A stretch of DNA of 64,000 bases, taken from NCBI GenBank assembly GCA_022710715.1, contig JAKLGJ010000001.1, positions 426,041 through 490,040 on the forward strand, given 5' to 3'. The DNA comes from Candidatus Omnitrophota bacterium (GTDB taxonomy: Bacteria; Omnitrophota; Gorgyraeia; Gygaellales; Profunditerraquicolaceae). The translations under genes and the position numbers were made by a program. The notes below the pieces were generated by a model that saw only the letters and a list, made by a program, of their open reading frames with translations, had not been told where the DNA came from and ran no database searches. Of this stretch, positions 1 through 64,000 are shown one piece after another. Each line of letters starts with the position of its first letter. Position 1 is the stretch's first letter.

Positions 1-211
1 CTATTTGAGAAGTCAAGCAGGTAACCGATAAAGGCAAACTACTCGAAAGAGTAGGGCCCCGCCAGAAAACGGCGGGCCCGCTGTAAAAGGCGGGGCAAAG
101 CTTCAGACCTTCACTGTAAGACTGGTGCACCCGGCACAATCGGAATGTGTGCCGGTGTTCTGTCTCTACAGAAGGTAGCTGGGCTGCCGAAGTTAACACG
201 CTTCAAATTGA

Positions 212-250
212 GCCTAATCTTTATACGATTAGGCTTTTTTATTTTTCAGG
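212..250 (+). terminator. Intrinsic terminator-like hairpin (AGCCTAATC / GATTAGGCT stem, T-run)
   Basis: Perfect 9-bp inverted repeat with a 7-nt loop followed by TTTTTTATTTTT. It lies about 10 nt upstream of the RBS and ATG of the gspC-like gene. Confidence 0.5.
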
Positions 251-258
251 AGAATCTG

Positions 259-1059
259 ATGAACAAAAAAACAATCTTAATCAGTCTGGTGGTTCTGGCG
301 GTGATCGCGGTGCAGGTGTGTATCTTCATGGTCCGGCCGAAAGTCGTGGTCGCGACCGATGATGCTGCGCAATTGCACAGCGCGCTTATTGCGGAGCCAA
401 CGAGCACTGTGGCGCAGGCTGCGATTACGCCTTCAGCTTCAGTTCCGGCAGAGCCAAAGCTGGCTAAGGCCAGAGTTGACGTTTCCTCTATGCATCTGGA
501 ACTTATCGGTACGGCTCTGGGTAACACCAAGGATCCTATAGCGATCATCAAAGATCTGGATAGCAACCGGCAGACCATGTATAAAACCGGCCATCAGATC
601 AAAGACGGTACCGTAGTGCGGATCGCCAAGGGCGAGGTTGAGCTGGATGTTGACGGAGCGCGTATGGTGTTGCGCACTGTCGACCGCAGGGCTGTTTTAG
701 CCAGAGCTGTTTATAATGAATCCATCGTTGCCCGCGAGAACAACACTTTTGACGTCAATAAGCAGAATCTGATCAGCGATGTTTCTTCGATCATGGGTAC
801 GCTGTCCAGGATCAAAGTCAAACCGTGTTATGACGCCAAGAAGGTTATCGGGCTTAAAGTCGAAGGCGTCGGCCAGGACAGCATTGTCGCGCTGGCGGGT
901 ATCCGCGATAAAGACGTGGTCACATCCGTGAATATGCAGAAGATCGACAGTTATCAGAAAGCGCTGCAGGTGTTCAATAAGGTCAAGAATCAGAAAGAGA
1001 TCAAGGTGTGCTTGCTGCGCGACGGCGAGTTTAAAGAATTTTCCTATTCCATGCGCTAA
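259..1059 (+). CDS. T2SS GspC-like protein (N-terminal TM anchor, HR secretin-interacting domain, C-terminal PDZ)
   Basis: Start moved to ATG 259 (MNKKTILISLVVLAV is a TM helix) with RBS AGGAGA upstream. The HR-like segment LELIGTALG...GD...V.I is shared with ORFs 10492 and 12493. The C-terminal GLKVEG..DSIVALAGIRDKDVV is PDZ-like. Confidence 0.5.
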   Translation: MNKKTILISLVVLAVIAVQVCIFMVRPKVVVATDDAAQLHSALIAEPTSTVAQAAITPSASVPAEPKLAKARVDVSSMHLELIGTALGNTKDPIAIIKDLDSNRQTMYKTGHQIKDGTVVRIAKGEVELDVDGARMVLRTVDRRAVLARAVYNESIVARENNTFDVNKQNLISDVSSIMGTLSRIKVKPCYDAKKVIGLKVEGVGQDSIVALAGIRDKDVVTSVNMQKIDSYQKALQVFNKVKNQKEIKVCLLRDGEFKEFSYSMR

Positions 1060-1160
1060 TTTTCAGGTGCGTTTCCCAAAGGTGGTACCCTGCGACCGCA
1101 GGGAGTCCCTGTGGGAGGGAACGCCCGCATCAATTAAGGTAGGGTAGACCAGTAGTGCGA

Positions 1161-1207
1161 TAATCGGGGGTGCTTCCCGGGTGGGAGGTAGCCCCGATTC
1201 TTTTTGG
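1161..1207 (+). terminator. Hairpin plus T-run downstream of the gspC-like gene
   Basis: AATCGGGG ... CCCCGATT stem around an internal CCCGGG palindrome, followed by CTTTTT. Confidence 0.4.
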
Positions 1208-1230
1208 GGGCCGGCGTCGACTTCCGTATA

Positions 1231-1258
1231 TTGACAACAGCCGGAAATATGCTATACT
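1231..1258 (+). promoter_or_regulatory. Sigma-70-type promoter TTGACA-N16-TGcTATACT
   Basis: Exact TTGACA at 1231-1236, a 16-nt spacer, and an extended -10 TGCTATACT at 1250-1258. It is about 75 nt upstream of the 1333 CDS. Confidence 0.45.
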
Positions 1259-1332
1259 ATCGAATCGAGGGGTCATAAGCCAAGGGGATTATGACCTTTT
1301 TTTATTTGTAAGTGGGCAACAAGGGGGGGAAC

Positions 1333-2247
1333 GTGTTGAAAAAAATTTTCGGTATTGTTGTGCTCGCCGGCTTGGTGGTATGCGGTTTGGCGCAGCAGGG
1401 TATGTGCGGTTGGGCTGATCCGTTCGGCCGCAAAGGGACGTCGTGGGGCAATGCATTTAATTCTAAGATCCCGGTAACGCGGCCCGGAACTTTGTCTAAA
1501 ACTCTGCCGATCACAAATATTTCCGCCAGTTACAGCTGGACTCCGGTAGGAGGAAAGGTCAGCAATCAGCTTTCCGCCGTATCCAAGTATGGCATGGTCA
1601 GCGTGGTCAACAATACCACGCATGCCTACACCAAAGAAGTCAATTCCCAGATATTCATCATGGATACCAAACATAACAACAGAGTGTATTATATCGAACG
1701 ATCATCTTCCGGCGCGCAGACGTCCGAACAACTGACCCTGCAGAAAGACCCTGCTCGTTACCGGGCAGTGATTACCAAAGTGACGGATACGCTGCAGGCG
1801 GCGAATTATCAGAGCAAGAACGCGGATTTTAAGTATTTGAGCGACGCTTTGAATCAGCGGGCAGGCAGGATCGCGCCGGCGCTTGCGGACAAGAATATTT
1901 CAGCTGCGGTCAGTTATACCCCGGTCAGCTCCAAGGCTACCACCACTTTGAATGCGAAAGTGGAAAATGATCAGCTGGTGATCCAGCAGACGCATTATTT
2001 CCATTATACGAAAGAGAGCGCGGAAAGTACCTTCAAGTTCGATCTGGCTACCGGCAGGGTAAGTCTGCATAAAGCCGGTTATATGGGTAATGGGTACGAA
2101 GCTATTTACCGTGACGAGAATTCGCAGCGTTATAACGAAATCGTCGCGGACGTAAAGTCCTGGCTTTCGATCGGGATCAATTACGCTGATTCGACGAATG
2201 ACGTCGGTTTCCAGAAAGCTCTGGATTACCTGAACAAAGTCAAGTAA
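1333..2247 (+). CDS. Hypothetical secreted protein
   Basis: Probable GTG start with RBS AAGGGGGG upstream. The hydrophobic N-terminus KIFGIVVLAGLVVCGLA looks like a signal peptide. No motif recognised. Confidence 0.5.
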   Translation: MLKKIFGIVVLAGLVVCGLAQQGMCGWADPFGRKGTSWGNAFNSKIPVTRPGTLSKTLPITNISASYSWTPVGGKVSNQLSAVSKYGMVSVVNNTTHAYTKEVNSQIFIMDTKHNNRVYYIERSSSGAQTSEQLTLQKDPARYRAVITKVTDTLQAANYQSKNADFKYLSDALNQRAGRIAPALADKNISAAVSYTPVSSKATTTLNAKVENDQLVIQQTHYFHYTKESAESTFKFDLATGRVSLHKAGYMGNGYEAIYRDENSQRYNEIVADVKSWLSIGINYADSTNDVGFQKALDYLNKVK

Positions 2248-2251
2248 AGTA

Positions 2252-2307
2252 AGGGGACGTTCCCCAAGGTACCACCCTCAAGGGTTTTACCTTGGGGAAC
2301 GTCCCCT
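2252..2307 (+). terminator. Long perfect hairpin (20-bp stem AGGGGACGTTCCCCAAGGTA / TACCTTGGGGAACGTCCCCT)
   Basis: A 20-bp perfect inverted repeat with a 16-nt loop, immediately after the stop at 2247. Confidence 0.45.
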
Positions 2308-2393
2308 ATCAGTTTTGTCCCCTTTAAAGCGTTTTCAAAATAATTCTGCCGGACCTTGAAATCCGGCCCGGAATAGGGTATATTTACAGTATG

Positions 2394-2446
2394 CCACGGT
2401 ACTCAATAGTTTGGAACTATTGAGTAACCGTGGCGTTTCTTTTTTG
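2394..2446 (+). terminator. Rho-independent terminator (hairpin CCACGGTACTCAATAG..CTATTGAGTAACCGTGG plus TTTCTTTTTT)
   Basis: A 16-bp stem with one bulge followed by a U-run. It sits between the 1333 gene and the giant gene. Confidence 0.55.
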
Positions 2447-2469
2447 GGGGAGAATAAAGGGGGAATCAA

Positions 2470-5400
2470 ATGGAGAGATCGATAGTTCGCAGAATAATTG
2501 CTTTAGTCATAATTTCCTGCTTTGTTTTCGAGCAGAGCGGGTTCGCTCAGGTGGCGCCGCAGCTGCCCGTGCCCACGTATTTGCAGGGGCTGCAGCCGCT
2601 GGATAAGTTTCGCCCCATGCATTTGCGCTCCATGGCTTTTGATCCGGCTCAAACCCGTTTTTCTCTTCTTCTGGACCAGGGCGACAATCTGCGTCCCAGC
2701 ACCCGGGCAGTTACCGATGCTACCGCTAAAGTCATGGAATATTTTCAGATCGGCTTGCGTCTTCCCAACAACAGCTTCTGGGTAAATTTACGGCCGGACA
2801 GTTCGCAGCGGGTCATTGATCCCGATCTGGAACGTACGGACCTGGGTAAGGTGTTTCTGGAGGCTGATCTTCAGCTCAAAAAAGATCTGGCGCAATTCAC
2901 TGCTCCGGCTACTCCGGCAGGCAAAATGTACTGGAAAAAGCTCTACGCCAGAGCCGAGAGCCTTTTCGGCCAGGAAGACGTGACTATTCCTACCATGACC
3001 CGCCCCTGGATCATTCCAGGCGAGATCATTATCAAGCAGCAGGGAACCAGCGCGTACGTGTACAAGGCGACCATGCGGGTGATGCTGGAGCAGGATTATA
3101 TCAGTAGCCGGGATGGCGCGCAGACACCTGCGGCGCTGGCTACGGCCGCGGCAATCGCCGATCCCCGGATGAAAGAATTAAACGCTTATTCCACGCAGTT
3201 GATCAAGGATTTGGTCCTGCCGCGTTTGAATCGCGAAGTCAACGCTTCCCGGCGCTATGCGGGATTACGCCAGGCGTTTTATTCCCTGGTTCTGGCGCAG
3301 TGGTTCAAAACCAGGATCGCCAGCGCGCAAGTCGGCGAGAGCGAAAAAACCGAGCACGGATATGCGCAGATGAAGCGTTTGATCGACAGCCGCGATCTGA
3401 CCGGTTTGATCTCGAAACAGCCGTGCCCGACGCAGGACTATTACCGGCAGTACCGGAAATCGTTCGAGCAGGGCGAATATAAGAAAGAGGAAGCTTTATC
3501 CACTCCGCATGGGATGGTGATCCGGCGGTATACTTCCGGCGGAATTTTCGGGGCTGTGCAGCCGCAAACCGCGGGAGTCGCAGCCGAGACCGACGTTCTG
3601 GCAGTGGACCCGGTGACCAACGGTATCGGTTATGATCCGGCAACCGGAGCGATAGATATTAATCCTGAAGGTTTGATCAACGGACAGCAGGCGGAACCGC
3701 AGCTGAAAGCGCAGGGACCGGAAACGCCGGACGGAGGTTCGCTTTCAAGGGAACTCGATTCCATACTGAACAAAGATTATTTGAAACGATCAAAGATTTT
3801 AATGCTGCGCAAGGTGCATAAATTATCGGATCAGAAGATTGTTGAGTTCGTGCAGTCGTATTACCGTCTGCGTTTAGGCCAGACTATCGAGCGGCTCAAA
3901 CCCTCTGACGCGCGCACGATCGCGGATGTGCTGGTGCGCCAGGGGTTCAGCCAGTATAAAGCGCAGCTGCGTTCTTTGCAGAAGGAAGTTCGCGCGCTTG
4001 AGCGCCCTTCGGCAGCGAGCAGGAGAGTCGGCGCGCCGGGCAATGGAGCCAGAGCGGCGCGAGTGCTGATGGCGATGGGGCTGGTGGCTACGGCAGCCGG
4101 CGTGGGTTCGATAGTGAACCAGGAATTAGCCGACGGGCAGGGTATTTCTGACCTGGCATTTATCCAGGATCAGTTGATCACCTTGATGCCGGATGCGGCC
4201 CAAGATCTGCTGACGTATTCTCCTTTTGCCGCGTCCGCGGCGATGATCGACACGTCGACGGTTCCGTACGGCGGGCCGTCCGTAGGCTGGGCGTCCGAAG
4301 TGGAGCCGGTGACCATGCCTGCGGATGTTAACGATAAATACCTTAATGTCGTGGTTAAAGCCAATGGTCAAGGAAAGGTGCGGTTTCAGCTTCTGGATAA
4401 AAATATCGTGGACGGAACGGAAGCCGGGCTTTCCGATTACATCGACGTGCAGGAAGGCGAAAATAAGATTGCCATCCCGCTGTCCGTCTATCAGGGGAAG
4501 GGCGTCAATACGGCCGAAGCGCGCGAAATCGTGATGCATGACGGCAAGAACTTCTGGAATCAGCGGGATGTCAATGATCCCGGTTTTTCCGCGCAATTCG
4601 ATTCCTATGAATTCTCTCCCGATCCCATCGTGCAGGAATCCTTCATCGACGCGATCATAAAGTTCTTTTCGAATTTGTTCAGCTTCAAGATTTCTCTGTT
4701 CGCGGTTTCCGCGGCCAATCTTGATACGTCCGTGGGGCTGGATGGGGCATGGGATGTGCCGATCAGCTCCGGAAAAGGCTGGGGCGGGGCTGAAAGCGGG
4801 GTAAGCCGGACCGGCGATGCAGTGACCGTAGAGGACTCGCGTTCGCAAAACTGGGCTTCATTCGCGGTGGATCTGGGCGGAGTGGATGTGAGCAGCAAAG
4901 AAGTGCTGCGTTTGAAGATTACCGGTACCGGCGGAGAGAAAATCGCGATCCGGGTTATCGACGGGGCTAAAGATTATACCTCCAGCCGCGGGGCGCAGCG
5001 GATCACTCTCAAGCCCGGCGAGAATGAGTATACCATCGATCTGCAAAATTTCGGGTCCGATCTGACCAAAGTGGAGCAAGTGGCGTTCAATTTGGGAAAA
5101 GAAGGCTGGGGCGGTCAGTTGAATGAGAAGGCGGTGAAAATCACCATCAGCAGCGTCAAGTTCGATATGAAAGTCGCGCAGGTAGTAGCGGCGCAGCCCC
5201 AGAAAACCCGGGCGCCGGCAGCGCCTACCGCGGCAGTGACCGCAGCGCCCACGCCTGCGCCTGCAGCGGCGTACGAAAAATACAGCGCGGAGGCGGCAGC
5301 CGCGTTTTTCGATTCCACGGTGGAAGCGAAGACCGGATTGCCGGCAAGCTTCCAGCCTACAGCTGAAGATCTTGCGGCTATCCATGATCCTGATGAAAAG

Positions 5401-8079
5401 CGGGTGCTTGAAGACGGGCTGGTGATCTACGACGGAGCCGTCATTGCGGAGCTCATGGTGTTGCTCGGCAATATGGGCATGGCGGATAAGTTCATCACGG
5501 TACTCTGGGAAAATTCCCTGCCCGGGTATCAGAGGATTGTCGGCGGATACAACGCAGGTTCCGCCGGACAGGAGTTTGTGTATGACCCGGCGGATCCGGC
5601 TTCGGTCAGCTCGTATGAAAAAGGACTGCGGGGCTGGCGCTTCAAGATCATCGATCAGTCCGGGATGTGGGAGAAAAACGGGGTCAAATGGCAGCAATGG
5701 CAGCCGATAGCCGGGGAGAACGCCTGGGTGACTATGGCGGCGATGCAGGTGTACCACAAGAAATACGGCGCTACCGTTAAGGCTGACGCTACGGAATTGA
5801 TGCTGGCCAAGGAACTCGCGCGGGTCGCCATCAAGATGCAGGCTGGCAACGGCGGGATCCGCATGGCGCCGATCGGGACCTGGAGCAGCCAGGAAGAGCC
5901 GGGAACCCCGGTTTCCGAGCAGGTGTGGTTATACAACGAGATCTCCACAGAAAACTGTATTTCCTGGTACGGCGCGTTCCGGATGCTCTTTCAGGTGACC
6001 GGAGATCAGCAGTACAAAACCGCGATGGATAAGCTCGAAGGATATTTTAAATCGGTTTACGATCCGGCGACCGGGACAGTGGCCCAGGGCATGCATTATA
6101 ACGGCAACAGCTGGGAGAAAAACGCGCCTTTCGCTACGGATTGCCAGACCTGGCTTATCGCTTCTCTGGGCGTTTCCAAGGTCGACGCGATGTTCGGCGA
6201 GGGCGCTTCGTACAAAATGTGGCAGAAAACCCGGGAGACCGCGGGCGTATTCGATCAGAGAGGCAATCTGCTGGGCGTTGATTTTACCGATTTCCGGCAA
6301 GTGGGCCGGCCGGCGATGGTGAGCGTCGAATGGACTGCCGGCGCGATTACCGCAGCCAGGGAAATGAAAGCCGCGTATGGCGCCGCGTATCCTGACCGGG
6401 CGCAGTCATTGCAGAAAGATATCGATAGCATGCGCGCGCATGTAGAGACGCTTAAGATCGTGCGCAACGGGGTTACCGCGTATGCGTATTCCTCGGCCTA
6501 CGGCGAAACCGGTCACGGCTGGCGCGCGGCAGGAAGAATGCCCAGCTCCGCTTCCACCGGATGGATGGCCATGGTGGACGCGAACGGGGGCGAGGGGTTC
6601 GATCCGTTCTTCCTGGGCGGCAAAAGCGAGGCTGCCGGCGTACCGGCAACTCCCGGCGCTACGACCGCTCCCGGCGCGCAACCGACCAAGACTCCGGGAT
6701 TCAGCGCTGTTGCGGCAATTGCCGCGGCGCTGGGAGTGAGCAGCCTGTTCGCTGCATTTCGCAAGAAACAGGCCGCGAAGCTGGAAATCAAAAGCGAGGA
6801 TGACGGCAGTAATGACGGTGGCTTAAGCTCAACTGACAAACAGGCGATCAATGCTTTATACAAAAAAATGAAAATTACTTATTTGACTCAGAGGCTCGAT
6901 CCGGCTTATGAAAAAGGTTTGAGGATTTCTGCTATTGGAGAATTACATGAATTTGGCTATACCGGAGAGGCTTTAAGGCGGTTGTTGACCACCGAGCATG
7001 ATCGTGACGTGCTGTGGAATGTACTCGTTGCATTGGAAGACAGTGATGTGCAGGGGCAGGAGATAAACGCTGCGGCTGTCCGGTTGATACGAATGGATCG
7101 GTATCGCATGATCAGTGATGGAGCTGCAAGTTTCCTGTTGAGAACGACAAGCGGAGAATTGGTGCTCATTGACCTGATCGACGAACTGGATATACAGACA
7201 AGGGAGGTTCTGTTGGATTATTTGAGTCGAAATAAAAAAAGTTCAACGACTCTGTATAAGACTTTGAAGTTACGCATATATGAACCACTTCTAAAAGATA
7301 CGAAGAGGTCCGTAAAAAGACGGATCGAGGCGGTAAGAAAACTTTCCAATTTAGATTCTTCATTGTATCCGTTGTATTCGTTCAAGGAGATTATTCAGAA
7401 TCCGGATGAAGACCGGGATGTGATTATTGAAACAGCCAAATCTTTGCAAGGTCGCATTCCGGATCGGGAGTTATTCGTTCCTCTGCTGCGATTGATCCGG
7501 ACAGGGGACTCTAGGGTTGTTGAAAAAGCCGCCGCGCTATTGCTTCACTTAGGTGGAGGCATCAAGGTTCTGGAAGCGGAATTTGACCAGGGCAATCTGC
7601 CCGAGACGGCTCTGCGACCTTTGGTCGGCACCATCAAAACTTATTTTGGTGAGGATCTGGGTGACGGCGGCACTCTGGTGCAGAATCTCTTGAGCAGGAT
7701 GAAGCAGTTGATGCAACAGCAGGCAGCCGGAACGCCGGCAGCAGCGGATCCGGTGGGTGGTATCGATATGCGCATGATGCCCATGCAGCAGCCGGGCGTG
7801 AATCCGGCGATGGGCGCAGGCGCGGCCGCGGCCGCAGCGATCAATCCGGTGTCTTTGCGGGAGCTGGATGCGCAGTGGCAGGCGATCGTGGAGCAGGTAA
7901 ATCAGGGCGCGGTGCCCTGCAAACAATTGCAGGCGTATATGGCGGCCTGCGCGACTAATCCGCAAGCGCAGGATCAGCGTAAACAGGCCGAACAGTATCT
8001 GGCCTGGGTGCTGCGCCTGGAAGAAGACGCGGGTGTGAGCGTTTCCAGCGAGATGAAAGCAGCGTTCTGCGGCGCTTAA
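2470..8079 (+). CDS. Giant (1869 aa) multi-domain secreted membrane protein: signal peptide, about 1400-aa extracytoplasmic part, Pro/Ala-rich linker, one TM helix, about 440-aa C-terminal tail
   Basis: RBS AAAGGGGG precedes the ATG. The N-terminal signal peptide is IIALVIISCFVFEQSGFA. The only internal hydrophobic helix is FSAVAAIAAALGVSSLFAAF, near nt 6697-6765, followed by RKKQ. The C-terminal region is helical-repeat-like and Q/M/P/A-rich. The central region has motifs suggestive of an (alpha/alpha)6 glycosidase-like fold; this is an unverified inference. Confidence 0.75.
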   Translation: MERSIVRRIIALVIISCFVFEQSGFAQVAPQLPVPTYLQGLQPLDKFRPMHLRSMAFDPAQTRFSLLLDQGDNLRPSTRAVTDATAKVMEYFQIGLRLPNNSFWVNLRPDSSQRVIDPDLERTDLGKVFLEADLQLKKDLAQFTAPATPAGKMYWKKLYARAESLFGQEDVTIPTMTRPWIIPGEIIIKQQGTSAYVYKATMRVMLEQDYISSRDGAQTPAALATAAAIADPRMKELNAYSTQLIKDLVLPRLNREVNASRRYAGLRQAFYSLVLAQWFKTRIASAQVGESEKTEHGYAQMKRLIDSRDLTGLISKQPCPTQDYYRQYRKSFEQGEYKKEEALSTPHGMVIRRYTSGGIFGAVQPQTAGVAAETDVLAVDPVTNGIGYDPATGAIDINPEGLINGQQAEPQLKAQGPETPDGGSLSRELDSILNKDYLKRSKILMLRKVHKLSDQKIVEFVQSYYRLRLGQTIERLKPSDARTIADVLVRQGFSQYKAQLRSLQKEVRALERPSAASRRVGAPGNGARAARVLMAMGLVATAAGVGSIVNQELADGQGISDLAFIQDQLITLMPDAAQDLLTYSPFAASAAMIDTSTVPYGGPSVGWASEVEPVTMPADVNDKYLNVVVKANGQGKVRFQLLDKNIVDGTEAGLSDYIDVQEGENKIAIPLSVYQGKGVNTAEAREIVMHDGKNFWNQRDVNDPGFSAQFDSYEFSPDPIVQESFIDAIIKFFSNLFSFKISLFAVSAANLDTSVGLDGAWDVPISSGKGWGGAESGVSRTGDAVTVEDSRSQNWASFAVDLGGVDVSSKEVLRLKITGTGGEKIAIRVIDGAKDYTSSRGAQRITLKPGENEYTIDLQNFGSDLTKVEQVAFNLGKEGWGGQLNEKAVKITISSVKFDMKVAQVVAAQPQKTRAPAAPTAAVTAAPTPAPAAAYEKYSAEAAAAFFDSTVEAKTGLPASFQPTAEDLAAIHDPDEKRVLEDGLVIYDGAVIAELMVLLGNMGMADKFITVLWENSLPGYQRIVGGYNAGSAGQEFVYDPADPASVSSYEKGLRGWRFKIIDQSGMWEKNGVKWQQWQPIAGENAWVTMAAMQVYHKKYGATVKADATELMLAKELARVAIKMQAGNGGIRMAPIGTWSSQEEPGTPVSEQVWLYNEISTENCISWYGAFRMLFQVTGDQQYKTAMDKLEGYFKSVYDPATGTVAQGMHYNGNSWEKNAPFATDCQTWLIASLGVSKVDAMFGEGASYKMWQKTRETAGVFDQRGNLLGVDFTDFRQVGRPAMVSVEWTAGAITAAREMKAAYGAAYPDRAQSLQKDIDSMRAHVETLKIVRNGVTAYAYSSAYGETGHGWRAAGRMPSSASTGWMAMVDANGGEGFDPFFLGGKSEAAGVPATPGATTAPGAQPTKTPGFSAVAAIAAALGVSSLFAAFRKKQAAKLEIKSEDDGSNDGGLSSTDKQAINALYKKMKITYLTQRLDPAYEKGLRISAIGELHEFGYTGEALRRLLTTEHDRDVLWNVLVALEDSDVQGQEINAAAVRLIRMDRYRMISDGAASFLLRTTSGELVLIDLIDELDIQTREVLLDYLSRNKKSSTTLYKTLKLRIYEPLLKDTKRSVKRRIEAVRKLSNLDSSLYPLYSFKEIIQNPDEDRDVIIETAKSLQGRIPDRELFVPLLRLIRTGDSRVVEKAAALLLHLGGGIKVLEAEFDQGNLPETALRPLVGTIKTYFGEDLGDGGTLVQNLLSRMKQLMQQQAAGTPAAADPVGGIDMRMMPMQQPGVNPAMGAGAAAAAAINPVSLRELDAQWQAIVEQVNQGAVPCKQLQAYMAACATNPQAQDQRKQAEQYLAWVLRLEEDAGVSVSSEMKAAFCGA

Positions 8080-8082
8080 AAA

Positions 8083-8160
8083 AGGGGACACAGCAAAATT
8101 AAAAGGGGACAGTTCTGCCTGATTTTGTCGACGAGGCAAAAAGGGTGGACCTGTCCCCTT
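8083..8160 (+). repeat. REP/MITE-like 78-bp element, copy A (GGGGACACAGC...GGGGACAG...GTCGACG...GGTGGACCTGTCCCC)
   Basis: Nearly identical copies occur at 27713-27796 and, inverted, at 27490-27570. The terminal 8-bp inverted repeat GGGGACAG/CTGTCCCC is followed by a T-run. Confidence 0.5.
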
Positions 8161-8164
8161 TTTG

Positions 8165-8173
8165 TGGTATAAT
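8165..8173 (+). promoter_or_regulatory. Extended -10 element TGGTATAAT
   Basis: TGnTATAAT ends 7 nt before the ATG at 8180, which would make the transcript leaderless or near-leaderless. Confidence 0.35.
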
Positions 8174-8179
8174 AGCGGC

Positions 8180-8602
8180 ATGAGAAATCGTAAGGCTTTC
8201 ACGCTGATCGAGCTTATGCTGGTGGTGATGATCATTGCCACGCTGGCGGCTCTGGTCATCCCGAAATTCACCGGCCGCGCCGAGCAGGCGAAAGTCACTG
8301 CCGCCCGTTCCGACATCGTGGCCAATATCCCTACCGCTCTCGATCTGTACGAATTAGACAACGGATTTTATCCTACCACTGAACAGGGATTGGCGGCGTT
8401 GCGCACGCAGCCGACGAGCGCGCCGGTTCCCCCGAAATGGACCGGGCCGTATTTGAAGCGTAAATCTATCGATCCCTGGGGTAATCCGTATCTCTACGAA
8501 TCTCCGGGCAAGCATAATCCCGACGCCTATGATCTGTATTCATACGGCAAAGACGGGGTCGAAGGCGGCAAGGACGATATCGGCAACTGGGAGGAGGAGT
8601 GA
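8180..8602 (+). CDS. gspG: Type II secretion major pseudopilin GspG (prepilin-type N-terminal methylation domain)
   Basis: MRNRKAFTLIELMLVVMIIATLAALVIPKF is the classic prepilin leader plus hydrophobic helix. The C-terminal LYSYGKDGVEGGKDDI resembles the GspG calcium-binding loop. Confidence 0.8.
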   Translation: MRNRKAFTLIELMLVVMIIATLAALVIPKFTGRAEQAKVTAARSDIVANIPTALDLYELDNGFYPTTEQGLAALRTQPTSAPVPPKWTGPYLKRKSIDPWGNPYLYESPGKHNPDAYDLYSYGKDGVEGGKDDIGNWEEE

Positions 8603-9882
8603 GACAATCAGGAATCTGCCTTTACGCAGATGCCGTCTCCTACGCGCACGTCAAGACCGGACAGGATGGCCGGGCTGTCCTTGAAGCAAAATCCTTCCCC
8701 AAAGATTACAAACCATCCGCAGAAAAGCTTACCCTGGTGATCCCCCGCAACGAAGTCCACTTGCGTTACCTTGATTTCCCCAGCGTCAATGAAACCGAGA
8801 TCAGAAAAATGCTCGCATTTGAAGCCGCGGATATTTTTCCTTTCAAGCCCGAAGAGATGATCGTGGATTGCGCGCTGGCGGGGGAGTCCGCTAACGGGTA
8901 TTCCCGGGTAATGCTCTGGGCGGTGCTCAAGGATGCGGTTGCGCAGAAGCTGTCGCGTTTGAAAGAGCTGGGCGCTGTTCCGGATGCGATCACGGTGAGC
9001 GCGGTTTCGTTGTTCAATCAGGCTGTGCGCGTTTATCATGACGATAAGGGTTATCTGCTGGTGTATGTGGACGCGGGTGCCGCCGAGATACTGTACATCA
9101 AGAACAAACGCCTGGAATTAAGCCGGGCGATCCTTGCCGCTGCGGGCACGCCGGCGCAGGAGAGTACGCAAGAGGAAATTGCGCGGGTGGTCGGCCAGAC
9201 CATCGCGGTGCTGGCGGATCAGGAGCAGCCGCTGGATGAGTTGATTGTGGGCGGCGCATCGGAAGCTGCCGGATTAGCCGGCGCGCTGGAGGAGAAGCTG
9301 CGGCGCCCGGTGCGGCTGGATACTTCACTGACTTCGCTCGGCGGTCTGGCTGTCCCGGGCGGGATACGCATCAATCTGCTGCCGCAGGAGACCAGGCAAC
9401 AGAAAGATAAGGCGTTGCGGGTCAAGGCGATGGTTTATTTTGCGGCATTGGTCCTTTTGAATATTTCTTTGCTGGGGAATATCGTTTTCGTGCGGTTGAA
9501 AGCCAAAGTGGAATATCTGGAATTATTGAAAAAGGAGATCAAGCGCATCAATGCCCCGGCTACGGCTTTGCAGCAGAAAATGCTTAAAGCCCAGGCCCTG
9601 CAGAAATATGTTTTCTCCGGCCGGCAGATGCTCAATGTTTTTGCCGAGCTGTATCGGGCTGCGCCGGAAGGGATACTTTTAACTTCGCTGGATATCAGCC
9701 AGGAAAAAGATGCGGGGAAGCTGGTGATGGCCGGACAGTCCAGAGATTCGGAATCGGTGCTGAAGTTTGCCGATAACCTGAAAGGTTCGGCGCTGGTCAA
9801 AAAAGCGGATGTGACCTATATTACCAAACGCAATCTGGCCGGCAGCCAGATCGCGGATTTCGAGATCCGCGCCGAGTTTTAA
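8599..9882 (+). CDS. GspL/PilM-like assembly protein (cytoplasmic actin-like domain, single TM, periplasmic domain)
   Basis: The GTG start overlaps the gspG stop and follows RBS GGAGGAGG. One TM helix (VYFAALVLLNISLLGNIVFV) sits near residue 280. Position within the operon supports the call. Confidence 0.5.
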   Translation: MRQSGICLYADAVSYAHVKTGQDGRAVLEAKSFPKDYKPSAEKLTLVIPRNEVHLRYLDFPSVNETEIRKMLAFEAADIFPFKPEEMIVDCALAGESANGYSRVMLWAVLKDAVAQKLSRLKELGAVPDAITVSAVSLFNQAVRVYHDDKGYLLVYVDAGAAEILYIKNKRLELSRAILAAAGTPAQESTQEEIARVVGQTIAVLADQEQPLDELIVGGASEAAGLAGALEEKLRRPVRLDTSLTSLGGLAVPGGIRINLLPQETRQQKDKALRVKAMVYFAALVLLNISLLGNIVFVRLKAKVEYLELLKKEIKRINAPATALQQKMLKAQALQKYVFSGRQMLNVFAELYRAAPEGILLTSLDISQEKDAGKLVMAGQSRDSESVLKFADNLKGSALVKKADVTYITKRNLAGSQIADFEIRAEF

Positions 9883-9888
9883 CGGGAG

Positions 9889-9970
9889 TTATCCACAACC
9901 AGTCCGGGACTTTCCCGTTGTCCCAGTGTTGACTTTCGAGGCGGGACTCCCTTCGGTCGCCTGTGGATAA
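9889..9970 (+). repeat. Intra-operon palindromic element (TTATCCACAA...CAGTCCGGGACT...CGGGACTCCC...TGTGGATAA)
   Basis: Outer 9-bp inverted repeat. It shares the motif CAGTCCGGGACTCCC with the element at 13282-13317 and, inverted, with 1085-1120. Confidence 0.4.
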
Positions 9971-9985
9971 GTCGGGATCGATTAA

Positions 9986-10492
9986 ATGAAGATGAAATTG
10001 CGAAAACAAGAATTGAGTTTACTGGCGATTTGGGTTATAATAATAGCCGCTGTCGGTATCGATCAGGGCGTGCGGCATTTCATCGGTAAAGCCGGCGGCC
10101 TGGATGAGGAGATCAGCCTCAATGAGGAGAAATTTATCCGGCTGCGCGGCATTCTCAAACAGGAAAAAGCAGTCGAAGAGCAGGCCGCGAAAGTCTTTGC
10201 CGGATATAAGGATATTCAATCTACGGACAGCCTTCTGCAGGAGGTTCAGGCAGTCGCCCGGAAGATCGGGGTCAACATCCTGAACGTGGTTCCTTCCACC
10301 AAGAATGAAGGCGGGCAGAAGGTTTTTTTGATCAAGATCGAAAGCCAGGACGACGTCGCCAGCGTATTGAAGTTCATCTATACGCTGACCGAAGAACTCA
10401 AAGGCGTGGGCGTTGACCACGTGCAGATCAACGCCAAGGAACGCGAACAGTTGCCGCGCATCAGCCTGTACTTACGTTCGACGGTGTTCTGA
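9986..10492 (+). CDS. GspM/PilO-like bitopic inner-membrane protein
   Basis: 168 aa with an N-terminal TM helix and a periplasmic domain. Position between gspL and gspC/D supports the call. Confidence 0.4.
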   Translation: MKMKLRKQELSLLAIWVIIIAAVGIDQGVRHFIGKAGGLDEEISLNEEKFIRLRGILKQEKAVEEQAAKVFAGYKDIQSTDSLLQEVQAVARKIGVNILNVVPSTKNEGGQKVFLIKIESQDDVASVLKFIYTLTEELKGVGVDHVQINAKEREQLPRISLYLRSTVF

Positions 10493-10965
10493 TGAAAATA
10501 GCTTTGTCTCTTAAGAAAGAGTTTTTATTTGATTTGATCCCCCGGGCGAATACCGCGCTCATTGTTTGTGCGGCGTGCCTGGGCGCGTATCTGGCGTTTT
10601 CGCTGGTCCGGCCGCATGAATACAGCGAGTTGAGCCGGCGCATCTCCGCGCAGACAGGGAGCCAGGCCGGCAGCCGGTCTTTAAGAACGATGGAAGCCAG
10701 GCCGGTATTCGCCGAAGGGACCTTTAAGGCGAAATATCTGTTCAGTTCGGTGACTAAGAAAGCCGGAGAGCAGAATAAAAAAGACTTTCAGCTGCTGGGT
10801 ATTTCCGTGGGCGCCAAGAATCTGGCGATGATCCGGGATACCCGGAACAATAAGGATTATTATTGCGCGGTGGGAGACGCTATCGGCGCATTGCGGGTCA
10901 AAGAGATTGCGCGGGATAAGGTGGTTTTGGAATCGCCTGACGGATTTATCGAGATAAACCGATGA
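10492..10965 (+). CDS. GspC-HR/PilP-like secretin-interacting protein (TM plus HR domain, no PDZ)
   Basis: The C-terminal FQLLGISVGAKN..DYYCAVGDAIGALRVKEIARDKVVLESPDG matches the HR pattern of the two PDZ-containing GspC-like proteins. The start overlaps the upstream stop (ATGA). Confidence 0.4.
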   Translation: MKIALSLKKEFLFDLIPRANTALIVCAACLGAYLAFSLVRPHEYSELSRRISAQTGSQAGSRSLRTMEARPVFAEGTFKAKYLFSSVTKKAGEQNKKDFQLLGISVGAKNLAMIRDTRNNKDYYCAVGDAIGALRVKEIARDKVVLESPDGFIEINR

Positions 10966-12488
10966 GAAAACTATTCTACCTGATGCTGGTTGGTGCGATG
11001 CTTGGCTGCAGCGTCTGCGCTTTTGCGGTTGCGCAGGACCAGGCCGGCAAACCGGTTCAGTCCCAGGAGAAAACGATCACCCTGGACGTTAAGGAAATGG
11101 AATTGAGCGACGTATTGCGCATGATCGCCGACCAGAGCGGTTTGAATATCATCGCTTCCAAGAACGTCAAGGGTCTGGTGACCATCAATCTGCAGAATGT
11201 TTCGGTGGAAAAAGTTCTAGATGCTATCCTCAAGGTCAACAACTGCGGCTTCATCAAAGAAGGTTCGATCATCCAGGTGTATACGTTGCCTGAATTGAAT
11301 CAGAAAGAGCAGTTTTCCCAGTTGATCACCCGGGTCTACCGCATCGAGCATATCAAGGCCATGGACCTGAAACAGACGCTGATGTCGCTTAAATCCGGTC
11401 GCGGCAGGATCGAGATCGAACCCAAGACCAACAGCATCATCGTTACCGATATCGACGACAATGTCCGATCCATCGAAGCTACGATCAAAGAGATGGATCG
11501 CAAGCTTGATACCCGGGTGTACCGTTTGAATTACGCCAAGCCCGCAGACGTGCAGAAGAATCTGCTTTCGATCATTCCCGCCACGGAAGGGGATATCCTG
11601 GTAGATGAGCGCACCAACAGCATCGTGGTTACTGCCGCTCCGGTGGTCCTGACTAAGATCGACGCTTTGATCCTTAATTGGGACCGCCAGATTCCCCAGG
11701 TGCTCATCGAAGCCAGGATCATCCAGATCACTCTGGGCAAGAACCGGTTCCTGGGCGTGGAGTGGCAGTATCAGAATCCGGAAAAACATACGGTAAACGT
11801 GGGAGTGACCAATCTGCCTTTGCCTACGGGCGTGACGTATGTGGACGCGTTCAAGATCGGGGTGCTGGCCGCGGACGATTACGAAGTGACCATGCGCGCG
11901 CTCGAGGGGACCAGCGACGTGGATCTGTTGTCCAGCCCGCGCATCGTGACGCTGGATAATACCGAGGCCAAGATACTCATCGGCTCCAGCGAGCCCTACG
12001 ATGTGTTCCACTACGATTCCGACGGCAATGTCACCGGCAAAGAAGTCAAGTTCGTGGAAGTGGGCATCAAGCTGACGGTTACCCCGAAGATCTCCGATGA
12101 CGGTTTTATCACCATGAATATCCGGCCGGAAGTCAGCACGCCGCGCGTGGGCACCGCCACGGATTCGCTGGCCATCGACACCACCGAAGCCACCACGGTG
12201 ATGACGGTCAAGGACGGCAATACCGTGGTCATGGGCGGTTTGATCAAGGACGAGAAGCAGAAGATCGTGGCCAAGATCCCGGTGCTCGGCGATATCCCTC
12301 TGTTGAAATATATGTTCCGCAACACCTATAACACCACCACTAAAAAAGAGATCATTATTTTCATCACCCCTAAGATCATCGATCCGATGAAAGTCGAGAC
12401 GGACCGCGAAAACTACGAGCATCAGGCGCGGGTGGACGAGATGCGCCGGTCGATGGAAGGGGTTAAGAAGCCGAAAAAGAAATGGTAA
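10962..12488 (+). CDS. gspD: Secretin (GspD/PilQ family outer-membrane channel)
   Basis: Signal peptide, then N0/N1-like domains. The C-terminal secretin signature is VLGDIPLLKYMFRNTYNTTTKKEIIIFITPKII. Confidence 0.85.
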   Translation: MRKLFYLMLVGAMLGCSVCAFAVAQDQAGKPVQSQEKTITLDVKEMELSDVLRMIADQSGLNIIASKNVKGLVTINLQNVSVEKVLDAILKVNNCGFIKEGSIIQVYTLPELNQKEQFSQLITRVYRIEHIKAMDLKQTLMSLKSGRGRIEIEPKTNSIIVTDIDDNVRSIEATIKEMDRKLDTRVYRLNYAKPADVQKNLLSIIPATEGDILVDERTNSIVVTAAPVVLTKIDALILNWDRQIPQVLIEARIIQITLGKNRFLGVEWQYQNPEKHTVNVGVTNLPLPTGVTYVDAFKIGVLAADDYEVTMRALEGTSDVDLLSSPRIVTLDNTEAKILIGSSEPYDVFHYDSDGNVTGKEVKFVEVGIKLTVTPKISDDGFITMNIRPEVSTPRVGTATDSLAIDTTEATTVMTVKDGNTVVMGGLIKDEKQKIVAKIPVLGDIPLLKYMFRNTYNTTTKKEIIIFITPKIIDPMKVETDRENYEHQARVDEMRRSMEGVKKPKKKW

Positions 12489-12492
12489 TGAA

Positions 12493-13281
12493 ATGAGCTT
12501 GAGAAAACGCGATCTGATCCTGTTATCGGCTTTATTCTGTTCCGTGATTTTTTCTCTCCACGTGGTCAGCCAGGTTAATTCCCGGCGCCAGGCGGATAAA
12601 GAATTCTCTCCGGCTATCGGTGCCGGAGCAAGGGTTGAGCCGGGAGAGAAGCAGGTTTCTTTTATCTCCGGTAACGCGCCCGCCGCCGTGCAGTCGGATT
12701 CTTTCGAGACCAAGCTCGAGCTTATCGGAACCATGATCGGGATCAACCCGATGGCCTTCATTTATGACCCGGCGGTGGAACGCAGCCATCTTTACCGCGT
12801 CAACGATTGCATCGGCGATATCAAAGTGGCCCAGATATTCTCCGGCAAGGTTATCCTGGAGCGCAACGGCGCGCAGCGCGAACTCTACCTTTCATCGCGC
12901 AAAGGCGTTTCGGTCGCCGGAGCCAGAAAAGGCGTTTCCCGCGATGAGACCGGAAAAGTGATCATCTGCAAGTCCGAGATGATGAATCAGGTGCTCCAGG
13001 CTAAGGACCTTCTCGCCAAGGTGAAAATTCTGCCGCAACCGGATGAAGCCGCAGTCAACCGGTTGAAAGGCTTCCGCATCGATAACGTGCCTTCGGGCAG
13101 CATTATCGAAGAGGCGGGGATCAAAAACGGCGATATCATCTGCTCGATTCAGGGCAGGCAGCTTTCCAGCCTGCAGGAAGCCTGGTCGATGTTCAATAAA
13201 GTCCAGGATCAGAATCACGTCGAAATAGTCTTGCTGCGGGATAACCAGCCGGTCACGCTCAATTACGAAATCGAAAAATAG
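12493..13281 (+). CDS. gspC: T2SS GspC-like protein (TM, HR domain, PDZ)
   Basis: HR domain KLELIGTMIGIN...YRVNDCIGDIKVAQIFSGKVILERNG. The C-terminal PDZ is FRIDNVPSGSIIEEAGIKNGDIICSIQG. Confidence 0.55.
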   Translation: MSLRKRDLILLSALFCSVIFSLHVVSQVNSRRQADKEFSPAIGAGARVEPGEKQVSFISGNAPAAVQSDSFETKLELIGTMIGINPMAFIYDPAVERSHLYRVNDCIGDIKVAQIFSGKVILERNGAQRELYLSSRKGVSVAGARKGVSRDETGKVIICKSEMMNQVLQAKDLLAKVKILPQPDEAAVNRLKGFRIDNVPSGSIIEEAGIKNGDIICSIQGRQLSSLQEAWSMFNKVQDQNHVEIVLLRDNQPVTLNYEIEK

Positions 13282-13317
13282 TTATACACAGGCAGTCCGG
13301 GACTCCCTGTGTATAAC
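13282..13317 (+). repeat. Intra-operon hairpin (12-bp stem GTTATACACAGG/CCTGTGTATAAC, loop CAGTCCGGGACTC)
   Basis: Perfect 12-bp inverted repeat ending 8 nt before the gspE ATG. The loop motif is shared with 9889-9970. Confidence 0.45.
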
Positions 13318-13325
13318 TCATACGG

Positions 13326-15011
13326 ATGAATCTGGGACAGATACTCACACAGCGGTTCAATCTTACCGCAGACCAGTGGCAGGCATGCCTCGACGAACAT
13401 AAACGCAGCCAGGCGTCGCTGGTGCGATTGCTCATCAATAAGAATCTTGTCCCCGAACAGAACCTGCTGCAGGTCCTTTCCGAGCATCTGAACATTCCCC
13501 TGGTCCGGATTACCCCGGAAGACATCGATACGTCCTTGATCAAAGACATTCCCGCCAAGTTCGTGACCCATTATAATTTCATGCCGCTTAAAGCTGTCGG
13601 CGCCTCCGTGCGCATCGCCGTCAATGACCCGCTGGATGTGCTGGTTCTGGACGAGATCAGCCAGTTCCTTAAGCGTCCCGTCGCCGCGGTGCTGGCCAGC
13701 GAGAAAGATATTCTCGACGCGATCAAGAATTATTACGGCGTGGGCGCCGAAACGCTGGAAGCGATGGCCGGGGAAGCGGCCCAGCCGCAGGAACTGGAAT
13801 TCCTGACCGGCTCCGACAATGCGGATTTGAAGGATGAGGATATCGATCCTTCGGTGATCAAGTTCCTCAATCAGATCTTCCAGGAAGCCATCAAGCAGCG
13901 GGCGACCGACGTTCATTTTGAGCCGTTCGAGAACGATCTGCGTATTCGTTATCGTATCGACGGCATACTCTATGAAGTTCCTGTGCCTCCCACGATCAAG
14001 CGTTTCCAGTCGTCTATCGCTTCGCGTATCAAGGTTATGGCGAATCTCGATATCGCGGAGAAGCGCCGGCCGCAGGACGGCAGGGTGGACGTGCGGATGG
14101 AAGGGGAAGTCTACGATTTGAGAATTTCGATCATGCCCACGCCTTTTGGAGAGAGTATCGGGATCCGCGTGCTGCCGCGTTCCAGCCCGGTGATCGGCCT
14201 GGAAGGATTGGGGTTGGATAGCGACGGGCTGGTTTCGCTGGAGCGGATGATCGCCAAACCCTACGGTATTATCCTGGTCACCGGCCCTACCGGCAGCGGT
14301 AAAACCACCACTCTGTACGCCAGTCTGAACAAGATTAATTCCACCGAGCGCAAGATCCTGACTATCGAAGATCCCATCGAATATCAGTTGGCCGGGATCA
14401 CCCAGATGCAGGTAGAGCCGAAGATCAGTTTCACGTTCGCCAACGCTTTGCGTTCGATGCTGCGCCATGACCCGGACGTGATGATGGTCGGAGAGATCCG
14501 TGATTCCGAGACCGCGGAGCTGGCGGTGCGCACGGCCTTGACCGGGCATCTGGTGTTTTCCACCCTGCATACCAATGATGCCGCCGGCGGGATTACCCGT
14601 TTGCTGGATATGGGTATAGATCCGTTCCTGGTCTCCTCGTCGGTTATTCTGATCATCGCGCAGAGGCTGGTGCGGATGATCTGTCCGCAGTGCCGTCAGA
14701 AAATCCCGGATTCCGAATCGCTGGTACGGCAGTTCTTTCCGGATAAACCGCTGACTGCTGCGTTGTATCAGGGCAAAGGTTGCGAAAGCTGCCGTTTCAC
14801 CGGCTATAAAGGCCGCACGGCTATTTTCGAGATGATAGTGATCAGCGATGAGATCCGGGAACTCGTTTTGAAGAAACAGCCTACCCATATCATCAAACAA
14901 AAAGCGGTCAGTCAGGGGATGAGGGCGCTCCGGGATGCGGGATGGGAGAAGATCATCCGGGGCGTGACTACCATCGACGAGGTGGTCCGGGTGACCCAGG
15001 AAGAAGCGTAA
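13326..15011 (+). CDS. gspE: Type II secretion / type IV pilus assembly ATPase GspE
   Basis: Walker A GPTGSGKTT, the Asp box, a His box, and a tetracysteine motif CPQC...CESC. Length is 561 aa. Confidence 0.9.
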   Translation: MNLGQILTQRFNLTADQWQACLDEHKRSQASLVRLLINKNLVPEQNLLQVLSEHLNIPLVRITPEDIDTSLIKDIPAKFVTHYNFMPLKAVGASVRIAVNDPLDVLVLDEISQFLKRPVAAVLASEKDILDAIKNYYGVGAETLEAMAGEAAQPQELEFLTGSDNADLKDEDIDPSVIKFLNQIFQEAIKQRATDVHFEPFENDLRIRYRIDGILYEVPVPPTIKRFQSSIASRIKVMANLDIAEKRRPQDGRVDVRMEGEVYDLRISIMPTPFGESIGIRVLPRSSPVIGLEGLGLDSDGLVSLERMIAKPYGIILVTGPTGSGKTTTLYASLNKINSTERKILTIEDPIEYQLAGITQMQVEPKISFTFANALRSMLRHDPDVMMVGEIRDSETAELAVRTALTGHLVFSTLHTNDAAGGITRLLDMGIDPFLVSSSVILIIAQRLVRMICPQCRQKIPDSESLVRQFFPDKPLTAALYQGKGCESCRFTGYKGRTAIFEMIVISDEIRELVLKKQPTHIIKQKAVSQGMRALRDAGWEKIIRGVTTIDEVVRVTQEEA

Positions 15012-15026
15012 GCCGGATGACGATCT

Positions 15027-16229
15027 ATGCCCCAGTTCAGCTATAAAGCCAAATCAGGCCCGGATCAGATCAAGAGCGGGGTTATCCAGGCCGAGAATCC
15101 CGAAGCCGTGGCGCGTAAGCTGCGCCAGGACGGTTTATTCGCTTTGAGCATCGTCGAGGTCAACCCGGCGCAGGTCAAAGCCGCGGGCGGAAGCAGGATC
15201 AATTCCGCGCAGTTGTCGGCGTTCACCCGTCAGCTGTCCAATCTGGTCCGGTCGGGGTTCCCTCTGGCCACTGCCTTATCCACGCTTTCCCAGCAGAATG
15301 CTCATCCCGGTTTAAAGAGGCTCATTGTAGATCTGCACGAGAGTATTCAGAAAGGTTCGACCTTTTCCCAGGCGCTGTCCGCCTATCCCGGCCACTTCAG
15401 CACTTTTTATATCAACATGGTCCAGATCGGCGAGTCCAGCGGCAAGCTCGACGAAACCCTGGAGCGGTTGGCGGATTTCCGGGAAAAAGACGATGAATTG
15501 CGCGCCAGCGTCCGCTCGGCTCTGACCTACCCGGCGTTCCTTCTGGTCACCGGCATACTCACGTTGTTCGTGTTGATGTCTTTTTTTATACCGCGGCTGG
15601 TCTCGATGTTTACCGATATGGGCCAGGCATTGCCCTTGCCGACCCAGATAATCATTCAATTAAGCGTATTCATGAACCGTTTCTGGTGGCTGATCGTTCT
15701 GGTTATTGCCGCTCTGGTCATGCTGGTGCGCGCCCAGTATAAACTGGAACGCAGTCGCTTGATCATTGACCGCGTGCTTACCGGTTTGCCCGGTATAGGC
15801 GCGGTGATCCAGCGCATGGAGATCTCCCGGTTCGCTTACGCTCTGGGCGTGCTTTTGAAGAACGGAGTTTCCATGCTCGAAGCGCTTAAAGTGGTGGCTC
15901 TGGGCGTGGATAACCGTTATCTGCGCGGCAAGATCGTGGCTTTCCCGGAGCAGATATCCAAAGGCAAGAGTTTAAGTAATTGTTTTCAGTCCGATACAAT
16001 CTTCCCGGCGGTATTGATCAATATGGCCGCAGTGGGAGAGGAGAGCGGCAATCTCACGGATATGTTATTCCGCATCGCCGCGTCGTTCGAAACCGAGGTT
16101 AACCGCACTCTGAAAACCGTAGTGAGTTTGATCGAACCGATCCTGATCCTGTGTATCGGAGGAGCGGTGGTCGTGCTGGTGGCGGCGATACTGCTGCCTA
16201 TTTTTCAGGCGGATTTCTTTGCGCAATAA
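15027..16229 (+). CDS. gspF: Type II secretion inner-membrane platform protein GspF
   Basis: Two repeated GspF/PilC cytoplasmic domains separated by TM helices. Length is 400 aa. Confidence 0.9.
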   Translation: MPQFSYKAKSGPDQIKSGVIQAENPEAVARKLRQDGLFALSIVEVNPAQVKAAGGSRINSAQLSAFTRQLSNLVRSGFPLATALSTLSQQNAHPGLKRLIVDLHESIQKGSTFSQALSAYPGHFSTFYINMVQIGESSGKLDETLERLADFREKDDELRASVRSALTYPAFLLVTGILTLFVLMSFFIPRLVSMFTDMGQALPLPTQIIIQLSVFMNRFWWLIVLVIAALVMLVRAQYKLERSRLIIDRVLTGLPGIGAVIQRMEISRFAYALGVLLKNGVSMLEALKVVALGVDNRYLRGKIVAFPEQISKGKSLSNCFQSDTIFPAVLINMAAVGEESGNLTDMLFRIAASFETEVNRTLKTVVSLIEPILILCIGGAVVVLVAAILLPIFQADFFAQ

Positions 16230-16250
16230 CCAAAGCCCGATAGACACAAG

Positions 16251-16279
16251 TTGAAAAATGGCCGGGGGTGTGGTATACT
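16251..16279 (+). promoter_or_regulatory. Promoter TTGAAA-N17-TGGTATACT
   Basis: The -35 element and an extended -10. The -10 ends 9 nt before the ATG at 16289, so the exosortase mRNA is near-leaderless. Confidence 0.4.
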
Positions 16280-16288
16280 CAAGCAACT

Positions 16289-17101
16289 ATGAAAAAAGAT
16301 CTCGTTGGTAAGCTCGCGGTGCTGGCCATTCTGGTGGCGATCATTTACATCCCCACATTCATCTGGATGTTCAATAGCTGGAATGTGGCGGATTCATATT
16401 ACAGCCACGGGCCGCTGGTGCCGCTCATCGCCATTTTTATTTTCTGGTTGAAACGAAAGCAGCTGAAATCATTGAAGATAAAGCCATCGCATGCCGGCTG
16501 GTTATTCTTGACTCCCGGGATCTTTATACAATTGTTAAGCGCTGTCTGGAGGGTTAATTTCACCTCCGGAATTTCTTTGCTCCTGGTTATCCCCGGGATC
16601 GTTTTGCTTTTTCTGGGGCCGTCAGTTTTGAGATTGCTCTGGTTTCCCATCGCCTTCCTGACATTCATGCTGCCTCTGCCTATGGTGGCTATCGCCAATA
16701 TCAGCTTTAAATTGAAGATCTTTGCCGCGCAGATGGCCACCTGGATGGTTAACGCCATGGGTATACCGGCTATTCGCGAGGGCAGCGTGATCAAGACGCA
16801 TAACGCTCATCTGACGGTGGAAGATCCCTGTTCGGGTATCCGGTCATTGATCGCGTTGATCGCTCTGGGCGCATTGATGGCTTATTTCAGCCGGCTCTCC
16901 CGGCCGAAGAAACTGATCTTGTTCGCGGCGTCGCTGCCGATCGCGGTGCTGGCAAACGTGATCAGGATCATTGTTTTGACCCTGGTCAGCGAGATATACG
17001 GCATGCATTTAGCCACCGGGTTCTTTCACGACATGATGGGATACGCGGTATTTGCTCTGGCTTTCTTCGGATTGGCTTTTGTAGCCAAAATCATGGAATA
17101 A
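16289..17101 (+). CDS. Exosortase (EpsH/XrtA-like polytopic membrane transpeptidase)
   Basis: Multi-TM protein with the conserved Cys motif EDPCSGIRS and a conserved Asn/Arg pair (LANVIRII). An EpsI gene and PEP-CTERM genes lie immediately downstream. Confidence 0.75.
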   Translation: MKKDLVGKLAVLAILVAIIYIPTFIWMFNSWNVADSYYSHGPLVPLIAIFIFWLKRKQLKSLKIKPSHAGWLFLTPGIFIQLLSAVWRVNFTSGISLLLVIPGIVLLFLGPSVLRLLWFPIAFLTFMLPLPMVAIANISFKLKIFAAQMATWMVNAMGIPAIREGSVIKTHNAHLTVEDPCSGIRSLIALIALGALMAYFSRLSRPKKLILFAASLPIAVLANVIRIIVLTLVSEIYGMHLATGFFHDMMGYAVFALAFFGLAFVAKIME

Positions 17102-17104
17102 ACT

Positions 17105-17722
17105 ATGCGCGAAAAACGGTTTTTTACGGTCGTTGCGGTTCTTGCCCTGACCGCTGTGGTAAGCCTGCTGGGGTATATGCCCGCGCGTTTTGAAACCGGC
17201 AGAGGGGTGAGGATCGCGGAATTTCCCCGCGCTTTCAGCGGATGGAATTCGGTGGATCTGCCGCTTGAACCCGAAGTGTACGCTTTGCTCGAAACCGATA
17301 ATCTGATCATGCGTAATTACACCAATCCGCAAGGGGAGGTGGTGAATCTCTACATCATCTATTCGGACAATAACCGTAAGGTCGCGCATCCTCCGGAACT
17401 TTGTTTGCAGGGAGCAGGCGCGTCCATCGAGGGTAAGTCCGAGATCCGTTTGACCGATCAGATCAGCGCCACGCAACTGGTTCTGGGGAACGGCGATGCC
17501 AAAGAATTGGGACTTTACTGGTATAAAGCCGGCAAGCTCTATACCGGTAGCTATATCCGTCAGCAATTTGATATTGCCGTAAAAACCCTGTTCCGACAAC
17601 CGGCTTCTATTGCCATGATCCGCCTGCTTGCTCCGGTTAAGCAATCCCCGGAAAAGACCCTGCAGCTTTTGCAGTCTTTTGCCCGGGAAATCCAGCCTTT
17701 ATTGGACCGCTACGCTCCCTGA
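17105..17722 (+). CDS. Exosortase-associated EpsI family protein
   Basis: About 200 aa with an N-terminal TM helix. It starts 4 nt after the exosortase stop, which is the typical pairing. Confidence 0.5.
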   Translation: MREKRFFTVVAVLALTAVVSLLGYMPARFETGRGVRIAEFPRAFSGWNSVDLPLEPEVYALLETDNLIMRNYTNPQGEVVNLYIIYSDNNRKVAHPPELCLQGAGASIEGKSEIRLTDQISATQLVLGNGDAKELGLYWYKAGKLYTGSYIRQQFDIAVKTLFRQPASIAMIRLLAPVKQSPEKTLQLLQSFAREIQPLLDRYAP

Positions 17723-17984
17723 TTCTCCTAAGCCTACCTGCTCCTGACGCAATGTTGATTCCCGTACAAATGTTGTTGATTATTGAGTAGAAGCGTAACA
17801 TTTTGTTATATATTAAGTTACGTTCAAGACTTATGAAAGCGCTTTCAAAAGTGTTTACATTCTCATACATATTAAATATAGATAAGTATATAAACATTTC
17901 TAAATAATAATAAAATGGCCGGTATTCCTAACTTAATATCTACCAATGATTTAAAATTTGCATTTAAGCCGGAAATTAGAAAGT

Positions 17985-18000
17985 TGGCATGAAACCTGCT
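17985..18000 (+). promoter_or_regulatory. Candidate sigma-54 promoter TGGCAT-N5-CTGCT (-24 GG, -12 GC)
   Basis: The GG-to-GC spacing is 10 nt, as in TGGCACG-N4-TTGCA. It lies inside the AT-rich island, about 160 nt upstream of the sugar transferase. rpoN and a sigma-54 activator are encoded 7-10 kb downstream. Confidence 0.4.
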
Positions 18001-18156
18001 AATACTAAGGTGCTATGAAGAATATAATATCATTGATCAAAACTATTAAAGAAAATTGGAACGAAATCAAGCGGCAAGTCGAAGTGCATATGTTCCTGCA
18101 AAGGTACATCTCCCGCAGTCGTTCTCGCGTCAAATAATTTTATAGTTGAAAGAAGG

Positions 18157-19020
18157 ATGGCAGGTATGGGCAGTCAGTTAAAGAAAATCAGTTTCGTGGT
18201 CATTCTCCTCGGGTTTTTATTCGTGCTCGAACCGGCGTTGAGGAACAAAGTCACTTTCGCGGTGCCGTTTTTCTCCAACAGCCAGGTCGATTACGAAAAG
18301 GCGCAGGATCTATTTGTGGAAACGCCGGCGATAGCGCCTGCGGCGCCGCAAAAGGGGCGTGCTCCTGAACCCGCAACGTTGATCCTCTTTCTGGGAGGGA
18401 TCGGCGGGATCATGATGCGCTACGTGCGCTTCGGTTTTGCCAAGATCAAGCGGGTCATGGATCTGGTCCTTGCCGTCGTGGGGCTGACTTTAAGCGCTCC
18501 TGTGGTGATATTCGCGGCCGCGTTGATCAAACTGGATTCTCCGGGCCCGGTGATTTATCAGCAGAAGAGGCTGGGTAAGCACGGCAAGGTTTTCAAGATT
18601 TACAAGCTGCGTACCATGGGCTGCGACGCGGAGAAGAACAGCGGCGCGGTGTGGGCTAAGAAAAACGATCCGCGTATTACCCCGGTGGGACGCCTGTTGC
18701 GTAAAACCCGCATCGATGAAATACCCCAGCTTTTGAATGTGTTCAAAGGCGAGATGAGCATAGTCGGACCGCGGCCGGAGCGCCCTGAACTGGTTCGGGA
18801 CCTGAAGGTCCTGATCTCCGATTACGAAAAGCGCTTGAGTGTCAAACCGGGCATTACCGGCATGGCGCAGGTTTTGCATAAATATGATGAGAGTATCGAT
18901 GATGTTCGCACTAAAGTCAGCTATGACCTTATGTACATCAGGAATATGCGGTTGAGCACGGATTTGCAGATCATGGCCCGCACGTTCGGCGTAGTACTGA
19001 CCGGTAAGGGAGCGAATTAA
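18157..19020 (+). CDS. Bacterial sugar transferase (EpsB/WbaP-type undecaprenyl-phosphate glycosyl-1-phosphate transferase, C-terminal domain type) carrying an in-frame N-terminal mini PEP-CTERM-like module
   Basis: The catalytic part starts with DLVLAVVGLTLSAPVVIFAALIKL and includes KLRTM and PRPE motifs. Residues 1-92 read as signal peptide, short Pro/Ala spacer, then APEPATLILFLGGIGGIMMRYVRF. An alternative start is ATG 18412, preceded by GGGAGGG. Confidence 0.8.
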   Translation: MAGMGSQLKKISFVVILLGFLFVLEPALRNKVTFAVPFFSNSQVDYEKAQDLFVETPAIAPAAPQKGRAPEPATLILFLGGIGGIMMRYVRFGFAKIKRVMDLVLAVVGLTLSAPVVIFAAALIKLDSPGPVIYQQKRLGKHGKVFKIYKLRTMGCDAEKNSGAVWAKKNDPRITPVGRLLRKTRIDEIPQLLNVFKGEMSIVGPRPERPELVRDLKVLISDYEKRLSVKPGITGMAQVLHKYDESIDDVRTKVSYDLMYIRNMRLSTDLQIMARTFGVVLTGKGAN

Positions 19021-19065
19021 TAGATGTTGTTTATTCCTAACCACGGGAAGAAAGGAAAAAAGTCA

Positions 19066-19812
19066 ATGAAGAAGAGTATACTTGCGATGATTATGCTGGG
19101 GGTTGTGCTGACGGCGGGCAGCGCTTTCGCTTACACTTTCAATGACGCCACCCATGACAGCGTGGGGTATCCTAATTTCGAGCTGTTCGGGATGAATATC
19201 AATCAGTCGGGGTCGTCTTTGACCTTCGATATCTTTACCAATTATTCCGGCCAGCAGACCGTAGGCAGCTGGACCACCTATGCCGCTGACCTGGGTATCG
19301 ATGTGGACGGCAATGCCAGCACCCTGGAATACGGCGTGGCATTCCGTAATAACGGAAGCTTGACCTCCGGCGAATTGTACCGGGTCAATACCGCTTATAA
19401 CAGCACCTTGAGCAACGGCTGGGGAACCTACGCCGATGTGCTTAACGGCTGGTATACTTCGGATCATTTCGCGCCGTATCATCATTCCGGCGTGGGGTAT
19501 ATTTACAACGAGAACCTGCCGGTGAGCATCGCCCAGATCCTGGGCGGCAGTCCTCTGGCGTACGGCACCGTGGCCTGGAGTACGCCGCAGTCTGCCATGC
19601 CCTGGAATCGCGCCAGTGTTACCCTGGATGTTTCCGCGATCTTTTCCGACGCGGCTTACACCGGTAATCTGAATGTGTTCTATGCCGGCGCGACCTGCGC
19701 CAACGATTATGTATCCGGGAAAGTTCCTCCGGCAGTACCGGAACCCGCGACCATGACTTTGCTGGGCCTGGGAGCTATGGGCCTGGTTGGGCTGAAAAAG
19801 AGAAAAGCTTAA
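19066..19812 (+). CDS. PEP-CTERM sorting-domain secreted protein 1
   Basis: Signal peptide MKKSILAMIMLGVVLTAGSAFA. C-terminus VPEPATMTLLGLGAMGLVGLKKRKA. Confidence 0.8.
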   Translation: MKKSILAMIMLGVVLTAGSAFAYTFNDATHDSVGYPNFELFGMNINQSGSSLTFDIFTNYSGQQTVGSWTTYAADLGIDVDGNASTLEYGVAFRNNGSLTSGELYRVNTAYNSTLSNGWGTYADVLNGWYTSDHFAPYHHSGVGYIYNENLPVSIAQILGGSPLAYGTVAWSTPQSAMPWNRASVTLDVSAIFSDAAYTGNLNVFYAGATCANDYVSGKVPPAVPEPATMTLLGLGAMGLVGLKKRKA

Positions 19813-19828
19813 AAAAAAGCAAGGAGCA

Positions 19829-20482
19829 ATGATGCGTTTGACAACGAAAGTATGCCTGATCCTGGTGAGCGTCATTTTTTATTCGGTTCTCTCGAGCGGC
19901 CTGGCTTTAGCCATCCCGGCTTTACAGGTTTATATTCCCGGAGCAGCATATACCGATTCGAGAGAAGAAAGCTGGGTTACGCAGGAATCCGCCTTCGAAT
20001 TATGGGTGATCGCCGCGCAGCGGGATGTTGCCGACGTTTATCTGACCATGGCGGTTCCTGGCGGGCAGAATGGTTCGATCAGTATCGCAGCTCTGCCTGT
20101 GTCCGGTCCGGCAGCAGTTTTTACCCCTGTTTTGTCCGGTAATCCCGGATACGCCCCGCACGGCGTCTATCCGTCGCTTTACGCGGAATATTTTCTCGAC
20201 GATATGCGCGTGAGCCCCGACCAACTGGTGTATAACATGGTCAATCCGGCAAGCGAAGCCGGCCAGTCCGGCAATATCGCGCGGTTTTGGGTGGAAGTGA
20301 ACGGGTACGACAGCGTGCATTTCGACGCGCGCGGCGACGGCTGGAATAATCAGGGCAAAGCAGTCACCTGCAATCCGAATTCGCATGATTCTAAATATTC
20401 CGCAGTGCCCGAGCCGTTAAGCTTGAGCCTGCTGGGGCTGGGCGTGGCGGGTCTGTTCGGTTTGAGGAAGCGCAAAGCTTGA
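19829..20482 (+). CDS. PEP-CTERM sorting-domain secreted protein 2
   Basis: RBS AAGGAG upstream. C-terminus VPEPLSLSLLGLGVAGLFGLRKRKA. Confidence 0.8.
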   Translation: MMRLTTKVCLILVSVIFYSVLSSGLALAIPALQVYIPGAAYTDSREESWVTQESAFELWVIAAQRDVADVYLTMAVPGGQNGSISIAALPVSGPAAVFTPVLSGNPGYAPHGVYPSLYAEYFLDDMRVSPDQLVYNMVNPASEAGQSGNIARFWVEVNGYDSVHFDARGDGWNNQGKAVTCNPNSHDSKYSAVPEPLSLSLLGLGVAGLFGLRKRKA

Positions 20483-20542
20483 TCGATTTTGTTTGTATAT
20501 AGATGTTAAAATAACGCACCTTGAAAGGGGGTGAGTACGTTA

Positions 20543-21175
20543 ATGCGAAAAGTTCTATTAGCAACAGTGGTAGGAGTATTGTTATGCGCTACATCTGCTT
20601 TCGCTCTGCCTTTTGATTCCAGCGGTTGGGTCAACCCCAATCTGAACGGTTTGTGGAACGAAGCTCAGGCCAGCGGGACCGCGCAATATACTTTCTACGT
20701 CGATAATCCGACTGTTTCGGTCACGGGTTTGTCTTTGCAGTTCGAAGGCGATATCTTTGACCTCTCACAGATGGATATTTCGGATTTTACCATGGTCGCT
20801 CCGGCAGGTTGGACCACCAGCATCTATGTCGAGAATTCGACATTGTACTGGTCGATGTCCGGCGGCTCGGCAGTTACTTCGGTGAATAATCCGATCACGC
20901 TCGACGTGGATTATGTTTTGCAGGACGCTAACCGGATGTATTTCGGCAATAATCAACAGGCCGGCGACGCGCAAGTGTGGGGCTGGAACGAAGCGCAGGG
21001 AGCCAATACCGCCTGGTCACAGAAGTATGCTTTGACCGGACCCGGGCCGCACCCGGTTTTAGACCCGGTGAATTTCAGCGGTGGTTCTACCGGCTCTGCA
21101 GTTCCGGAACCAGCGAGCATGATGCTTTTAGGTATGGGTTTGGCAGGGCTGGTGTCGTTGAGAAAAAAGGCCTAG
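20543..21175 (+). CDS. PEP-CTERM sorting-domain secreted protein 3
   Basis: Start MRKVLLATVV follows RBS AAAGGGGGTGAG. C-terminus VPEPASMMLLGMGLAGLVSLRKKA. Confidence 0.8.
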   Translation: MRKVLLATVVGVLLCATSAFALPFDSSGWVNPNLNGLWNEAQASGTAQYTFYVDNPTVSVTGLSLQFEGDIFDLSQMDISDFTMVAPAGWTTSIYVENSTLYWSMSGGSAVTSVNNPITLDVDYVLQDANRMYFGNNQQAGDAQVWGWNEAQGANTAWSQKYALTGPGPHPVLDPVNFSGGSTGSAVPEPASMMLLGMGLAGLVSLRKKA

Positions 21176-21203
21176 GCAGCAACAGTTTCTCAAAACAACA
21201 GTC

Positions 21204-21262
21204 TGACAATGCCCCCTAGAGGAGCATTTACGTAAGTGCACAAAAAGGGGGCAGATCAGCGA
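21204..21262 (+). terminator. Rho-independent terminator (AAGGGGGCA...TGCCCCCTT plus T7)
   Basis: A 9-bp GC-rich stem followed by TTTTTTT, immediately after PEP-CTERM gene 3. Confidence 0.6.
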
Positions 21263-21337
21263 TGATTTGCCCCTTTTTTTACAATCAAGGAAAGTACGTG
21301 GCTAATGACTTCATACGAGGCGCACAATGAGGTGACG

Positions 21338-21368
21338 GCAAAAGCTTAATCGCTTTTGCTTTTTTATT
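21338..21368 (+). terminator. Second terminator hairpin (GCAAAAGC/GCTTTTGC plus T-run)
   Basis: An 8-bp stem with a 6-nt loop, followed by TTTTTTATTT. Confidence 0.45.
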
Positions 21369-21414
21369 TATGCGCATCTAGATTAAATCTGAAAAAGAAG
21401 GGAGGTGAAATAAA

Positions 21415-21957
21415 ATGAAAAGAATGATCACTCTGATCGCGTTTGCAGTCACTCTGATGATCTCCACAGCGGCATTTGCTTTGCCGGTGTTGGTGGGCGA
21501 TGTGTATGACGGAGCAAGCTGGGGCCAGGGGTTCTACGAATCGGGAGTCGGCACGTTTGACCAGGTGGAAGTTGCCTGGTTGAGCGGCGATGTTTTTGAA
21601 GCTCCTGCTTTCCGGAACTTCTCCAGCGCGGGTTGGGTTTCTTCCGATCCGTCCGCTCTGTTTGCTTCTGCCGTAGGTCCTGATGCGACCTATCTGTCGT
21701 TCAATCTGGTTTTCGAAGGTGTCCCTGCTGATACCTACAGGACCGGATATCTCTTCCGTGCCGCTAATAACGGTAGTACGTTGGAAGTGGCTAACGCGTC
21801 TTTTAACGGCAGTAACTGGACTATCACGGCTGCCAGCCAGACCGATTGGGACAGAGCAGTGGCAAGCAACAATACCGCCGCTGTTCCTGAACCGGGAACG
21901 ATGATGCTCTTAGGGATGGGTGCACTAGGATTGGTAGGTTTGAAAAGACGGTCCTGA
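21415..21957 (+). CDS. PEP-CTERM sorting-domain secreted protein 4
   Basis: RBS GAAGGGAGG upstream, then a signal peptide. C-terminus VPEPGTMMLLGMGALGLVGLKRRS. Confidence 0.8.
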   Translation: MKRMITLIAFAVTLMISTAAFALPVLVGDVYDGASWGQGFYESGVGTFDQVEVAWLSGDVFEAPAFRNFSSAGWVSSDPSALFASAVGPDATYLSFNLVFEGVPADTYRTGYLFRAANNGSTLEVANASFNGSNWTITAASQTDWDRAVASNNTAAVPEPGTMMLLGMGALGLVGLKRRS

Positions 21958-21974
21958 CCTTCCCTGTATCTAGC

Positions 21975-22009
21975 AAGAGGGGGCAGTTGAAAGCTTGCCC
22001 CCTCTTGTG
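21975..22009 (+). terminator. Hairpin CAAGAGGGGGCA...TGCCCCCTCTTG
   Basis: A 12-bp perfect stem of the same GGGGGCA/TGCCCCC type as the terminator at 21204. The T-run is weak. Confidence 0.4.
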
Positions 22010-22051
22010 CATCATCCACTGTAACATATTGGTAAATAATTGGTTTTAACC

Positions 22052-22080
22052 TTGACAAAATGCCACGCAGGTGGTATACT
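22052..22080 (+). promoter_or_regulatory. Promoter TTGACA-N17-TGGTATACT
   Basis: Exact -35, a 17-nt spacer and an extended -10. It lies about 40 nt upstream of the RBS AGGGAAAG and ATG 22123. Confidence 0.45.
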
Positions 22081-22122
22081 TTTACCACTGTTTGTTTAAA
22101 AAAAGCAACATTAGGGAAAGCT

Positions 22123-23001
22123 ATGAAAACATCCGCAGTGAAAAAGATCTCCCTGGTTCAGGTCTATGCCGATACGTTCAAGGCAATATTCAAGCGTCCC
22201 AAAGTTCTGTGGCCGTTTGTGATTTTTGCCGGGATTGAACTGTCGACTTTAATGCTTATCTATGCCGCTCCCAGAGTGCCTTTCAATAAGCTGCTGGCGC
22301 CGCCGATCCGCGCTTTCTGGGGAGAGCGTTTCCTGCATTATCCCGCTAATTTCCTGCTTATGCCGACGCTGAATTCTATTGTGAGGAATTTCCTTTCCGT
22401 TTTTATCGCATCTTTATTGACCGGCAGCGCGGTGTATCTGATCTGGGCTCTATATAAAGGAAAGAAGCCCTCTTTTTCCGCGGCATTGAAGCAAGCCGGC
22501 AGGAAGTATTCCGCTTTCCTGGCGGTGGTGCTGCTGACCATTTTTCTCTTTTTCGTTGTGCTTAAAATCATGGATTTTCTGCTGGTAAAGTTCTTTGTCG
22601 CCGGCCATACCAGCCTTTTGAAAATGGGGCCGAGGATCTGGTTCGGACCTTTGAAGGTGATCATGAATATTTTTGCGGGCATGCTCATCCAGGGCGTGCT
22701 CGTCTATGCTATCCCGATCCTGGCTATCGGCAATGATCATTTCTTCAAGGCGATCGGCAAATCCTGCGCGTTGTTCGGCAAGCACTTTTTCAAAACCCTG
22801 ACGCTGTTGGTGCTGCCGTTTCTGGCGTATATTCCCATCGTGGTCTTGCAGTATAATTCCGCTTCTCTGGTCGATCGTTTCTTCCCCGAACTTATCCTGG
22901 GGATCTGTATAGTCGGGATACTCATCAGTTCATTGATCGTGGATTTAGTGGTCACGCTTTCGACCACGTTCTTCTATATAAGGGTTAAAGAAAATGCCTA
23001 G
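22123..23001 (+). CDS. Polytopic integral membrane protein (hypothetical)
   Basis: Start moved to MKTSAVKK, which follows the promoter and RBS. Six or more hydrophobic helices. No motif recognised. Confidence 0.5.
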   Translation: MKTSAVKKISLVQVYADTFKAIFKRPKVLWPFVIFAGIELSTLMLIYAAPRVPFNKLLAPPIRAFWGERFLHYPANFLLMPTLNSIVRNFLSVFIASLLTGSAVYLIWALYKGKKPSFSAALKQAGRKYSAFLAVVLLTIFLFFVVLKIMDFLLVKFFVAGHTSLLKMGPRIWFGPLKVIMNIFAGMLIQGVLVYAIPILAIGNDHFFKAIGKSCALFGKHFFKTLTLLVLPFLAYIPIVVLQYNSASLVDRFFPELILGICIVGILISSLIVDLVVTLSTTFFYIRVKENA

Positions 23002-23833
23002 ACGACTTTCTTCTCTGGTTGCCGTTTTACTCATCGCCTGCGCCTGCGCCGGCTGTATGGAAGACCAGTATTCGCTGGAGCGCGGTTTCTGGAAGATCAA
23101 AAAGCAGGCGGAACTGGTTTTCAGGAATCCGAAGGCTACGCCGATGAAGGAGGTCGACCGGGTCATCGGGCTGTTCGATGGTTTCATCGCCAGGTATCCC
23201 AAGAATGTTCTGGCACTATCCAGCGAATTTCAGGTCGCGCGTCTGTATCTGGTCAAGGAGGAATACGATAAGGGCAGGCAGCGTTTGAAACGGATGCTGA
23301 TTAAGTACAAGAAGCTGCCCGTAGTCTGCTCCGAGATCCAGCATTTGAACGCCACGTCGTATCAGATGCAGGACCAGTGGGCGACTGCTCTGGAAGAATT
23401 CAAGAAAGTCTATCAGCAGTACTCTTTGACGCAGCGGGGGCTGGAAACGCCTTTGTATATCGGTTTGTACTATAAAAGCAAGGTCGAGCCGGACAAAATG
23501 ATCGCGGCGCTCAATGAAGCGATCGAGCATTATTACTCCGTGATCCAGAAGTATCCGGAATCGGCGGCGGCTTTTCGTTCCTATGCCATGATCACTGCCG
23601 CCTACGGCCTGATGAAGCGCTGGCCGGAAGCAGCGCAGAATATATCGGTGATGATCGAGAAGTTCAAGGACAAGGTCCCGATGGACCGGGCGCTGTTTGA
23701 TCTGGCCGTGCTTTATCGCAAGGAATTGAAGGATACTGCGCGCGCGCGGGCGGCGTTGCTGCGTTTGACCGGCGATTATCCCAAAAGCAAGCTGGTCAAA
23801 TTAGCCAACGAGCTGCTCAAAACGCTTAAATAA
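22994..23833 (+). CDS. TPR-like lipoprotein (hypothetical)
   Basis: The signal sequence ends at the lipobox LIACACAGC. The helical repeat content is TPR-like. It overlaps the upstream gene by 8 nt. Confidence 0.45.
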   Translation: MPRRLSSLVAVLLIACACAGCMEDQYSLERGFWKIKKQAELVFRNPKATPMKEVDRVIGLFDGFIARYPKNVLALSSEFQVARLYLVKEEYDKGRQRLKRMLIKYKKLPVVCSEIQHLNATSYQMQDQWATALEEFKKVYQQYSLTQRGLETPLYIGLYYKSKVEPDKMIAALNEAIEHYYSVIQKYPESAAAFRSYAMITAAYGLMKRWPEAAQNISVMIEKFKDKVPMDRALFDLAVLYRKELKDTARARAALLRLTGDYPKSKLVKLANELLKTLK

Positions 23834-23840
23834 GGATGCT

Positions 23841-25034
23841 ATGTTAGCGGACGACAAGCACAACAGGGAACATCAGGTCAGGGAATTCCTGCGCGACAGC
23901 CTCAAGGAAATCATGGGCGTGTTGCGCGCGGAGTCGGGCTCGCTTTTTCTCTTCGATGACCGGACCAAGGAGCTTGTGCTGGAGTCCTATCAGACCCACG
24001 CCCAGCTTACCATCAATAAAGTCAAGTTCAGGGTGGGAGAGGGGGTCACGGGTAAGGTTGTGGAGAAAAAAGCGCCGGTGCTGGTCAAGGACATCGATCA
24101 GGACAACCGGTTCACCCGTAACGGGTTCAAACATTACCATACCAAATCGTTCATCTCCGTGCCCTTGATGGCTCCGGACGGGTTGCTGGGAGTAATCCAT
24201 ATCGCCGATAAATCCAATCGCGAGCCGTTCACCGAAAAGGACCTGGAATTCGCCACTACCCTGGCCCAGTACGCCTGTATTATCGCCTATAACCTTACCC
24301 TGGCCGAAAAGCTGCGCCAGGAAAAAGAAGAGCTGGATAAGCAGAAGGTGCTGCTGGAAAAATACGCCTCGGTAGGCAAGCTTGCCGCGGGCGTGGTGCA
24401 TGAAGTCAATAACCCGCTTGACGGGATCATCCGTTTTACCAATATGCTGCTCAATCAGATCGAAGATAATTCGGTGATGAAAGAGTATTTGCTGGAGATC
24501 AAGCGCGGGTTGAACCGCATCGAGAACATTACCAAGTCTTTGCTGCAGTTTTCGCATCAGGTCAACAACAGCCACCGCCACACCGCGCCTATCAGCGTGC
24601 ATGACCTGATCGAAGAATCCTTATCGGTATTCAGCGATCGGATCAACGAGGGCGTGCAGGTGAACAGAAATTTCGCAATGTTGAATGTCCGGCTGCTTGA
24701 CCTGGGATTATCGCATGTTTTCATCAATTTGATCAAGAATGCGCTGGACGCCATGCCCGACGGCGGAACGCTGGATATCGATACCCGGGTCAATGGCGAT
24801 TTTATACAGATCGTTTTTAGCGATTCCGGCACGGGAATGTCCGCCGAGGTAAGCGAACACATCTTCGAACCGTTTTTTACCACCAAGGCCAAGGATAAAG
24901 GTACGGGCCTGGGTCTGGCTATCTGTCGCGAGATAATTAACCGTTACGAGGGGACGATCGAAGTGCGCAGCGCCCTGAATGAAGGCAGCGCATTCACTAT
25001 CAGTATCCCGAGAAAGTTCCTGCAGAATGTTTAA
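23841..25034 (+). CDS. Cytoplasmic GAF-domain sensor histidine kinase
   Basis: GAF N-terminus, H-box HEVNNPL, N/G boxes DSGTGM..GTGLGLAI. No TM segments. Confidence 0.75.
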   Translation: MLADDKHNREHQVREFLRDSLKEIMGVLRAESGSLFLFDDRTKELVLESYQTHAQLTINKVKFRVGEGVTGKVVEKKAPVLVKDIDQDNRFTRNGFKHYHTKSFISVPLMAPDGLLGVIHIADKSNREPFTEKDLEFATTLAQYACIIAYNLTLAEKLRQEKEELDKQKVLLEKYASVGKLAAGVVHEVNNPLDGIIRFTNMLLNQIEDNSVMKEYLLEIKRGLNRIENITKSLLQFSHQVNNSHRHTAPISVHDLIEESLSVFSDRINEGVQVNRNFAMLNVRLLDLGLSHVFINLIKNALDAMPDGGTLDIDTRVNGDFIQIVFSDSGTGMSAEVSEHIFEPFFTTKAKDKGTGLGLAICREIINRYEGTIEVRSALNEGSAFTISIPRKFLQNV

Positions 25035-26436
25035 TCCCGAAGAGCAAGCGCGTCATATCAATATCCTGGTAGTCGACGATGAGCCGCTGGTCAGACGTTC
25101 GTTAAGCGAGTTCCTGACTCTGGAAGGCTACACGGTCAGCTCCGCTTCCAACGGGAAGGAAGGACTGCAGGCGCTTAAAGAGTACGTGGCGGATATCATT
25201 ATTACCGATATCAAAATGCCGGAAATGGACGGCATGCAGATGCTTGCGGAGGTCAGGAAGCATTATCCGCAGACGTCGGTCATCGTGATCACCGGCTACG
25301 GCAGCATCGAGAATGCGGTGGAAGCCATGAAGCAGGGGGCGTACGATTATATCACCAAGCCGATCATCGATAACGAGATCCGGCTGGTGTTGCAGCGATT
25401 GATCAGGCAGCAGCAGTTGATCGAGGAGAACATCAAGCTTAAGGAGCAGATTTCGGCGGTCCAGCGCGAGAAGTTCCTGGATATCGTGGGCAAAGACGAG
25501 AAGATGCAGAAAATTTACACGTTGATCGAAGCGATCGCCTGTACCCGTTCGACGGTATTGATTCACGGGGAAAGCGGCACCGGCAAGCATCTCATCGCCC
25601 ATGCCATACATGATTTTAACGAGATGGAGCGCGGCAAGCCGTTTGTGGAAGTCAGCTGCGGCGCATTGACCGAGACGCTTCTGGAAAGCGAACTCTTCGG
25701 GCACGTCAAGGGCGCGTTTACCGGCGCGATCAAGGATAAGGTCGGGCGTTTCGAGCTGGCTGACGGCGGCACCATTTTTCTGGACGAGATCGACGCTTTT
25801 TCGCCGGCGCTGCAGGTAAAGCTGCTGCGCGTGTTGCAGGAAGGCGAATTCGAGCGGGTCGGCGAATCGGATACCCGCAAGGTCGATGTGCGCGTGGTCG
25901 CCGCCAGCAATCAGGATCTGCAGAAGCTGATCGTGGAAGGGAAATTCCGCAAGGATTTGTATTACCGCCTGAATATCATCAATATCGATATCCCGCCGCT
26001 GCGGGATCGCAAGGTGGATATTCCGCTGTTGATCAATGATTTCCTGGTCAAACATGCCAAGCGCGTGAGCAAGAAAATAGACGGCATTTCCAACAAGGCG
26101 TTATCCATGCTGATCAATTACAACTGGCCGGGAAATATCCGCGAGCTGGAGAATGTGATAGAGCGGGCGATCATTTTGAGCAAAGGGCCGATGATCACCC
26201 CGGAGGACCTGCCGGATTTCCTGAATCACAAATCGGCGGTGGAAGGCGAAGACGAGCCGTACAGGCTCAAGGAGGCAATGCGATCGCCGGAAAAGGATCT
26301 GATCATACGGGCGCTGGATTCGGTCGACTGGAACCGGAACGAAGCGGCAAAAGTTCTGGGGATCAACCGGACCACGCTGTATAAGAAGATGCTCAAGTAC
26401 GGATTATTGAAGAATAAAAGACTGATCAATCAATGA
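25027..26436 (+). CDS. Sigma-54-dependent response regulator (NtrC family: REC, AAA+ sigma-54 activator domain, Fis-type HTH); PrsR-like
   Basis: The receiver domain has Asp in [12 protein letters not shown]. Walker A GESGTGK, GAFTGA motif ([14 protein letters not shown]), and C-terminal [23 protein letters not shown]. The start overlaps the histidine kinase stop by 8 nt. Confidence 0.85.
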
Positions 26437-27491
26437 AAGATAACGAAAAATTCACGCCTAATACCCTGCCCGGCTTCCAGGAACTTATTCCACTCGATGA
26501 ATGGAACAAGATACAGGATACTTTTTCTTCGATCACTTCGGTCGGATTGCGCACTCTTGACGCCGAAGGCAAGCTGCTTTCAGTTTCTACCGGTCAATTT
26601 TCGCTCTGCGAGGAGCTTAAAGAATCCGCTTACGGCAAGGATTTGTGCACCATGTGCCTGCCGACATTCCTGGGCGGCAAATCCGTCGTCGATAAAAATT
26701 TAAGTTTTACCTGTCCGCCGGGATTCCATAATTTCGTCGCGCCGCTGCGTCTTGACCACAGCAAAGTGGTGGCGTACATCCTGATGGGGCCGGTGGTGCT
26801 GGTGATGCGCCGCCCTAAAGAGCATTACCGTCATCTGGCGGAAGAATTGAATGTTGATTTCGAGGTGCTATGGGAAGCGATCATGTCCACCCGGGTGATT
26901 TCGTTTACCCGCATGCAGTCGCTGGTGGAATTGATCAAAGAGGTCGGCGAATTCGTGCTGCGGCTGGCGTATGAGAGTATGACGCTCGGGCAGGAGGTTG
27001 TGCGCAACGCGACCGGCCGGTTCAGCAACCTTTTACAGGTGCTGCTGGATGTGGCCATACAGGTCAGCGGCGCAGATCTGGGCTCGATTATGCTCTTCGG
27101 AAAAGACAAGCAGGAGATGAGCATCAGAGTTTCCCAGGGATTGCCGGAAAACGTGGTTCGCTCGATCCGGGTTAAGGCAGGGGAGGGGTTGAGCGGCATG
27201 GCGGTGAAAGAAAACCGGCCGATGCTGGTGGATAATGCCGTAGCCGACAACCGTATCCGCAAATACATGAACCGGCCGTATCTGAAATCCTCGATGATCC
27301 TGCCGATTGCCGCTGACGAAAAAGTCCTGGGCGTGCTTAATCTGGGCGCTCTGGAAGTTTCCCCGATCAGCTTCGATAATGAAAAGCTTGACGCCATGAA
27401 CAAGTTGATCGATCTGGCTACCGACGCTTTGTATATCCCCCTCAAGAAACACATCCCCAACAAATCCGACTACTTCTCCAGCCTCCTCTAA
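26433..27491 (+). CDS. Sensory protein with N-terminal PocR-like region and C-terminal GAF domain, no output domain
   Basis: The start overlaps the response regulator stop (ATGA). The second half is GAF-like. The function is inferred only from context. Confidence 0.5.
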   Translation: MKDNEKFTPNTLPGFQELIPLDEWNKIQDTFSSITSVGLRTLDAEGKLLSVSTGQFSLCEELKESAYGKDLCTMCLPTFLGGKSVVDKNLSFTCPPGFHNFVAPLRLDHSKVVAYILMGPVVLVMRRPKEHYRHLAEELNVDFEVLWEAIMSTRVISFTRMQSLVELIKEVGEFVLRLAYESMTLGQEVVRNATGRFSNLLQVLLDVAIQVSGADLGSIMLFGKDKQEMSIRVSQGLPENVVRSIRVKAGEGLSGMAVKENRPMLVDNAVADNRIRKYMNRPYLKSSMILPIAADEKVLGVLNLGALEVSPISFDNEKLDAMNKLIDLATDALYIPLKKHIPNKSDYFSSLL

Positions 27492-27570
27492 GGGGACAGG
27501 TCCACCCCCGAGCCTCCGTCGACAAAAACCGACAGATGTGTCCCCTTTTAAAAATGCTGTGTCCCCTTTA
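27490..27570 (-). repeat. REP/MITE-like element, copy C (inverted relative to copies A and B)
   Basis: The reverse complement aligns with 8083-8160 over about 78 nt. It starts at the GAF-gene stop codon. Confidence 0.5.
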
Positions 27571-27712
27571 GTATCTATTTTGCAGAATAGCGCACCCAGC
27601 GGCTTTATGAGCGAATTTAGAATTTCAGGTAATGCAGAGGCATTACCGACCTGAAAGGGAAAATTCTACTGTGCGAAAAAAGCCGCTGGGTGTGCTAATT
27701 TCCTGGATCGAT

Positions 27713-27796
27713 AAAAAAGGGGACACAGCAAACTACGAAGGGGACACATCTGTCCAAATTTCTCGACGAGCTGTTTGGGGTGGACCTGTCCCCTTA
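27713..27796 (+). repeat. REP/MITE-like element, copy B
   Basis: Same orientation as copy A. Together with copy C it forms an inverted pair around a 140-bp spacer that has its own nested inverted repeats (GCACACCCAGCGGCTT ... AAGCCGCTGGGTGTGC). Confidence 0.5.
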
Positions 27797-27854
27797 TTTC
27801 TGGCGGCGGTAGGTGGAGGATGTCCCCTTATTTCTGGCGGCGGTAGGTGGAGGA
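27787..27854. repeat. Perfect 34-bp tandem duplication (TGTCCCCTTATTTCTGGCGGCGGTAGGTGGAGGA x2) covering the rpoN stop and last 8 codons
   Basis: Two identical adjacent 34-nt units. The second contains the true rpoN 3' end (..STYRRQK plus stop). The first abuts the end of REP element copy B. Confidence 0.6.
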
Positions 27855-29288
27855 GAGGATCTTGAGTTCTTCGCGGTATTTGGCGATGGTGCGCCGGGCG
27901 ACGTTGAGGCTGTTTTTTTCTTTGATCACGCGGGCGATGTCTTCGTCGCTCAATGGATGGCGCTTGTCTTCTTCGGCGATCAGGTCGGTGATCAGGCTTT
28001 TGATCAGTTCCGATGAAACGGCTTCGCCGTTGGCGTCAGCTTGAGCTAGTTTGCTGGGAAAGAATTCCTTTAAAGCGAAGACCCCGCAGGGGGTCTGACA
28101 GTATTTGTTCATCACCACCCGGCAGACCGTGGATTCGTGCATGCTGATGCGTTCGGCCACTTCGCGGAAGGTCAACGGTTTTAAAAGCGAGATATCCTGC
28201 TTGATGGCTTCCTGCTGGATTTCCACGATGGTCTCGATGACCATGCGAAGGGTGCTTTTGCGTTTGTTGATCGCCCGGAGCAGCTCCAGCGCCCGGCGCA
28301 GTTTATTGCTCAAGAATTCCCTGGTTTGCGCGTCGAGATTCTTGTCTTTGAGCATCAGCCGGTATGAGCGTGAGATCATCAGCCGGGGGATGTTCTCGTG
28401 ATTGATGATGATCTTGAGCTGACCTTCGTCATTTTCTTCGATAATGATGTCCGGGATGACTTGCTGCACGTCTTCGGTGGAATAATTGCGTCCCGGTTTG
28501 GGGTTGAGCCTGGAGATCTTCTGGATCAGGGGTTCGATCTTTTCCAGCGGTTCTTTCAACGCCCTGGCGATCCGGGAATAATTCTTGGTAGCGACGTCTT
28601 CCAGATGGGAACGCACGATCGCTTCAAGCAGGGGGTCGTCTTCTTTGGCCAGGCGCAACTGGATGAGCAGGCATTCGGGGATCGAACGCGCGCCCACGCC
28701 GGCCGGGTCGAACTGCTGGATCAATTCCAGAACCGTCTCGATTTTTTCCACCGCCATGCCCATCGATTCCGCGATGGTCTCCAGCCCGGCGCGCAGGTAT
28801 CCGTTCTCATCGATATTGCCGATGATCTCTTCGCCTATGGCGATCTCTTCGGCGTTTGCCGCGGCGATGCCCAGTTGACGCAGCAGCACGTCCTGCAGGG
28901 ATACTTTTTTAGTGATGAGGCTCTGGGCGAAATCGTTTTTGGCGTCGTTGTCTTTGCCGGTTTCGTTATTCTCATACGTGGATTTATCGGGATCGTCAGG
29001 GGAGAGGGTTTCGACTATTTTGTCCAGGTCTTCGGGCAGCTCTTTGGGGTGATCCGCTTCGGATTCGGCGCCCGCATCGCCTTCAGCGTCAGCCGCGGCG
29101 TCTTTGTCGGATTTTTCTTTTTTTTCCGGCAGCACCTGCTCGAAAGATTCTTCCAGCACCGGATTGTCCAGCATTTCTTCCTCGACCAGGGTTTTCAGAT
29201 CGAGTATGGGCAGCGCCAGGATCTTCAGGGACTGGCGCAGTTCCGGGGCCAGCAGTTTTCTTAGTTCGAGTTTTTGTTTGAGTTCCAT
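27828..29288 (-). CDS. rpoN: RNA polymerase sigma-54 factor RpoN
   Basis: The C-terminal RpoN box ARRTIAKYREELKI and an HTH are present, with an acidic region II. Length is 486 aa. Confidence 0.9.
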   Translation of the reverse strand: MELKQKLELRKLLAPELRQSLKILALPILDLKTLVEEEMLDNPVLEESFEQVLPEKKEKSDKDAAADAEGDAGAESEADHPKELPEDLDKIVETLSPDDPDKSTYENNETGKDNDAKNDFAQSLITKKVSLQDVLLRQLGIAAANAEEIAIGEEIIGNIDENGYLRAGLETIAESMGMAVEKIETVLELIQQFDPAGVGARSIPECLLIQLRLAKEDDPLLEAIVRSHLEDVATKNYSRIARALKEPLEKIEPLIQKISRLNPKPGRNYSTEDVQQVIPDIIIEENDEGQLKIIINHENIPRLMISRSYRLMLKDKNLDAQTREFLSNKLRRALELLRAINKRKSTLRMVIETIVEIQQEAIKQDISLLKPLTFREVAERISMHESTVCRVVMNKYCQTPCGVFALKEFFPSKLAQADANGEAVSSELIKSLITDLIAEEDKRHPLSDEDIARVIKEKNSLNVARRTIAKYREELKILSSTYRRQK

Positions 29289-29466
29289 CTCGTGCTAACC
29301 TCGTGTGGGCTAAGTATATAGCTTAAGTATAGCACAAATTATTTATTTATCCAGCGTTTAGGGATTGAAAGCCTTTGCAGCATTGCCCGTCGCAGGTCTT
29401 GAAATGAGCTTTTTTATGAGGTATCTTTAAGCGGATCAAGTATCTGCGATCAAAGGGAGGGATTTG

Positions 29467-31194
29467 ATGAAAGCGTTGAGTGCGCTTTTTTTGATTATTT
29501 TTTTTACTGCCGCTCCGGTTTGGGCGGCTACCAACTCTAATTTTTCTCTGACTACCGGGAACAAAACCATATCTCAAGGCGCTCTGCTCAAAAGCTCCTG
29601 GTCGCAACCCGCGCAGAAATCAATTGCGCCTTCCGGCTCGACTACTGCGTCCAGCCAGTTCAGTTTTAGCTCGGTATTTTCCGGGCTCAATCTGTCCGGG
29701 TTGAATTCCCAGCAGCATTTTTCTTTACAGTCCGCCAGCTTGTCCATCGGCGTGCCGCAATCCACGGCGATCGTTAAGCAGCTTAAAACCACATTTACTG
29801 CCCCCGGGATGCAGTCGTTGGTTACCGACAATCCGGAACGCTTTGCCCGGCGCATGGGCGCAATCAACAGCGTGGGGCTGGAAAATTTTACCGCAGTGTC
29901 CGCGTTTTTAACTTCCAGCCAGACCGGCACAGAGCACTGGCGCGATCTTGCGCAAAACCGTCCGGACCTGTTTGTCGATTCGGTAGTGGATATTACCGCT
30001 AGCGGCGGGGTAGATACCTATAAGCAGCTATGCGCTTCTTTTGACGCGTATGCGGGAGAAGGGTATACCGCTGAATATCTGGCCGGCGGGAATTCGCTGA
30101 ATGCGGTAACGGGAGCCCGCGATGCCGGCGTGCTGGATTATTTTTCCTCGCTTGAATCCATGGGCGCCACCAGGGAGCAGATCCGGGGCGTGCTGGAGAA
30201 ACGGGATGTGTCGTTGTTTCTTCCCGGAGATATCGGCACGTGTCTTGATGAAAACGGACTGGAGCGGGTAACTGCGATGACCGGCGATCTGGTTAAGACT
30301 TTCGGCTTGAATGAAGTGGTTGGGGCGATGCAAAATAGCGCTCTGGCTTTCTTTGGCGGTGTCGGTCTGGGACCGGAAATCGGCGTTTTTGACAATGCAG
30401 CCCTGCAAGAGGGAATACCGGCATTGGTTTCGAACCTGGTCAATCAGGGGTACAGTCAGGCAGACGCGGAAAAAGCGGTTAAGGATACGGGAATATTCGC
30501 TTTTTCCCGGTTCGAATCGGCTGACTACCGGGCTGTGCTGAAGAATTGTCTGGAAGCGGACGATCAGAGGCCGCTGGCAGTGATCATTGGTAATAAAAGC
30601 GATCATAACGGCGCATACAATAATAAGCAGGAATATTGGGGGCAGTTGCTGGATTCCGGGTATTATCGCGTGGTGTATTACGAAGTCGGTAATGAAAAGG
30701 AGTTCGCGCAGGCTTTAAGTTCGGCAACCGGCGATGGCCGGCAGCCGGCAGAGTTGATCATGATTTGCGGGCATGGCGAGCAGGATAGTGTGCGTTTCGG
30801 CGGTAAGTCCGGTTCTGCGGATGAGACGTTGACCCTGGATTTCGGTGATTTCGACGAGTTAAAAAAGCAGAAGAATGTCCTGAACGATAACGGCAGTATT
30901 ATTTTGATCTCCTGCAATACCGGCAGGTTCGGCAGTGAAGAGAAGAATATCGCGAACATGCTGGCAGATGTTTTTCCGCAAGCGCAGATGGTAGCCGGAC
31001 CGAAACACGAATCTAGGCTCAATAGCCTGATTTTTGACGGCCAGGGGAGGCTGGAAGACATCCAATATGATCTGACCACCAGATATAATGCCGCAGAGGA
31101 GGATCTGGATTTCATGAAATTGCCGAAACCCTCCGGTAGAGAAGATTACACGGGCGGCACGATTCAGCGCTTCCAGGTTAAGAAAACACCCTAG
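29467..31194 (+). CDS. Secreted protein with a C-terminal caspase-like (clan CD / CHAT-like) His-Cys dyad domain
   Basis: RBS AGGGAGGG upstream, then a signal peptide ending AAPVWA. The C-terminal part has hydrophobic strand plus MICGHG, about 45 aa, then hydrophobic strand plus ILISCNTG. Family assignment is an inference. Confidence 0.55.
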   Translation: MKALSALFLIIFFTAAPVWAATNSNFSLTTGNKTISQGALLKSSWSQPAQKSIAPSGSTTASSQFSFSSVFSGLNLSGLNSQQHFSLQSASLSIGVPQSTAIVKQLKTTFTAPGMQSLVTDNPERFARRMGAINSVGLENFTAVSAFLTSSQTGTEHWRDLAQNRPDLFVDSVVDITASGGVDTYKQLCASFDAYAGEGYTAEYLAGGNSLNAVTGARDAGVLDYFSSLESMGATREQIRGVLEKRDVSLFLPGDIGTCLDENGLERVTAMTGDLVKTFGLNEVVGAMQNSALAFFGGVGLGPEIGVFDNAALQEGIPALVSNLVNQGYSQADAEKAVKDTGIFAFSRFESADYRAVLKNCLEADDQRPLAVIIGNKSDHNGAYNNKQEYWGQLLDSGYYRVVYYEVGNEKEFAQALSSATGDGRQPAELIMICGHGEQDSVRFGGKSGSADETLTLDFGDFDELKKQKNVLNDNGSIILISCNTGRFGSEEKNIANMLADVFPQAQMVAGPKHESRLNSLIFDGQGRLEDIQYDLTTRYNAAEEDLDFMKLPKPSGREDYTGGTIQRFQVKKTP

Positions 31195-31470
31195 CCGCGT
31201 GGAACAATCACCTCCTAAGCAGAAGATCAAAACCCCGCTTTTCACAACCGATTCTTAATAAATAACTTACATAGCCGCCTAATTACAGATGGACCATGTT
31301 ATTGGGTGTGTACCCAAAATAACCCTGGCGTTAAGTTTGAGGAAGTTTAATGAATTATTTTGTATTGTGCGTAAAGCTATGGATAGTCAAGGAAGGCTGC
31401 GTGAGAGGATTGTTTGAAACAGGGCACGGTTATCGGTTTGAAAGCGCTTTAAAAAAATATTTGCCGAGCC

Positions 31471-31499
31471 TTGAAAAGTATTGATTCATGGTGTATATT
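31471..31499 (+). promoter_or_regulatory. Promoter TTGAAA-N17-TATATT
   Basis: It places the TSS about 7 nt downstream of the -10 end, just upstream of the conserved leader element that begins at 31510. Confidence 0.35.
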
Positions 31500-31507
31500 T
31501 TTAATGC

Positions 31508-31630
31508 ACATTTTCCGATAAAGCCTGCCCGGGGGGGTGGGAAAGCCACGGTCGAAAAATAAGTTTGTTTGCTTTTTGCTGTTTTCGAACCTGGTTGCCG
31601 AAGAAAAGCGCGCAACCGGGTTTTTTTATT
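31508..31630 (+). promoter_or_regulatory. Conserved structured 5' leader (candidate riboswitch/cis-regulatory RNA), copy 1, with terminator-type expression platform
   Basis: TTTCCGATAAAGCCyGCC..GGG..GGGAAAGCCACGGTCGAAAA and CGAACCTGGTTGCCGAA are conserved with 32647-32735. A terminator hairpin follows. Confidence 0.45.
31588..31628 (+). terminator. Leader-internal intrinsic terminator (AACCUGGUUGC / GCAACCGGGUU plus U7)
   Basis: An 11-bp stem (one G-U pair), a 13-nt loop, then TTTTTTT. It lies 35 nt upstream of the CDS start, which is an attenuator arrangement. Confidence 0.5.
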
Positions 31631-31662
31631 TGCATCGAAGGGAAAATGTAAGGGGGTGGGGG

Positions 31663-32607
31663 ATGCAAAGATGCGCTCGCGCAATCGTTGTTTTAGCCTG
31701 TCTGTCGTTGCTGGCCGGAGTTGATGCGTACGCCGGCGGGATAAGCAAAGGCGATACAGTATTTAAAGACGGGGCAAGGATCGGAATAATTACCGCAGTA
31801 AACGGCAAAAGCGTTACTTTTGTCAAGCCCAACGGACTTTCCACTTCAACCACCACGGATAATTTATCGATCTTAGGTTTGACCATACGTAAGGCAATGG
31901 CGGAGGCCAAGAAAATTTCGACGCCTGCTTCCAGGGTTGAAGATAAGTTGTATTGCACGTCGGTTTCCGTTGTCAAGCAACCTTCAGGCAAGCCGGACGC
32001 CGTGAATGAAATAACCAAAGGCGGCAAGGCAAACAAAGCAATCGCTGTGCGGGTTGTTGGCGGCGATTCCGGGTCGACGATCAGAAGCGCCGGCGTTGAT
32101 ATAGAGATCAAGCCTTCGGAGCATGGCAATTACGACGTAAAGGCGTGTGAGTCCTTTAAGCAGGGTGTGATCGACAATTACGGCTTCACGGAGCAGGCCA
32201 AAGCGTATTTGCGCACTGTCTCGCTGGTTGTGGCGCGCAGCACCTGGAATTCATCGATTGACGGCGGAGCGCACTGGCATGTCGACAGGCAGGAAATCAA
32301 TTCTTCAGGCTGGGGCGAAGAAGGCGCGGTGCACGAAATGGCCCACGCCTGGTATGATCAGGATAAAAGCGGCAGGCCCTGGACCGATAGCGAGTTGCTC
32401 CGGGCCACGCAGCGGCTCGCGGCTATGGATCCCGCGCGGAACGCCCGTTTTGCCGACGCCATAAAAGAGGCGCGCCAGTATGTCGCTGATGCCAGGCCGG
32501 CGTTCGAAGTATTTGCCAGTTTCGCCAGTTTCGCGAAAGCCAAGAACGGCGGAAATGCGATGCCCGAGTTCATGAATAAATTTTACGCGTCGCTTTTTGC
32601 GTCTTGA
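31663..32607 (+). CDS. Secreted putative zinc metallopeptidase (HExxH motif HEMAHAWYD)
   Basis: Start moved to MQRCARAIVVLACLSLLAGVDAYA (signal peptide) after RBS AAGGGGG. The HEMAH motif is near the C-terminus. Family unknown. Confidence 0.6.
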   Translation: MQRCARAIVVLACLSLLAGVDAYAGGISKGDTVFKDGARIGIITAVNGKSVTFVKPNGLSTSTTTDNLSILGLTIRKAMAEAKKISTPASRVEDKLYCTSVSVVKQPSGKPDAVNEITKGGKANKAIAVRVVGGDSGSTIRSAGVDIEIKPSEHGNYDVKACESFKQGVIDNYGFTEQAKAYLRTVSLVVARSTWNSSIDGGAHWHVDRQEINSSGWGEEGAVHEMAHAWYDQDKSGRPWTDSELLRATQRLAAMDPARNARFADAIKEARQYVADARPAFEVFASFASFAKAKNGGNAMPEFMNKFYASLFAS

Positions 32608-32647
32608 AACCGTTTTTTGACAAGCGGTCGTTTTTAAGAATGCAATC

Positions 32648-32735
32648 TTTCCGATAAAGCCCGCCAAGGGGAGCGGGAAAGCCACGGTCGAAAAGAGCAT
32701 TGGGTTTTTGTCACCTCGAACCTGGTTGCCGAAAA
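32648..32735 (+). promoter_or_regulatory. Conserved structured 5' leader, copy 2
   Basis: Aligns with 31510-31602. A possible promoter TTGACA-N18-TGCAAT at 32617-32646 precedes it. Confidence 0.45.
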
Positions 32736-32779
32736 AGATTGATGCAGGTAGTTTGTTTTTTGCAAAAAAAGGGGGGGGG

Positions 32780-33361
32780 ATGAGAATTTTAGCTATTGCT
32801 GTTTTGCTGGTTGCGGTGTGCGTGTCGCAGGCGTATTGCGCGGATAAAGTGACCACAGGGTGTTCCTATGAAGGCGCGACCATGGAAGTTGCGAACTCTA
32901 AATATTTCAAGCCTGTGAGCAAGATTGTGCAAACTGGCGGCACTGCGACTCAGCAAATGGAATATGTGGGGCCTGCAAATAAGTTTAAAGACATAGTAAG
33001 CGTGGGTGTTGGTATTAAGGGCGCAGCGGCTAAGAAGGATTCGGCGCCTACTTCTAAACTTGAGGGAAAGATATATTCGGCGTCGGTAGTTAGCACTGCC
33101 AAGAAAGTCGCGGCGCCTACTTCTAAAATCGAGGGCAAGTTGTATTCTGCATCGGCGTCGGTAGTTAGCACTGCCAAGAAAGTCGCGGCGCCTGCTTCTA
33201 AAATCGAGGGCAAGTCGTATTATTATGCAGGGGTTCCTGCTGGACTCAAGGACAAGTTGGTTGCTTCATCTCTGACGGGTCCCGCTTCTTTTTCGCGCGT
33301 TTATTGGGTAAACGGAATAAAAGTTGAAACAGGGTGGAGTCGTTTGCCGCAGAAAAAATAA
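32780..33361 (+). CDS. Secreted tandem-repeat protein (hypothetical)
   Basis: The start MRILAIAVLLVAVCVSQAYCA follows a G-rich RBS. It contains about 2.5 copies of a 23-25-aa repeat, AAPTSK(L/I)EGK(I/L)YSASVVSTAKKV. Confidence 0.6.
   Translation: MRILAIAVLLVAVCVSQAYCADKVTTGCSYEGATMEVANSKYFKPVSKIVQTGGTATQQMEYVGPANKFKDIVSVGVGIKGAAAKKDSAPTSKLEGKIYSASVVSTAKKVAAPTSKIEGKLYSASASVVSTAKKVAAPASKIEGKSYYYAGVPAGLKDKLVASSLTGPASFSRVYWVNGIKVETGWSRLPQKK
33044..33228 (+). repeat. Intragenic tandem repeat (units of 69 and 75 nt plus a partial third)
   Basis: Near-identical nucleotide units GCGCCTACTTCTAAA..GTAGTTAGCACTGCCAAGAAAGTCGCG. Confidence 0.6.
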
Positions 33362-33379
33362 TAGTAAATAGATCACAAA

Positions 33380-33428
33380 GAGCCGGACTGACAGGTATCG
33401 CTGGTCAATCCGGCTCTTTATTTTTGAA
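33380..33428 (+). terminator. Rho-independent terminator (AGAGCCGGA...TCCGGCTCT plus TTTATTTTT)
   Basis: A 9-bp stem followed by a T-run, 19 nt after the stop at 33361. Confidence 0.6.
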
Positions 33429-33431
33429 CTC

Positions 33432-33460
33432 TTGACAAAGCGAGATAATGAGTATATACT
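33432..33460 (+). promoter_or_regulatory. Consensus promoter TTGACA-N17-TATACT overlapping a 12-bp palindrome GAGTATATACTC
   Basis: Exact -35 and a near-consensus -10 with a 17-nt spacer. The perfect palindrome at 33451-33462 spans the -10 and is a possible operator. Confidence 0.55.
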
Positions 33461-33525
33461 CATTATTAATTATTAAGTCCCGGGAGGGTTTTATGGATGA
33501 TCGTCAGTTTGCCCATAAGAAAATA

Positions 33526-33978
33526 ATGGCCCGTCGTGGCCGCCCTATAAAGAAGCGCATGGTTGTCGGCAGCCCCAGAATAAGCCTGTTCAGCCCCAGG
33601 GGCAGGCCCGGCAGGCCGGATTATGTGCTTTTGGGGGTAGATCAATTAGAGGCTTTGAGGCTTGCGGATTACCAGGGAAAAGACCAGAAATCCGCGGCCC
33701 AGTCCATGAGAATATCCCAGCAGACCTTTAGTCGTATCCTTAAAAAGGCGCGCCAGGCCGTGTCGGATGCCATTGTTAACGGCAAAATTATCCATATCCA
33801 GGGAGGCGCGATTGTTCAGGAAATGGAGCCGAAGTCATTAAGGGAGTTCGTGGAAATCAAGCAGGGCGCACGCAATCAGCCGCAGAAAAGTAAACCCGCC
33901 AAAGAATACGAGCATCCGCAGTTAATCAAAGAGAACCCGTATCAGTTTGATTTCTGGAAAGAAGCACCAGGTAAATAG
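33526..33978 (+). CDS. DUF134/UPF0251 family predicted DNA-binding protein
   Basis: The N-terminus MARRGRPIKKRMVVGSPRISLFSPRG matches the MxRxxRxxK.R.V...P....F.P.G signature of DUF134, and a sigma-70 region-4-like HTH follows. The start was moved from 33448. Confidence 0.5.
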   Translation: MARRGRPIKKRMVVGSPRISLFSPRGRPGRPDYVLLGVDQLEALRLADYQGKDQKSAAQSMRISQQTFSRILKKARQAVSDAIVNGKIIHIQGGAIVQEMEPKSLREFVEIKQGARNQPQKSKPAKEYEHPQLIKENPYQFDFWKEAPGK

Positions 33979-34366
33979 TCGGGCTCAAGAGACCCTTAGA
34001 AACGATTTTCTCGTCTATTAACCCAAAATTGATTACTTCCTATAATATATCTTATGTTAACTTCACAATATAGCGAATTTGCTTCAAGACTATGTTGATT
34101 TAGGGGTTACAGCAATAGTGAATTTGCTGTGAATAACTCGCTTTTGACTTACTTCTTTTTACTTGTTTTATTCGATCATTGCAGGCGTGTGCAATTCGAT
34201 GAGAAAACTAAATCAAAATCAATTAGGCAGAAAGTTTTCTTAAAGAAGAGTAACCGGTTATGGGAAGAATAATCTTGCCGGGACGTGGGGAAATGAACGG
34301 GGTGAAGAGCGCTGCAGATCAACAGGCCTCTCCCCCGGTTTTTTCAGGTATGTCGGAAGGGAGGTT

Positions 34367-34597
34367 TTAATGCAGTTCTTGAGAGGATTGAATTTCCACC
34401 CCGGTGGTCTTAAGGAAATTCAGGGTTTTATTCAGCTCTTCTTTGTTGCCTTCCAGGATGACTACCGCCCATCCGGTATCCGTGGAAAATGAGGCTTCCA
34501 GGATGCTCATGGTTACCAGGAATTCTTTACAGAGGTTGCACAGGATGGGATCATCTTTGAGTTTGCCCGGGAAGGTCAGTTCGGCTCTTATTTTCAT
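34367..34597 (-). CDS. Small ferredoxin-fold/NIL-like protein (hypothetical, 76 aa)
   Basis: Last gene of the tightly overlapping minus-strand operon. Weak resemblance to the NIL/ACT-like fold. Confidence 0.35.
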   Translation of the reverse strand: MKIRAELTFPGKLKDDPILCNLCKEFLVTMSILEASFSTDTGWAVVILEGNKEELNKTLNFLKTTGVEIQSSQELH

Positions 34598-35072
34598 GTT
34601 TGAAGAGGGTTATGGCTGCTAGAACAGCCAGGTACATGAGTAAACCAAAGCCTATTGCCAGGACGAGATACCCCAGTAAAACCGGCAGGATTAATTTCAG
34701 GATTGTGGGGTCTAAAAGGTGTGCCCAGTGGAAGTTTCGTACGATTTCTTGCCAGTTGGATTGGACTTCCTGCCATTGCAAATGCATTATAGCAGATCCG
34801 ACTTTGATTGACAAGAGAATTGTCAGAAAAGACAGCCAGGTGTTGGTGAGTAACCCTCCCAGAAAAGCCGCGGCTTTATTCACCCGGAATGCGGCTGCCA
34901 GCAGCAATGCGGCCAGAGGTCCGGTTCCCGGCAGAATACCCAGGAACGCGCCCAGGCCGAAGCCAATGGCGATGCGCTGCGGGGAATCGTTCATCCGGAT
35001 CAGGCGCAGGTACAGGGCTTTGAAAAAGCGGATCAGCCTATTTTGAATTGCTTTCTTGGTTTCTTTCTTCAT
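34551..35072 (-). CDS. DUF2062 family membrane protein
   Basis: IAIGFGLGAFLGILPGTGPLAALLLAAAF is typical of DUF2062. It overlaps both neighbouring genes. Confidence 0.5.
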   Translation of the reverse strand: MKKETKKAIQNRLIRFFKALYLRLIRMNDSPQRIAIGFGLGAFLGILPGTGPLAALLLAAAFRVNKAAAFLGGLLTNTWLSFLTILLSIKVGSAIMHLQWQEVQSNWQEIVRNFHWAHLLDPTILKLILPVLLGYLVLAIGFGLLMYLAVLAAITLFKHENKSRTDLPGQTQR

Positions 35073-36600
35073 CCTGGAGCATTCTTTTGAGTATCTTGCC
35101 GGTTGAATTCTTTGGCAGTATGTCGCGCACTTCGATCAGTTTGGGGATTTTGTAGGCCGCCAGGTGTTCGCGCAGGAAGTGCGTCAGTTCATGGGAAGCG
35201 ACTTGTTCGCCTTCTTTGAGGACCACGAATCCTTTGGGCACTTCTCCCTTGTGTTCATCGGCAATACCGATCACCGCCGCTTCTTTGACCTTGGGGTGCC
35301 GGTAAAGGACCTCTTCGATTTCCCGCGGATAGACATTCAGGCCGCGCACATTGATCATTTCTTTCTTGCGGCCGGCAATATAGACATAGCCGTCTTTATC
35401 GAACCGGGCCATATCCCCGGTGTACAGCCAGCCGTTCTTGAGCGTTTCCCGGTTGGCGTCCAGCTGCTGGTAATATCCCCGCATTACGTTGGGGCCCCGG
35501 ACCAGCAATTCACCGATTTTGCCGGTTTCCACATCGCGCCCTTTTTCATCCACGATACGCAGGTCAATGCGTCCGGAGAGACGTTTGCCTATGGATCCGG
35601 GTTTACGCGTTCCATTGACCGGGTTCAGGGTGACTACCGGCGAAGCTTCGGTCAGGCCGTACCCTTCGATCAGCGGGATGCGGAATTTTTTCTCGAATCC
35701 TTGCAGCGTTTCTACCGGCAGCGCCGCGGCTCCGGAAACGCAGAGTTTAACGGGATTGAAAAGTTTGATCAGCGGGCTGTGAAATATGCGGGGCAGCTTG
35801 ATGTTCTTGAACACGGTGTAGATCGAAGGAATTCCCACAAAGATGGAAACCCGGTTGTTGCGTATGGCCCGGACCACCCGTTTAAAGGGTTTCAGCGATT
35901 TCATGATCACTATTCTGGCGCCGATGAATAACGGCAGGTTCATGCATACGGTTGCGGCAAAAGAATGAAATAACGGCAGTATGCAGATAAACGTGTCCCG
36001 GGGCAGTATGCGTAAGGCTTGTGAGCAGTCAACGGTATTGGCGATCAGGTTGTAATGCGTCAGCATTGCGCCTTTGGGATGTCCGGTAGTGCCTGAAGTG
36101 TACAGGAGCACGGCGATATCATCCCAGCTGGGCGCTACTTTTTCCAGAACGTCGACGCGCGCGCGTTTGATGCGTTGCAGGTCCGGCATCCTGTCTTTGA
36201 TCCGGGTGGTGGTGATGATATGCTTGAGGCTTTCCACGCGCATGAGCAGCTCTTCGGCCATTTCCAGATTCAACCGCGAAGTGATCAGGAACTCGGCTTC
36301 GCTGTTTTCCAGAATGTATCTGGCTTCGTCCATCTTGAACATGTAATTGATCGGAACGATAATGCCGCCGGCTTTGGCAATGGCGTAATAGCTGATCACG
36401 AATTCGGGACAGTTGTCCAGCAGTACTGCCACCGTATCGCCTTTTGAAATACCCATGCGCACTAATCCGGCAGCGATCTGATCGGTGGTCTCATCAAGGG
36501 TTTTGTAGGTGATCTTCTTGCGGCCGAAAATGATCGCGGTACGTTGCGGGAAACGTTTTGCGCTGGCGGTAAGGAGTTCTCCCAGATTATGCGGGTTCAT
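35038..36600 (-). CDS. AMP-dependent synthetase/ligase (long-chain fatty acid--CoA ligase-like)
   Basis: AMP-binding motif LYTSGTTGHPKGAML, and YGLTE, GDMARFDKDGYVYIAGRKKE and PKNSTGKILKR motifs. Confidence 0.8.
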   Translation of the reverse strand: MNPHNLGELLTASAKRFPQRTAIIFGRKKITYKTLDETTDQIAAGLVRMGISKGDTVAVLLDNCPEFVISYYAIAKAGGIIVPINYMFKMDEARYILENSEAEFLITSRLNLEMAEELLMRVESLKHIITTTRIKDRMPDLQRIKRARVDVLEKVAPSWDDIAVLLYTSGTTGHPKGAMLTHYNLIANTVDCSQALRILPRDTFICILPLFHSFAATVCMNLPLFIGARIVIMKSLKPFKRVVRAIRNNRVSIFVGIPSIYTVFKNIKLPRIFHSPLIKLFNPVKLCVSGAAALPVETLQGFEKKFRIPLIEGYGLTEASPVVTLNPVNGTRKPGSIGKRLSGRIDLRIVDEKGRDVETGKIGELLVRGPNVMRGYYQQLDANRETLKNGWLYTGDMARFDKDGYVYIAGRKKEMINVRGLNVYPREIEEVLYRHPKVKEAAVIGIADEHKGEVPKGFVVLKEGEQVASHELTHFLREHLAAYKIPKLIEVRDILPKNSTGKILKRMLQDEERNQESNSK

Positions 36601-37577
36601 GTACCCTCGGATTCTTTTTTGAATACGGATTTTATATGCACTCCGGCCAGACTTTCCAGCCCTCCGGCTTCCTGTATCCAGCCGTTGCCCAGTCCGTATT
36701 CTTCCATGATCTGCTGCGCTTTTTCGTATTCCTGCAGGGAAATCCTGCGATTAATTTCCGGATACTCTGCGGCTTTATAGTATGGCGTGTACTGGCTCAT
36801 CAGGCTGACGTAGGTTTCGGTGGACAGCTCTTGAGCGATGAATCGCATTATGGTCTCCGTGCCGGATGCTCCGCCCGGCAGCACCAGGTGGCGAATGATC
36901 AAACCGCGTTCGATGATGCCGTTGAGGTCGAAAACGGCTGTTCCGACCTGTCGGAACATCTCTTTGACTGCCGCCTGGTTGTATGCGGGATAGTCGGGAG
37001 CCAGGGAATATTTTCGGGACATGGCGCTGTCCCCGTAGCGCATATCCGGCAGGTAGATATCGATGATGCCATCGAGCATCCGGATCCGTTCTGCCAGCTC
37101 ATAACCGCTGGTGTTGTAAACCAGAGGAATGTTGAGCCCCCCGGGAATGGCCAGGAGCAGGGCATTCAGGATCTGGGGCAGGACATGGGTCGGGGTAACG
37201 AAATTGAGGTTATGGCAGCCTCTCCCCTGCAATTCCAGCATTATATCGGCCAATTCAGACGGGGTAAGTTCTTTTGAGCCTCCCCCCTTCTGGCTAAACT
37301 CGAAATTCTGGCAATAGTGACAGGCCATAGTGCAGTGCGAGAAGAATATCGTGCCTGAACCGCGGCTGCCGGATACCGGCGGCTCCTCTCCTTGATGGCA
37401 TAAATAACTGTAAACCGAGGCTTTATCCGTAGTTTTGCAGAAGCTTTTTTGTCCTTTTAACCGGTTGATTTTGCATTCTCTGGGGCAGAGTCGGCAGGAT
37501 TCCAGCATGGCTGTGGCTTGTCGGGCGATCCGGGCCAGTTGTCCGCTGGCATACGTTTCAAGATAGCGTGGAGTCAT
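36597..37577 (-). CDS. Radical SAM enzyme, AmmeMemoRadiSam-system (AmrS)/PflA-like family
   Basis: N-terminal CRLCPRECKI..C Cys cluster, then GSGTIFFSHCTMACHYCQNFEFS, which carries the CX3CX2C motif, and GGEP-like and glycine-rich motifs. Confidence 0.65.
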   Translation of the reverse strand: MTPRYLETYASGQLARIARQATAMLESCRLCPRECKINRLKGQKSFCKTTDKASVYSYLCHQGEEPPVSGSRGSGTIFFSHCTMACHYCQNFEFSQKGGGSKELTPSELADIMLELQGRGCHNLNFVTPTHVLPQILNALLLAIPGGLNIPLVYNTSGYELAERIRMLDGIIDIYLPDMRYGDSAMSRKYSLAPDYPAYNQAAVKEMFRQVGTAVFDLNGIIERGLIIRHLVLPGGASGTETIMRFIAQELSTETYVSLMSQYTPYYKAAEYPEINRRISLQEYEKAQQIMEEYGLGNGWIQEAGGLESLAGVHIKSVFKKESEGT

Positions 37578-38341
37578 CGTTTCCGCATTTCCTCTTCCAC
37601 TTGCGCGATACGTTGTTTGGTCGGAGGATGCGAACTCAAGAAAACCGGCGGCGCGCTGCGGCCTTTTTGAGCGGCATCAGTTTCAAGTTTGTGGAAAAAA
37701 GTCACGATCCCCAGCGGGCTGTATCCGGCGCGTCTGGTGTAACGAACGGCCAGCTTATCCGCCAGCAGTTCATCTTTGCGGCTGTAACCGAGATTGGCCA
37801 GATCAAAGACTACGCTCAACGCTTGAGATACCGGCAGTTGTCCGCTGGCGCCGGTCACGATACCCATCAATAACTGGAATCCCATCAGGCCCTGTAATTG
37901 TTTGACGCTATGCCGGGCGGCGATATGACCGATCTCGTGCGCGATCACTCCGGCCAGTTCCGCGTCATTGGCGGTTTGCGCCAGGCCGCTGTGAATATAC
38001 ACGTATCCGCCGGGTACGGCGAAGGCGTTCAGGGTTTTATCTTCAACTACCTGGAAGACGTAGTGCAGGTCCTGCCGGTCGGAATACCGGGCAACCCGTT
38101 GGCCGATGTTCCTGACCCGCGCCAGTTGCGCCGGATCGGTGGCGAACTTCATTTTCTTGTGCAGCTCGGCGTCCAGTTCTTTGCCCAGGGCGACTTCTGC
38201 CGCGGTATCCATGAACAGCGTCTCCCGGCGTTCGGTGGCCGGATTGTACACCGTAACGCATCCGCAGAGCGTCAGGCACGCGGTAAGCGCGATCAGCACG
38301 CCCAAGAGACCGGCGTTATTTCTGTTTGATCTGTAAAGCAT
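37574..38341 (-). CDS. M48 family zinc metallopeptidase, lipoprotein
   Basis: HEIGHIAARH (HExxH), and a lipobox LTACLTLCGC after start MLYRSNRNNAGLLGVLIAL. The start was moved in from 38530. Confidence 0.7.
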   Translation of the reverse strand: MLYRSNRNNAGLLGVLIALTACLTLCGCVTVYNPATERRETLFMDTAAEVALGKELDAELHKKMKFATDPAQLARVRNIGQRVARYSDRQDLHYVFQVVEDKTLNAFAVPGGYVYIHSGLAQTANDAELAGVIAHEIGHIAARHSVKQLQGLMGFQLLMGIVTGASGQLPVSQALSVVFDLANLGYSRKDELLADKLAVRYTRRAGYSPLGIVTFFHKLETDAAQKGRSAPPVFLSSHPPTKQRIAQVEEEMRKR

Positions 38342-38843
38342 AGAGTTCCCGTATGCGGTTGAATATCCGGATATACTCTTGCGTTTGATAATCCGGATAG
38401 GTCCAGGTCCAGGGATGGAAACTTTTATCCTGGTAGTGCAGGGTGATCTCGGCGAAGATGCCTTTGTTGAGATGGATACGGTGAACGTAATCTTTCGTGG
38501 AAGCCAGCACCAGCTTGGCCAGGTCGACATAGCCCGGGTCGATGTTCACGGTGCGGTTGCGGCCTTCGCAAAAGGAGCTTTCGATCCTGTTGGTGATGAT
38601 TTTGATCTCGGAGAGTTTCTGGGAAGGGATGAGTTTTTTGAAGCTGACAAACGCGCGTTGGAGCGCAGCGCCGAATTCTTTCTCGTAATAGTGGGTCAGC
38701 GTGAACGGCAGGATGGCGCTTTCGTAATCGATTTCTCCAAATCGGCGGACGAGTTGTTGTCTGGCTCGCAGATAGAGCGTTTCTTGCTTGAAGATAAAAC
38801 CTGCGATCAGTTTAACAGGATCGGCTTTTTGTATGATTCCCAT
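38316..38843 (-). CDS. DUF4416 family protein (hypothetical)
   Basis: MGIIQKADPVKLIAGFIF..YYEKEFG resembles DUF4416. It overlaps the M48 start by 26 nt. Confidence 0.4.
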   Translation of the reverse strand: MGIIQKADPVKLIAGFIFKQETLYLRARQQLVRRFGEIDYESAILPFTLTHYYEKEFGAALQRAFVSFKKLIPSQKLSEIKIITNRIESSFCEGRNRTVNIDPGYVDLAKLVLASTKDYVHRIHLNKGIFAEITLHYQDKSFHPWTWTYPDYQTQEYIRIFNRIRELYALQIKQK

Positions 38844-38891
38844 TGTTCCAGTAAGCAGCTCGGGATGCCGTTGCTACTTCCCGGGGAGAAT

Positions 38892-39248
38892 TTATGGTAA
38901 GAATTGATTAATATATTCGGCGATCCTGACTTTAGGCATTTCTTTGATACGGTTGAAAAAAATAGCCACGTTGAATCCGCCGCTGGCAGCGTCTTCGGTC
39001 CTGACGATCACGCCTTCGCACTCCACTTCCTTGTCGTTGCGTAATCCCCGTTCCTGTATGGGAAGGTTCATTTTGATTTTGACCCGGGTAAACGGGGGGA
39101 CGTATTTGTCGATATGACAATATGCGCCCAGCGCGCTGACGTTCTGGGTGTTGCTCACGAAATCATAGCCGTTGGCGATGACGTTGATGGGCACCTGTTT
39201 GTTGATTCTGGGTGATATGCGTCTTTCTTTGAAATCGCGTTTTATCAT
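38892..39248 (-). CDS. PilZ domain protein (c-di-GMP binding)
   Basis: RRISPRINKQ (RxxxR) and NVSALGAYC (D/NxSxxG), 118 aa. The start ATG overlaps the stop of the zinc-ribbon ORF (ATGA). Confidence 0.6.
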   Translation of the reverse strand: MIKRDFKERRISPRINKQVPINVIANGYDFVSNTQNVSALGAYCHIDKYVPPFTRVKIKMNLPIQERGLRNDKEVECEGVIVRTEDAASGGFNVAIFFNRIKEMPKVRIAEYINQFLP

Positions 39249-39415
39249 TTCTGCTCACCTTCCTGCGGCTTGGATTTCGTGGCTTTAATCCAGCACTTTC
39301 TGGTGCAATATAACTTACCGTTACGATAATACCGTCTTAATTTCTTAAGGGGCTTTCCGCAGCCCAGACAGTTCGTTTGTTTTTCTTCGGTTGGTGCCTT
39401 CTGTTCGTCAGCCAT
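39245..39415 (-). CDS. Unannotated small zinc-ribbon protein (56 aa, CxxCGK...YCxxKC; YacG/TRASH-like)
   Basis: Translation: MADEQKAPTEEKQTNCLGCGKPLKKLRRYYRNGKLYCTRKCWIKATKSKPQEGEQK. GGAG lies upstream. It sits between the two PilZ genes with 6-nt and overlapping junctions. It is absent from the ORF track because it is shorter than 60 aa. Confidence 0.4.
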   Translation of the reverse strand: MADEQKAPTEEKQTNCLGCGKPLKKLRRYYRNGKLYCTRKCWIKATKSKPQEGEQK

Positions 39416-39421
39416 GGTGCG

Positions 39422-39772
39422 TTACGCTCCTTGTTCTTGATGGGTTTTCATAGTGATATATTCCGAAAGGAATTTCTTTTCATTGTCGTCGAATTCAATG
39501 AAAGAAATGCCTGTTTTGAACCTGTCTGAATGTGAGACGGGTGAAGTCCAGACTACTTTTCCGATGGGCCGCAGTACCTTGGACAACAGCTTGATTTCCA
39601 TGGTTAACTGCGTCTGTGGAGGCATGTATCGACTGTTGAGAAACGCGAGACCCCCGAGACTTATGTCTTCCAACAACGTGTAGTTGTAATCGGACACGCC
39701 TCGAGTTCGGTAGTGCAGCGGTTCTTTCAGCTTGACCCTTGGGAAAAGCCGTTGGTCTGATTTGTTATTCAT
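39422..39772 (-). CDS. PilZ domain protein (c-di-GMP binding)
   Basis: RLFPRVKLKE (RxxxR) and DISLGGLAF (DxSxGG), 116 aa. Confidence 0.6.
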   Translation of the reverse strand: MNNKSDQRLFPRVKLKEPLHYRTRGVSDYNYTLLEDISLGGLAFLNSRYMPPQTQLTMEIKLLSKVLRPIGKVVWTSPVSHSDRFKTGISFIEFDDNEKKFLSEYITMKTHQEQGA

Positions 39773-39811
39773 AGTTAATTGTAAAGACCGTGGCTTTGTT
39801 GTAATACATAA

Positions 39812-39839
39812 AGTATAACATAAATTTTATGTATGTCAA
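39812..39839 (-). promoter_or_regulatory. Promoter TTGACA-N16-TATACT (minus strand) for the PilZ-led operon
   Basis: Reverse complement of TGTCAA at 39834-39839 and of AGTATA at 39812-39817. This gives a 5' UTR of about 30 nt to ATG 39772. Confidence 0.45.
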
Positions 39840-39929
39840 TAGACAAGCCGGTCGGCTTTTTTCTCTGTTTACCGTCGCAGTCACGGGTATGCGGGGCACT
39901 GCGATGAGAGCACGTTTTGCTCCGCAGCG

Positions 39930-40607
39930 TTATTCGATTTCGTAAGAAATAATGACGTTGAACGATAATTGCGGGTAATTCAGTTCTTTAGGGAAAGGCG
40001 GAAAGGGCGAAGCGCCGCGGACACTGCGCAGCGAAATATCCCGCAGGTAGTAACTGGGAGTCGATTTTTCGGGAATGAGTTTGACATCCCGCAAGAACCC
40101 TTCCTGGGTGATGACGAATGTCAGGTATGCTTCTCCTTCTTCCGTGCGGGCATAATTCTGGTAAGCGGCGCGCCGGATCTTTTCCCGGACCAGCTGGTAA
40201 TAACCGATATAAGACGGGTTGTTCATTTTCGCGATATCAAGAGGCGGCAGGGTGACTCTCTTCTTGACCGCGATAATATCGGGCTTTATGGAAAGCGGTT
40301 TGAGGGCCGGTTCCTGGGAAATCAGGCGTTTGCTCTGGGCTAGCAGCGCTTCGCGGTCTTTGAGCGGCTGGGGTAAAGACTGTTTATCCGCTACTTTAAT
40401 GCTGGGGCGGCTAAGGGGGTTCTTCCTGTCTATGAGTTTCTTTTCTATTTCAACGGGAAGCTGGGAATCCTTGACATACGCTATTTTCATGGGTTTGTTC
40501 TTTGGGGCGATAAAAAGGCTGAATTGCGGACTTTTGATAAAGACCGCGGTATGCAGCGTCGTGGAAAGAATCAATGCGGAAAAAAAGATCTTATTCGAAG
40601 TTAACAT
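39930..40607 (-). CDS. TonB-like energy transducer (C-terminal TonB domain)
   Basis: N-terminal TM helix, a Pro/Lys-rich spacer, and C-terminal YLTFVITQEGFLRDVKLI...YPQLSFNVIISYEI. Confidence 0.55.
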   Translation of the reverse strand: MLTSNKIFFSALILSTTLHTAVFIKSPQFSLFIAPKNKPMKIAYVKDSQLPVEIEKKLIDRKNPLSRPSIKVADKQSLPQPLKDREALLAQSKRLISQEPALKPLSIKPDIIAVKKRVTLPPLDIAKMNNPSYIGYYQLVREKIRRAAYQNYARTEEGEAYLTFVITQEGFLRDVKLIPEKSTPSYYLRDISLRSVRGASPFPPFPKELNYPQLSFNVIISYEIE

Positions 40608-40678
40608 CCGGTAGGCCCTTTCTTTGACCCACTATAAAGCAGGCTGTCGGGAAAGTCAAGCGAAAACCAGGCTGCATT

Positions 40679-42688
40679 TCAGAAACTGTATTGCATCTTG
40701 ATGAAGACACTGCGCTCCGGCGATGGATAATAAACCTTTTTGCCGGTCCCGGTGTTACAGGTGGCATATTCCGAGTAGCGCTTATTCAGCAGATTGTTGA
40801 TCCCCAGCAGCGCCGTCACATCCTTGAAGGTATAGGCAATATTGGTATCCAGGGTAACATAGCCGTTCAGACGCGATAACACGTTAGCCTGGTCATTGAT
40901 GAAATACCTCTCCCCTATGTAATTTCCGGACAGATTCAACTCCATCTGGCGCATCAAACGGTAGCGCAACCCCAGGCTGGCTTTGTGGCGCGGCACCAGC
41001 GGGATGGTTTTATTATTGTACACCCCTCCGTCAAAAACTGCCCGGGTGTAGGTATAGCTGCCGAAAAGCGTCGCCTGCGCCGCGAGACGGGCTTCGAATC
41101 CCGACTCAACTCCTTCATGCCGGGTTTTGTCGTAGTTTTTATTGGAAAAACTGGAATAGTCATAATAAAGTTCGTCTTTGAGGTTCATCCTGAATACGGT
41201 CAGGTCGGCTTTGATCCGGGGGCTGATATGGTGCTTGAACCCGATTTCATAATGCCTGCCGGTTTGCGGCTTGAGCGAAGTATCCACGCTGTGCGCGGGC
41301 CAGGTGATGGAATATTCTTCCGGGTTGGGAAATCGGAAACTGCGGCTTACGTTGATAAAAGCGCTGGAGTCCGGCGAATATTTATAGACCAGACCGGAAT
41401 TGAAGGCTTTTTTGCCGGGAGTGACCGCGGTGTCCAGCGGATCTGTGCCGCCGGCGTTGTTGTAATCGAACTCATAGCGCGTTTTCTCGTAGCGGTATCC
41501 TCCCAGGAGAAACATGTTGCGGGTAACGGTCAACTCATCCTGCAGATAATACCCTGCGGAGATTTTGTTGATGTCGGAGAAGCTTTGGATCACGTCGGCG
41601 TAATCGTAATTGTTCGACGCGTAGTCGCTGCGGTAGTAATCCAGGCCGCAGATCAGGGTGTTTTCTTTTCGAGAGAACGGTTTTTTGATGATCAGCTTCG
41701 GGGTCAGGCCGGTAGTAGTGATGCGGTTTTTATAGACCGGGCTGCCGAATCCGCCGTAGAATACCCGCCAATAGGTGTCCATATCTCTTCTGCGTAAAGA
41801 CGCGCCCACGTCGAACCGGGCCCAGTCGGTGAAGTCATAGGCGCCTCCCCCGTCGATAAAGGCGTCGGTTTCTTTGGCGAAATCATCGCCGTATTTAGAG
41901 GCGCGCCGGGATAAGGTTTCCAGTTCGGCGTCGGAAAGTTCACCCGGCAGGCCGTAGTCTGATTTGTGTATCCCGTTGCTCATGCGCAGATTCAATGCGG
42001 GGCTGACTGCCCAGGTAAAGGCGGAACTGAAATCGCCGGCCCGCGCATGACTGTTTTCGCGGTAACCGTGAGTGGATTCGCGGCTGGCGGAGAAAAAATA
42101 GGTGGCGCCGTTGTGCGCGCCGTCCAGGGAGAGTCTTTGTTTGTTGAAATCGTAGCTGCCGATCTGGGTATCGATGTGCCATGTGGGTTTGCCGACGCCG
42201 GTGCGGGTGATAATATTGATCACGCCTCCCGTGGCATTGTCTCCGTAGAGAACGCTGCCGCTCCCTCCCCGCACCACCTCGATTTTTTCGACGCGGTCCA
42301 GCGGGATCTGCGTCCAGTCAACGCCGCTTAAGTCGATTTCGTTGACTCGGCGGCCGTCGACCAGCACCAGGGTATTTTCCGGGCTGCGCTCTCCGAATCC
42401 GCGCATATCCACGGAAACTTTGGTGCCGTTACCGTACCAGTCGCGCACTGCCAGTCCGGTCTCGCTTTTAAGGATGCCGGGTATGCTTTGAGCGTTGGAT
42501 TGTTCGATCTGCTGCCGGTTGATGATGGTGATCCCGGCGGCGGTATTGAGAATTTCTTCTTCGTAACGGTAGGGCGTGACTACGATCTTGTTCAGGCCGA
42601 TATCGTCATCAGCGCCTGTTGAAGCGAACAGCGAGGTGCAACTGGACAGCAGACATGCGATTCCCAGAAAAACGCGTTGTGTACCCAT
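40679..42688 (-). CDS. TonB-dependent outer-membrane receptor (likely BtuB-like corrinoid receptor given the upstream riboswitch)
   Basis: Signal peptide, a plug domain with a TonB-box-like segment, a 22-strand beta-barrel length of 669 aa, and a C-terminal aromatic residue (..MQYSF). Confidence 0.85.
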   Translation of the reverse strand: MGTQRVFLGIACLLSSCTSLFASTGADDDIGLNKIVVTPYRYEEEILNTAAGITIINRQQIEQSNAQSIPGILKSETGLAVRDWYGNGTKVSVDMRGFGERSPENTLVLVDGRRVNEIDLSGVDWTQIPLDRVEKIEVVRGGSGSVLYGDNATGGVINIITRTGVGKPTWHIDTQIGSYDFNKQRLSLDGAHNGATYFFSASRESTHGYRENSHARAGDFSSAFTWAVSPALNLRMSNGIHKSDYGLPGELSDAELETLSRRASKYGDDFAKETDAFIDGGGAYDFTDWARFDVGASLRRRDMDTYWRVFYGGFGSPVYKNRITTTGLTPKLIIKKPFSRKENTLICGLDYYRSDYASNNYDYADVIQSFSDINKISAGYYLQDELTVTRNMFLLGGYRYEKTRYEFDYNNAGGTDPLDTAVTPGKKAFNSGLVYKYSPDSSAFINVSRSFRFPNPEEYSITWPAHSVDTSLKPQTGRHYEIGFKHHISPRIKADLTVFRMNLKDELYYDYSSFSNKNYDKTRHEGVESGFEARLAAQATLFGSYTYTRAVFDGGVYNNKTIPLVPRHKASLGLRYRLMRQMELNLSGNYIGERYFINDQANVLSRLNGYVTLDTNIAYTFKDVTALLGINNLLNKRYSEYATCNTGTGKKVYYPSPERSVFIKMQYSF

Positions 42689-42919
42689 TTTCTCCTCCCC
42701 AGAGAATACTTACCGGGATCAGGCAATAGACCGGGCTAAAAGGCGGCATGCTATAGCCTCTTTTACCGTTGCTGGGCAGCGCCTGGAATCAAACCAGGAC
42801 TTCCTTTGCTTGTCCGGTGAGTGAACAAAAAACCCTTGACCTCTTCCATATGAGAAGTCAAGGGTAACCCCTATTTTACCCTTGGTCCGGCGCCAGGTGT
42901 GGTGTTCGATCGTGTACGC

Positions 42920-43122
42920 GTAAAGGCAGGTATTCTGACTTCCCTGCGGCTTGAACAGAACCTTCCCGGTTACCCAGTGGTTGTGTCCGTCCTGGTGTTT
43001 ACAGACGTGAGTTCAGCCTCTGACTCTGAAAGAAGCGATTCCAGAGTGCAGGGTTACAGCAGCGGGACTGTGGCCGAATTCCCCTCGTGCTCAAGGAGTT
43101 CACGGCCTTCCCTTGCCTACAA
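42920..43122 (-). promoter_or_regulatory. Cobalamin (AdoCbl) riboswitch, minus strand
   Basis: On the minus strand: AGGGAAGGCCGUGAACUCC...CCCGCUGCUGUAACC...CCACUGGGUAACCGGGAAGG...AAGUCAGAAUACCUGCC. These match GGGAA, GUGaAAnuCC, CCCGCnnCUGUAA, the B12 box and AGUCAG-A-ACCUGCC. It lies about 230 nt upstream of the TBDR start. Confidence 0.8.
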
Positions 43123-43125
43123 CGT

Positions 43126-43632
43126 TCATTTCTTCGAAAGAACGGAAGCTAATTTGCCGTCGCGGGTCAATTTTGCGATCAGCTCGTATGTGCCGAATAA
43201 AGCGAAACTATATATCACGGTCGCCGCGGTAAAATCGCGCAGGAACGGCAGCGCCATGACGTAGCAGTCGACCAGACCCTGCGCAGTACGGGGATACCAT
43301 CCCATCAGCCATACGCCGAAGTTCGTGATGACGTAGAACAACAGCGATGAGGCTAAAGACAAAGCGGCAATGCGGCCGGCTGAAGGTTTTTGTTTCATGC
43401 GGTAACCCAAAAGCGCGATGAGCGCGAAGCTGCCCCAGGTAAACAGTACGGTGTTGTGCAGGCCGAGTATGACGTCGCTTGCGATCATCAACAGTAAAGG
43501 CACGAAGAACGATTGTTTCTTATTTAAATACGCTCCGCCGAATAAAGCGATGGCGGCGACAGGAGCGAAATTCGGTGCGTGGGGAACAAAGCGTAAAAGT
43601 ACGCCGATAAGAATCAAGCTCAATGCTAACAT
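43126..43632 (-). CDS. Small polytopic membrane protein, possibly a vitamin/corrinoid transporter S-component-like
   Basis: 168 aa with 5-6 TM helices, between cobO and the B12 riboswitch. No diagnostic motif, so the call rests on context. Confidence 0.35.
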   Translation of the reverse strand: MLALSLILIGVLLRFVPHAPNFAPVAAIALFGGAYLNKKQSFFVPLLLMIASDVILGLHNTVLFTWGSFALIALLGYRMKQKPSAGRIAALSLASSLLFYVITNFGVWLMGWYPRTAQGLVDCYVMALPFLRDFTAATVIYSFALFGTYELIAKLTRDGKLASVLSKK

Positions 43633-43724
43633 GTTTAATCCTCCTTACAAGTGGGTGTGGAATTTCATTATAGGCTTACCACCGGTAGTGTCAAGTTAAT
43701 TTTTGGTCCCGGCGTGAGCCTTCA

Positions 43725-44267
43725 TCAGTGCTCGATCCCTTTGCGGGCTTTTATCCCCTGCCGGTAATAGTGTTTGATCTCTTTGATTTCGCTGACCAGG
43801 TCGGCGGCTTTGACGATCTGCCGGGGCGCATGCCGGCCGGTGAGGACCAGTTCGACTGATTTCGGCGCATGATCGATCAGGTTGAGTACGTCGCGGGTGC
43901 GCAGCAGCTTGAGCCGCATCGCCACGTTGATTTCGTCGAGTATAACCAGGTTATATTTTTTTGAGGCGATGATCTGATCGATCCGGCACAGGCCGAGATG
44001 CGCCAGAGCGATATCTTTCTCCCGGGGTTGTGAACGGATAAAACAACCTCTGCCGAATTGCTCCAGGGTGATCCCTCTGATTTTTTTGAGCGCGGTGATT
44101 TCGCTGTAGCAACGGCCTTTGATGAACTGTCCGATAAAAACGCGCTTCCCCGCTCCGATCGCTCGCAAAGCCAATCCCAGCGCCGCAGTAGTCTTCCCTT
44201 TTCCGTTGCCCGTATATACCTGTATCATATCCGCAGACGCTTTCCCTATTCGCATGCAGCGCAGCAA
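43725..44267 (-). CDS. cobO: Cob(I)yrinic acid a,c-diamide / corrinoid adenosyltransferase (CobO/BtuR family)
   Basis: IQVYTGNGKGKTTAALGLALRAIGAGKRVFIGQFIKG. The true start is probably the internal Met of MIQVY. Confidence 0.8.
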   Translation of the reverse strand: MLRCMRIGKASADMIQVYTGNGKGKTTAALGLALRAIGAGKRVFIGQFIKGRCYSEITALKKIRGITLEQFGRGCFIRSQPREKDIALAHLGLCRIDQIIASKKYNLVILDEINVAMRLKLLRTRDVLNLIDHAPKSVELVLTGRHAPRQIVKAADLVSEIKEIKHYYRQGIKARKGIEH

Positions 44268-44360
44268 TTTACAAAAATATTATTTGCAAGTTAGAAATTG
44301 GTTGATAAAGAATATTTTTGTAACTTTCTGTGCTGTAATCAATAAGGGAAAGCGTCTCCC

Positions 44361-45002
44361 TTAGTGCTGGAGGCCGAATTTGCCTATCAGCGGAACGAAT
44401 ACGCAGCTGGTAAAGCTCTCGCCGCGCAATTGCCCGTGGTCCTTATGGAAAACGGTCAGTGTCTGGCTGAATAGTTCTCCGATCGGTGCGACGATCAATC
44501 CGTCATCGGTAAGCTGTTTCGACAGCGGGTCCGGAACTTCGGCGGTTGCCGCGGTAATGATGATGCGGTCAAATGGCGCTTGCTCCGGCCAGCCCAGCGT
44601 CCCGTCGCCGACCTTGAATGAAATGTTTTTATAGCCCATCTCCCGCAGCAGCCGGTGCGCGGGTTCTGCCAGCAGCGCGTGGCGTTCGATAGTGTAAACT
44701 TCTTTTGCCAGCTCCGCCAGGATCGCCGACTGGTATCCGGATCCGGTGCCGATCTCCAGGATCCTCTCCGTGCCCCGCAACTGCAGGCATTCGGTCATCA
44801 GCGCTACCATATACGGTTGCGAGATCGTTTGTTTCTCGCCTATCGGTAAAGGATAATCCCCGTAGGCTTTTTCCCGCGCTTCTGCCGGCACGAACCGATG
44901 TCTCTCTACTTTCAGGAATGTCTGCAGCACCCGTTTGTCCTGAATTCCTCGCGGGATCAGCTGTTCCTCTACCATTTGTTTCCGTAGCGCCGGGTAGTCC
45001 AT
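44361..45002 (-). CDS. pcm: Protein-L-isoaspartate O-methyltransferase
   Basis: SAM motif VLEIGTGSGYQSAIL, plus TISQPYMVA. Length is 213 aa. Confidence 0.85.
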   Translation of the reverse strand: MDYPALRKQMVEEQLIPRGIQDKRVLQTFLKVERHRFVPAEAREKAYGDYPLPIGEKQTISQPYMVALMTECLQLRGTERILEIGTGSGYQSAILAELAKEVYTIERHALLAEPAHRLLREMGYKNISFKVGDGTLGWPEQAPFDRIIITAATAEVPDPLSKQLTDDGLIVAPIGELFSQTLTVFHKDHGQLRGESFTSCVFVPLIGKFGLQH

Positions 45003-45017
45003 GATGAGCCAGAGATA

Positions 45018-45683
45018 CTAACGGGATTTTTTATACCGCCGCACGAATTTGAAGAAACGAATAGTGTCGCTGATCGGATTGATATGGCTGTTTTCGCTTC
45101 TGTAGATCGTTTTGACCGGGACCGAATGAATGACAAAACCGAGCTTGGCGGTTTCAAACAATATTTCCGATTCGGTTTCGAATTTACGCGTGCTCAATTT
45201 TGTTTTCTGGAGCACTTCCTTCTTGATCAGGCGGAATCCGCACTGTGAATCAGGAATGCGCTGTTTGCATATTTTGGAGATCATCCAGGACATAAAGGTG
45301 TTGGTGATGACGCGTACCATCGGCATGTTCCTGACTGCCGCCATCCGGTTGCCGATGACGATGCCGTAACGGGGTTCTGCCGCGGCTTGCAAAAAAGCCG
45401 GAATGTCGGAAGGCAGGTGTTGTCCGTCGGCATCCATGGTGATCACAGCGTCAAAACCGTTGCGCATGGCGTATTCGAATCCTTTGATCAGGGTTGCGCC
45501 TTTGCCCAGGTTCCTCCCGTTGCTCAAGACGGCGGCGTCGGTTTTTCGGGCGACTCCGAGAGAATTGTCGGTTGAACCGTCATCAATGACCACGACCGGC
45601 AGGTTGAACCGGCGGATTTGATGGATCAGTTCTTCAAGGGTTTGTTCTTCATTGTGCGATGGGAGAATAACGCAGATTTTCAT
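45018..45683 (-). CDS. Family 2 glycosyltransferase (dolichyl/polyprenyl-phosphate sugar transferase-like)
   Basis: ICVILPSHNEE..VVVIDDGSTDNS..DADGQH. The start was moved to MKICV, which overlaps the upstream stop by 4 nt. Confidence 0.75.
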   Translation of the reverse strand: MKICVILPSHNEEQTLEELIHQIRRFNLPVVVIDDGSTDNSLGVARKTDAAVLSNGRNLGKGATLIKGFEYAMRNGFDAVITMDADGQHLPSDIPAFLQAAAEPRYGIVIGNRMAAVRNMPMVRVITNTFMSWMISKICKQRIPDSQCGFRLIKKEVLQKTKLSTRKFETESEILFETAKLGFVIHSVPVKTIYRSENSHINPISDTIRFFKFVRRYKKSR

Positions 45684-46528
45684 TCGATCCAGAATTTTTT
45701 GAACATGAACCATTGGTCCGGGTAGGCGCGGATGTAGTTTTCGATGATTTTTTTGTAGTTATTGATCACTTCTTCGATCGATTGCTGACGGTCGACTTCC
45801 ACCGTTCTCTCAAACCGCAAAGTAAAGGTGTCGTCGGAATTGCGGACCATGAATCCCGGCACGATCGCCGCCCCGGTTTTAAGCGCCAGCACCGCCGGTC
45901 CTTTGGGCAGGTACGTGGCTTTCCCGAAAAAAGTGATCACTTCTCCGCCGTCGTTGCTGAAATCGCGGTCGCCCACCAGCGCGAGCATCTGGTTCTCCAG
46001 CAGGATCTTGAAGCATGTCCGGGCAGCTTTGCCGAAGGGGATCACCTGGATCCCTTTTTTCTCCCTCCGGGAATTAAAAAACGCGTTGATCTCTTCGGAT
46101 TTGTGCGGCAGGGCCACTGCCCATAAAGGATAATCCATCTGCGCGATCACCGCCCCTCCCAGTTCCCAGTTGCCGATATGCGCGGTTAACAGGATCACGC
46201 CTTTTTTCTTCTGTATGGCTTCGTTGACGAACTCGATATTTTCCACCCGCACATTTTTTTCAATAAAGGCTTTATTCATCAGCGGGAAGCGGAAGAAATC
46301 GACCAGGTATTTCGCGAAATTCCGGAACATCTTCAGCCGGATCGCGCGCAATTCTTTGTCGGATTTGTCCGGGAAGATCGTTTTTAAATTCGCCCAGGTG
46401 TCCGCGCGGTCCTTGTCGGCAAAGATGAAATGCACGTCCGAGAAGAATGTCGCGACCGCATAACACAACTTAAGCGGCAGGCTTAACGCGATGGATTGGC
46501 CGATCTTGAATAACGAATAGCTGTACAT
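45680..46528 (-). CDS. Lysophospholipid/lipid A-type acyltransferase (LpxL/HtrB family)
   Basis: Its length and motifs resemble the LABLAT family (HIGNWEL..). Neighbouring glycolipid genes support the context. Confidence 0.6.
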   Translation of the reverse strand: MYSYSLFKIGQSIALSLPLKLCYAVATFFSDVHFIFADKDRADTWANLKTIFPDKSDKELRAIRLKMFRNFAKYLVDFFRFPLMNKAFIEKNVRVENIEFVNEAIQKKKGVILLTAHIGNWELGGAVIAQMDYPLWAVALPHKSEEINAFFNSRREKKGIQVIPFGKAARTCFKILLENQMLALVGDRDFSNDGGEVITFFGKATYLPKGPAVLALKTGAAIVPGFMVRNSDDTFTLRFERTVEVDRQQSIEEVINNYKKIIENYIRAYPDQWFMFKKFWIE

Positions 46529-46534
46529 GTCGGA

Positions 46535-47656
46535 CTAAGCTACCTCCAGTATCAGTTTGGCGATATCCATGCTGGCATTGGGCTTGCTCAACGCGCCGGC
46601 GCATTCGGACAGCTGCGAAATTTTATGGGGATGTTCGAAGAGGTCCTGCACGACCAGGTCGATATGCCGCGGATGGTCGATTTTGATCGCAGCGTTCTTC
46701 TCGGTCAGGTAAACGGTATTGCTGGCTTCCTGTCCGGGGATCGGCTTGATGATCAACATGGGCAGTTTCTTGGAAAGCGCTTCCGACGTGGTGATCCCGC
46801 CGGGTTTGGTGACGATCAGCTGGGAGATCGTCATCAGCTCGTTGATATTGTCGACGTATTTGAGCAAGACGATCTTCTTGCCGTATTTCTTGATTTTCTT
46901 TTGCAAAGACGAGTAGAGCTTTTTGTTTACGCCGCAGACGATGATTTCCTGGAAATCCATCTCCACTTTTTCCAGCGCTTTGACGATGGATTTGATCGGA
47001 CCCAGCCCCTGCCCCCCGCCCATCAGCAGCATGGTCGGCACGCGAGGGTCAAGTCCCAGGGAGGCGTACACTTTGTGCCTGTCTACCGGGGCGTTGAATT
47101 TGAAATCGAACGGTATGCCCAGCGGTTTGATCTTTTCCGGCGGCACTCCTTTGAGCATCAACCGGTGGCCGATTTCCTCCGACGGAACGACGTAAAAGTC
47201 GACATTGTCATAAATCCAGTAGGAGTGCGGTACGTAGTCCGTCAGGACCGCGATCAGCGGGAAATGGGCGTTATACATCTTCTTGTAATCCGCCACCATC
47301 CCGCACGGGAATGCCTGGGTGCAGATGACCGCGTCCGGATGGAATTTCCCGAACAGCCGCTGGAATTTCTTGGAATTCATCTTATGTATGGCGTCCTTGA
47401 TCTTTTCCAGCCGCTCCTTGACCGTGGGATTGTCGTAGATCAGGTCCCAGATCATCGGGGTGCGTTTGATCACCGTAGTATAAATCTGGTTGACGACTTT
47501 TTCCGAAATGGGATTGGTATATCTGAAAGCGTTGATATTGAGCGTTTCTATATTCGAAGAAAGCGTGTGCAGCGCTTTCTCGATCGCCAGCGTCGCGCTG
47601 TGATGGCCGGATACCTCCGAAATATACATGAGGACGACGTTTTTTTTCTTGAGCAT
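46535..47656 (-). CDS. MGDG-synthase-like diacylglycerol glycosyltransferase (GT28)
   Basis: An N-terminal MGDG_synth-like region (SEVSGHHSATLAIEKAL) and a C-terminal GT28 domain (KPGGITTSEAL..P.L.IKPIPGQE). Confidence 0.65.
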   Translation of the reverse strand: MLKKKNVVLMYISEVSGHHSATLAIEKALHTLSSNIETLNINAFRYTNPISEKVVNQIYTTVIKRTPMIWDLIYDNPTVKERLEKIKDAIHKMNSKKFQRLFGKFHPDAVICTQAFPCGMVADYKKMYNAHFPLIAVLTDYVPHSYWIYDNVDFYVVPSEEIGHRLMLKGVPPEKIKPLGIPFDFKFNAPVDRHKVYASLGLDPRVPTMLLMGGGQGLGPIKSIVKALEKVEMDFQEIIVCGVNKKLYSSLQKKIKKYGKKIVLLKYVDNINELMTISQLIVTKPGGITTSEALSKKLPMLIIKPIPGQEASNTVYLTEKNAAIKIDHPRHIDLVVQDLFEHPHKISQLSECAGALSKPNASMDIAKLILEVA

Positions 47657-47657
47657 G

Positions 47658-48821
47658 CTACAATTTCCCTTCGCGGTACAATTCCACCATGGCTACGGCA
47701 ACATCCGGATGGAACTGCTTGCCGGCTAGTTTCTCGATCTCGTCCATCGCTTTTTCCTGGGGCAGCCCTTTACGATAGGGCCGGTCCGAGACCATGGCGT
47801 CGTAGGAATCGGCTACCGCGATTATCGCGGCGATCAGCGGGATCTGGGCGCCTTTGAGGCCTTCGGGATACCCGGTTCCGTCGTAGCGTTCGTGATGGTA
47901 TTTTACCCCTTTAACGCAGTTTTCCAGTTCCTGGATCGATTCCAGGATCTTTTCGCCGATGACCGTGTGCTCTTTCATCGTATTCCATTCTTCCGGGCTC
48001 AACGGTCCCTGTTTGTTCAGAATACTCTCCGGAATGCCGATCTTGCCGATATCGTGCAGCACGCTGGCGATTTCCAGGTCTTCGGAAAAAGCGTCGTCTA
48101 TCAGGTCGGGGTATTTCTGACTGAGTTTATCGCTGACTTTCTGGCTGACTTCGCGCACCCGGTCGGTATGGCCGCCGGTATAATTGTCTTTGGCGTCGAT
48201 CGCCGCAGCCAGGGCTTTGGTGATGTTCTTGAACAGGGCTTTTCTCTTGTCCAGTTCGTCGGTAAGATCTTTGAAAAGCTTGGCGTTGCGGATGGCCATG
48301 CCGACATCCGAAGCCAGCGCCACGAAGAATTGCATTTCGTCTGCTTCGAATTCGGTTCCGTCCTTCTTGGAGCCTAAGAGCAGGATGCCCAGCAGGTCAT
48401 GCTGGAAATAGCACGGCACGCAGGCAACCGCATCGAATATCTCCATCTGATAGAGTGCGCCGCGCAGCAGGTCGCTGTTCTCATTCTTCACCAGGATATC
48501 CAGGATCTTCTTGGCTTTAGGATAAACGATAGTGTTGTCGCTTGAGAAAAGGGTGGCTTTTTCCTCGCTGAATATCCTGATCAGGGCATTATCATTATCC
48601 ATCCGGGTGAAGCCTTCCGGAACTTTCAATCCCAGCGGGCCGCGGGATACTTTCATGATATAGGAATCGGCGATGTGGTTGTGCAGGAGGATATTGGCGT
48701 GGCTGACTTTGACCTTCTGGACGAGCATGCGCACGATCATCTTGATCAGGGTGTCAGGCTCATGCACCAGGATCATCGTCTTGGAGGCTTTTTCGAGTTC
48801 TTTCTTGTAATCTATGGACAT
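47658..48821 (-). CDS. GAF-domain HD-GYP phosphodiesterase (c-di-GMP hydrolase family)
   Basis: HDIGKIGIP and HHERYDGTGYP motifs. Confidence 0.75.
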   Translation of the reverse strand: MSIDYKKELEKASKTMILVHEPDTLIKMIVRMLVQKVKVSHANILLHNHIADSYIMKVSRGPLGLKVPEGFTRMDNDNALIRIFSEEKATLFSSDNTIVYPKAKKILDILVKNENSDLLRGALYQMEIFDAVACVPCYFQHDLLGILLLGSKKDGTEFEADEMQFFVALASDVGMAIRNAKLFKDLTDELDKRKALFKNITKALAAAIDAKDNYTGGHTDRVREVSQKVSDKLSQKYPDLIDDAFSEDLEIASVLHDIGKIGIPESILNKQGPLSPEEWNTMKEHTVIGEKILESIQELENCVKGVKYHHERYDGTGYPEGLKGAQIPLIAAIIAVADSYDAMVSDRPYRKGLPQEKAMDEIEKLAGKQFHPDVAVAMVELYREGKL

Positions 48822-48824
48822 GGT

Positions 48825-49190
48825 TTAAGGATTGAGGGCTTTCATCACCACCTGTTCGAGCTCTTCGAGCTTTAACGGTTTGTGCACGTATCCGCAGGCG
48901 CCCAGTTGCACACAGGTGTTATAGGATTCGTTTTCTTCCGGCCGGGTGCCGGTGACCATCACCGCTTTGATCGTAGCATCCAGCTTTTTGATCGCTTCCA
49001 GGGTTTGGATCCCGTTCATCCCGCCCATGCGGATATCCAGCAGGACCAGGTCAGGGCGGTCTTCTTTGACTTTATTCAGCGCTTCTTCTCCGCTTCCTGC
49101 GGTGCGGGTGTCGATTTTTCGCTTGCGAAAGAAATTCGCGGCAAATTCCCGCACATCTTCCTCGTCGTCAACAATAAGCATTTTCGGCAT
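48825..49190 (-). CDS. Single-domain response regulator (CheY-like receiver)
   Basis: Contains the phospho-acceptor Asp (LVLLDIRMGGMNG) and a conserved Lys. Length is 121 aa. Confidence 0.8.
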   Translation of the reverse strand: MPKMLIVDDEEDVREFAANFFRKRKIDTRTAGSGEEALNKVKEDRPDLVLLDIRMGGMNGIQTLEAIKKLDATIKAVMVTGTRPEENESYNTCVQLGACGYVHKPLKLEELEQVVMKALNP

Positions 49191-49258
49191 GGTTCATTTC
49201 CTCCCCGTAAGAAACCAATTATTCACTATACAACACAAACCCCGGTTTGTTAAGCGTT

Positions 49259-51478
49259 TTATTGAGACGCAGCCGCTGTGTTCCCGTTGACCGCTAACGG
49301 CAGCTCAAGGATAAACCGCGTTCCCACCTTATGCTCCGATTCGAAATTGATCTTTCCCTGATGCGTCTCGGTAATGATATTCTTGATCACGTACAGGCCT
49401 AAACCGGTGCCTTTGCGTGAAGAAACCTTGGTGGTGAAAAACGGCGTAAAAAGCTTTTTGATGTCCTCGCTCTTCACGCCCATGCCGTTGTCCTGCACGA
49501 TGATCTCCATCATTTTTTCTTTGGGCCGCGCGGTAACGGTGATCTTGCCGCGGTAACCCGGCTCTTTCAAGGTCGTGCGCCGTTCCACCATGGAATCGTA
49601 GGCGTTATCGATAAAATTGAAGAACGCTTCTTCCAGCTGCACGAGGTTGCCTTTGATCTTCGGCAGGTCCTGGGGATAATTGCGGACCAGGTCGATCTCC
49701 TGCAGCTTGACTTTGTACTGGACCATGGTGATCGTTCCGTCGATGACCTGGTCGAGAGTCAGCGGCTCCAGGCCCTCGTCTCCTTTGCGGGTATACTTGA
49801 GGATGCCTTTGACCACTTCCCCTCCCTGCATGACATTGGACTGAATGCGTTCCAGCGCGGCGTTGATCTGTTTGATCATCTCCTGGATCTCGGGGGAGCA
49901 TTTGGAGGTGTCGGTCAGTTTGATGGTATCGATGGAGTCCCCGGCGATCAAAGAAAGGGCGTAAAAACGGTTGTTGATCTGATGCGATAAGCCGTCGGCC
50001 ATGGTGCCTACCGTAGCCATCTTCTCCGCTTGCGCGATCTGCGCCTGCATCTCTTTCGCTTCTTCATAGAACTGCGCGTTTTCGATCGCCAGCGCGGCTT
50101 GAGAAGCCAGGATCTGGAAGACATTGAGATCTTCGGGGGTATAGATCTGCCCGGATAGTTTATCGCCCAGCACCACAAAAGCGGTCAGTTTATTCTCCAG
50201 GAAACAGGGAATGACCACCGCGGCGTTGATCTTGCGCAGGTCCTGTTCCAGCAGCTTGAACGTGGCGTCGTTGGAATCCTGCATCTGGCGTTTGACTTCT
50301 TCGTAGACCACCGGTTGTTTTTTGGTGATCAACCAGGTGATCAGGGTATGATCGGCGGTCAGGGTGCGCGCCGGCTGTTCCCCGCGCGAGCGGTTCACCT
50401 GGAGAGCATATTCGTTGTTCTCTTCGCTGTGCAGATAGATCGCGGCGAAGCGGATACGCACGGTTTTGGTAATGATGTGCGCGATCAGGCTAAGCAGTTT
50501 GCGCAGGTTGCGGATACGGGTCATGCCGATCGCTGCGTGCTTGAGGGTATCCTGGTAGCGTTTCTGCTCGCGCAGCAACCTCTCTTCCGTCCTGCGCTGC
50601 AGGAAGATGTAAAAGAACGGTCCAATGGTGGCTAATGCGGCCATAAGAACCATAGGCAGAATCCACCAGTTAGCAGCTAATTTTGTTTCAAACCAGTTTC
50701 GATAGTAGCCGGCTAAAGCAAAAGGAAAGCCCAGTACTAGAGTATATACCGCTATAAAAAGTCCAGCGCGGGTTATTGCCAGTCGAATATCCAGGAGACG
50801 ATATTTGATTACAGCGTAAGTAATGATAAAAGGATAAATAGCCAGGAAGATATTGGAAAAGGGATACATGGGACTGCCAAAGACACTGGAATAGACGCCA
50901 TGCGGTCCCAACCAGCCGATAACTGAAGCAAGAATGAAATATTTTATTTGATTTCGAACAACGCCTTTTGAATGAATAAACTGGAGAATAAGCAAGGCAA
51001 ACGAGTAGGTAAGGAAAATCCAGTAGAAAAAGATGTAAAAAACAAGATAGAGAATGTTCTTTTTGATCGGCCAATAATGTAAATAAAATTCGTTAAATGA
51101 GAACCGTACATCACCCAGAAAGAGGTCGTGTCGGGGCAAGAAGTTTATCACTGTGAAAGCGATGCCTATGGTGTATGCCAGGATAAGAAGTAATTTAGCA
51201 TAACGCTGTTTAAGTTTAAGGAATGCATAGACGAAGTGATAATATACGACTGGAGTGAAGATGATACCGATGTGAGCTATCTGCCACCAGAAGAAAGCTT
51301 TGTCGGGTAGTTTTGCAGTTGAGAAACCGAACCCGCCAACGCCCCATAGGGCAATGAAAAAACAAAACAAAGCCCAAACATAGCTTAAACGTTTGTCTTT
51401 GCCTTTTATCAAAACGAGAACAATGAGTATTAAGCTGGAGATAATGACTATTAAAGATGAGAAACTGAATAGATTCAT
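49259..51478 (-). CDS. Sensor histidine kinase with N-terminal 7TM-receptor-like module, GAF, HisKA, HATPase
   Basis: About 7 N-terminal TM helices, an H-box (..DGLSHQINN..) and an ATPase G-box. It is paralogous to 59032-61185. Confidence 0.8.
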   Translation of the reverse strand: MNLFSFSSLIVIISSLILIVLVLIKGKDKRLSYVWALFCFFIALWGVGGFGFSTAKLPDKAFFWWQIAHIGIIFTPVVYYHFVYAFLKLKQRYAKLLLILAYTIGIAFTVINFLPRHDLFLGDVRFSFNEFYLHYWPIKKNILYLVFYIFFYWIFLTYSFALLILQFIHSKGVVRNQIKYFILASVIGWLGPHGVYSSVFGSPMYPFSNIFLAIYPFIITYAVIKYRLLDIRLAITRAGLFIAVYTLVLGFPFALAGYYRNWFETKLAANWWILPMVLMAALATIGPFFYIFLQRRTEERLLREQKRYQDTLKHAAIGMTRIRNLRKLLSLIAHIITKTVRIRFAAIYLHSEENNEYALQVNRSRGEQPARTLTADHTLITWLITKKQPVVYEEVKRQMQDSNDATFKLLEQDLRKINAAVVIPCFLENKLTAFVVLGDKLSGQIYTPEDLNVFQILASQAALAIENAQFYEEAKEMQAQIAQAEKMATVGTMADGLSHQINNRFYALSLIAGDSIDTIKLTDTSKCSPEIQEMIKQINAALERIQSNVMQGGEVVKGILKYTRKGDEGLEPLTLDQVIDGTITMVQYKVKLQEIDLVRNYPQDLPKIKGNLVQLEEAFFNFIDNAYDSMVERRTTLKEPGYRGKITVTARPKEKMMEIIVQDNGMGVKSEDIKKLFTPFFTTKVSSRKGTGLGLYVIKNIITETHQGKINFESEHKVGTRFILELPLAVNGNTAAASQ

Positions 51479-51484
51479 AGGTTT

Positions 51485-52057
51485 TTAGCTTATGGTAACT
51501 ACGGTATTCTTTTTTCTCGGGCTTCTTTTTCCTTTACTTAGAGGATAACCTAATGTTAAAACAGCGACCATTTCGTCCTTGATCTTCAGCAGCTTATTAA
51601 TTTCTTCTCGACAGAAAAGCGGCATATCTAGCCAACAAGTTCCGATCCCGAGATTCTCCGCTTCCAATAACATGTTTTGAATTGCCGCTGCAATAGCCGA
51701 AATTTCCGCCAGCTCAGCTTTTTTGAAGTATTCCTTGTTGAAGCGTTCGATAATTCCGGTGAAATCCTTGGTGTTATATACGCAGATCAATAATTTCGAA
51801 TTAGCCATTGTTTTTATGGTTGGATAAAGGAGAAACGTGGGCGTATTGATGTCTTCGAGTTTCTTTTCAACCATGCGATTGATTTTTTTTATCAAAGCCA
51901 CATTCTTGATTATTACGAATTTCCAGGGTTGAAAATGATGCAGCGCCGGTCCCCAAATACCCGCTTCGAGGATCTTTTTTAAAGCTGTTTGCGAAATCGG
52001 TTTGTTGGTATAGTGTCGTGTAGTGCTTCGTTGTTTCATCAGTTTAAGCACATCCAT
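51485..52057 (-). CDS. Nitroreductase-family flavoprotein
   Basis: RHYTNKPI...GPALHHFQPW is nitroreductase-like. Length is 190 aa. Confidence 0.6.
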   Translation of the reverse strand: MDVLKLMKQRSTTRHYTNKPISQTALKKILEAGIWGPALHHFQPWKFVIIKNVALIKKINRMVEKKLEDINTPTFLLYPTIKTMANSKLLICVYNTKDFTGIIERFNKEYFKKAELAEISAIAAAIQNMLLEAENLGIGTCWLDMPLFCREEINKLLKIKDEMVAVLTLGYPLSKGKRSPRKKNTVVTIS

Positions 52058-52066
52058 TTTTATTCC

Positions 52067-53176
52067 TCACCGTTTTTTCCGGGTTAAATAGAGCAATAAA
52101 CAATTTAATTTCTTAATCCCGTGAGATTGATACCTGAAACCGATGCGTCCTAAAAGTTGTACCGTTAAAACTCCGGAAAGTTTCAAATTAAAGTTAAGCG
52201 ACATGACGCTTCTTTTAAGAATATTTTTTTGAATGGGAGTTAACGCTATCGTTCTGAAAGCATCTGGTTGGATGCTGCGAGGATTTTTAAATTCCATTAA
52301 CTCGCTTGCTTTTTTTAGAATGGATGAGATTGAAACGTTTCCCGCCGGGAATATGTGGTAAGTTTTGTTGTCTCCAGGGGCTTTCTGGGAGATTATGTAC
52401 AGCGCCTTTACGGTATCATCGATAAAGACCAGATTTATCGAGAAGTTCAAGATTGGTAGAGCATCGAAAAGTTCGAGTTTGCACAGATTGAGGAATTGAT
52501 AGACATTCTTGAACTGGGAAATCTTGCCGGTGCGGGATTCTCCTACGACCATGGCAGGGCGAAAGATGTCAACCGTGAGCCTGTTCCTGTACGAATGTGC
52601 GAGTTGTTCGGCTTCGAATTTGCTCTGTTCGTACGTGGTATTGAACTTCTGTCCGACATCGAGGTCTGTTTCCCTGAAAATACCCTGATGGGTGCCGGCA
52701 ACATACGCGGTGCTGATGTGATTGACTTTGACCAGCGACGGGCAGGTGACGGCGAAGTCCAGCAAATTTTTTGTCCCGTGTACGTTGGTTTTGCGGATCT
52801 CTTCCAACGGCCGCCCGATTTCCGTAACTGCCGCCGAGTGGAATATTTCTTCGGTTTGCTTGCGCACGGTTGCGGCAACGGCCGCGTTCAATCCCAGTCG
52901 CGGTCCGGCGGTAATATCCCCCTCCACTACTACCAGATTGCGGCGGTGTCTGGACAGGACCTTTTTATCCCAGAACGCGAGGGCTTTCTCCACTCGCTGC
53001 CGGGCGGTTTCCTGCGCTTTGCCGCGGGCCAGGCAGAAAACTTTATGGCCGTTAAGCAGTAGTATTTTGAGCAGGTATGAGCCGATCAGCCCGGTGGCGC
53101 CGGTAAGCAGGACAGTCCTTTTGTGCGCCGAGCGGTGCCGGGTCATCCTGATTGTGCGAGGTGCGGATTTTTTCAT
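52067..53176 (-). CDS. NAD(P)-dependent reductase with NAD_binding_4 (thioester/fatty acyl reductase-like) domain
   Basis: TGATGLIGSYLL Rossmann motif and the YxxxK region. Confidence 0.55.
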   Translation of the reverse strand: MKKSAPRTIRMTRHRSAHKRTVLLTGATGLIGSYLLKILLLNGHKVFCLARGKAQETARQRVEKALAFWDKKVLSRHRRNLVVVEGDITAGPRLGLNAAVAATVRKQTEEIFHSAAVTEIGRPLEEIRKTNVHGTKNLLDFAVTCPSLVKVNHISTAYVAGTHQGIFRETDLDVGQKFNTTYEQSKFEAEQLAHSYRNRLTVDIFRPAMVVGESRTGKISQFKNVYQFLNLCKLELFDALPILNFSINLVFIDDTVKALYIISQKAPGDNKTYHIFPAGNVSISSILKKASELMEFKNPRSIQPDAFRTIALTPIQKNILKRSVMSLNFNLKLSGVLTVQLLGRIGFRYQSHGIKKLNCLLLYLTRKKR

Positions 53177-53619
53177 GATCTGGGTTTGATGCCGAAACCG
53201 ATACTGGCTTCGGCGACGACAGTCTCTCCTACTTTGGCTTTTGCTTCCACGATCCCGGTGTTGTTCAGGATCTTGACCGCTTCGATTTCGAAATCAACTG
53301 CGTCTCCCGGGAATACGGCCTGTTTGAATTTGACTTCCGCTTTGCCCAGGTAATACATGGGGTTCCGGGCGGCGATCTCCGGCTTGAGCGCGGCAAACAG
53401 GATAATGCTGGATTGAGCCATGGCTTCGGTCAGGATTACTCCGGGCACGACGGGATTGCCGGGGAAATGCCCGGCGAAGAAATAATCATTGATGGTGAAC
53501 AGTTTTCGACAGACGACTTTTCTTGCCGCAGTGTCGATAGCGGTGACCTTGTCGATAAACAAGAACGGATAGCGGTGGGGCAAAATCTCCTGAATGCGGT
53601 CGATATCCCAGGCGTCCAT
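53173..53619 (-). CDS. 3-hydroxyacyl-ACP dehydratase (FabZ/FabA hotdog family)
   Basis: ILPHRYPFLFIDKV and the catalytic His in GHFPGNPVVPGV. Confidence 0.75.
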   Translation of the reverse strand: MDAWDIDRIQEILPHRYPFLFIDKVTAIDTAARKVVCRKLFTINDYFFAGHFPGNPVVPGVILTEAMAQSSIILFAALKPEIAARNPMYYLGKAEVKFKQAVFPGDAVDFEIEAVKILNNTGIVEAKAKVGETVVAEASIGFGIKPRS

Positions 53620-53620
53620 A

Positions 53621-53869
53621 TTATTTGATCCGTTTTTCCAGTATCGCGTAAACGTCGTTAAGGCAGCGGATGGTGGGAATTTCCTCTTCCGGGATGCTGA
53701 TCTTGTATTTTTTCTCGATGCTGGCGACGATCTCCAGGGCCATCATGCTGTCCACTCCCAGGTCTTCCACGAATTTCGCATCTTCCTTGAGTTTGTCTTC
53801 GGGCAGCTCGGTGATCTCCGCGACCTTCTTTTTGACGTCCTTTTTGATCTCTTCGAAATTTGCCGCCAT
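53621..53869 (-). CDS. Acyl carrier protein
   Basis: The phosphopantetheine attachment motif is DLGVDSMMALEI. The start was moved to MAANFEEIKK (GGAGGG RBS). Confidence 0.75.
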   Translation of the reverse strand: MAANFEEIKKDVKKKVAEITELPEDKLKEDAKFVEDLGVDSMMALEIVASIEKKYKISIPEEEIPTIRCLNDVYAILEKRIK

Positions 53870-53895
53870 AACGTTAACCCTCCATGGTTGGTAAA

Positions 53896-55104
53896 CTATT
53901 CCTTGAACTTTTTGATGACCAGGCACGAGTTGTTGCCTCCGAAGGCAAACCCGTTGTTTAAAGCGATGTTGATTTTCTTCTTGCGCGCTTTATTCGGCAC
54001 GCAGTCCAGATCGCACTCGGGATCCGGGGTTTCATAGTTGATCGTCGGCGCGATGAGGTCTTCTTTGACCGTCAGGCAGCAACTGATCGCTTCCAGCGCC
54101 GACGCCGCGCCCATGGGGTGCCCGAGCATGGATTTGATCGAATTGATCGGGACCTGTTGCGCGCGTTCTTTGAGCACGTTTTTGATGGCAAGACATTCCA
54201 CTTTGTCGTTGGTGGGAGTGCCGGTGCCGTGCGTACAGATGAAATCCACATCTTTGTAGGTCAACCCGGTTTCCTGGAGGGCTTTTTCCATGACTCTGGT
54301 CACACCTCTGGGATCCGGCGCAGTGGCGTGGTAAGCGTCGCAGGACAATCCGTATCCGAGGATTTCAGCGTAGATCCTGGCGTTGCGTTTTACCGCGGAA
54401 TCGAGGCTTTCCAGAAGGAGTATGCCTGCTCCTTCGCCGAGCATCATGCCTTTGCGGTTTTTGTCGAACGGTTGACAGCGGTCCTGGGCCATGGCGTACA
54501 GACTCTGGAATCCCACGAAAGCGACATAGAAGAACGCGTCGGCCCCTCCGGCAAAGGCAAAGTCCAGTTCGCCGCTTTTGATCAGGTCAAAGCCGTAGCC
54601 GATAGCGTAATTGCCGGCGGCGCAGGCGGTGGGAAACATGTAATTTGCCCCCTGGGTTTTCAGGTGTAACGCTACATTTGCCGAGAGGTTGTTCACCGAA
54701 GCCTGAAGTATGCGGATGCGGTCGAGGTCTTTCAATCCTCCCTGCACCCAGGTGCGGATCAGCTCTTCCAGGGGTTTTTCTCCCATGGTCGTGCCCATGA
54801 ATACGCCGGTGCGCGTTTTGGGCAGCGTTCCGACGCCGGCGTCCTCCTGCGCCAGGAGCGCAGCGGAGATCGCCAACTGCGAAGCCCTGCCCAGGAATTT
54901 GAGCTTGCGCTGCTGAATGAACTCTTCGGGTTTGAATGGCTTGGCTTCCCCTCCCCGGTGGCATTTGAAACCGGAAGTGTCGAAGGCGGTGATTTCGCTG
55001 ATGCCGGACGTGCCGGCGGTCAGCGCTCTCCAGAAATCTTTTCTGCCGACGCCGATCGATGAAACCGGCCCCAATCCCGTGACGACTACGCGATGATTAT
55101 TCAT
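53896..55104 (-). CDS. Beta-ketoacyl-ACP synthase (FabF/KAS II-like, catalytically complete KS)
   Basis: Active-site Cys in PTACAAGNYAIG, His residues in ICTHGTGTP and MLGHPMGAAS, and C-terminal NNGFAFGGNNSCLVI. Confidence 0.85.
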   Translation of the reverse strand: MNNHRVVVTGLGPVSSIGVGRKDFWRALTAGTSGISEITAFDTSGFKCHRGGEAKPFKPEEFIQQRKLKFLGRASQLAISAALLAQEDAGVGTLPKTRTGVFMGTTMGEKPLEELIRTWVQGGLKDLDRIRILQASVNNLSANVALHLKTQGANYMFPTACAAGNYAIGYGFDLIKSGELDFAFAGGADAFFYVAFVGFQSLYAMAQDRCQPFDKNRKGMMLGEGAGILLLESLDSAVKRNARIYAEILGYGLSCDAYHATAPDPRGVTRVMEKALQETGLTYKDVDFICTHGTGTPTNDKVECLAIKNVLKERAQQVPINSIKSMLGHPMGAASALEAISCCLTVKEDLIAPTINYETPDPECDLDCVPNKARKKKINIALNNGFAFGGNNSCLVIKKFKE

Positions 55105-55573
55105 GTATTTTATAGGGTTTTATCCTGAACGTTTCAGTGGTTTCCATGACGCCGTCGCCGAAAGACCGTGCGTCGAATCTCTCTTTAACCCGGATCAACG
55201 CTGTCCCCTCTTCTATTCCGACCAGCGTGTAGGTGATAAATGCGTGATGGCCGTCCGAGAGCATGCAAGCCTGATCTTTGCGCAGCGTGATCTGGTTATG
55301 ATCGTCTCCCGGCGTTACCAGGTTGCCTTCAGCCATCTGCCAGAAAAACAACCCGTATCCGGGAATTTGCTTTTCGGCGTCTTCGCTGTAATTTGCGTCT
55401 ACCAGAGAAACGGAATCATCCGCATTCACGCGCAGTTCGGCAATGCCCCAGAGTCGTCCGGTTTTCTTCATATAATCGATATCGCCGTTATACTCCGGCT
55501 GCTGCGCGAGTGCCGCGCAGGAAATGGCGCCGTAGAATAAGGTTATGAGGATCCTCGCGAATACGGTACGCAT
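55097..55573 (-). CDS. Small secreted protein (hypothetical; possible lipid-carrier role inferred from context only)
   Basis: N-terminal signal peptide and 158 aa. It is embedded between the two KS genes with overlapping stop and start codons. Confidence 0.4.
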   Translation of the reverse strand: MRTVFARILITLFYGAISCAALAQQPEYNGDIDYMKKTGRLWGIAELRVNADDSVSLVDANYSEDAEKQIPGYGLFFWQMAEGNLVTPGDDHNQITLRKDQACMLSDGHHAFITYTLVGIEEGTALIRVKERFDARSFGDGVMETTETFRIKPYKIHE

Positions 55574-55577
55574 GCGT

Positions 55578-56801
55578 TTACCTGCTGATAATGGCCGCGG
55601 CGTTATTGCCGCCCGGACCGAAATTGTTCACCAGCACCGTGTTGATCTTTTTCTGCCTGGCCTGATTGGGTACGTAATCGAGGTCGCAGACCGGGTCGAT
55701 CTCCCGGTAATTGATCGTCGGTGGAATAAAACCCTGCTGGATCGAGCCGATCCCCGCGGCGATCTGCAATAATCCGGAAGCGCTGACCGTTTCTCCCAGC
55801 ATGGATTTTGTCGCGCTGACCGGGATGCGCGCCGCCTGCGCGCCGAAGACCTCTTTGATCACCGCGGTTTCGATCGCATCCTGATGGACCACGGAGTTGG
55901 CGGTGGCGCAGATGTAATCGAGTTTTTCCGGCGCCAGCCGGGCATTCTGCATGGCTTCGCTGATAGAACGTTTCAATCCTACGGCTTTCGGGTTATATTT
56001 ACCGCTGCGGAATGGATCGAAGAAGCTTTCTACAGCCGCTACCCGGGCGTAGATTGTCGCGCCGCGCGACCGGGCGAATTCCTCGTCTTCCACCACCAAC
56101 ACGCATGAGCCTTCCCCCAGGATGATGCCGTTTCGACGTTTGTCGAAGGGGCAGGATAGTTCCTCTCCTTTGATCCCCGCCAGGAACTCGAGTTTATAAA
56201 AGCCGACAAAGGTTTGAAAGAACAGCGATTCAACGGCAGCAACCAGCACGGCTTTGCTGCGGCCGGATTTGATCATATCCACGGAATATTTCAGAGCGTC
56301 GAGGCTGGCGGAATAGCCGGTCGAGACGGTGGCGTTGAAGCCTTTGATCCCGAAACGGATGGCGAGCTGGCTTGACGGCGAGTTGATCGTGGTGCCGGGA
56401 AACATCGCCGGGTTGACGTATTGCGGCCCTTCCTGCGCGGCGTCTTTGGTGAATTGAGAAATATTGAAAATGACGGACAGGGTGGTTGCGGTGGTTACTC
56501 CGACATCGTCGGTATTGTTTTCGCCGATCTGGAGACCGGCGTCGTCAATGGCGAGTTTGGTAGCCGAACACAGCAATCTGGTGCTGCGGTCCATATTGCG
56601 CAGACCTTTGGAGCCGAGAAATCGCTCCGCCTCGAAATCCGCGATCTCTCCGGCGGTGTGCGCTTTGAAAAAAGCGGTTTCGAACACGCTGATCGGCCGT
56701 ATGCCGGACGTTCCTTCGCGCAGGGCTTTCCAGTAGTTTTCTTTGCCGATGCCGTTGGGAGCGATGACTCCGATCCCGGTTATGACAGGTTGCGCGTTCA
56801 T
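55578..56801 (-). CDS. KS-like chain-length-factor-type partner (beta-ketoacyl synthase fold lacking the Cys/His/His triad)
   Basis: The active-site position reads VSTGYSASLD, with Cys replaced. The HGTGT and GH motifs are replaced by TANSVV and LGETVSAS. Confidence 0.65.
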   Translation of the reverse strand: MNAQPVITGIGVIAPNGIGKENYWKALREGTSGIRPISVFETAFFKAHTAGEIADFEAERFLGSKGLRNMDRSTRLLCSATKLAIDDAGLQIGENNTDDVGVTTATTLSVIFNISQFTKDAAQEGPQYVNPAMFPGTTINSPSSQLAIRFGIKGFNATVSTGYSASLDALKYSVDMIKSGRSKAVLVAAVESLFFQTFVGFYKLEFLAGIKGEELSCPFDKRRNGIILGEGSCVLVVEDEEFARSRGATIYARVAAVESFFDPFRSGKYNPKAVGLKRSISEAMQNARLAPEKLDYICATANSVVHQDAIETAVIKEVFGAQAARIPVSATKSMLGETVSASGLLQIAAGIGSIQQGFIPPTINYREIDPVCDLDYVPNQARQKKINTVLVNNFGPGGNNAAAIISR

Positions 56802-57544
56802 GAGATGCTTAAGCCTCCGTCCATCACGATCACCTGCCCGGTGATATATCCCGCCCGTTCGCTGATGAGGAATTGTACCGCTTTGGCTACCTCTTCCGGT
56901 TTGCCGAATCGTCCCAGGGGGATCTTTGCGTTGAGTTTGGCTCTCAAGTCGTCTTTCAGCTGGCCGACCATATCCGTTTCGATGAACCCCGGGGCCACGG
57001 CGTTGACCCGGATACCATACGCCGCAACTTCCTTGGCCAGCGCTTTGGTGAAACCGATGATCCCGGCTTTCGAGGCGGCATAATTGGTTTGCCGCGGCAT
57101 GCCCACCACTCCGGTAACCGAGGAAATGTTGACGATCTGTCCGGATTTCTGCTTGAGCAGCGTCATGATCGCCGCCCGGGATAAATTGATCGTGCCGATA
57201 AGGTTGGTGTTGATGACTTCCAACCAGTCTTCGGGCGCCATCATAGCCAGGGCTTTGTCCCGGATGATCCCGGCATTATTGATCACGATATCCAGCCCGC
57301 CGAACGTTTCTTTGGATTTGTTGACCCAATCCGCTACCGCGCCGAAGTCTTTGATATCCGACTGGAAAGCTTTGGCGCAGCTGCCCAGAGCGGCGATCTC
57401 TTTTTCCAGGTCCAGGGCTTCGTTAACACTTTTGAGATAGTTAAAGCTGATCTTTGCGCCCTGGCGGGCGAGTTCCAGGGCAATGGCTTTGCCGATGCCG
57501 CGGGTCGCTCCGCTGATAATCGCAGTTTTTCCTTTCAGGGTCAT
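56798..57544 (-). CDS. fabG: 3-oxoacyl-ACP reductase (FabG, SDR family)
   Basis: GATRGIGKAIA, NNAGI, and the S..YxASK catalytic motif. Confidence 0.85.
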   Translation of the reverse strand: MTLKGKTAIISGATRGIGKAIALELARQGAKISFNYLKSVNEALDLEKEIAALGSCAKAFQSDIKDFGAVADWVNKSKETFGGLDIVINNAGIIRDKALAMMAPEDWLEVINTNLIGTINLSRAAIMTLLKQKSGQIVNISSVTGVVGMPRQTNYAASKAGIIGFTKALAKEVAAYGIRVNAVAPGFIETDMVGQLKDDLRAKLNAKIPLGRFGKPEEVAKAVQFLISERAGYITGQVIVMDGGLSIS

Positions 57545-57915
57545 GTGAGATTTTTCTTAACTGCGCCGATAAATTCGTCGGTGCTGAAGGGTTTATAAAT
57601 AAATCCGGCGACTTTGAGCTCCAGGGCGTTTTTCAGGCTTGCTTCTTCGACAAAGCCGGTGATCAATACTTCCGGAATAGGCTGTTTTCCGGCGTTGTTG
57701 CGCAGTTCCCGGATCTTCTTGAGCGTTTCGATGCCGTTCATGCCCGGCATTTTGATATCGGAAACAATCAAGTCGAAGTCCTGATTTTTGACCAGTTCCA
57801 CCGCTTGTTCGCCGTTAGCGGCAATAGTTGCGGATAAGCCTTCTTTTTTAAGCAGTTTCTGCAGGCTTTTGGTGATCAGATGATCATCATCAACAATGAG
57901 GATCTGTTTTTCCAT
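57541..57915 (-). CDS. Single-domain response regulator (receiver)
   Basis: DLIVSDIKMPGMNG. Its start overlaps the fabG stop. Confidence 0.75.
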   Translation of the reverse strand: MEKQILIVDDDHLITKSLQKLLKKEGLSATIAANGEQAVELVKNQDFDLIVSDIKMPGMNGIETLKKIRELRNNAGKQPIPEVLITGFVEEASLKNALELKVAGFIYKPFSTDEFIGAVKKNLT

Positions 57916-58175
57916 ATCCTTGCTCCTGTTTGAGTTGCGAGTCTTATTATACCAGAAAACCCGGATTCGTGTTACAATTTTCGCCGGAGCGAAAATTTTA
58001 TGTAATAAGCCTGGACAGGCGTTGGAAAGTGTGGGATACTGCTCGTTTATAAATCACCGTATTTCGTACTTAACCATCCCCCGCGCAGATCGCACCTAAC
58101 GCTAATAAGGAATTGCGTTAGTGTGGCCCTGTGGCCAAATTGCGTTAGGGTTCCGCTCGTGCGGAAGGAGGTTCT

Positions 58176-58655
58176 ATGTTGAAAGCTAAAACCGGCGATA
58201 CCGTCAAAGTGCATTATGTGGGAACCATCGAGAACAATGTCGTATTCGACGATTCGTATCAACGCAAACAGCCTATGGAATTCAAGATCGGCGCAAATAT
58301 GCTCATCCAGAAGTTCGAAGATACCGTCGTAGGTATGTCGATCGGCGAAAAACGCACGGTGAACATCCCTTCAGACGAAGCTTACGGTCCGCACAAGAAA
58401 GAAATGGTGGTTACTGTCCCCCGCAATCAACTGCCGGCTGATATTCAACCGGTGGTTGGAATGCAACTGCAGGTGAGCCAGGATGAACAGGTTTTTGCGG
58501 TGACCATAGCCGAGGTCACCGACACCACGCTTTCTCTGGACGCCAATCATCCGTTGGCCGGAAAAGACCTCACCTTCAACATCGAGCTGGTGGAGATCCT
58601 GCCTCCGGGAACCGAATGCCACGGGTCTTCCTGTTCCTGCGGCGGGCATCATTAA
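58176..58655 (+). CDS. slyD: FKBP-type peptidyl-prolyl isomerase SlyD with His/Cys-rich metal-binding tail
   Basis: FKBP core plus an IF domain. C-terminus CHGSSCSCGGHH. Confidence 0.8.
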   Translation: MLKAKTGDTVKVHYVGTIENNVVFDDSYQRKQPMEFKIGANMLIQKFEDTVVGMSIGEKRTVNIPSDEAYGPHKKEMVVTVPRNQLPADIQPVVGMQLQVSQDEQVFAVTIAEVTDTTLSLDANHPLAGKDLTFNIELVEILPPGTECHGSSCSCGGHH

Positions 58656-59026
58656 GTCAGGCACCGTTCCACCGCTGCCATGAATTCCCCGATATCGAAA
58701 GGCTTATAGATATACGCCGCTACCTGCATCTCCTGCGCTTCTTTTTGTAAATCGTCAGAAGCGTATCCGGTAATGATGATCTCTTGGGGATGCGCGCGTC
58801 CCTGAAGGGAATTGATCTCTCTGATCTTGCGGATAGCTTCCAGGCCGTTCATTTCCGGCATGCGGATATCCGCAACGATCAGATCAAAAGCCAGCCGCTG
58901 CGCCAGCGCGATCGCGGTTTTGCCGCTGTCCGCGGATTCCACCTCATACCCTTTGACTTTCAGGTATTTGACGATGCTTTTGGTCACCAGTACGTCGTCG
59001 TCAATTACCAGGATTTTTTTTGCCAT
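58652..59026 (-). CDS. Single-domain response regulator (receiver)
   Basis: FDLIVADIRMPEMNG. Paralogous to 48825 and 57541. Confidence 0.75.
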   Translation of the reverse strand: MAKKILVIDDDVLVTKSIVKYLKVKGYEVESADSGKTAIALAQRLAFDLIVADIRMPEMNGLEAIRKIREINSLQGRAHPQEIIITGYASDDLQKEAQEMQVAAYIYKPFDIGEFMAAVERCLT

Positions 59027-59031
59027 CTGAT

Positions 59032-61185
59032 TTATTTTTTTGCCCGGGGAATATCGATGGTGACGATGGTTCCCTTGCCGGTTTTCGATTTCACACGGAT
59101 CATGCCGTGATGCTTGTCGATGATCGACTGGCAGATGGATAGTCCCAGCCCCAGTCCTTTTCCCACTTCTTTGGTGGTGAAAAAGGGATCGAATATCCTC
59201 CCGATGATCTCCTGCGGGATACCCCCTCCTTCGTCTTTGATGGAAACGTTCACCCAGTTTTGATCCTGGCTTAGTTCGATTTCGATGGTTCCATCCGGTC
59301 TGATTTGTTTGATGGCGTCGCGGGCATTAAGCAACACATTGGTGATCACCTGTTCCATTTCGTTATGATTGCCCCGGATCGGGTAGTTTTTGTCAGGAGC
59401 GTTGAGCACGGTTTTCACATTATCCTGCTCGAACTGGAATTTGAGGAACGAAACGGCGGTCGTGATCACGTCCAGCAGATTGAAATCGTACACCATCGTG
59501 GTTTCCAGCGGTTTCTTGGAGTACGTCATCAATTTCTGGACGATGATCTTGCAGCGTTTAGTGGCTTCTTCGATGATCTCCAGCGATTCTTTGGTATCGG
59601 CGTCAAGGTTTTCGCAGACCGCCAGCAGCATCTGGGCGTTGGTCAGGATCGCGGTCAGCGGATTATTGATCTCGTGCGCCACGCCTCCGGCCAGCGTGCC
59701 GATGGTGGCCAGTTTTTCCGCCTGCACCAGTTGTTTTTGCACGTCCATCAGTTGTTGGGTGCGCTGCTTGACCTGGTTTTCCATATTCTGGTACAGTGCA
59801 GCGTTCTCGATGGCCAGAGATATCTGGTTGGCCAGAACGGAAAAAACAGCCAGGTCATCCGGTTGGTAGGTATCTCCCCCGGCTTTGTCGCCGAGTATCA
59901 GCAGGTTTGCCAGCCGGTTTTCCAGGAAGCTGGGAACGATCAGCGTCGCTTTCAACGCCTGCATCTCCTGCGCGATATCATTGAACGGGGTGCCGGGGTT
60001 CTCTTCGGCTTTTCGATTGATTTCCTCTCGTATCAGAGGTTCTTTCAGATTTTCTATAAAGGTGATCAACGGGTTGGTCTGTGCGATTTCCGGGGGCTGG
60101 TCGGCGTACATATGATGACCGGCCAGGAGTATAAAAGAGTTTTTCGGAGTATCCCAGGTGTAGAGCGCTGCGTGCGAGACGTGGATGGTTTCGGCGATAG
60201 TCTCGAAAATGAACTCGGTCAGTTGTTCCAGGTTGCGGATGCGCGTCATTTCTGCAGCCGCAGAGCGCAGCGTTTCCCGGTAAGCGCGTTGTTTGCGCAG
60301 CAAAATGGCTTCCGCTCTTTTCTGCAGGTTGATGTAGACGAACGGTCCGATAGTCGCCAGGAACATCAAAAGAGTCAGCGGCGCCAGCCACCAGTTAGGC
60401 CCTAACAGGTGCATCAGCCAGTTTTTGCCGATGGTCACCAGCACCAGCGGGACGCCCAGTACGATTGCGTAGACGGCGGTAAATATCCCGGTGCGGGTGA
60501 TGACCGCGTTGATCGCCATCAGCCGGTAGCGCAGAATGGCAAAAGTGATCAGCAGCGGATAAAAAACGAACAGGATGATCGGGTACGGCAGCAGGGGAAT
60601 ATTAAAGGCCAGGCCGAAGGTGCTCCCTCCCCCGATAAACCCGAATAACGAAGCGATGGCGACGTACTGGATCTGGAGGAATTTTTCTTTTCCTTTTGTG
60701 CCCGCTGATCGCAGCAAGAGCAGCAGCCCATACGTGGGCACAACCGCGAAATACGCCACAAAGAGCGCGGCCAGGGGGCCCAGGTCATCATAGAATCTGA
60801 ACATGGCTTTCGCGGTCACATCCTTGATGAACCAGTGGCTGGACAGCAGGCTCAAGAAGATCACGCTGCCGATCAGGGCCAGGAGTAAATGTTTTTTGTG
60901 GCCGGAAACGGCGTTCAAGAGGGCGAAAACGAAATACAGGTAGCAGACGGGAATGAGGATTGCGCTGGCGTAGAGAATGTAAGCGAACCGCCAGGCCAGA
61001 TTGTAATCGGGCGTGACCGCCATGATGAAGTGGCTTACGCTCCAGGTGCCGGCAGTCAGGGAAAGCAAGAACCAGGATTTATTGACGGAAGAACGGCTGT
61101 TCTTAAAAAGTACCCAGACGCCGCTGACGTAGCAGGCCAGGGCTCCGAGCAGGAAACTGATCGAAAAATAATTGATGGCGTTCAT
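59032..61185 (-). CDS. Sensor histidine kinase with 7TM-receptor-like N-terminus, GAF, HisKA, HATPase
   Basis: H-box HEINNPL, G-boxes DEGGGI and GKGLGLGL, and N-terminal multi-TM region. Paralogous to 49259-51478. Confidence 0.8.
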   Translation of the reverse strand: MNAINYFSISFLLGALACYVSGVWVLFKNSRSSVNKSWFLLSLTAGTWSVSHFIMAVTPDYNLAWRFAYILYASAILIPVCYLYFVFALLNAVSGHKKHLLLALIGSVIFLSLLSSHWFIKDVTAKAMFRFYDDLGPLAALFVAYFAVVPTYGLLLLLRSAGTKGKEKFLQIQYVAIASLFGFIGGGSTFGLAFNIPLLPYPIILFVFYPLLITFAILRYRLMAINAVITRTGIFTAVYAIVLGVPLVLVTIGKNWLMHLLGPNWWLAPLTLLMFLATIGPFVYINLQKRAEAILLRKQRAYRETLRSAAAEMTRIRNLEQLTEFIFETIAETIHVSHAALYTWDTPKNSFILLAGHHMYADQPPEIAQTNPLITFIENLKEPLIREEINRKAEENPGTPFNDIAQEMQALKATLIVPSFLENRLANLLILGDKAGGDTYQPDDLAVFSVLANQISLAIENAALYQNMENQVKQRTQQLMDVQKQLVQAEKLATIGTLAGGVAHEINNPLTAILTNAQMLLAVCENLDADTKESLEIIEEATKRCKIIVQKLMTYSKKPLETTMVYDFNLLDVITTAVSFLKFQFEQDNVKTVLNAPDKNYPIRGNHNEMEQVITNVLLNARDAIKQIRPDGTIEIELSQDQNWVNVSIKDEGGGIPQEIIGRIFDPFFTTKEVGKGLGLGLSICQSIIDKHHGMIRVKSKTGKGTIVTIDIPRAKK

Positions 61186-61199
61186 ACCGTCCGTGGTTT

Positions 61200-62693
61200 T
61201 TACCGTGGCGGTGTAAACAACGAATGCGATGACAAATACTTCCCCAGTCCGACAAGCGTTTCCCAGGAGATGTTGATGCCGTGCTGGGGTTCCACGTGTA
61301 TGTCTCCCAGGAATTCAATGCCGAGATAGATGCTTTCCTCGACGGCGGTTTCTTTGCCTTTAAAGGCGAAAATGGCGGCCTGTGAAGAGGAACAGAGCAC
61401 CGGCGGATTCTCTGTCCCGTAGGTAAACCAGCCCAGGGGAATCAGCTCCGGCAGTATCTGTCCGTGCCAGTGCACCAGCGCCGCTCCCCGCTCTTCGAGA
61501 ATGCGCGGGAAGTGCGCCCCGGGGTTGGTTGCTTTTATCGCCGCGGCATAAATGGCGTTGGCAACGCAATGCGATAAGATTACCCGGGTATCGAACGACG
61601 GCTTATAATCTTCGGTAATATCTATTCCCGGCGGGATCTCCATATACATCTGTCCGTTGGCCAGTCCGACTTTGAGGATATCGCGGTAAGGATCAAGCCG
61701 GGTTTTTTCCGATCCTGAACGGGACATCAGTACCCAGACCTGCGGGATCTCCAGGATAAATTTTTTGCGCTGTATATCCAGAGCCAGATAGAGTTGCTGA
61801 TCTTTCAAAAAAAGGTCCCGCGCTATTTTTTTGCCGTTGGTGATGGTTTTTGCATCCTGGTACGCAACGGGAACGGGCAGTTTGACCGGCAATTGGCGGC
61901 AGATAAAGCCGTAACTCATGCCGGAACGCTCATCCAGGTGCAGGCTGGCGGCCCATTTGTAGAAATCGTTGCGGTAGGAGAATGAATCCAACCGGTTCAT
62001 CGGCCAGAATAGATTGCTGGCGGCGAACGCCGGGCCGCTTTCCACGATATCCTTCATGAACGGTTGTAACGTCTGTGTATCCATGAAATTAAGATGCGTT
62101 TTGATCAACTTAAAATCCTGCAACTGGGGCGGGAATACCCGGGTGGCGATCTTGGGTACGAAATCCGAGAGAATGTATTCGCTGAACGGCCCGGAAGCCG
62201 GGTAGAATGATGAAAACCCGTTAAAGCTGAACATCATCCACTCCCGCGCATCGACGCAGATGATTACATTGCTCATATGCCAGGTGAACAGGCGCAGTCC
62301 GATCTGCATGAATTCCCGTCCGGAAAGGTGCGGTTGAAGTTCCTGCGGCCGGTCGAGAATGGTGACGATGGGATTATTGGTGAAACTGAAGGTATAGTCA
62401 ATGGGCAGTTTTCCGGTTTCGCAATCGCCTGTGGCGAAGACCACGATTCCCGGGCGGATCTTTTTACCCACATCTTTGATCATGGTGAAACTTTGCTCGA
62501 ACGGGATGATCTGCGCGCCCAGCCCTTTCAGGGTTTTCTGCAGGGCGCGGGCAAACGCCAGAAGCACCGCGCTGGCATTGGGCGCCGGCGGCAGAAAAGT
62601 GATTTTGAGCCGTCTGGCCATGTCCCGGGTATTGAGACAGCCGCGGCTTTTGATACCGAGGATCGTTTTAACCGCTTCCAGGCTTACATTCAT
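61200..62693 (-). CDS. Hypothetical protein (497 aa)
   Basis: Long ORF with coding-like composition that overlaps its neighbours by 4 nt. No motif recognised. Confidence 0.4.
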   Translation of the reverse strand: MNVSLEAVKTILGIKSRGCLNTRDMARRLKITFLPPAPNASAVLLAFARALQKTLKGLGAQIIPFEQSFTMIKDVGKKIRPGIVVFATGDCETGKLPIDYTFSFTNNPIVTILDRPQELQPHLSGREFMQIGLRLFTWHMSNVIICVDAREWMMFSFNGFSSFYPASGPFSEYILSDFVPKIATRVFPPQLQDFKLIKTHLNFMDTQTLQPFMKDIVESGPAFAASNLFWPMNRLDSFSYRNDFYKWAASLHLDERSGMSYGFICRQLPVKLPVPVAYQDAKTITNGKKIARDLFLKDQQLYLALDIQRKKFILEIPQVWVLMSRSGSEKTRLDPYRDILKVGLANGQMYMEIPPGIDITEDYKPSFDTRVILSHCVANAIYAAAIKATNPGAHFPRILEERGAALVHWHGQILPELIPLGWFTYGTENPPVLCSSSQAAIFAFKGKETAVEESIYLGIEFLGDIHVEPQHGINISWETLVGLGKYLSSHSLFTPPR

Positions 62694-63889
62694 GTGTGCG
62701 TTTCGATCTGTTTATTCTCCCAGAAAAAATCGCTCACGGTAAATCCATGTTTTGCGCCCAGGGCGCGGATCTCTTCTATTTTCTGGGGCATGATGTTCCC
62801 CCTGCCCGAAGAGAAACTCTCATATCGTTTCTCCAGGTCGAGGATGATGCCTTCGGCAAACGCGCCGTACACCGTGTTTTGAGACGGCAGTCCCAGGTCG
62901 ACAGGGAAACAGAACGGCGATGGCGTCCGGGCCAGTCCGCCGGCAAAAATAAAAACATCCTCGCGCGTTTTTTTCTCTTCATGGTGAACGTTGCGCGGGT
63001 AACCGGCGTCGCAGACGATTGCGCCGGATTTGAACCATGTGAGGTCCAGGAATGACGCGGTGGCGCTGGCTACCGCGATGACGATGTCCGCATCTTTGAC
63101 TGCAGCCCGGTTATCGGTAGATATCGCGATTGCGGCTTTGTGTTTTTTCTTCAATTCAGCCTGGGCGCGGGTCAAATTGGTTTTTTTGACTCCGGTAATG
63201 GTCAAGTGTTTGACTTTTTCCGCGAAAACCCGGCTGCAGGCGCTGCCGATGTCCCCCGCTCCCCCCACGATGGTCATCTTGAGGTTATGCAGGTCTTTGT
63301 TCTGCGCCGCGGCGGCTTTGAGCACGCCGTCTATAATCATCGCTGCGGTAAAGGTATTGCCCGTGGTTACCGGGATATCCAGTTCCTGGCTGAAATCGTG
63401 CTCGATGCGTTGCAGAATGATCGAAGAAAATCCGAACAGGCAGACGATACCCATGCCGTGTTTTTCGGCTATTTTGCAGGCGCGCACGACCTTGGAAAGA
63501 ACGGCCCAGGAATCCTTTTCCAGCATATCCGGCATAAAGGTCGCCATAATGTAACAGCCGTTGATCGTCTGTCCGGATGCGGACCGGAAATCGGTGAAAT
63601 CGTAGAGTTTGAACGACGGGCTGGTATGGAACAGCTGGCTGATGAATTCAGGCGACGGCATGGTGAATTGCGGATTGAGCATGCTGAAACAGGTTTCCAG
63701 ATGTTTAAGATTATACGGATGGCCGACCAGGCCGACGCCGGCGAGTTTGTCGGTGTTGCCTTTTTTGTAACTGGAATAACGCAGCGAGATGAGCCGGTGT
63801 TCCAGCCCTTCCAGTATGGCCTCGAAATTGCGGGTGACCAGTTTTTTGAGATAGCCCTGAGCAAATTCTTTAATCGCCGGGATGCCCAC
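62690..63889 (-). CDS. Putative NAD(P)-binding dehydrogenase (Rossmann-fold; shikimate/saccharopine-dehydrogenase-like)
   Basis: Glycine-rich loop TIVGGAGDIGSA, and DIVIAVASA. The frame stays open upstream of the annotated GTG/ATG to the window edge (..WRFEDHPDGTRIAVDITFK), so the protein may be longer or fused. Confidence 0.4.
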   Translation of the reverse strand: MGIPAIKEFAQGYLKKLVTRNFEAILEGLEHRLISLRYSSYKKGNTDKLAGVGLVGHPYNLKHLETCFSMLNPQFTMPSPEFISQLFHTSPSFKLYDFTDFRSASGQTINGCYIMATFMPDMLEKDSWAVLSKVVRACKIAEKHGMGIVCLFGFSSIILQRIEHDFSQELDIPVTTGNTFTAAMIIDGVLKAAAAQNKDLHNLKMTIVGGAGDIGSACSRVFAEKVKHLTITGVKKTNLTRAQAELKKKHKAAIAISTDNRAAVKDADIVIAVASATASFLDLTWFKSGAIVCDAGYPRNVHHEEKKTREDVFIFAGGLARTPSPFCFPVDLGLPSQNTVYGAFAEGIILDLEKRYESFSSGRGNIMPQKIEEIRALGAKHGFTVSDFFWENKQIETHT

Positions 63890-64000
63890 CTTGAAAGTAA
63901 TATCGACGGCGATGCGGGTGCCGTCCGGATGGTCCTCGAACCGCCATTCGCCGCTGAAATCCTGCAGGTCTCCTTCCAGGGCGCGAAAATAGATCCTGTT

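Follow-up and report, generated by a model that had tools for sequence, protein, structure and literature searches.

Gene content of the locus

The window, which is the whole 64,000-nucleotide stretch of Candidatus Omnitrophota DNA that was analyzed, carries eight closely packed genes on the minus strand at 51485–57544. All eight ORFs were confirmed at these coordinates and in these families; in order, they encode a FabG-like KR, a KS-like protein with a dead active site (dead KS, CLF-like), a small signal-peptide protein, a complete KS, an ACP, a FabZ-like DH, an MxaA-type thioester reductase, and a nitroreductase (Table 1). An earlier note, made from the sequence alone, had given the same composition, which is borne out by both the ORF coordinates and the family matches, and had stated that all junctions overlap or are shorter than 30 nt. 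The distances computed from the ORF coordinates (in order, −4, −4, +4, −8, +26, +1, −4, and +9 nt) agree, with a range of −8 to +26 nt. At the head of the operon lies a receiver gene (RR2), whose stop and the KR start share a 4-nt overlap. The promoter candidate upstream of this gene has 10 of 12 consensus matches and an extended TG, which is a consensus match only, and sigma-70-like sites are not in excess across the region (five found versus 7.1 expected). For the ACP, four public assemblies call the start at the ATG at 53869, which is probably the true one and gives 82 aa. Occurrence across related loci was counted in 35 complete loci, 28 of which have an adjacent KS (KS and ACP).

Table 1. 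Features of the cluster and its surroundings, in order of decreasing coordinate
Feature	Position in window	Strand	Family match or motif
SRPBCC and acyl-ACP-reductase-like protein, C-terminal part of 513 aa	62690..64000	-	Polyketide_cyc2/SRPBCC and Rossmann domain
497-aa protein, lineage-specific	61200..62693	-	no family match
HK_A, 7TM-GAF histidine kinase	59032..61185	-	HisKA_7TM, GAF, HATPase; HK_B paralogue
RR1, stand-alone receiver	58652..59026	-	Response_reg 2e-25
Sigma-70-like promoter candidate	57946..57975	-	GTAACA-18-TATAAT; upstream of receiver gene heading operon
RR2, stand-alone response-regulator receiver, operon head	57541..57915	-	Response_reg 1.9e-28
KR, FabG-like 3-oxoacyl-ACP reductase	56798..57544	-	adh_short_C2 2e-68
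Dead KS (CLF-like), amxFabFmut orthologue	55578..56801	-	ketoacyl-synt 4e-35 and C-terminal domain 7e-22
158-aa protein between CLF and KS	55097..55573	-	N-terminal hydrophobic signal-like segment
Active KS, amxFabF2 orthologue	53896..55104	-	TACAAG, HGTGT, GHP motifs
ACP, dedicated, amxACP-like, 82 aa	53621..53869	-	PP-binding 7e-13; DSM phosphopantetheine site
DH, FabZ-type dehydratase, amxFabZ tunnel signature	53173..53619	-	FabA/FabZ 1e-24; catalytic His and Glu present
Stand-alone thioester reductase (NAD_binding_4 family)	52067..53176	-	NAD_binding_4 7e-50
Nitroreductase-family flavoprotein	51485..52057	-	Nitroreductase 1.9e-27
HK_B, 7TM-GAF histidine kinase	49259..51478	-	HisKA_7TM 4e-16, GAF, HATPase_c
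RR3, stand-alone receiver	48825..49190	-	Response_reg 4e-28
GAF-HD-GYP protein, putative c-di-GMP phosphodiesterase	47658..48821	-	HD_5 9e-37 and GAF
GT28 diglucosyl-DAG-synthase-like, LpxL-like acyltransferase, and GT2 genes	45018..47656	-	co-directional

The operon is flanked by signaling genes. The two 7TM-GAF kinases, previously described as paralogous, are indeed full-length paralogues (32% identity, E = 4e-117), and the HK_B gene lies 6 nt downstream of the nitroreductase gene. Of the 28 complete loci with an adjacent KS, 26 adjoin a 7TM kinase, and the order HK–RR–KR–CLF is repeated in related Omnitrophota loci. The GAF-HD-GYP protein matches the NosR-family c-di-GMP phosphodiesterase model at 128 bits, below its cutoff, and its gene occurs in 12 of the 35 complete loci. 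Farther upstream, the 513-aa SRPBCC/acyl-ACP-reductase-like gene runs past the window edge (it is whole at 2571–4112 of L001, the window locus) and belongs to an upstream accessory operon. Its product matches TIGR04058, long-chain acyl-ACP reductase, at 147 bits, below the cutoff of 450, and the gene is accompanied by a PlsC/Aas-like acyltransferase in 10–11 of the 35 complete loci. The adjacent 497-aa protein has no Pfam or NCBIfam match, and its gene was found in one complete locus. Downstream, the glycosyltransferase and acyltransferase genes at 45018–47656 had been proposed as possible members of the same pathway; their membership is doubtful, given that they are syntenic in three loci only (L001, L018, and L022).

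The KS and dead-KS pair

In the dead KS, the motifs at the Cys, His1, and His2 positions are VSTGYSASLD, CATANSVV, and MLGETV, respectively, exactly as the earlier note gave them when it described a KS-like protein without the catalytic Cys and both His. The Cys/His/His triad was absent from the window protein and from all of its homologues (0 of 87), and was present in all 62 partner KS proteins and all 18 third-KS proteins. The top PDB match of the dead KS was amxFabFmut (9s5h_C; 361 bits, versus 249 for the best FabF; 45.5% identity), and that of the active KS was amxFabF2 (9s5h_B; 475 bits, versus 342 for Iga11 and 307 for the best FabF; 55.6% identity). Identities of both window proteins to canonical FabFs were 31–40%. 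In a neighbor-joining tree, the Omnitrophota/Nitrospirota dead-KS clade, with amxFabFmut nested inside it, was recovered in 200 of 200 bootstraps, and the active-KS clade containing amxFabF2 was recovered in 127 of 200. The two anammox proteins form a KS/CLF-like heterodimer, for which malonyl-ACP decarboxylation and a preference for C6–C8 have been reported (2026 preprint 10.64898/2026.05.19.726425). The proposed pairing of an active KS with an inactive partner is real and conserved, with orthologues of known structure that form such a heterodimer.

The other core and accessory proteins

The dedicated ACP, the KR, and the DH named in the earlier note were borne out. The KR, which was found in 34 of the 35 complete loci, exceeded the cutoff of the FabG subfamily NF009466 (260.6 versus 222 bits) and fell just under that of TIGR01830 FabG (293.2 versus 297.75 bits). 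The DH exceeded the FabZ cutoff (NF000582; 138 versus 113 bits) and the active KS passed the FabF-subfamily threshold, so that to an annotation pipeline these three proteins resemble ordinary FAS parts. The ACP fell short of every NCBIfam ACP cutoff; its top PDB matches were the amxACP chains 9s5i_E, 7auf_A, and 7qv0_D (57–59 bits, versus 44 for the next). Similarly, the top PDB matches of the DH were the amxFabZ structures 8ayb and 7qv0_A (119 bits, versus 105 for canonical FabZ). The window DH has Ile at the position of amxFabZ Ile69, where canonical FabZ has Gly, and Leu at the position of Ile115; at position 96 it has Lys, as in canonical FabZ, so that one of the three signature positions is canonical-like. 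The residue at Ile69 has been tied to a preference for chains of up to C6–C8 (PMC10139942). Among 54 DHs from loci whose KS is adjacent, 53 have Ile, Leu, or Val here; where no KS is adjacent, the DHs mostly have a small residue instead (13 of 17 carry Ala or Cys).

The thioester-reductase-like enzyme is genuinely of that type. Its best solved match was the reductase (R) domain of MxaA (4u7w), and its TGATGLIG (NAD(P)) and YEQSK (YxxxK) motifs are intact, although it scored under the cutoff of TIGR01746 (145 versus 213 bits). It occurs in 13 of the 35 complete loci, never alongside a third KS, and in locus L092 it is embedded within the core, between the CLF and the KR. The nitroreductase had generic PDB matches only and was found in seven complete loci, six of which also have the reductase; loci L010 and L092 carry it as well. 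Given these low frequencies, neither enzyme belongs to the core. The 158-aa protein, called secreted in the earlier note, has an N-terminal signal-like segment. It is a lineage-specific insertion, unconserved across loci, with no Pfam or NCBIfam match.

Distribution across genomes

The core of KR, CLF, ACP, DH, and KS was found in at least 269 species genomes across the Omnitrophota and the Thermodesulfovibrionia; Nitrospirota are among its carriers. The accessory genes vary between loci and comprise the reductase, the nitroreductase, a phytoene-desaturase-like gene, and a third KS. The desaturase-like flavoprotein is encoded in 19 of 35 related loci and has no counterpart in the window. In seven of the 35 complete loci, a CLF–KR–DH trio lies among riboflavin, nusB, and ligA genes, without a kinase. 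About 85 loci were covered, and none had a FabD, FabH, or FabI homologue within 10 kb. Nor was any recurrent radical-SAM family linked to the cluster; a CxxxCxxC (radical-SAM-type) ORF within 4 kb was present in only one of 87 loci, 4 kb away on the opposite strand.

Proposed function and alternative readings

With a probability of roughly 60%, we consider the operon to be a dedicated type II synthase of the anammox "Cluster I" type, which makes an unusual acyl-ACP that is released reductively and routed to membrane lipids. Its closest solved relatives, for the KS, dead KS, ACP, and DH alike, are the Cluster I proteins amxFabF2, amxFabFmut, amxACP, and amxFabZ. By homology to these characterized proteins, the active and dead KS would form a KS/CLF-like heterodimer that primes by malonyl-ACP decarboxylation and elongates on the cluster's own ACP, and the dead subunit would set the chain-length preference. 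Each round would be processed by the KR and by a DH whose substrate tunnel is predicted to be narrowed by the Ile at the canonical Gly position, whereas malonyl transfer (FabD) and any enoyl reduction would be supplied from elsewhere in the genome. The product is likely not a bulk C16–18 fatty acid but an acyl-ACP of short or medium chain length, or one that is unusual in another way and possibly unsaturated; this expectation of chain length draws on in vitro work with the anammox orthologues, whose identity to the window proteins is 45–56%. In the variant found in the window, the MxaA-type reductase may release the product as an aldehyde or alcohol, and the nitroreductase might perform some redox step on it. 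The neighboring Aas/PlsC-like acyltransferase and acyl-ACP-reductase-like genes might route the chain into a membrane lipid, such as an alkyl or acyl glycerolipid. Expression or flux might conceivably be coupled to the embedded 7TM-GAF kinases, receivers, and HD-GYP protein.

A different reading is that the operon is the housekeeping FAS of Omnitrophota, or an essential part of it, in which the KS/CLF pair takes over initiation from FabH by decarboxylating malonyl-ACP and the KR, DH, and ACP serve as the general FabG, FabZ, and AcpP of the cell. The wide conservation of the core, the FAS-like scores of the KR, KS, and DH, the trios among riboflavin, nusB, and ligA genes, and the small DH residues where no KS is adjacent are consistent with this, as is the ability of the anammox heterodimer to initiate synthesis. 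In the KO lists of Seymour et al. (2023), which record presence or absence only and for three Omnitrophota genomes, FabD, FabG, FabZ, ACP, and Acc occur in all three genomes, FabH in one, and FabI/FabK in none. However, the tunnel-blocking Ile of the DH, with its limit of about C8, is hard to reconcile with C14–C18 and lipid A chains, and the ACP lies below every equivalog cutoff and closest to amxACP. Moreover, anammox bacteria have a canonical fabF-acpP-fabD-fabH set alongside the orthologous cluster, and the variable accessory genes, reductive release, and embedded two-component system fit a specialized pathway. We thus regard a housekeeping role as unlikely. More improbable still is that the operon encodes a highly reducing type II PKS resembling the Iga system of ishigamide (Iga10–13/16). 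Such a system, having no enoyl reductase, would make a conjugated polyenoyl-ACP that the reductase would release as a polyenal or polyenol. Instead of a saturated chain, the product would be a reactive lipid head, a signal, or a pigment. The operon shares the gene set of the Iga system (KS/CLF, ACP, KR, and DH, with no ER), Iga11 was the second-best solved match of the active KS (43.6% identity), no FabI homologue lies near any locus, the phytoene-desaturase-like flavoprotein is frequent in related loci, and polyunsaturated intermediates have been proposed for related clusters (Rattray et al. 2009). On the other hand, the KS groups with amxFabF2 and not with Iga11 in the neighbor-joining tree, the authors who characterized the anammox system treated it as fatty-acid-like, an enoyl reductase could act in trans, and the window itself lacks the desaturase-like gene.

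The resemblance to type II PKS and aryl-polyene systems raised in the earlier note holds for the KS/CLF pair and fails for the aryl-polyene part; the nearest relatives are the FAS-like Cluster I proteins of anammox bacteria. An aryl-polyene or flexirubin-type pigment cluster would share with the operon the KS/CLF pair, KR, FabZ-like DH, and ACP; the precomputed Pfam matches of the DH include ApeP-like and ApeI-like, and the KR matches the FlxB model, albeit under its cutoff (247 versus 340 bits). LpxL-like acyltransferase and GT2 genes also lie downstream of the operon, as they do in APE clusters, but their limited synteny weakens this parallel. Neither KS had the ApeO/ApeC structures (7F28 and 6QSP) among its 60 best PDB matches, the active KS matched ApeR (7f27 and 4ewg) at only 183–191 bits compared with 475 for amxFabF2, and the operon has no gene for an aryl-AMP ligase (aryl starter), a second DH, a thioesterase, a methyltransferase, or LolA/MMPL export. 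A pigment cluster of this kind is accordingly very improbable. A ladderane lipid cluster would be the reading suggested by an antiSMASH "ladderane" call; clusters so named have been reported from Omnitrophota MAGs, and four of the proteins here are orthologous to proteins of the putative ladderane Cluster I. We reject it, leaving it almost no credence, because 86 of 87 loci have no radical-SAM-type ORF within 4 kb; in addition, the window carries no desaturase-like gene, ladderane lipids are known from anammox Brocadiia only, and Nitrospirota carry the same core. The occurrence in Omnitrophota of the KS/dead-KS pair of the putative anammox ladderane cluster means that this core machinery is not confined to organisms that make ladderanes.

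Organization of the operon and its surroundings

The operon consists of eight ORFs, all on the minus strand, whose families were assigned with Pfam and NCBIfam scans. Its genes, together with the other features of the window that are discussed here, are listed in the following table.

Positions of the operon genes and of other features of the window
Feature	Position	Strand	Description
Operon	51485-57544	minus	eight ORFs
KR	56798-57544	minus	FabG-like reductase
Dead KS	55578-56801	minus	KS-fold (CLF-like), 407 aa
Small protein	55097-55573	minus	158 aa, without family match
KS	53896-55104	minus	complete KS
ACP	53621-53869	minus	82 aa, as called in public assemblies
DH	53173-53619	minus	FabZ-type dehydratase
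Reductase	52067-53176	minus	NAD_binding_4 thioester reductase
Nitroreductase	51485-52057	minus	Nitroreductase family
Receiver	57541-57915		stand-alone receiver gene
FKBP-type isomerase	58176-58655	plus	FKBP-type peptidyl-prolyl isomerase
497-aa protein	61200-62693		soluble protein upstream of the operon
Acyl-ACP-reductase-like paralogue	62690 to beyond 64000		L001:2571-4112
Acyl-ACP-reductase-like paralogue	L001:964-1965		past the window edge
Large ORF	2470-8079		1869 aa
Secretion and pilus genes	8599-17101		type II secretion/type IV pilus set and exosortase EpsH
Ligase operon	34551-38530	minus	ligase, radical-SAM gene, M48 peptidase
FadD-like ligase	35038-36600	minus	long-chain fatty-acid-CoA ligase
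Radical-SAM gene	36597-37577	minus	326 aa

The earlier note had described a complete KS together with a KS-like protein lacking the catalytic Cys and both His, in an operon whose junctions all overlap or span fewer than 30 nt. Translation of both KS proteins bore out the motif reading, the dead KS having VSTGYSASLD, CATANSVV, and MLGETV where the KS has TACAAG, HGTGT, and LGHPMG, and at the junctions the genes indeed overlapped by at most 8 nt or were separated by at most 26 nt. The catalytic His and Glu are retained in the DH, as are the TGxxGxxG and YxxxK motifs in the reductase. The identical dead-KS sequence is present on 13 public contigs, including a 1.62-Mb JGI contig and the NCBI MAG GCA_035914815.1.

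The stand-alone receiver gene overlaps the start of the KR gene and has a promoter-like site just upstream of it. It was the one plausible promoter found by the promoter and terminator scan, which showed no enrichment over shuffles. Downstream of the operon, on the same strand, are genes for a 7TM-GAF histidine kinase, a receiver, a GAF-HD-GYP protein, a GT28 glycolipid-synthase-like protein, an LpxL-like acyltransferase, and a GT2 protein. Upstream are a second 7TM-GAF kinase and receiver, then the 497-aa protein, and then an SRPBCC domain fused to an acyl-ACP-reductase-like domain. The two flanking kinases, which had been called paralogous, share 32% identity and can be regarded as such. Past the upstream edge of the window lie genes for an Aas/PlsC-like acyltransferase, a second acyl-ACP-reductase-like protein, and an HTH_17 regulator. 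No fab genes were found elsewhere in the window, the remainder of which encodes secretion and pilus components, an exosortase, sigma-54, a TonB receptor, and a FadD-like ligase accompanied by a small radical-SAM protein.

The FKBP-type isomerase gene separates the upstream kinase–receiver pair from the receiver that heads the operon, an arrangement observed only in the window's lineage. The 497-aa protein, for which there were no Pfam or NCBIfam matches, was also found only in this lineage among the examined loci. Both acyl-ACP-reductase-like paralogues of the window's own locus (L001) resemble cyanobacterial acyl-ACP reductase and the PigE N-terminal domain, with scores below the cutoff; one is fused to the SRPBCC lipid-binding domain, and the pair flanks the Aas/PlsC-like acyltransferase. 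Together with the NAD_binding_4 enzyme, they make three candidate thioester reductases at the locus.

Relationship to the anammox Cluster I proteins

Anammox Cluster I (Kuenenia KustE3603-3608; Granatino et al. bioRxiv 2026; Dietl et al. JBC 2023) encodes amxACP, amxFabZ, amxFabF2, amxFabFmut, a phytoene-dehydrogenase-like protein, and a B12 radical SAM enzyme. According to a preprint of May 2026 (10.64898/2026.05.19.726425), amxFabF2 and the triad-less amxFabFmut form a KS/CLF-like heterodimer (structures 9S5H and 9S5I); malonyl-amxACP was decarboxylated only by the two proteins together, and both favored C6–C8 probes and preferred amxACP.

Sequence searches with the operon proteins were run against all PDB chains, with the PDB sequences rebuilt from printed alignments. 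The top match of the dead KS was 9s5h_C at 361 bits, followed at 249 bits by a canonical FabF, and that of the KS was 9s5h_B at 475 bits, followed by Iga11 (342 bits) and FabF (307 bits). For the DH, the top matches were amxFabZ 8ayb and 7qv0_A, with a modest margin (119 bits vs 105 for the next), and the three best matches of the ACP were all amxACP chains (9s5i_E, 7auf_A, and 7qv0_D; 57–59 bits vs 44 for the next). The ACP also scored under every canonical ACP/AcpP cutoff of NCBIfam. In BLASTP, the KS was 55.6% identical to amxFabF2 and the dead KS 45.5% identical to amxFabFmut, with canonical FabFs at 31–40%. In a neighbor-joining tree built from a limited sample (50 sequences, 200 bootstraps), the dead-KS homologues and amxFabFmut formed a clade in 200 of 200 bootstraps, with the anammox protein nested inside, and the KS homologues grouped with amxFabF2 in 127 of 200. 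On these sequence relationships, we regard four operon proteins (the KS, dead KS, ACP, and DH) as orthologous to the putative ladderane proteins of Cluster I.

The JBC 2023 paper (PMC10139942) defined three signature positions of amxFabZ, namely a bulky Ile at the canonical tunnel Gly (69), a hydrophobic residue at 115, and Ser/Thr at 96. When aligned to 7qv0_A, the window DH, like amxFabZ, had Ile at the Ile69 equivalent (the tunnel Gly in canonical FabZ), and it had Leu at the Ile115 equivalent (Arg or Lys in canonical FabZ), but its Lys at position 96 is the same as in canonical FabZ and unlike the amxFabZ signature. An I69G variant of amxFabZ has been tested for the acceptance of longer substrates. 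In both Cluster I and the operon, the gene for the dead KS lies upstream of that for the active one, and amxFabFmut and the window dead KS have both lost Cys/His/His while keeping the Lys and carrying Glu at His2. Neither encodes FabD, FabH, or an enoyl reductase (ER). They differ in the B12 radical-SAM gene, a Cluster I feature without a counterpart in the operon or at any related locus, and in the desaturase-like gene, which is missing from the operon but present in 19 of 35 relatives. Unlike Cluster I, the operon includes a KR gene, an MxaA-type thioester reductase, a nitroreductase, and a lineage-specific secreted protein, has a two-component/HD-GYP module embedded in its locus, and belongs to a non-anammox Omnitrophota bacterium.

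We rejected the operon as a full ladderane cluster because no cobalamin-dependent radical-SAM gene is linked to it. Among the 87 loci, a CxxxCxxC ORF was found within 4 kb of the cluster at only one, on the opposite strand and 4 kb away, and no recurrent radical-SAM family was found. The only radical-SAM gene of the window is 14 kb off in a separate operon, and a phytoene-dehydrogenase-like flavoprotein is absent from the operon and its flanks. In 2023, antiSMASH 'ladderane' calls were reported for Omnitrophota MAGs without an explanation.

Distribution and gene content of related loci

When one genome per GTDB species was scanned, relatives of the dead KS were encoded in 269 genomes, of which the best 80 loci were examined. 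These 80 were mostly from Omnitrophota, among them Ca. Velamenicoccus archaeovorus LiM, whose genome is complete (NZ_CP019384, with the cluster at about 757-763 kb), and the rest came from Nitrospirota/Thermodesulfovibrionia, some MAGs labelled Planctomycetia, and one Desantisbacteria MAG (the taxon labels of some MAGs are doubtful). ORFs were called mechanically in all fetched loci (numbered L001 and so on) and assigned by BLASTP to reference proteins. The pairing of an active KS with a catalytically dead one, claimed earlier for the window, extended to the relatives: the triad was absent from 87 of 87 dead-KS homologues and intact in 62 of 62 partner KSs, as well as in all 18 copies of an additional, third KS. 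Gene presence was counted in the 35 loci with full flanks.

Gene presence in the 35 loci with full flanks
Gene	Loci
KR	34/35
DH	32/35
KS plus ACP	28/35
Histidine kinase	26/35
Phytoene-desaturase-like flavoprotein	19/35
Thioester reductase	13/35
HD-GYP	12/35
SRPBCC-reductase-like protein	11/35
Aas-like acyltransferase	10/35
Third KS	9/35
Nitroreductase	7/35

All 26 kinase-bearing loci belonged to the 28 having the KS and ACP. L091 and L092 were further ordinary clusters; in L092, the reductase gene lies between the dead KS and KR genes, and the nitroreductase gene between two desaturase-like genes. Because they are embedded in this cluster, the reductase and nitroreductase count as true members of it, albeit optional ones. 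At none of the 35 loci did the reductase co-occur with the third KS, which suggests alternative fates of the product, either further extension or reductive release. The third KS (433–441 aa; L008, L009, L016, L019, L022, L024, L027, and others; for example L009:10443-11768) has a divergent N-terminal half and formed its own clade in 200 of 200 bootstraps.

The 158-aa protein was confined to the window's lineage, and its homologues elsewhere were unlinked to KS genes; it is predicted to be a beta-sandwich, without a match to any known fold. Mobile or defense-type genes were inserted within the clusters of relatives, as in L010, with an AbiEii/AbiEi toxin–antitoxin pair between the DH and reductase genes (L010:13484-14729), and L008, with a 23S_rRNA_IVP protein encoded between the ACP and DH (L008:11592-11939). 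The 158-aa insertion in the window fits the same pattern.

Seven of the 35 loci contained the dead KS, KR, and DH genes among riboflavin, nusB, and DNA-ligase genes, without a KS, ACP, or kinase gene nearby. The tunnel residue was Ala or Cys in 13 of 17 DHs without an adjacent KS, and Ile, Leu, or Val in 53 of 54 DHs with one. The partner KS and ACP of these dead KS–KR–DH-only Omnitrophota must be encoded elsewhere; a homologue search with the V. archaeovorus KS returned no match from their contigs. The lineage is represented by L044, L045, L051, L053, L061, L070, L073, L077, L081, L083, L084, L087, and L088. Its riboflavin–nusB–ligA context was annotated in L045, and the same flanking gene families recurred in 13–14 loci.

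Two further gene associations were observed upstream of the clusters. In L068 (7278-9248) and 11 other Velamenicoccia loci, the HTH_17–CLF cluster is immediately preceded by genes for a dihydrolipoamide-dehydrogenase-like protein and a lipoyl (octanoyl) ligase/transferase. This adjacency is suggestive, given the anammox C6–C8 preference and the role of octanoyl-ACP as a lipoate precursor, and may be coincidental synteny. Eight loci, most of them from Nitrospirota (L026, L034, L041, L078, L085, L086, L089, and L090; for example L078:7558-9000), encode upstream of the cluster members of a family that has a SAM-dependent methyltransferase domain, with a median length of 373 aa and a representative of 480 aa. 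An anammox SAM methyltransferase interacting with ACPs is described in PMC9821293.

Comparison with other systems containing deviant ketosynthases

The aryl-polyene (APE)-like reading put forward in the earlier note did not hold. The ApeO/ApeC chains 7F28 and 6QSP were outside the best 60 PDB matches of both KS proteins, and ApeO/ApeC were far more distant from the window pair than canonical FabF. ApeR (7f27, 4ewg) scored 183–191 bits with the KS and 123–128 bits with the dead KS, below the canonical FabFs. APE clusters (ApeO/ApeC, ApeR, ApeI/P, ApeQ, ApeE/F) follow the same logic of a KS with a dead partner, KR, FabZ-like DH, and dedicated ACP, and resemble the operon as a Gram-negative lipid-associated pathway; however, their aryl-starter, thioesterase, methyltransferase, and export genes are missing here. 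An ApeH-type ligase, a second dehydratase, a thioesterase, and LolA/MMPL-type export genes were all absent from the operon and its flanks, in which the DH count was one.

An aromatic type II PKS (KS-alpha/CLF) was likewise rejected. The Cys position of the dead KS is occupied by Gly or a neighboring Tyr/Phe, never by the Gln that replaces the Cys in aromatic CLFs, and the actinorhodin KS and CLF scored 230 and 164 bits, below the FabFs. Such PKSs also have cyclase/aromatase genes, and the sole SRPBCC domain here was the one fused to the acyl-ACP-reductase-like domain upstream. Natural proteins of ~800 aa in which an active and a triad-less KS are fused, with either of the two coming first, were common in the representative library (P0258, P0264, P0265, P0266, and P0270). 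These fusions were dropped as Rosetta-stone evidence, since both halves matched the query only at the general FabF level, and they therefore represent a different KS–CLF lineage.

FabF paralogues without the triad were described in FASII-like clusters of Desulfotalea psychrophila, Geobacter, and Pelobacter by Rattray et al. (2009), who proposed a role in an unidentified anaerobic route to unsaturated lipids. In these non-anammox anaerobes, compared here by description, the deviant FabFs are encoded next to phytoene-desaturase-like genes, and the clusters include radical-SAM and phenylacetyl-CoA-ligase-like genes, unlike the window operon.

Proposed function and alternative explanations

By orthology to the characterized anammox proteins, the KS and dead KS would form a heterodimer that primes via malonyl-ACP decarboxylation and then elongates on the dedicated ACP. 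Each round would be processed by the KR and the tunnel-restricted DH, with FabD and any ER acting in trans. We infer that the product is a short, medium, or otherwise unusual chain and not a bulk fatty acid from three features, namely the Ile in the DH tunnel, the divergence of the ACP, and the preference for C6–C8 shown by both anammox enzymes. The reductase is of the R-domain type, and its best solved match is the R domain of myxalamid MxaA, which produces a primary alcohol; the enzyme is therefore naturally read as releasing the product reductively, in the form of an aldehyde or alcohol. The PDB matches of the nitroreductase were generic only. Entry of the chain into a membrane lipid is suggested by the genes upstream, which encode the Aas-like acyltransferase and both acyl-ACP-reductase-like proteins, and the conservation of the kinases, receivers, and HD-GYP protein as neighbors supports a coupling of lipid synthesis to regulation by this embedded module.

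The operon might instead be the housekeeping FAS, or its initiation module, which we consider unlikely. The cluster is broadly conserved, its KR, KS, and DH score like ordinary FabG, FabF, and FabZ, and some loci stand in a housekeeping gene context, but the tunnel signature of the DH, the divergent ACP, the variable accessory genes, and the reductive release all speak against this explanation, and in Kuenenia the orthologous cluster coexists with a canonical FAS. The absence of FabH from two and of FabI/FabK from all three of the Omnitrophota KO lists of Seymour et al. also favors a housekeeping role, these lists covering three genomes by presence or absence and being uninformative on copy number. 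No FabD, FabH, or FabI homologues were found within 10 kb at about 85 loci with E. coli queries, which shows only that such genes are unlinked.

An ER-less system could also make a conjugated polyene, like the ishigamide highly reducing type II PKS (Iga11/Iga12 KS/CLF, Iga10 ACP, KR, and DH; PDB 6KXD-F), which has the same component list and likewise lacks an ER. Among solved structures, Iga11 ranks second as a match of the window KS, with 43.6% identity, but the KS groups with amxFabF2 and not with Iga11, and the top PDB matches of the dead KS do not include Iga12. In Streptomyces, the Iga system yields an amide-linked polyene, whereas release in the window would be by the reductase.

Implications for ladderane and Omnitrophota lipid synthesis

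Beyond the function proposed for the operon, a wider reading, to which we assign a probability of about 0.2, is that the amx module is not a ladderane invention but an old short-chain KS/CLF synthase, widespread in anaerobic PVC-group and Nitrospirota bacteria and used for initiation in FabH-poor Omnitrophota. In the latter, the module would carry out the initiation and early elongation of lipid synthesis via malonyl-ACP decarboxylation and pass its product to the third KS for extension or to the thioester reductase for alcohol or ether-lipid formation, with the membrane-embedded 7TM kinases in control. Anammox ladderane synthesis would then have arisen by the addition of a B12 radical-SAM enzyme to the module.

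Ladderane biosynthesis is a long-standing unsolved problem, and to our knowledge, anammox organisms are not amenable to genetic manipulation. The anammox papers call Cluster I anammox-specific or unique to ladderane producers. The present locus and its more than 260 relatives contradict this specificity, the KS/CLF pair, special ACP, and tunnel-restricted FabZ being shared with non-anammox Omnitrophota and Thermodesulfovibrionia that have no radical-SAM gene in the cluster. The comparison separates the shared core from ladderane-specific additions and leaves the radical-SAM enzyme, perhaps along with the desaturase-like one, as the step specific to ladderanes. A large comparative set is also gained for working out the product of the core module, which could be sought by lipidomics in Ca. 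Velamenicoccus archaeovorus, with its complete genome and its enrichment culture together with Methanosaeta.

For Omnitrophota, the locus points to a possible non-canonical route of fatty-acid initiation in a major uncultured phylum and flags a link, conserved among the relatives, between lipid synthesis and signaling by 7TM sensor kinases and c-di-GMP. It is not discussed in the two large Omnitrophota genome papers that we searched. Deviant FabF paralogues in non-anammox anaerobes have been known since 2009; what is new here is an amx-type KS/CLF core without a radical-SAM gene, with a thioester-reductase terminus, and wired to 7TM kinases.

Possible ether-lipid genes and the remainder of the window

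We know of no ether lipids from Omnitrophota. In a Black Sea study (PMC11868695), 93 of 267 Omnitrophota MAGs were reported to carry homologues of the ether-lipid protein ElbD. Myxobacterial ElbD combines a CoA ligase, ACP, thioester reductase, and AGPAT, whereas here these functions are split over separate proteins. The R domains of ElbD and MxaA and the window reductase all belong to the NAD_binding_4 family and would act on a carrier-protein-bound acyl chain, and the PlsC/Aas-like acyltransferase encoded near the operon is a likeness to the ElbD AGPAT. The FadD-like ligase of the window is an equally likely source of the Omnitrophota ElbD matches. It is encoded in a separate operon as a long-chain fatty-acid-CoA ligase (NF004837, 510 bits, cutoff 476), with which the radical-SAM gene, itself without an NCBIfam match, overlaps by 4 nt, followed by the M48 peptidase gene. 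This ligase could explain the reported ElbD matches or reflect fatty-acid scavenging. In the first part of the window, the large ORF is followed by the secretion and pilus set, which comprises a PilN-like protein, a secretin, an ATPase, and a platform protein, and the gene content of this region (2470-17101) fits the surface-attachment lifestyle proposed for Omnitrophota.
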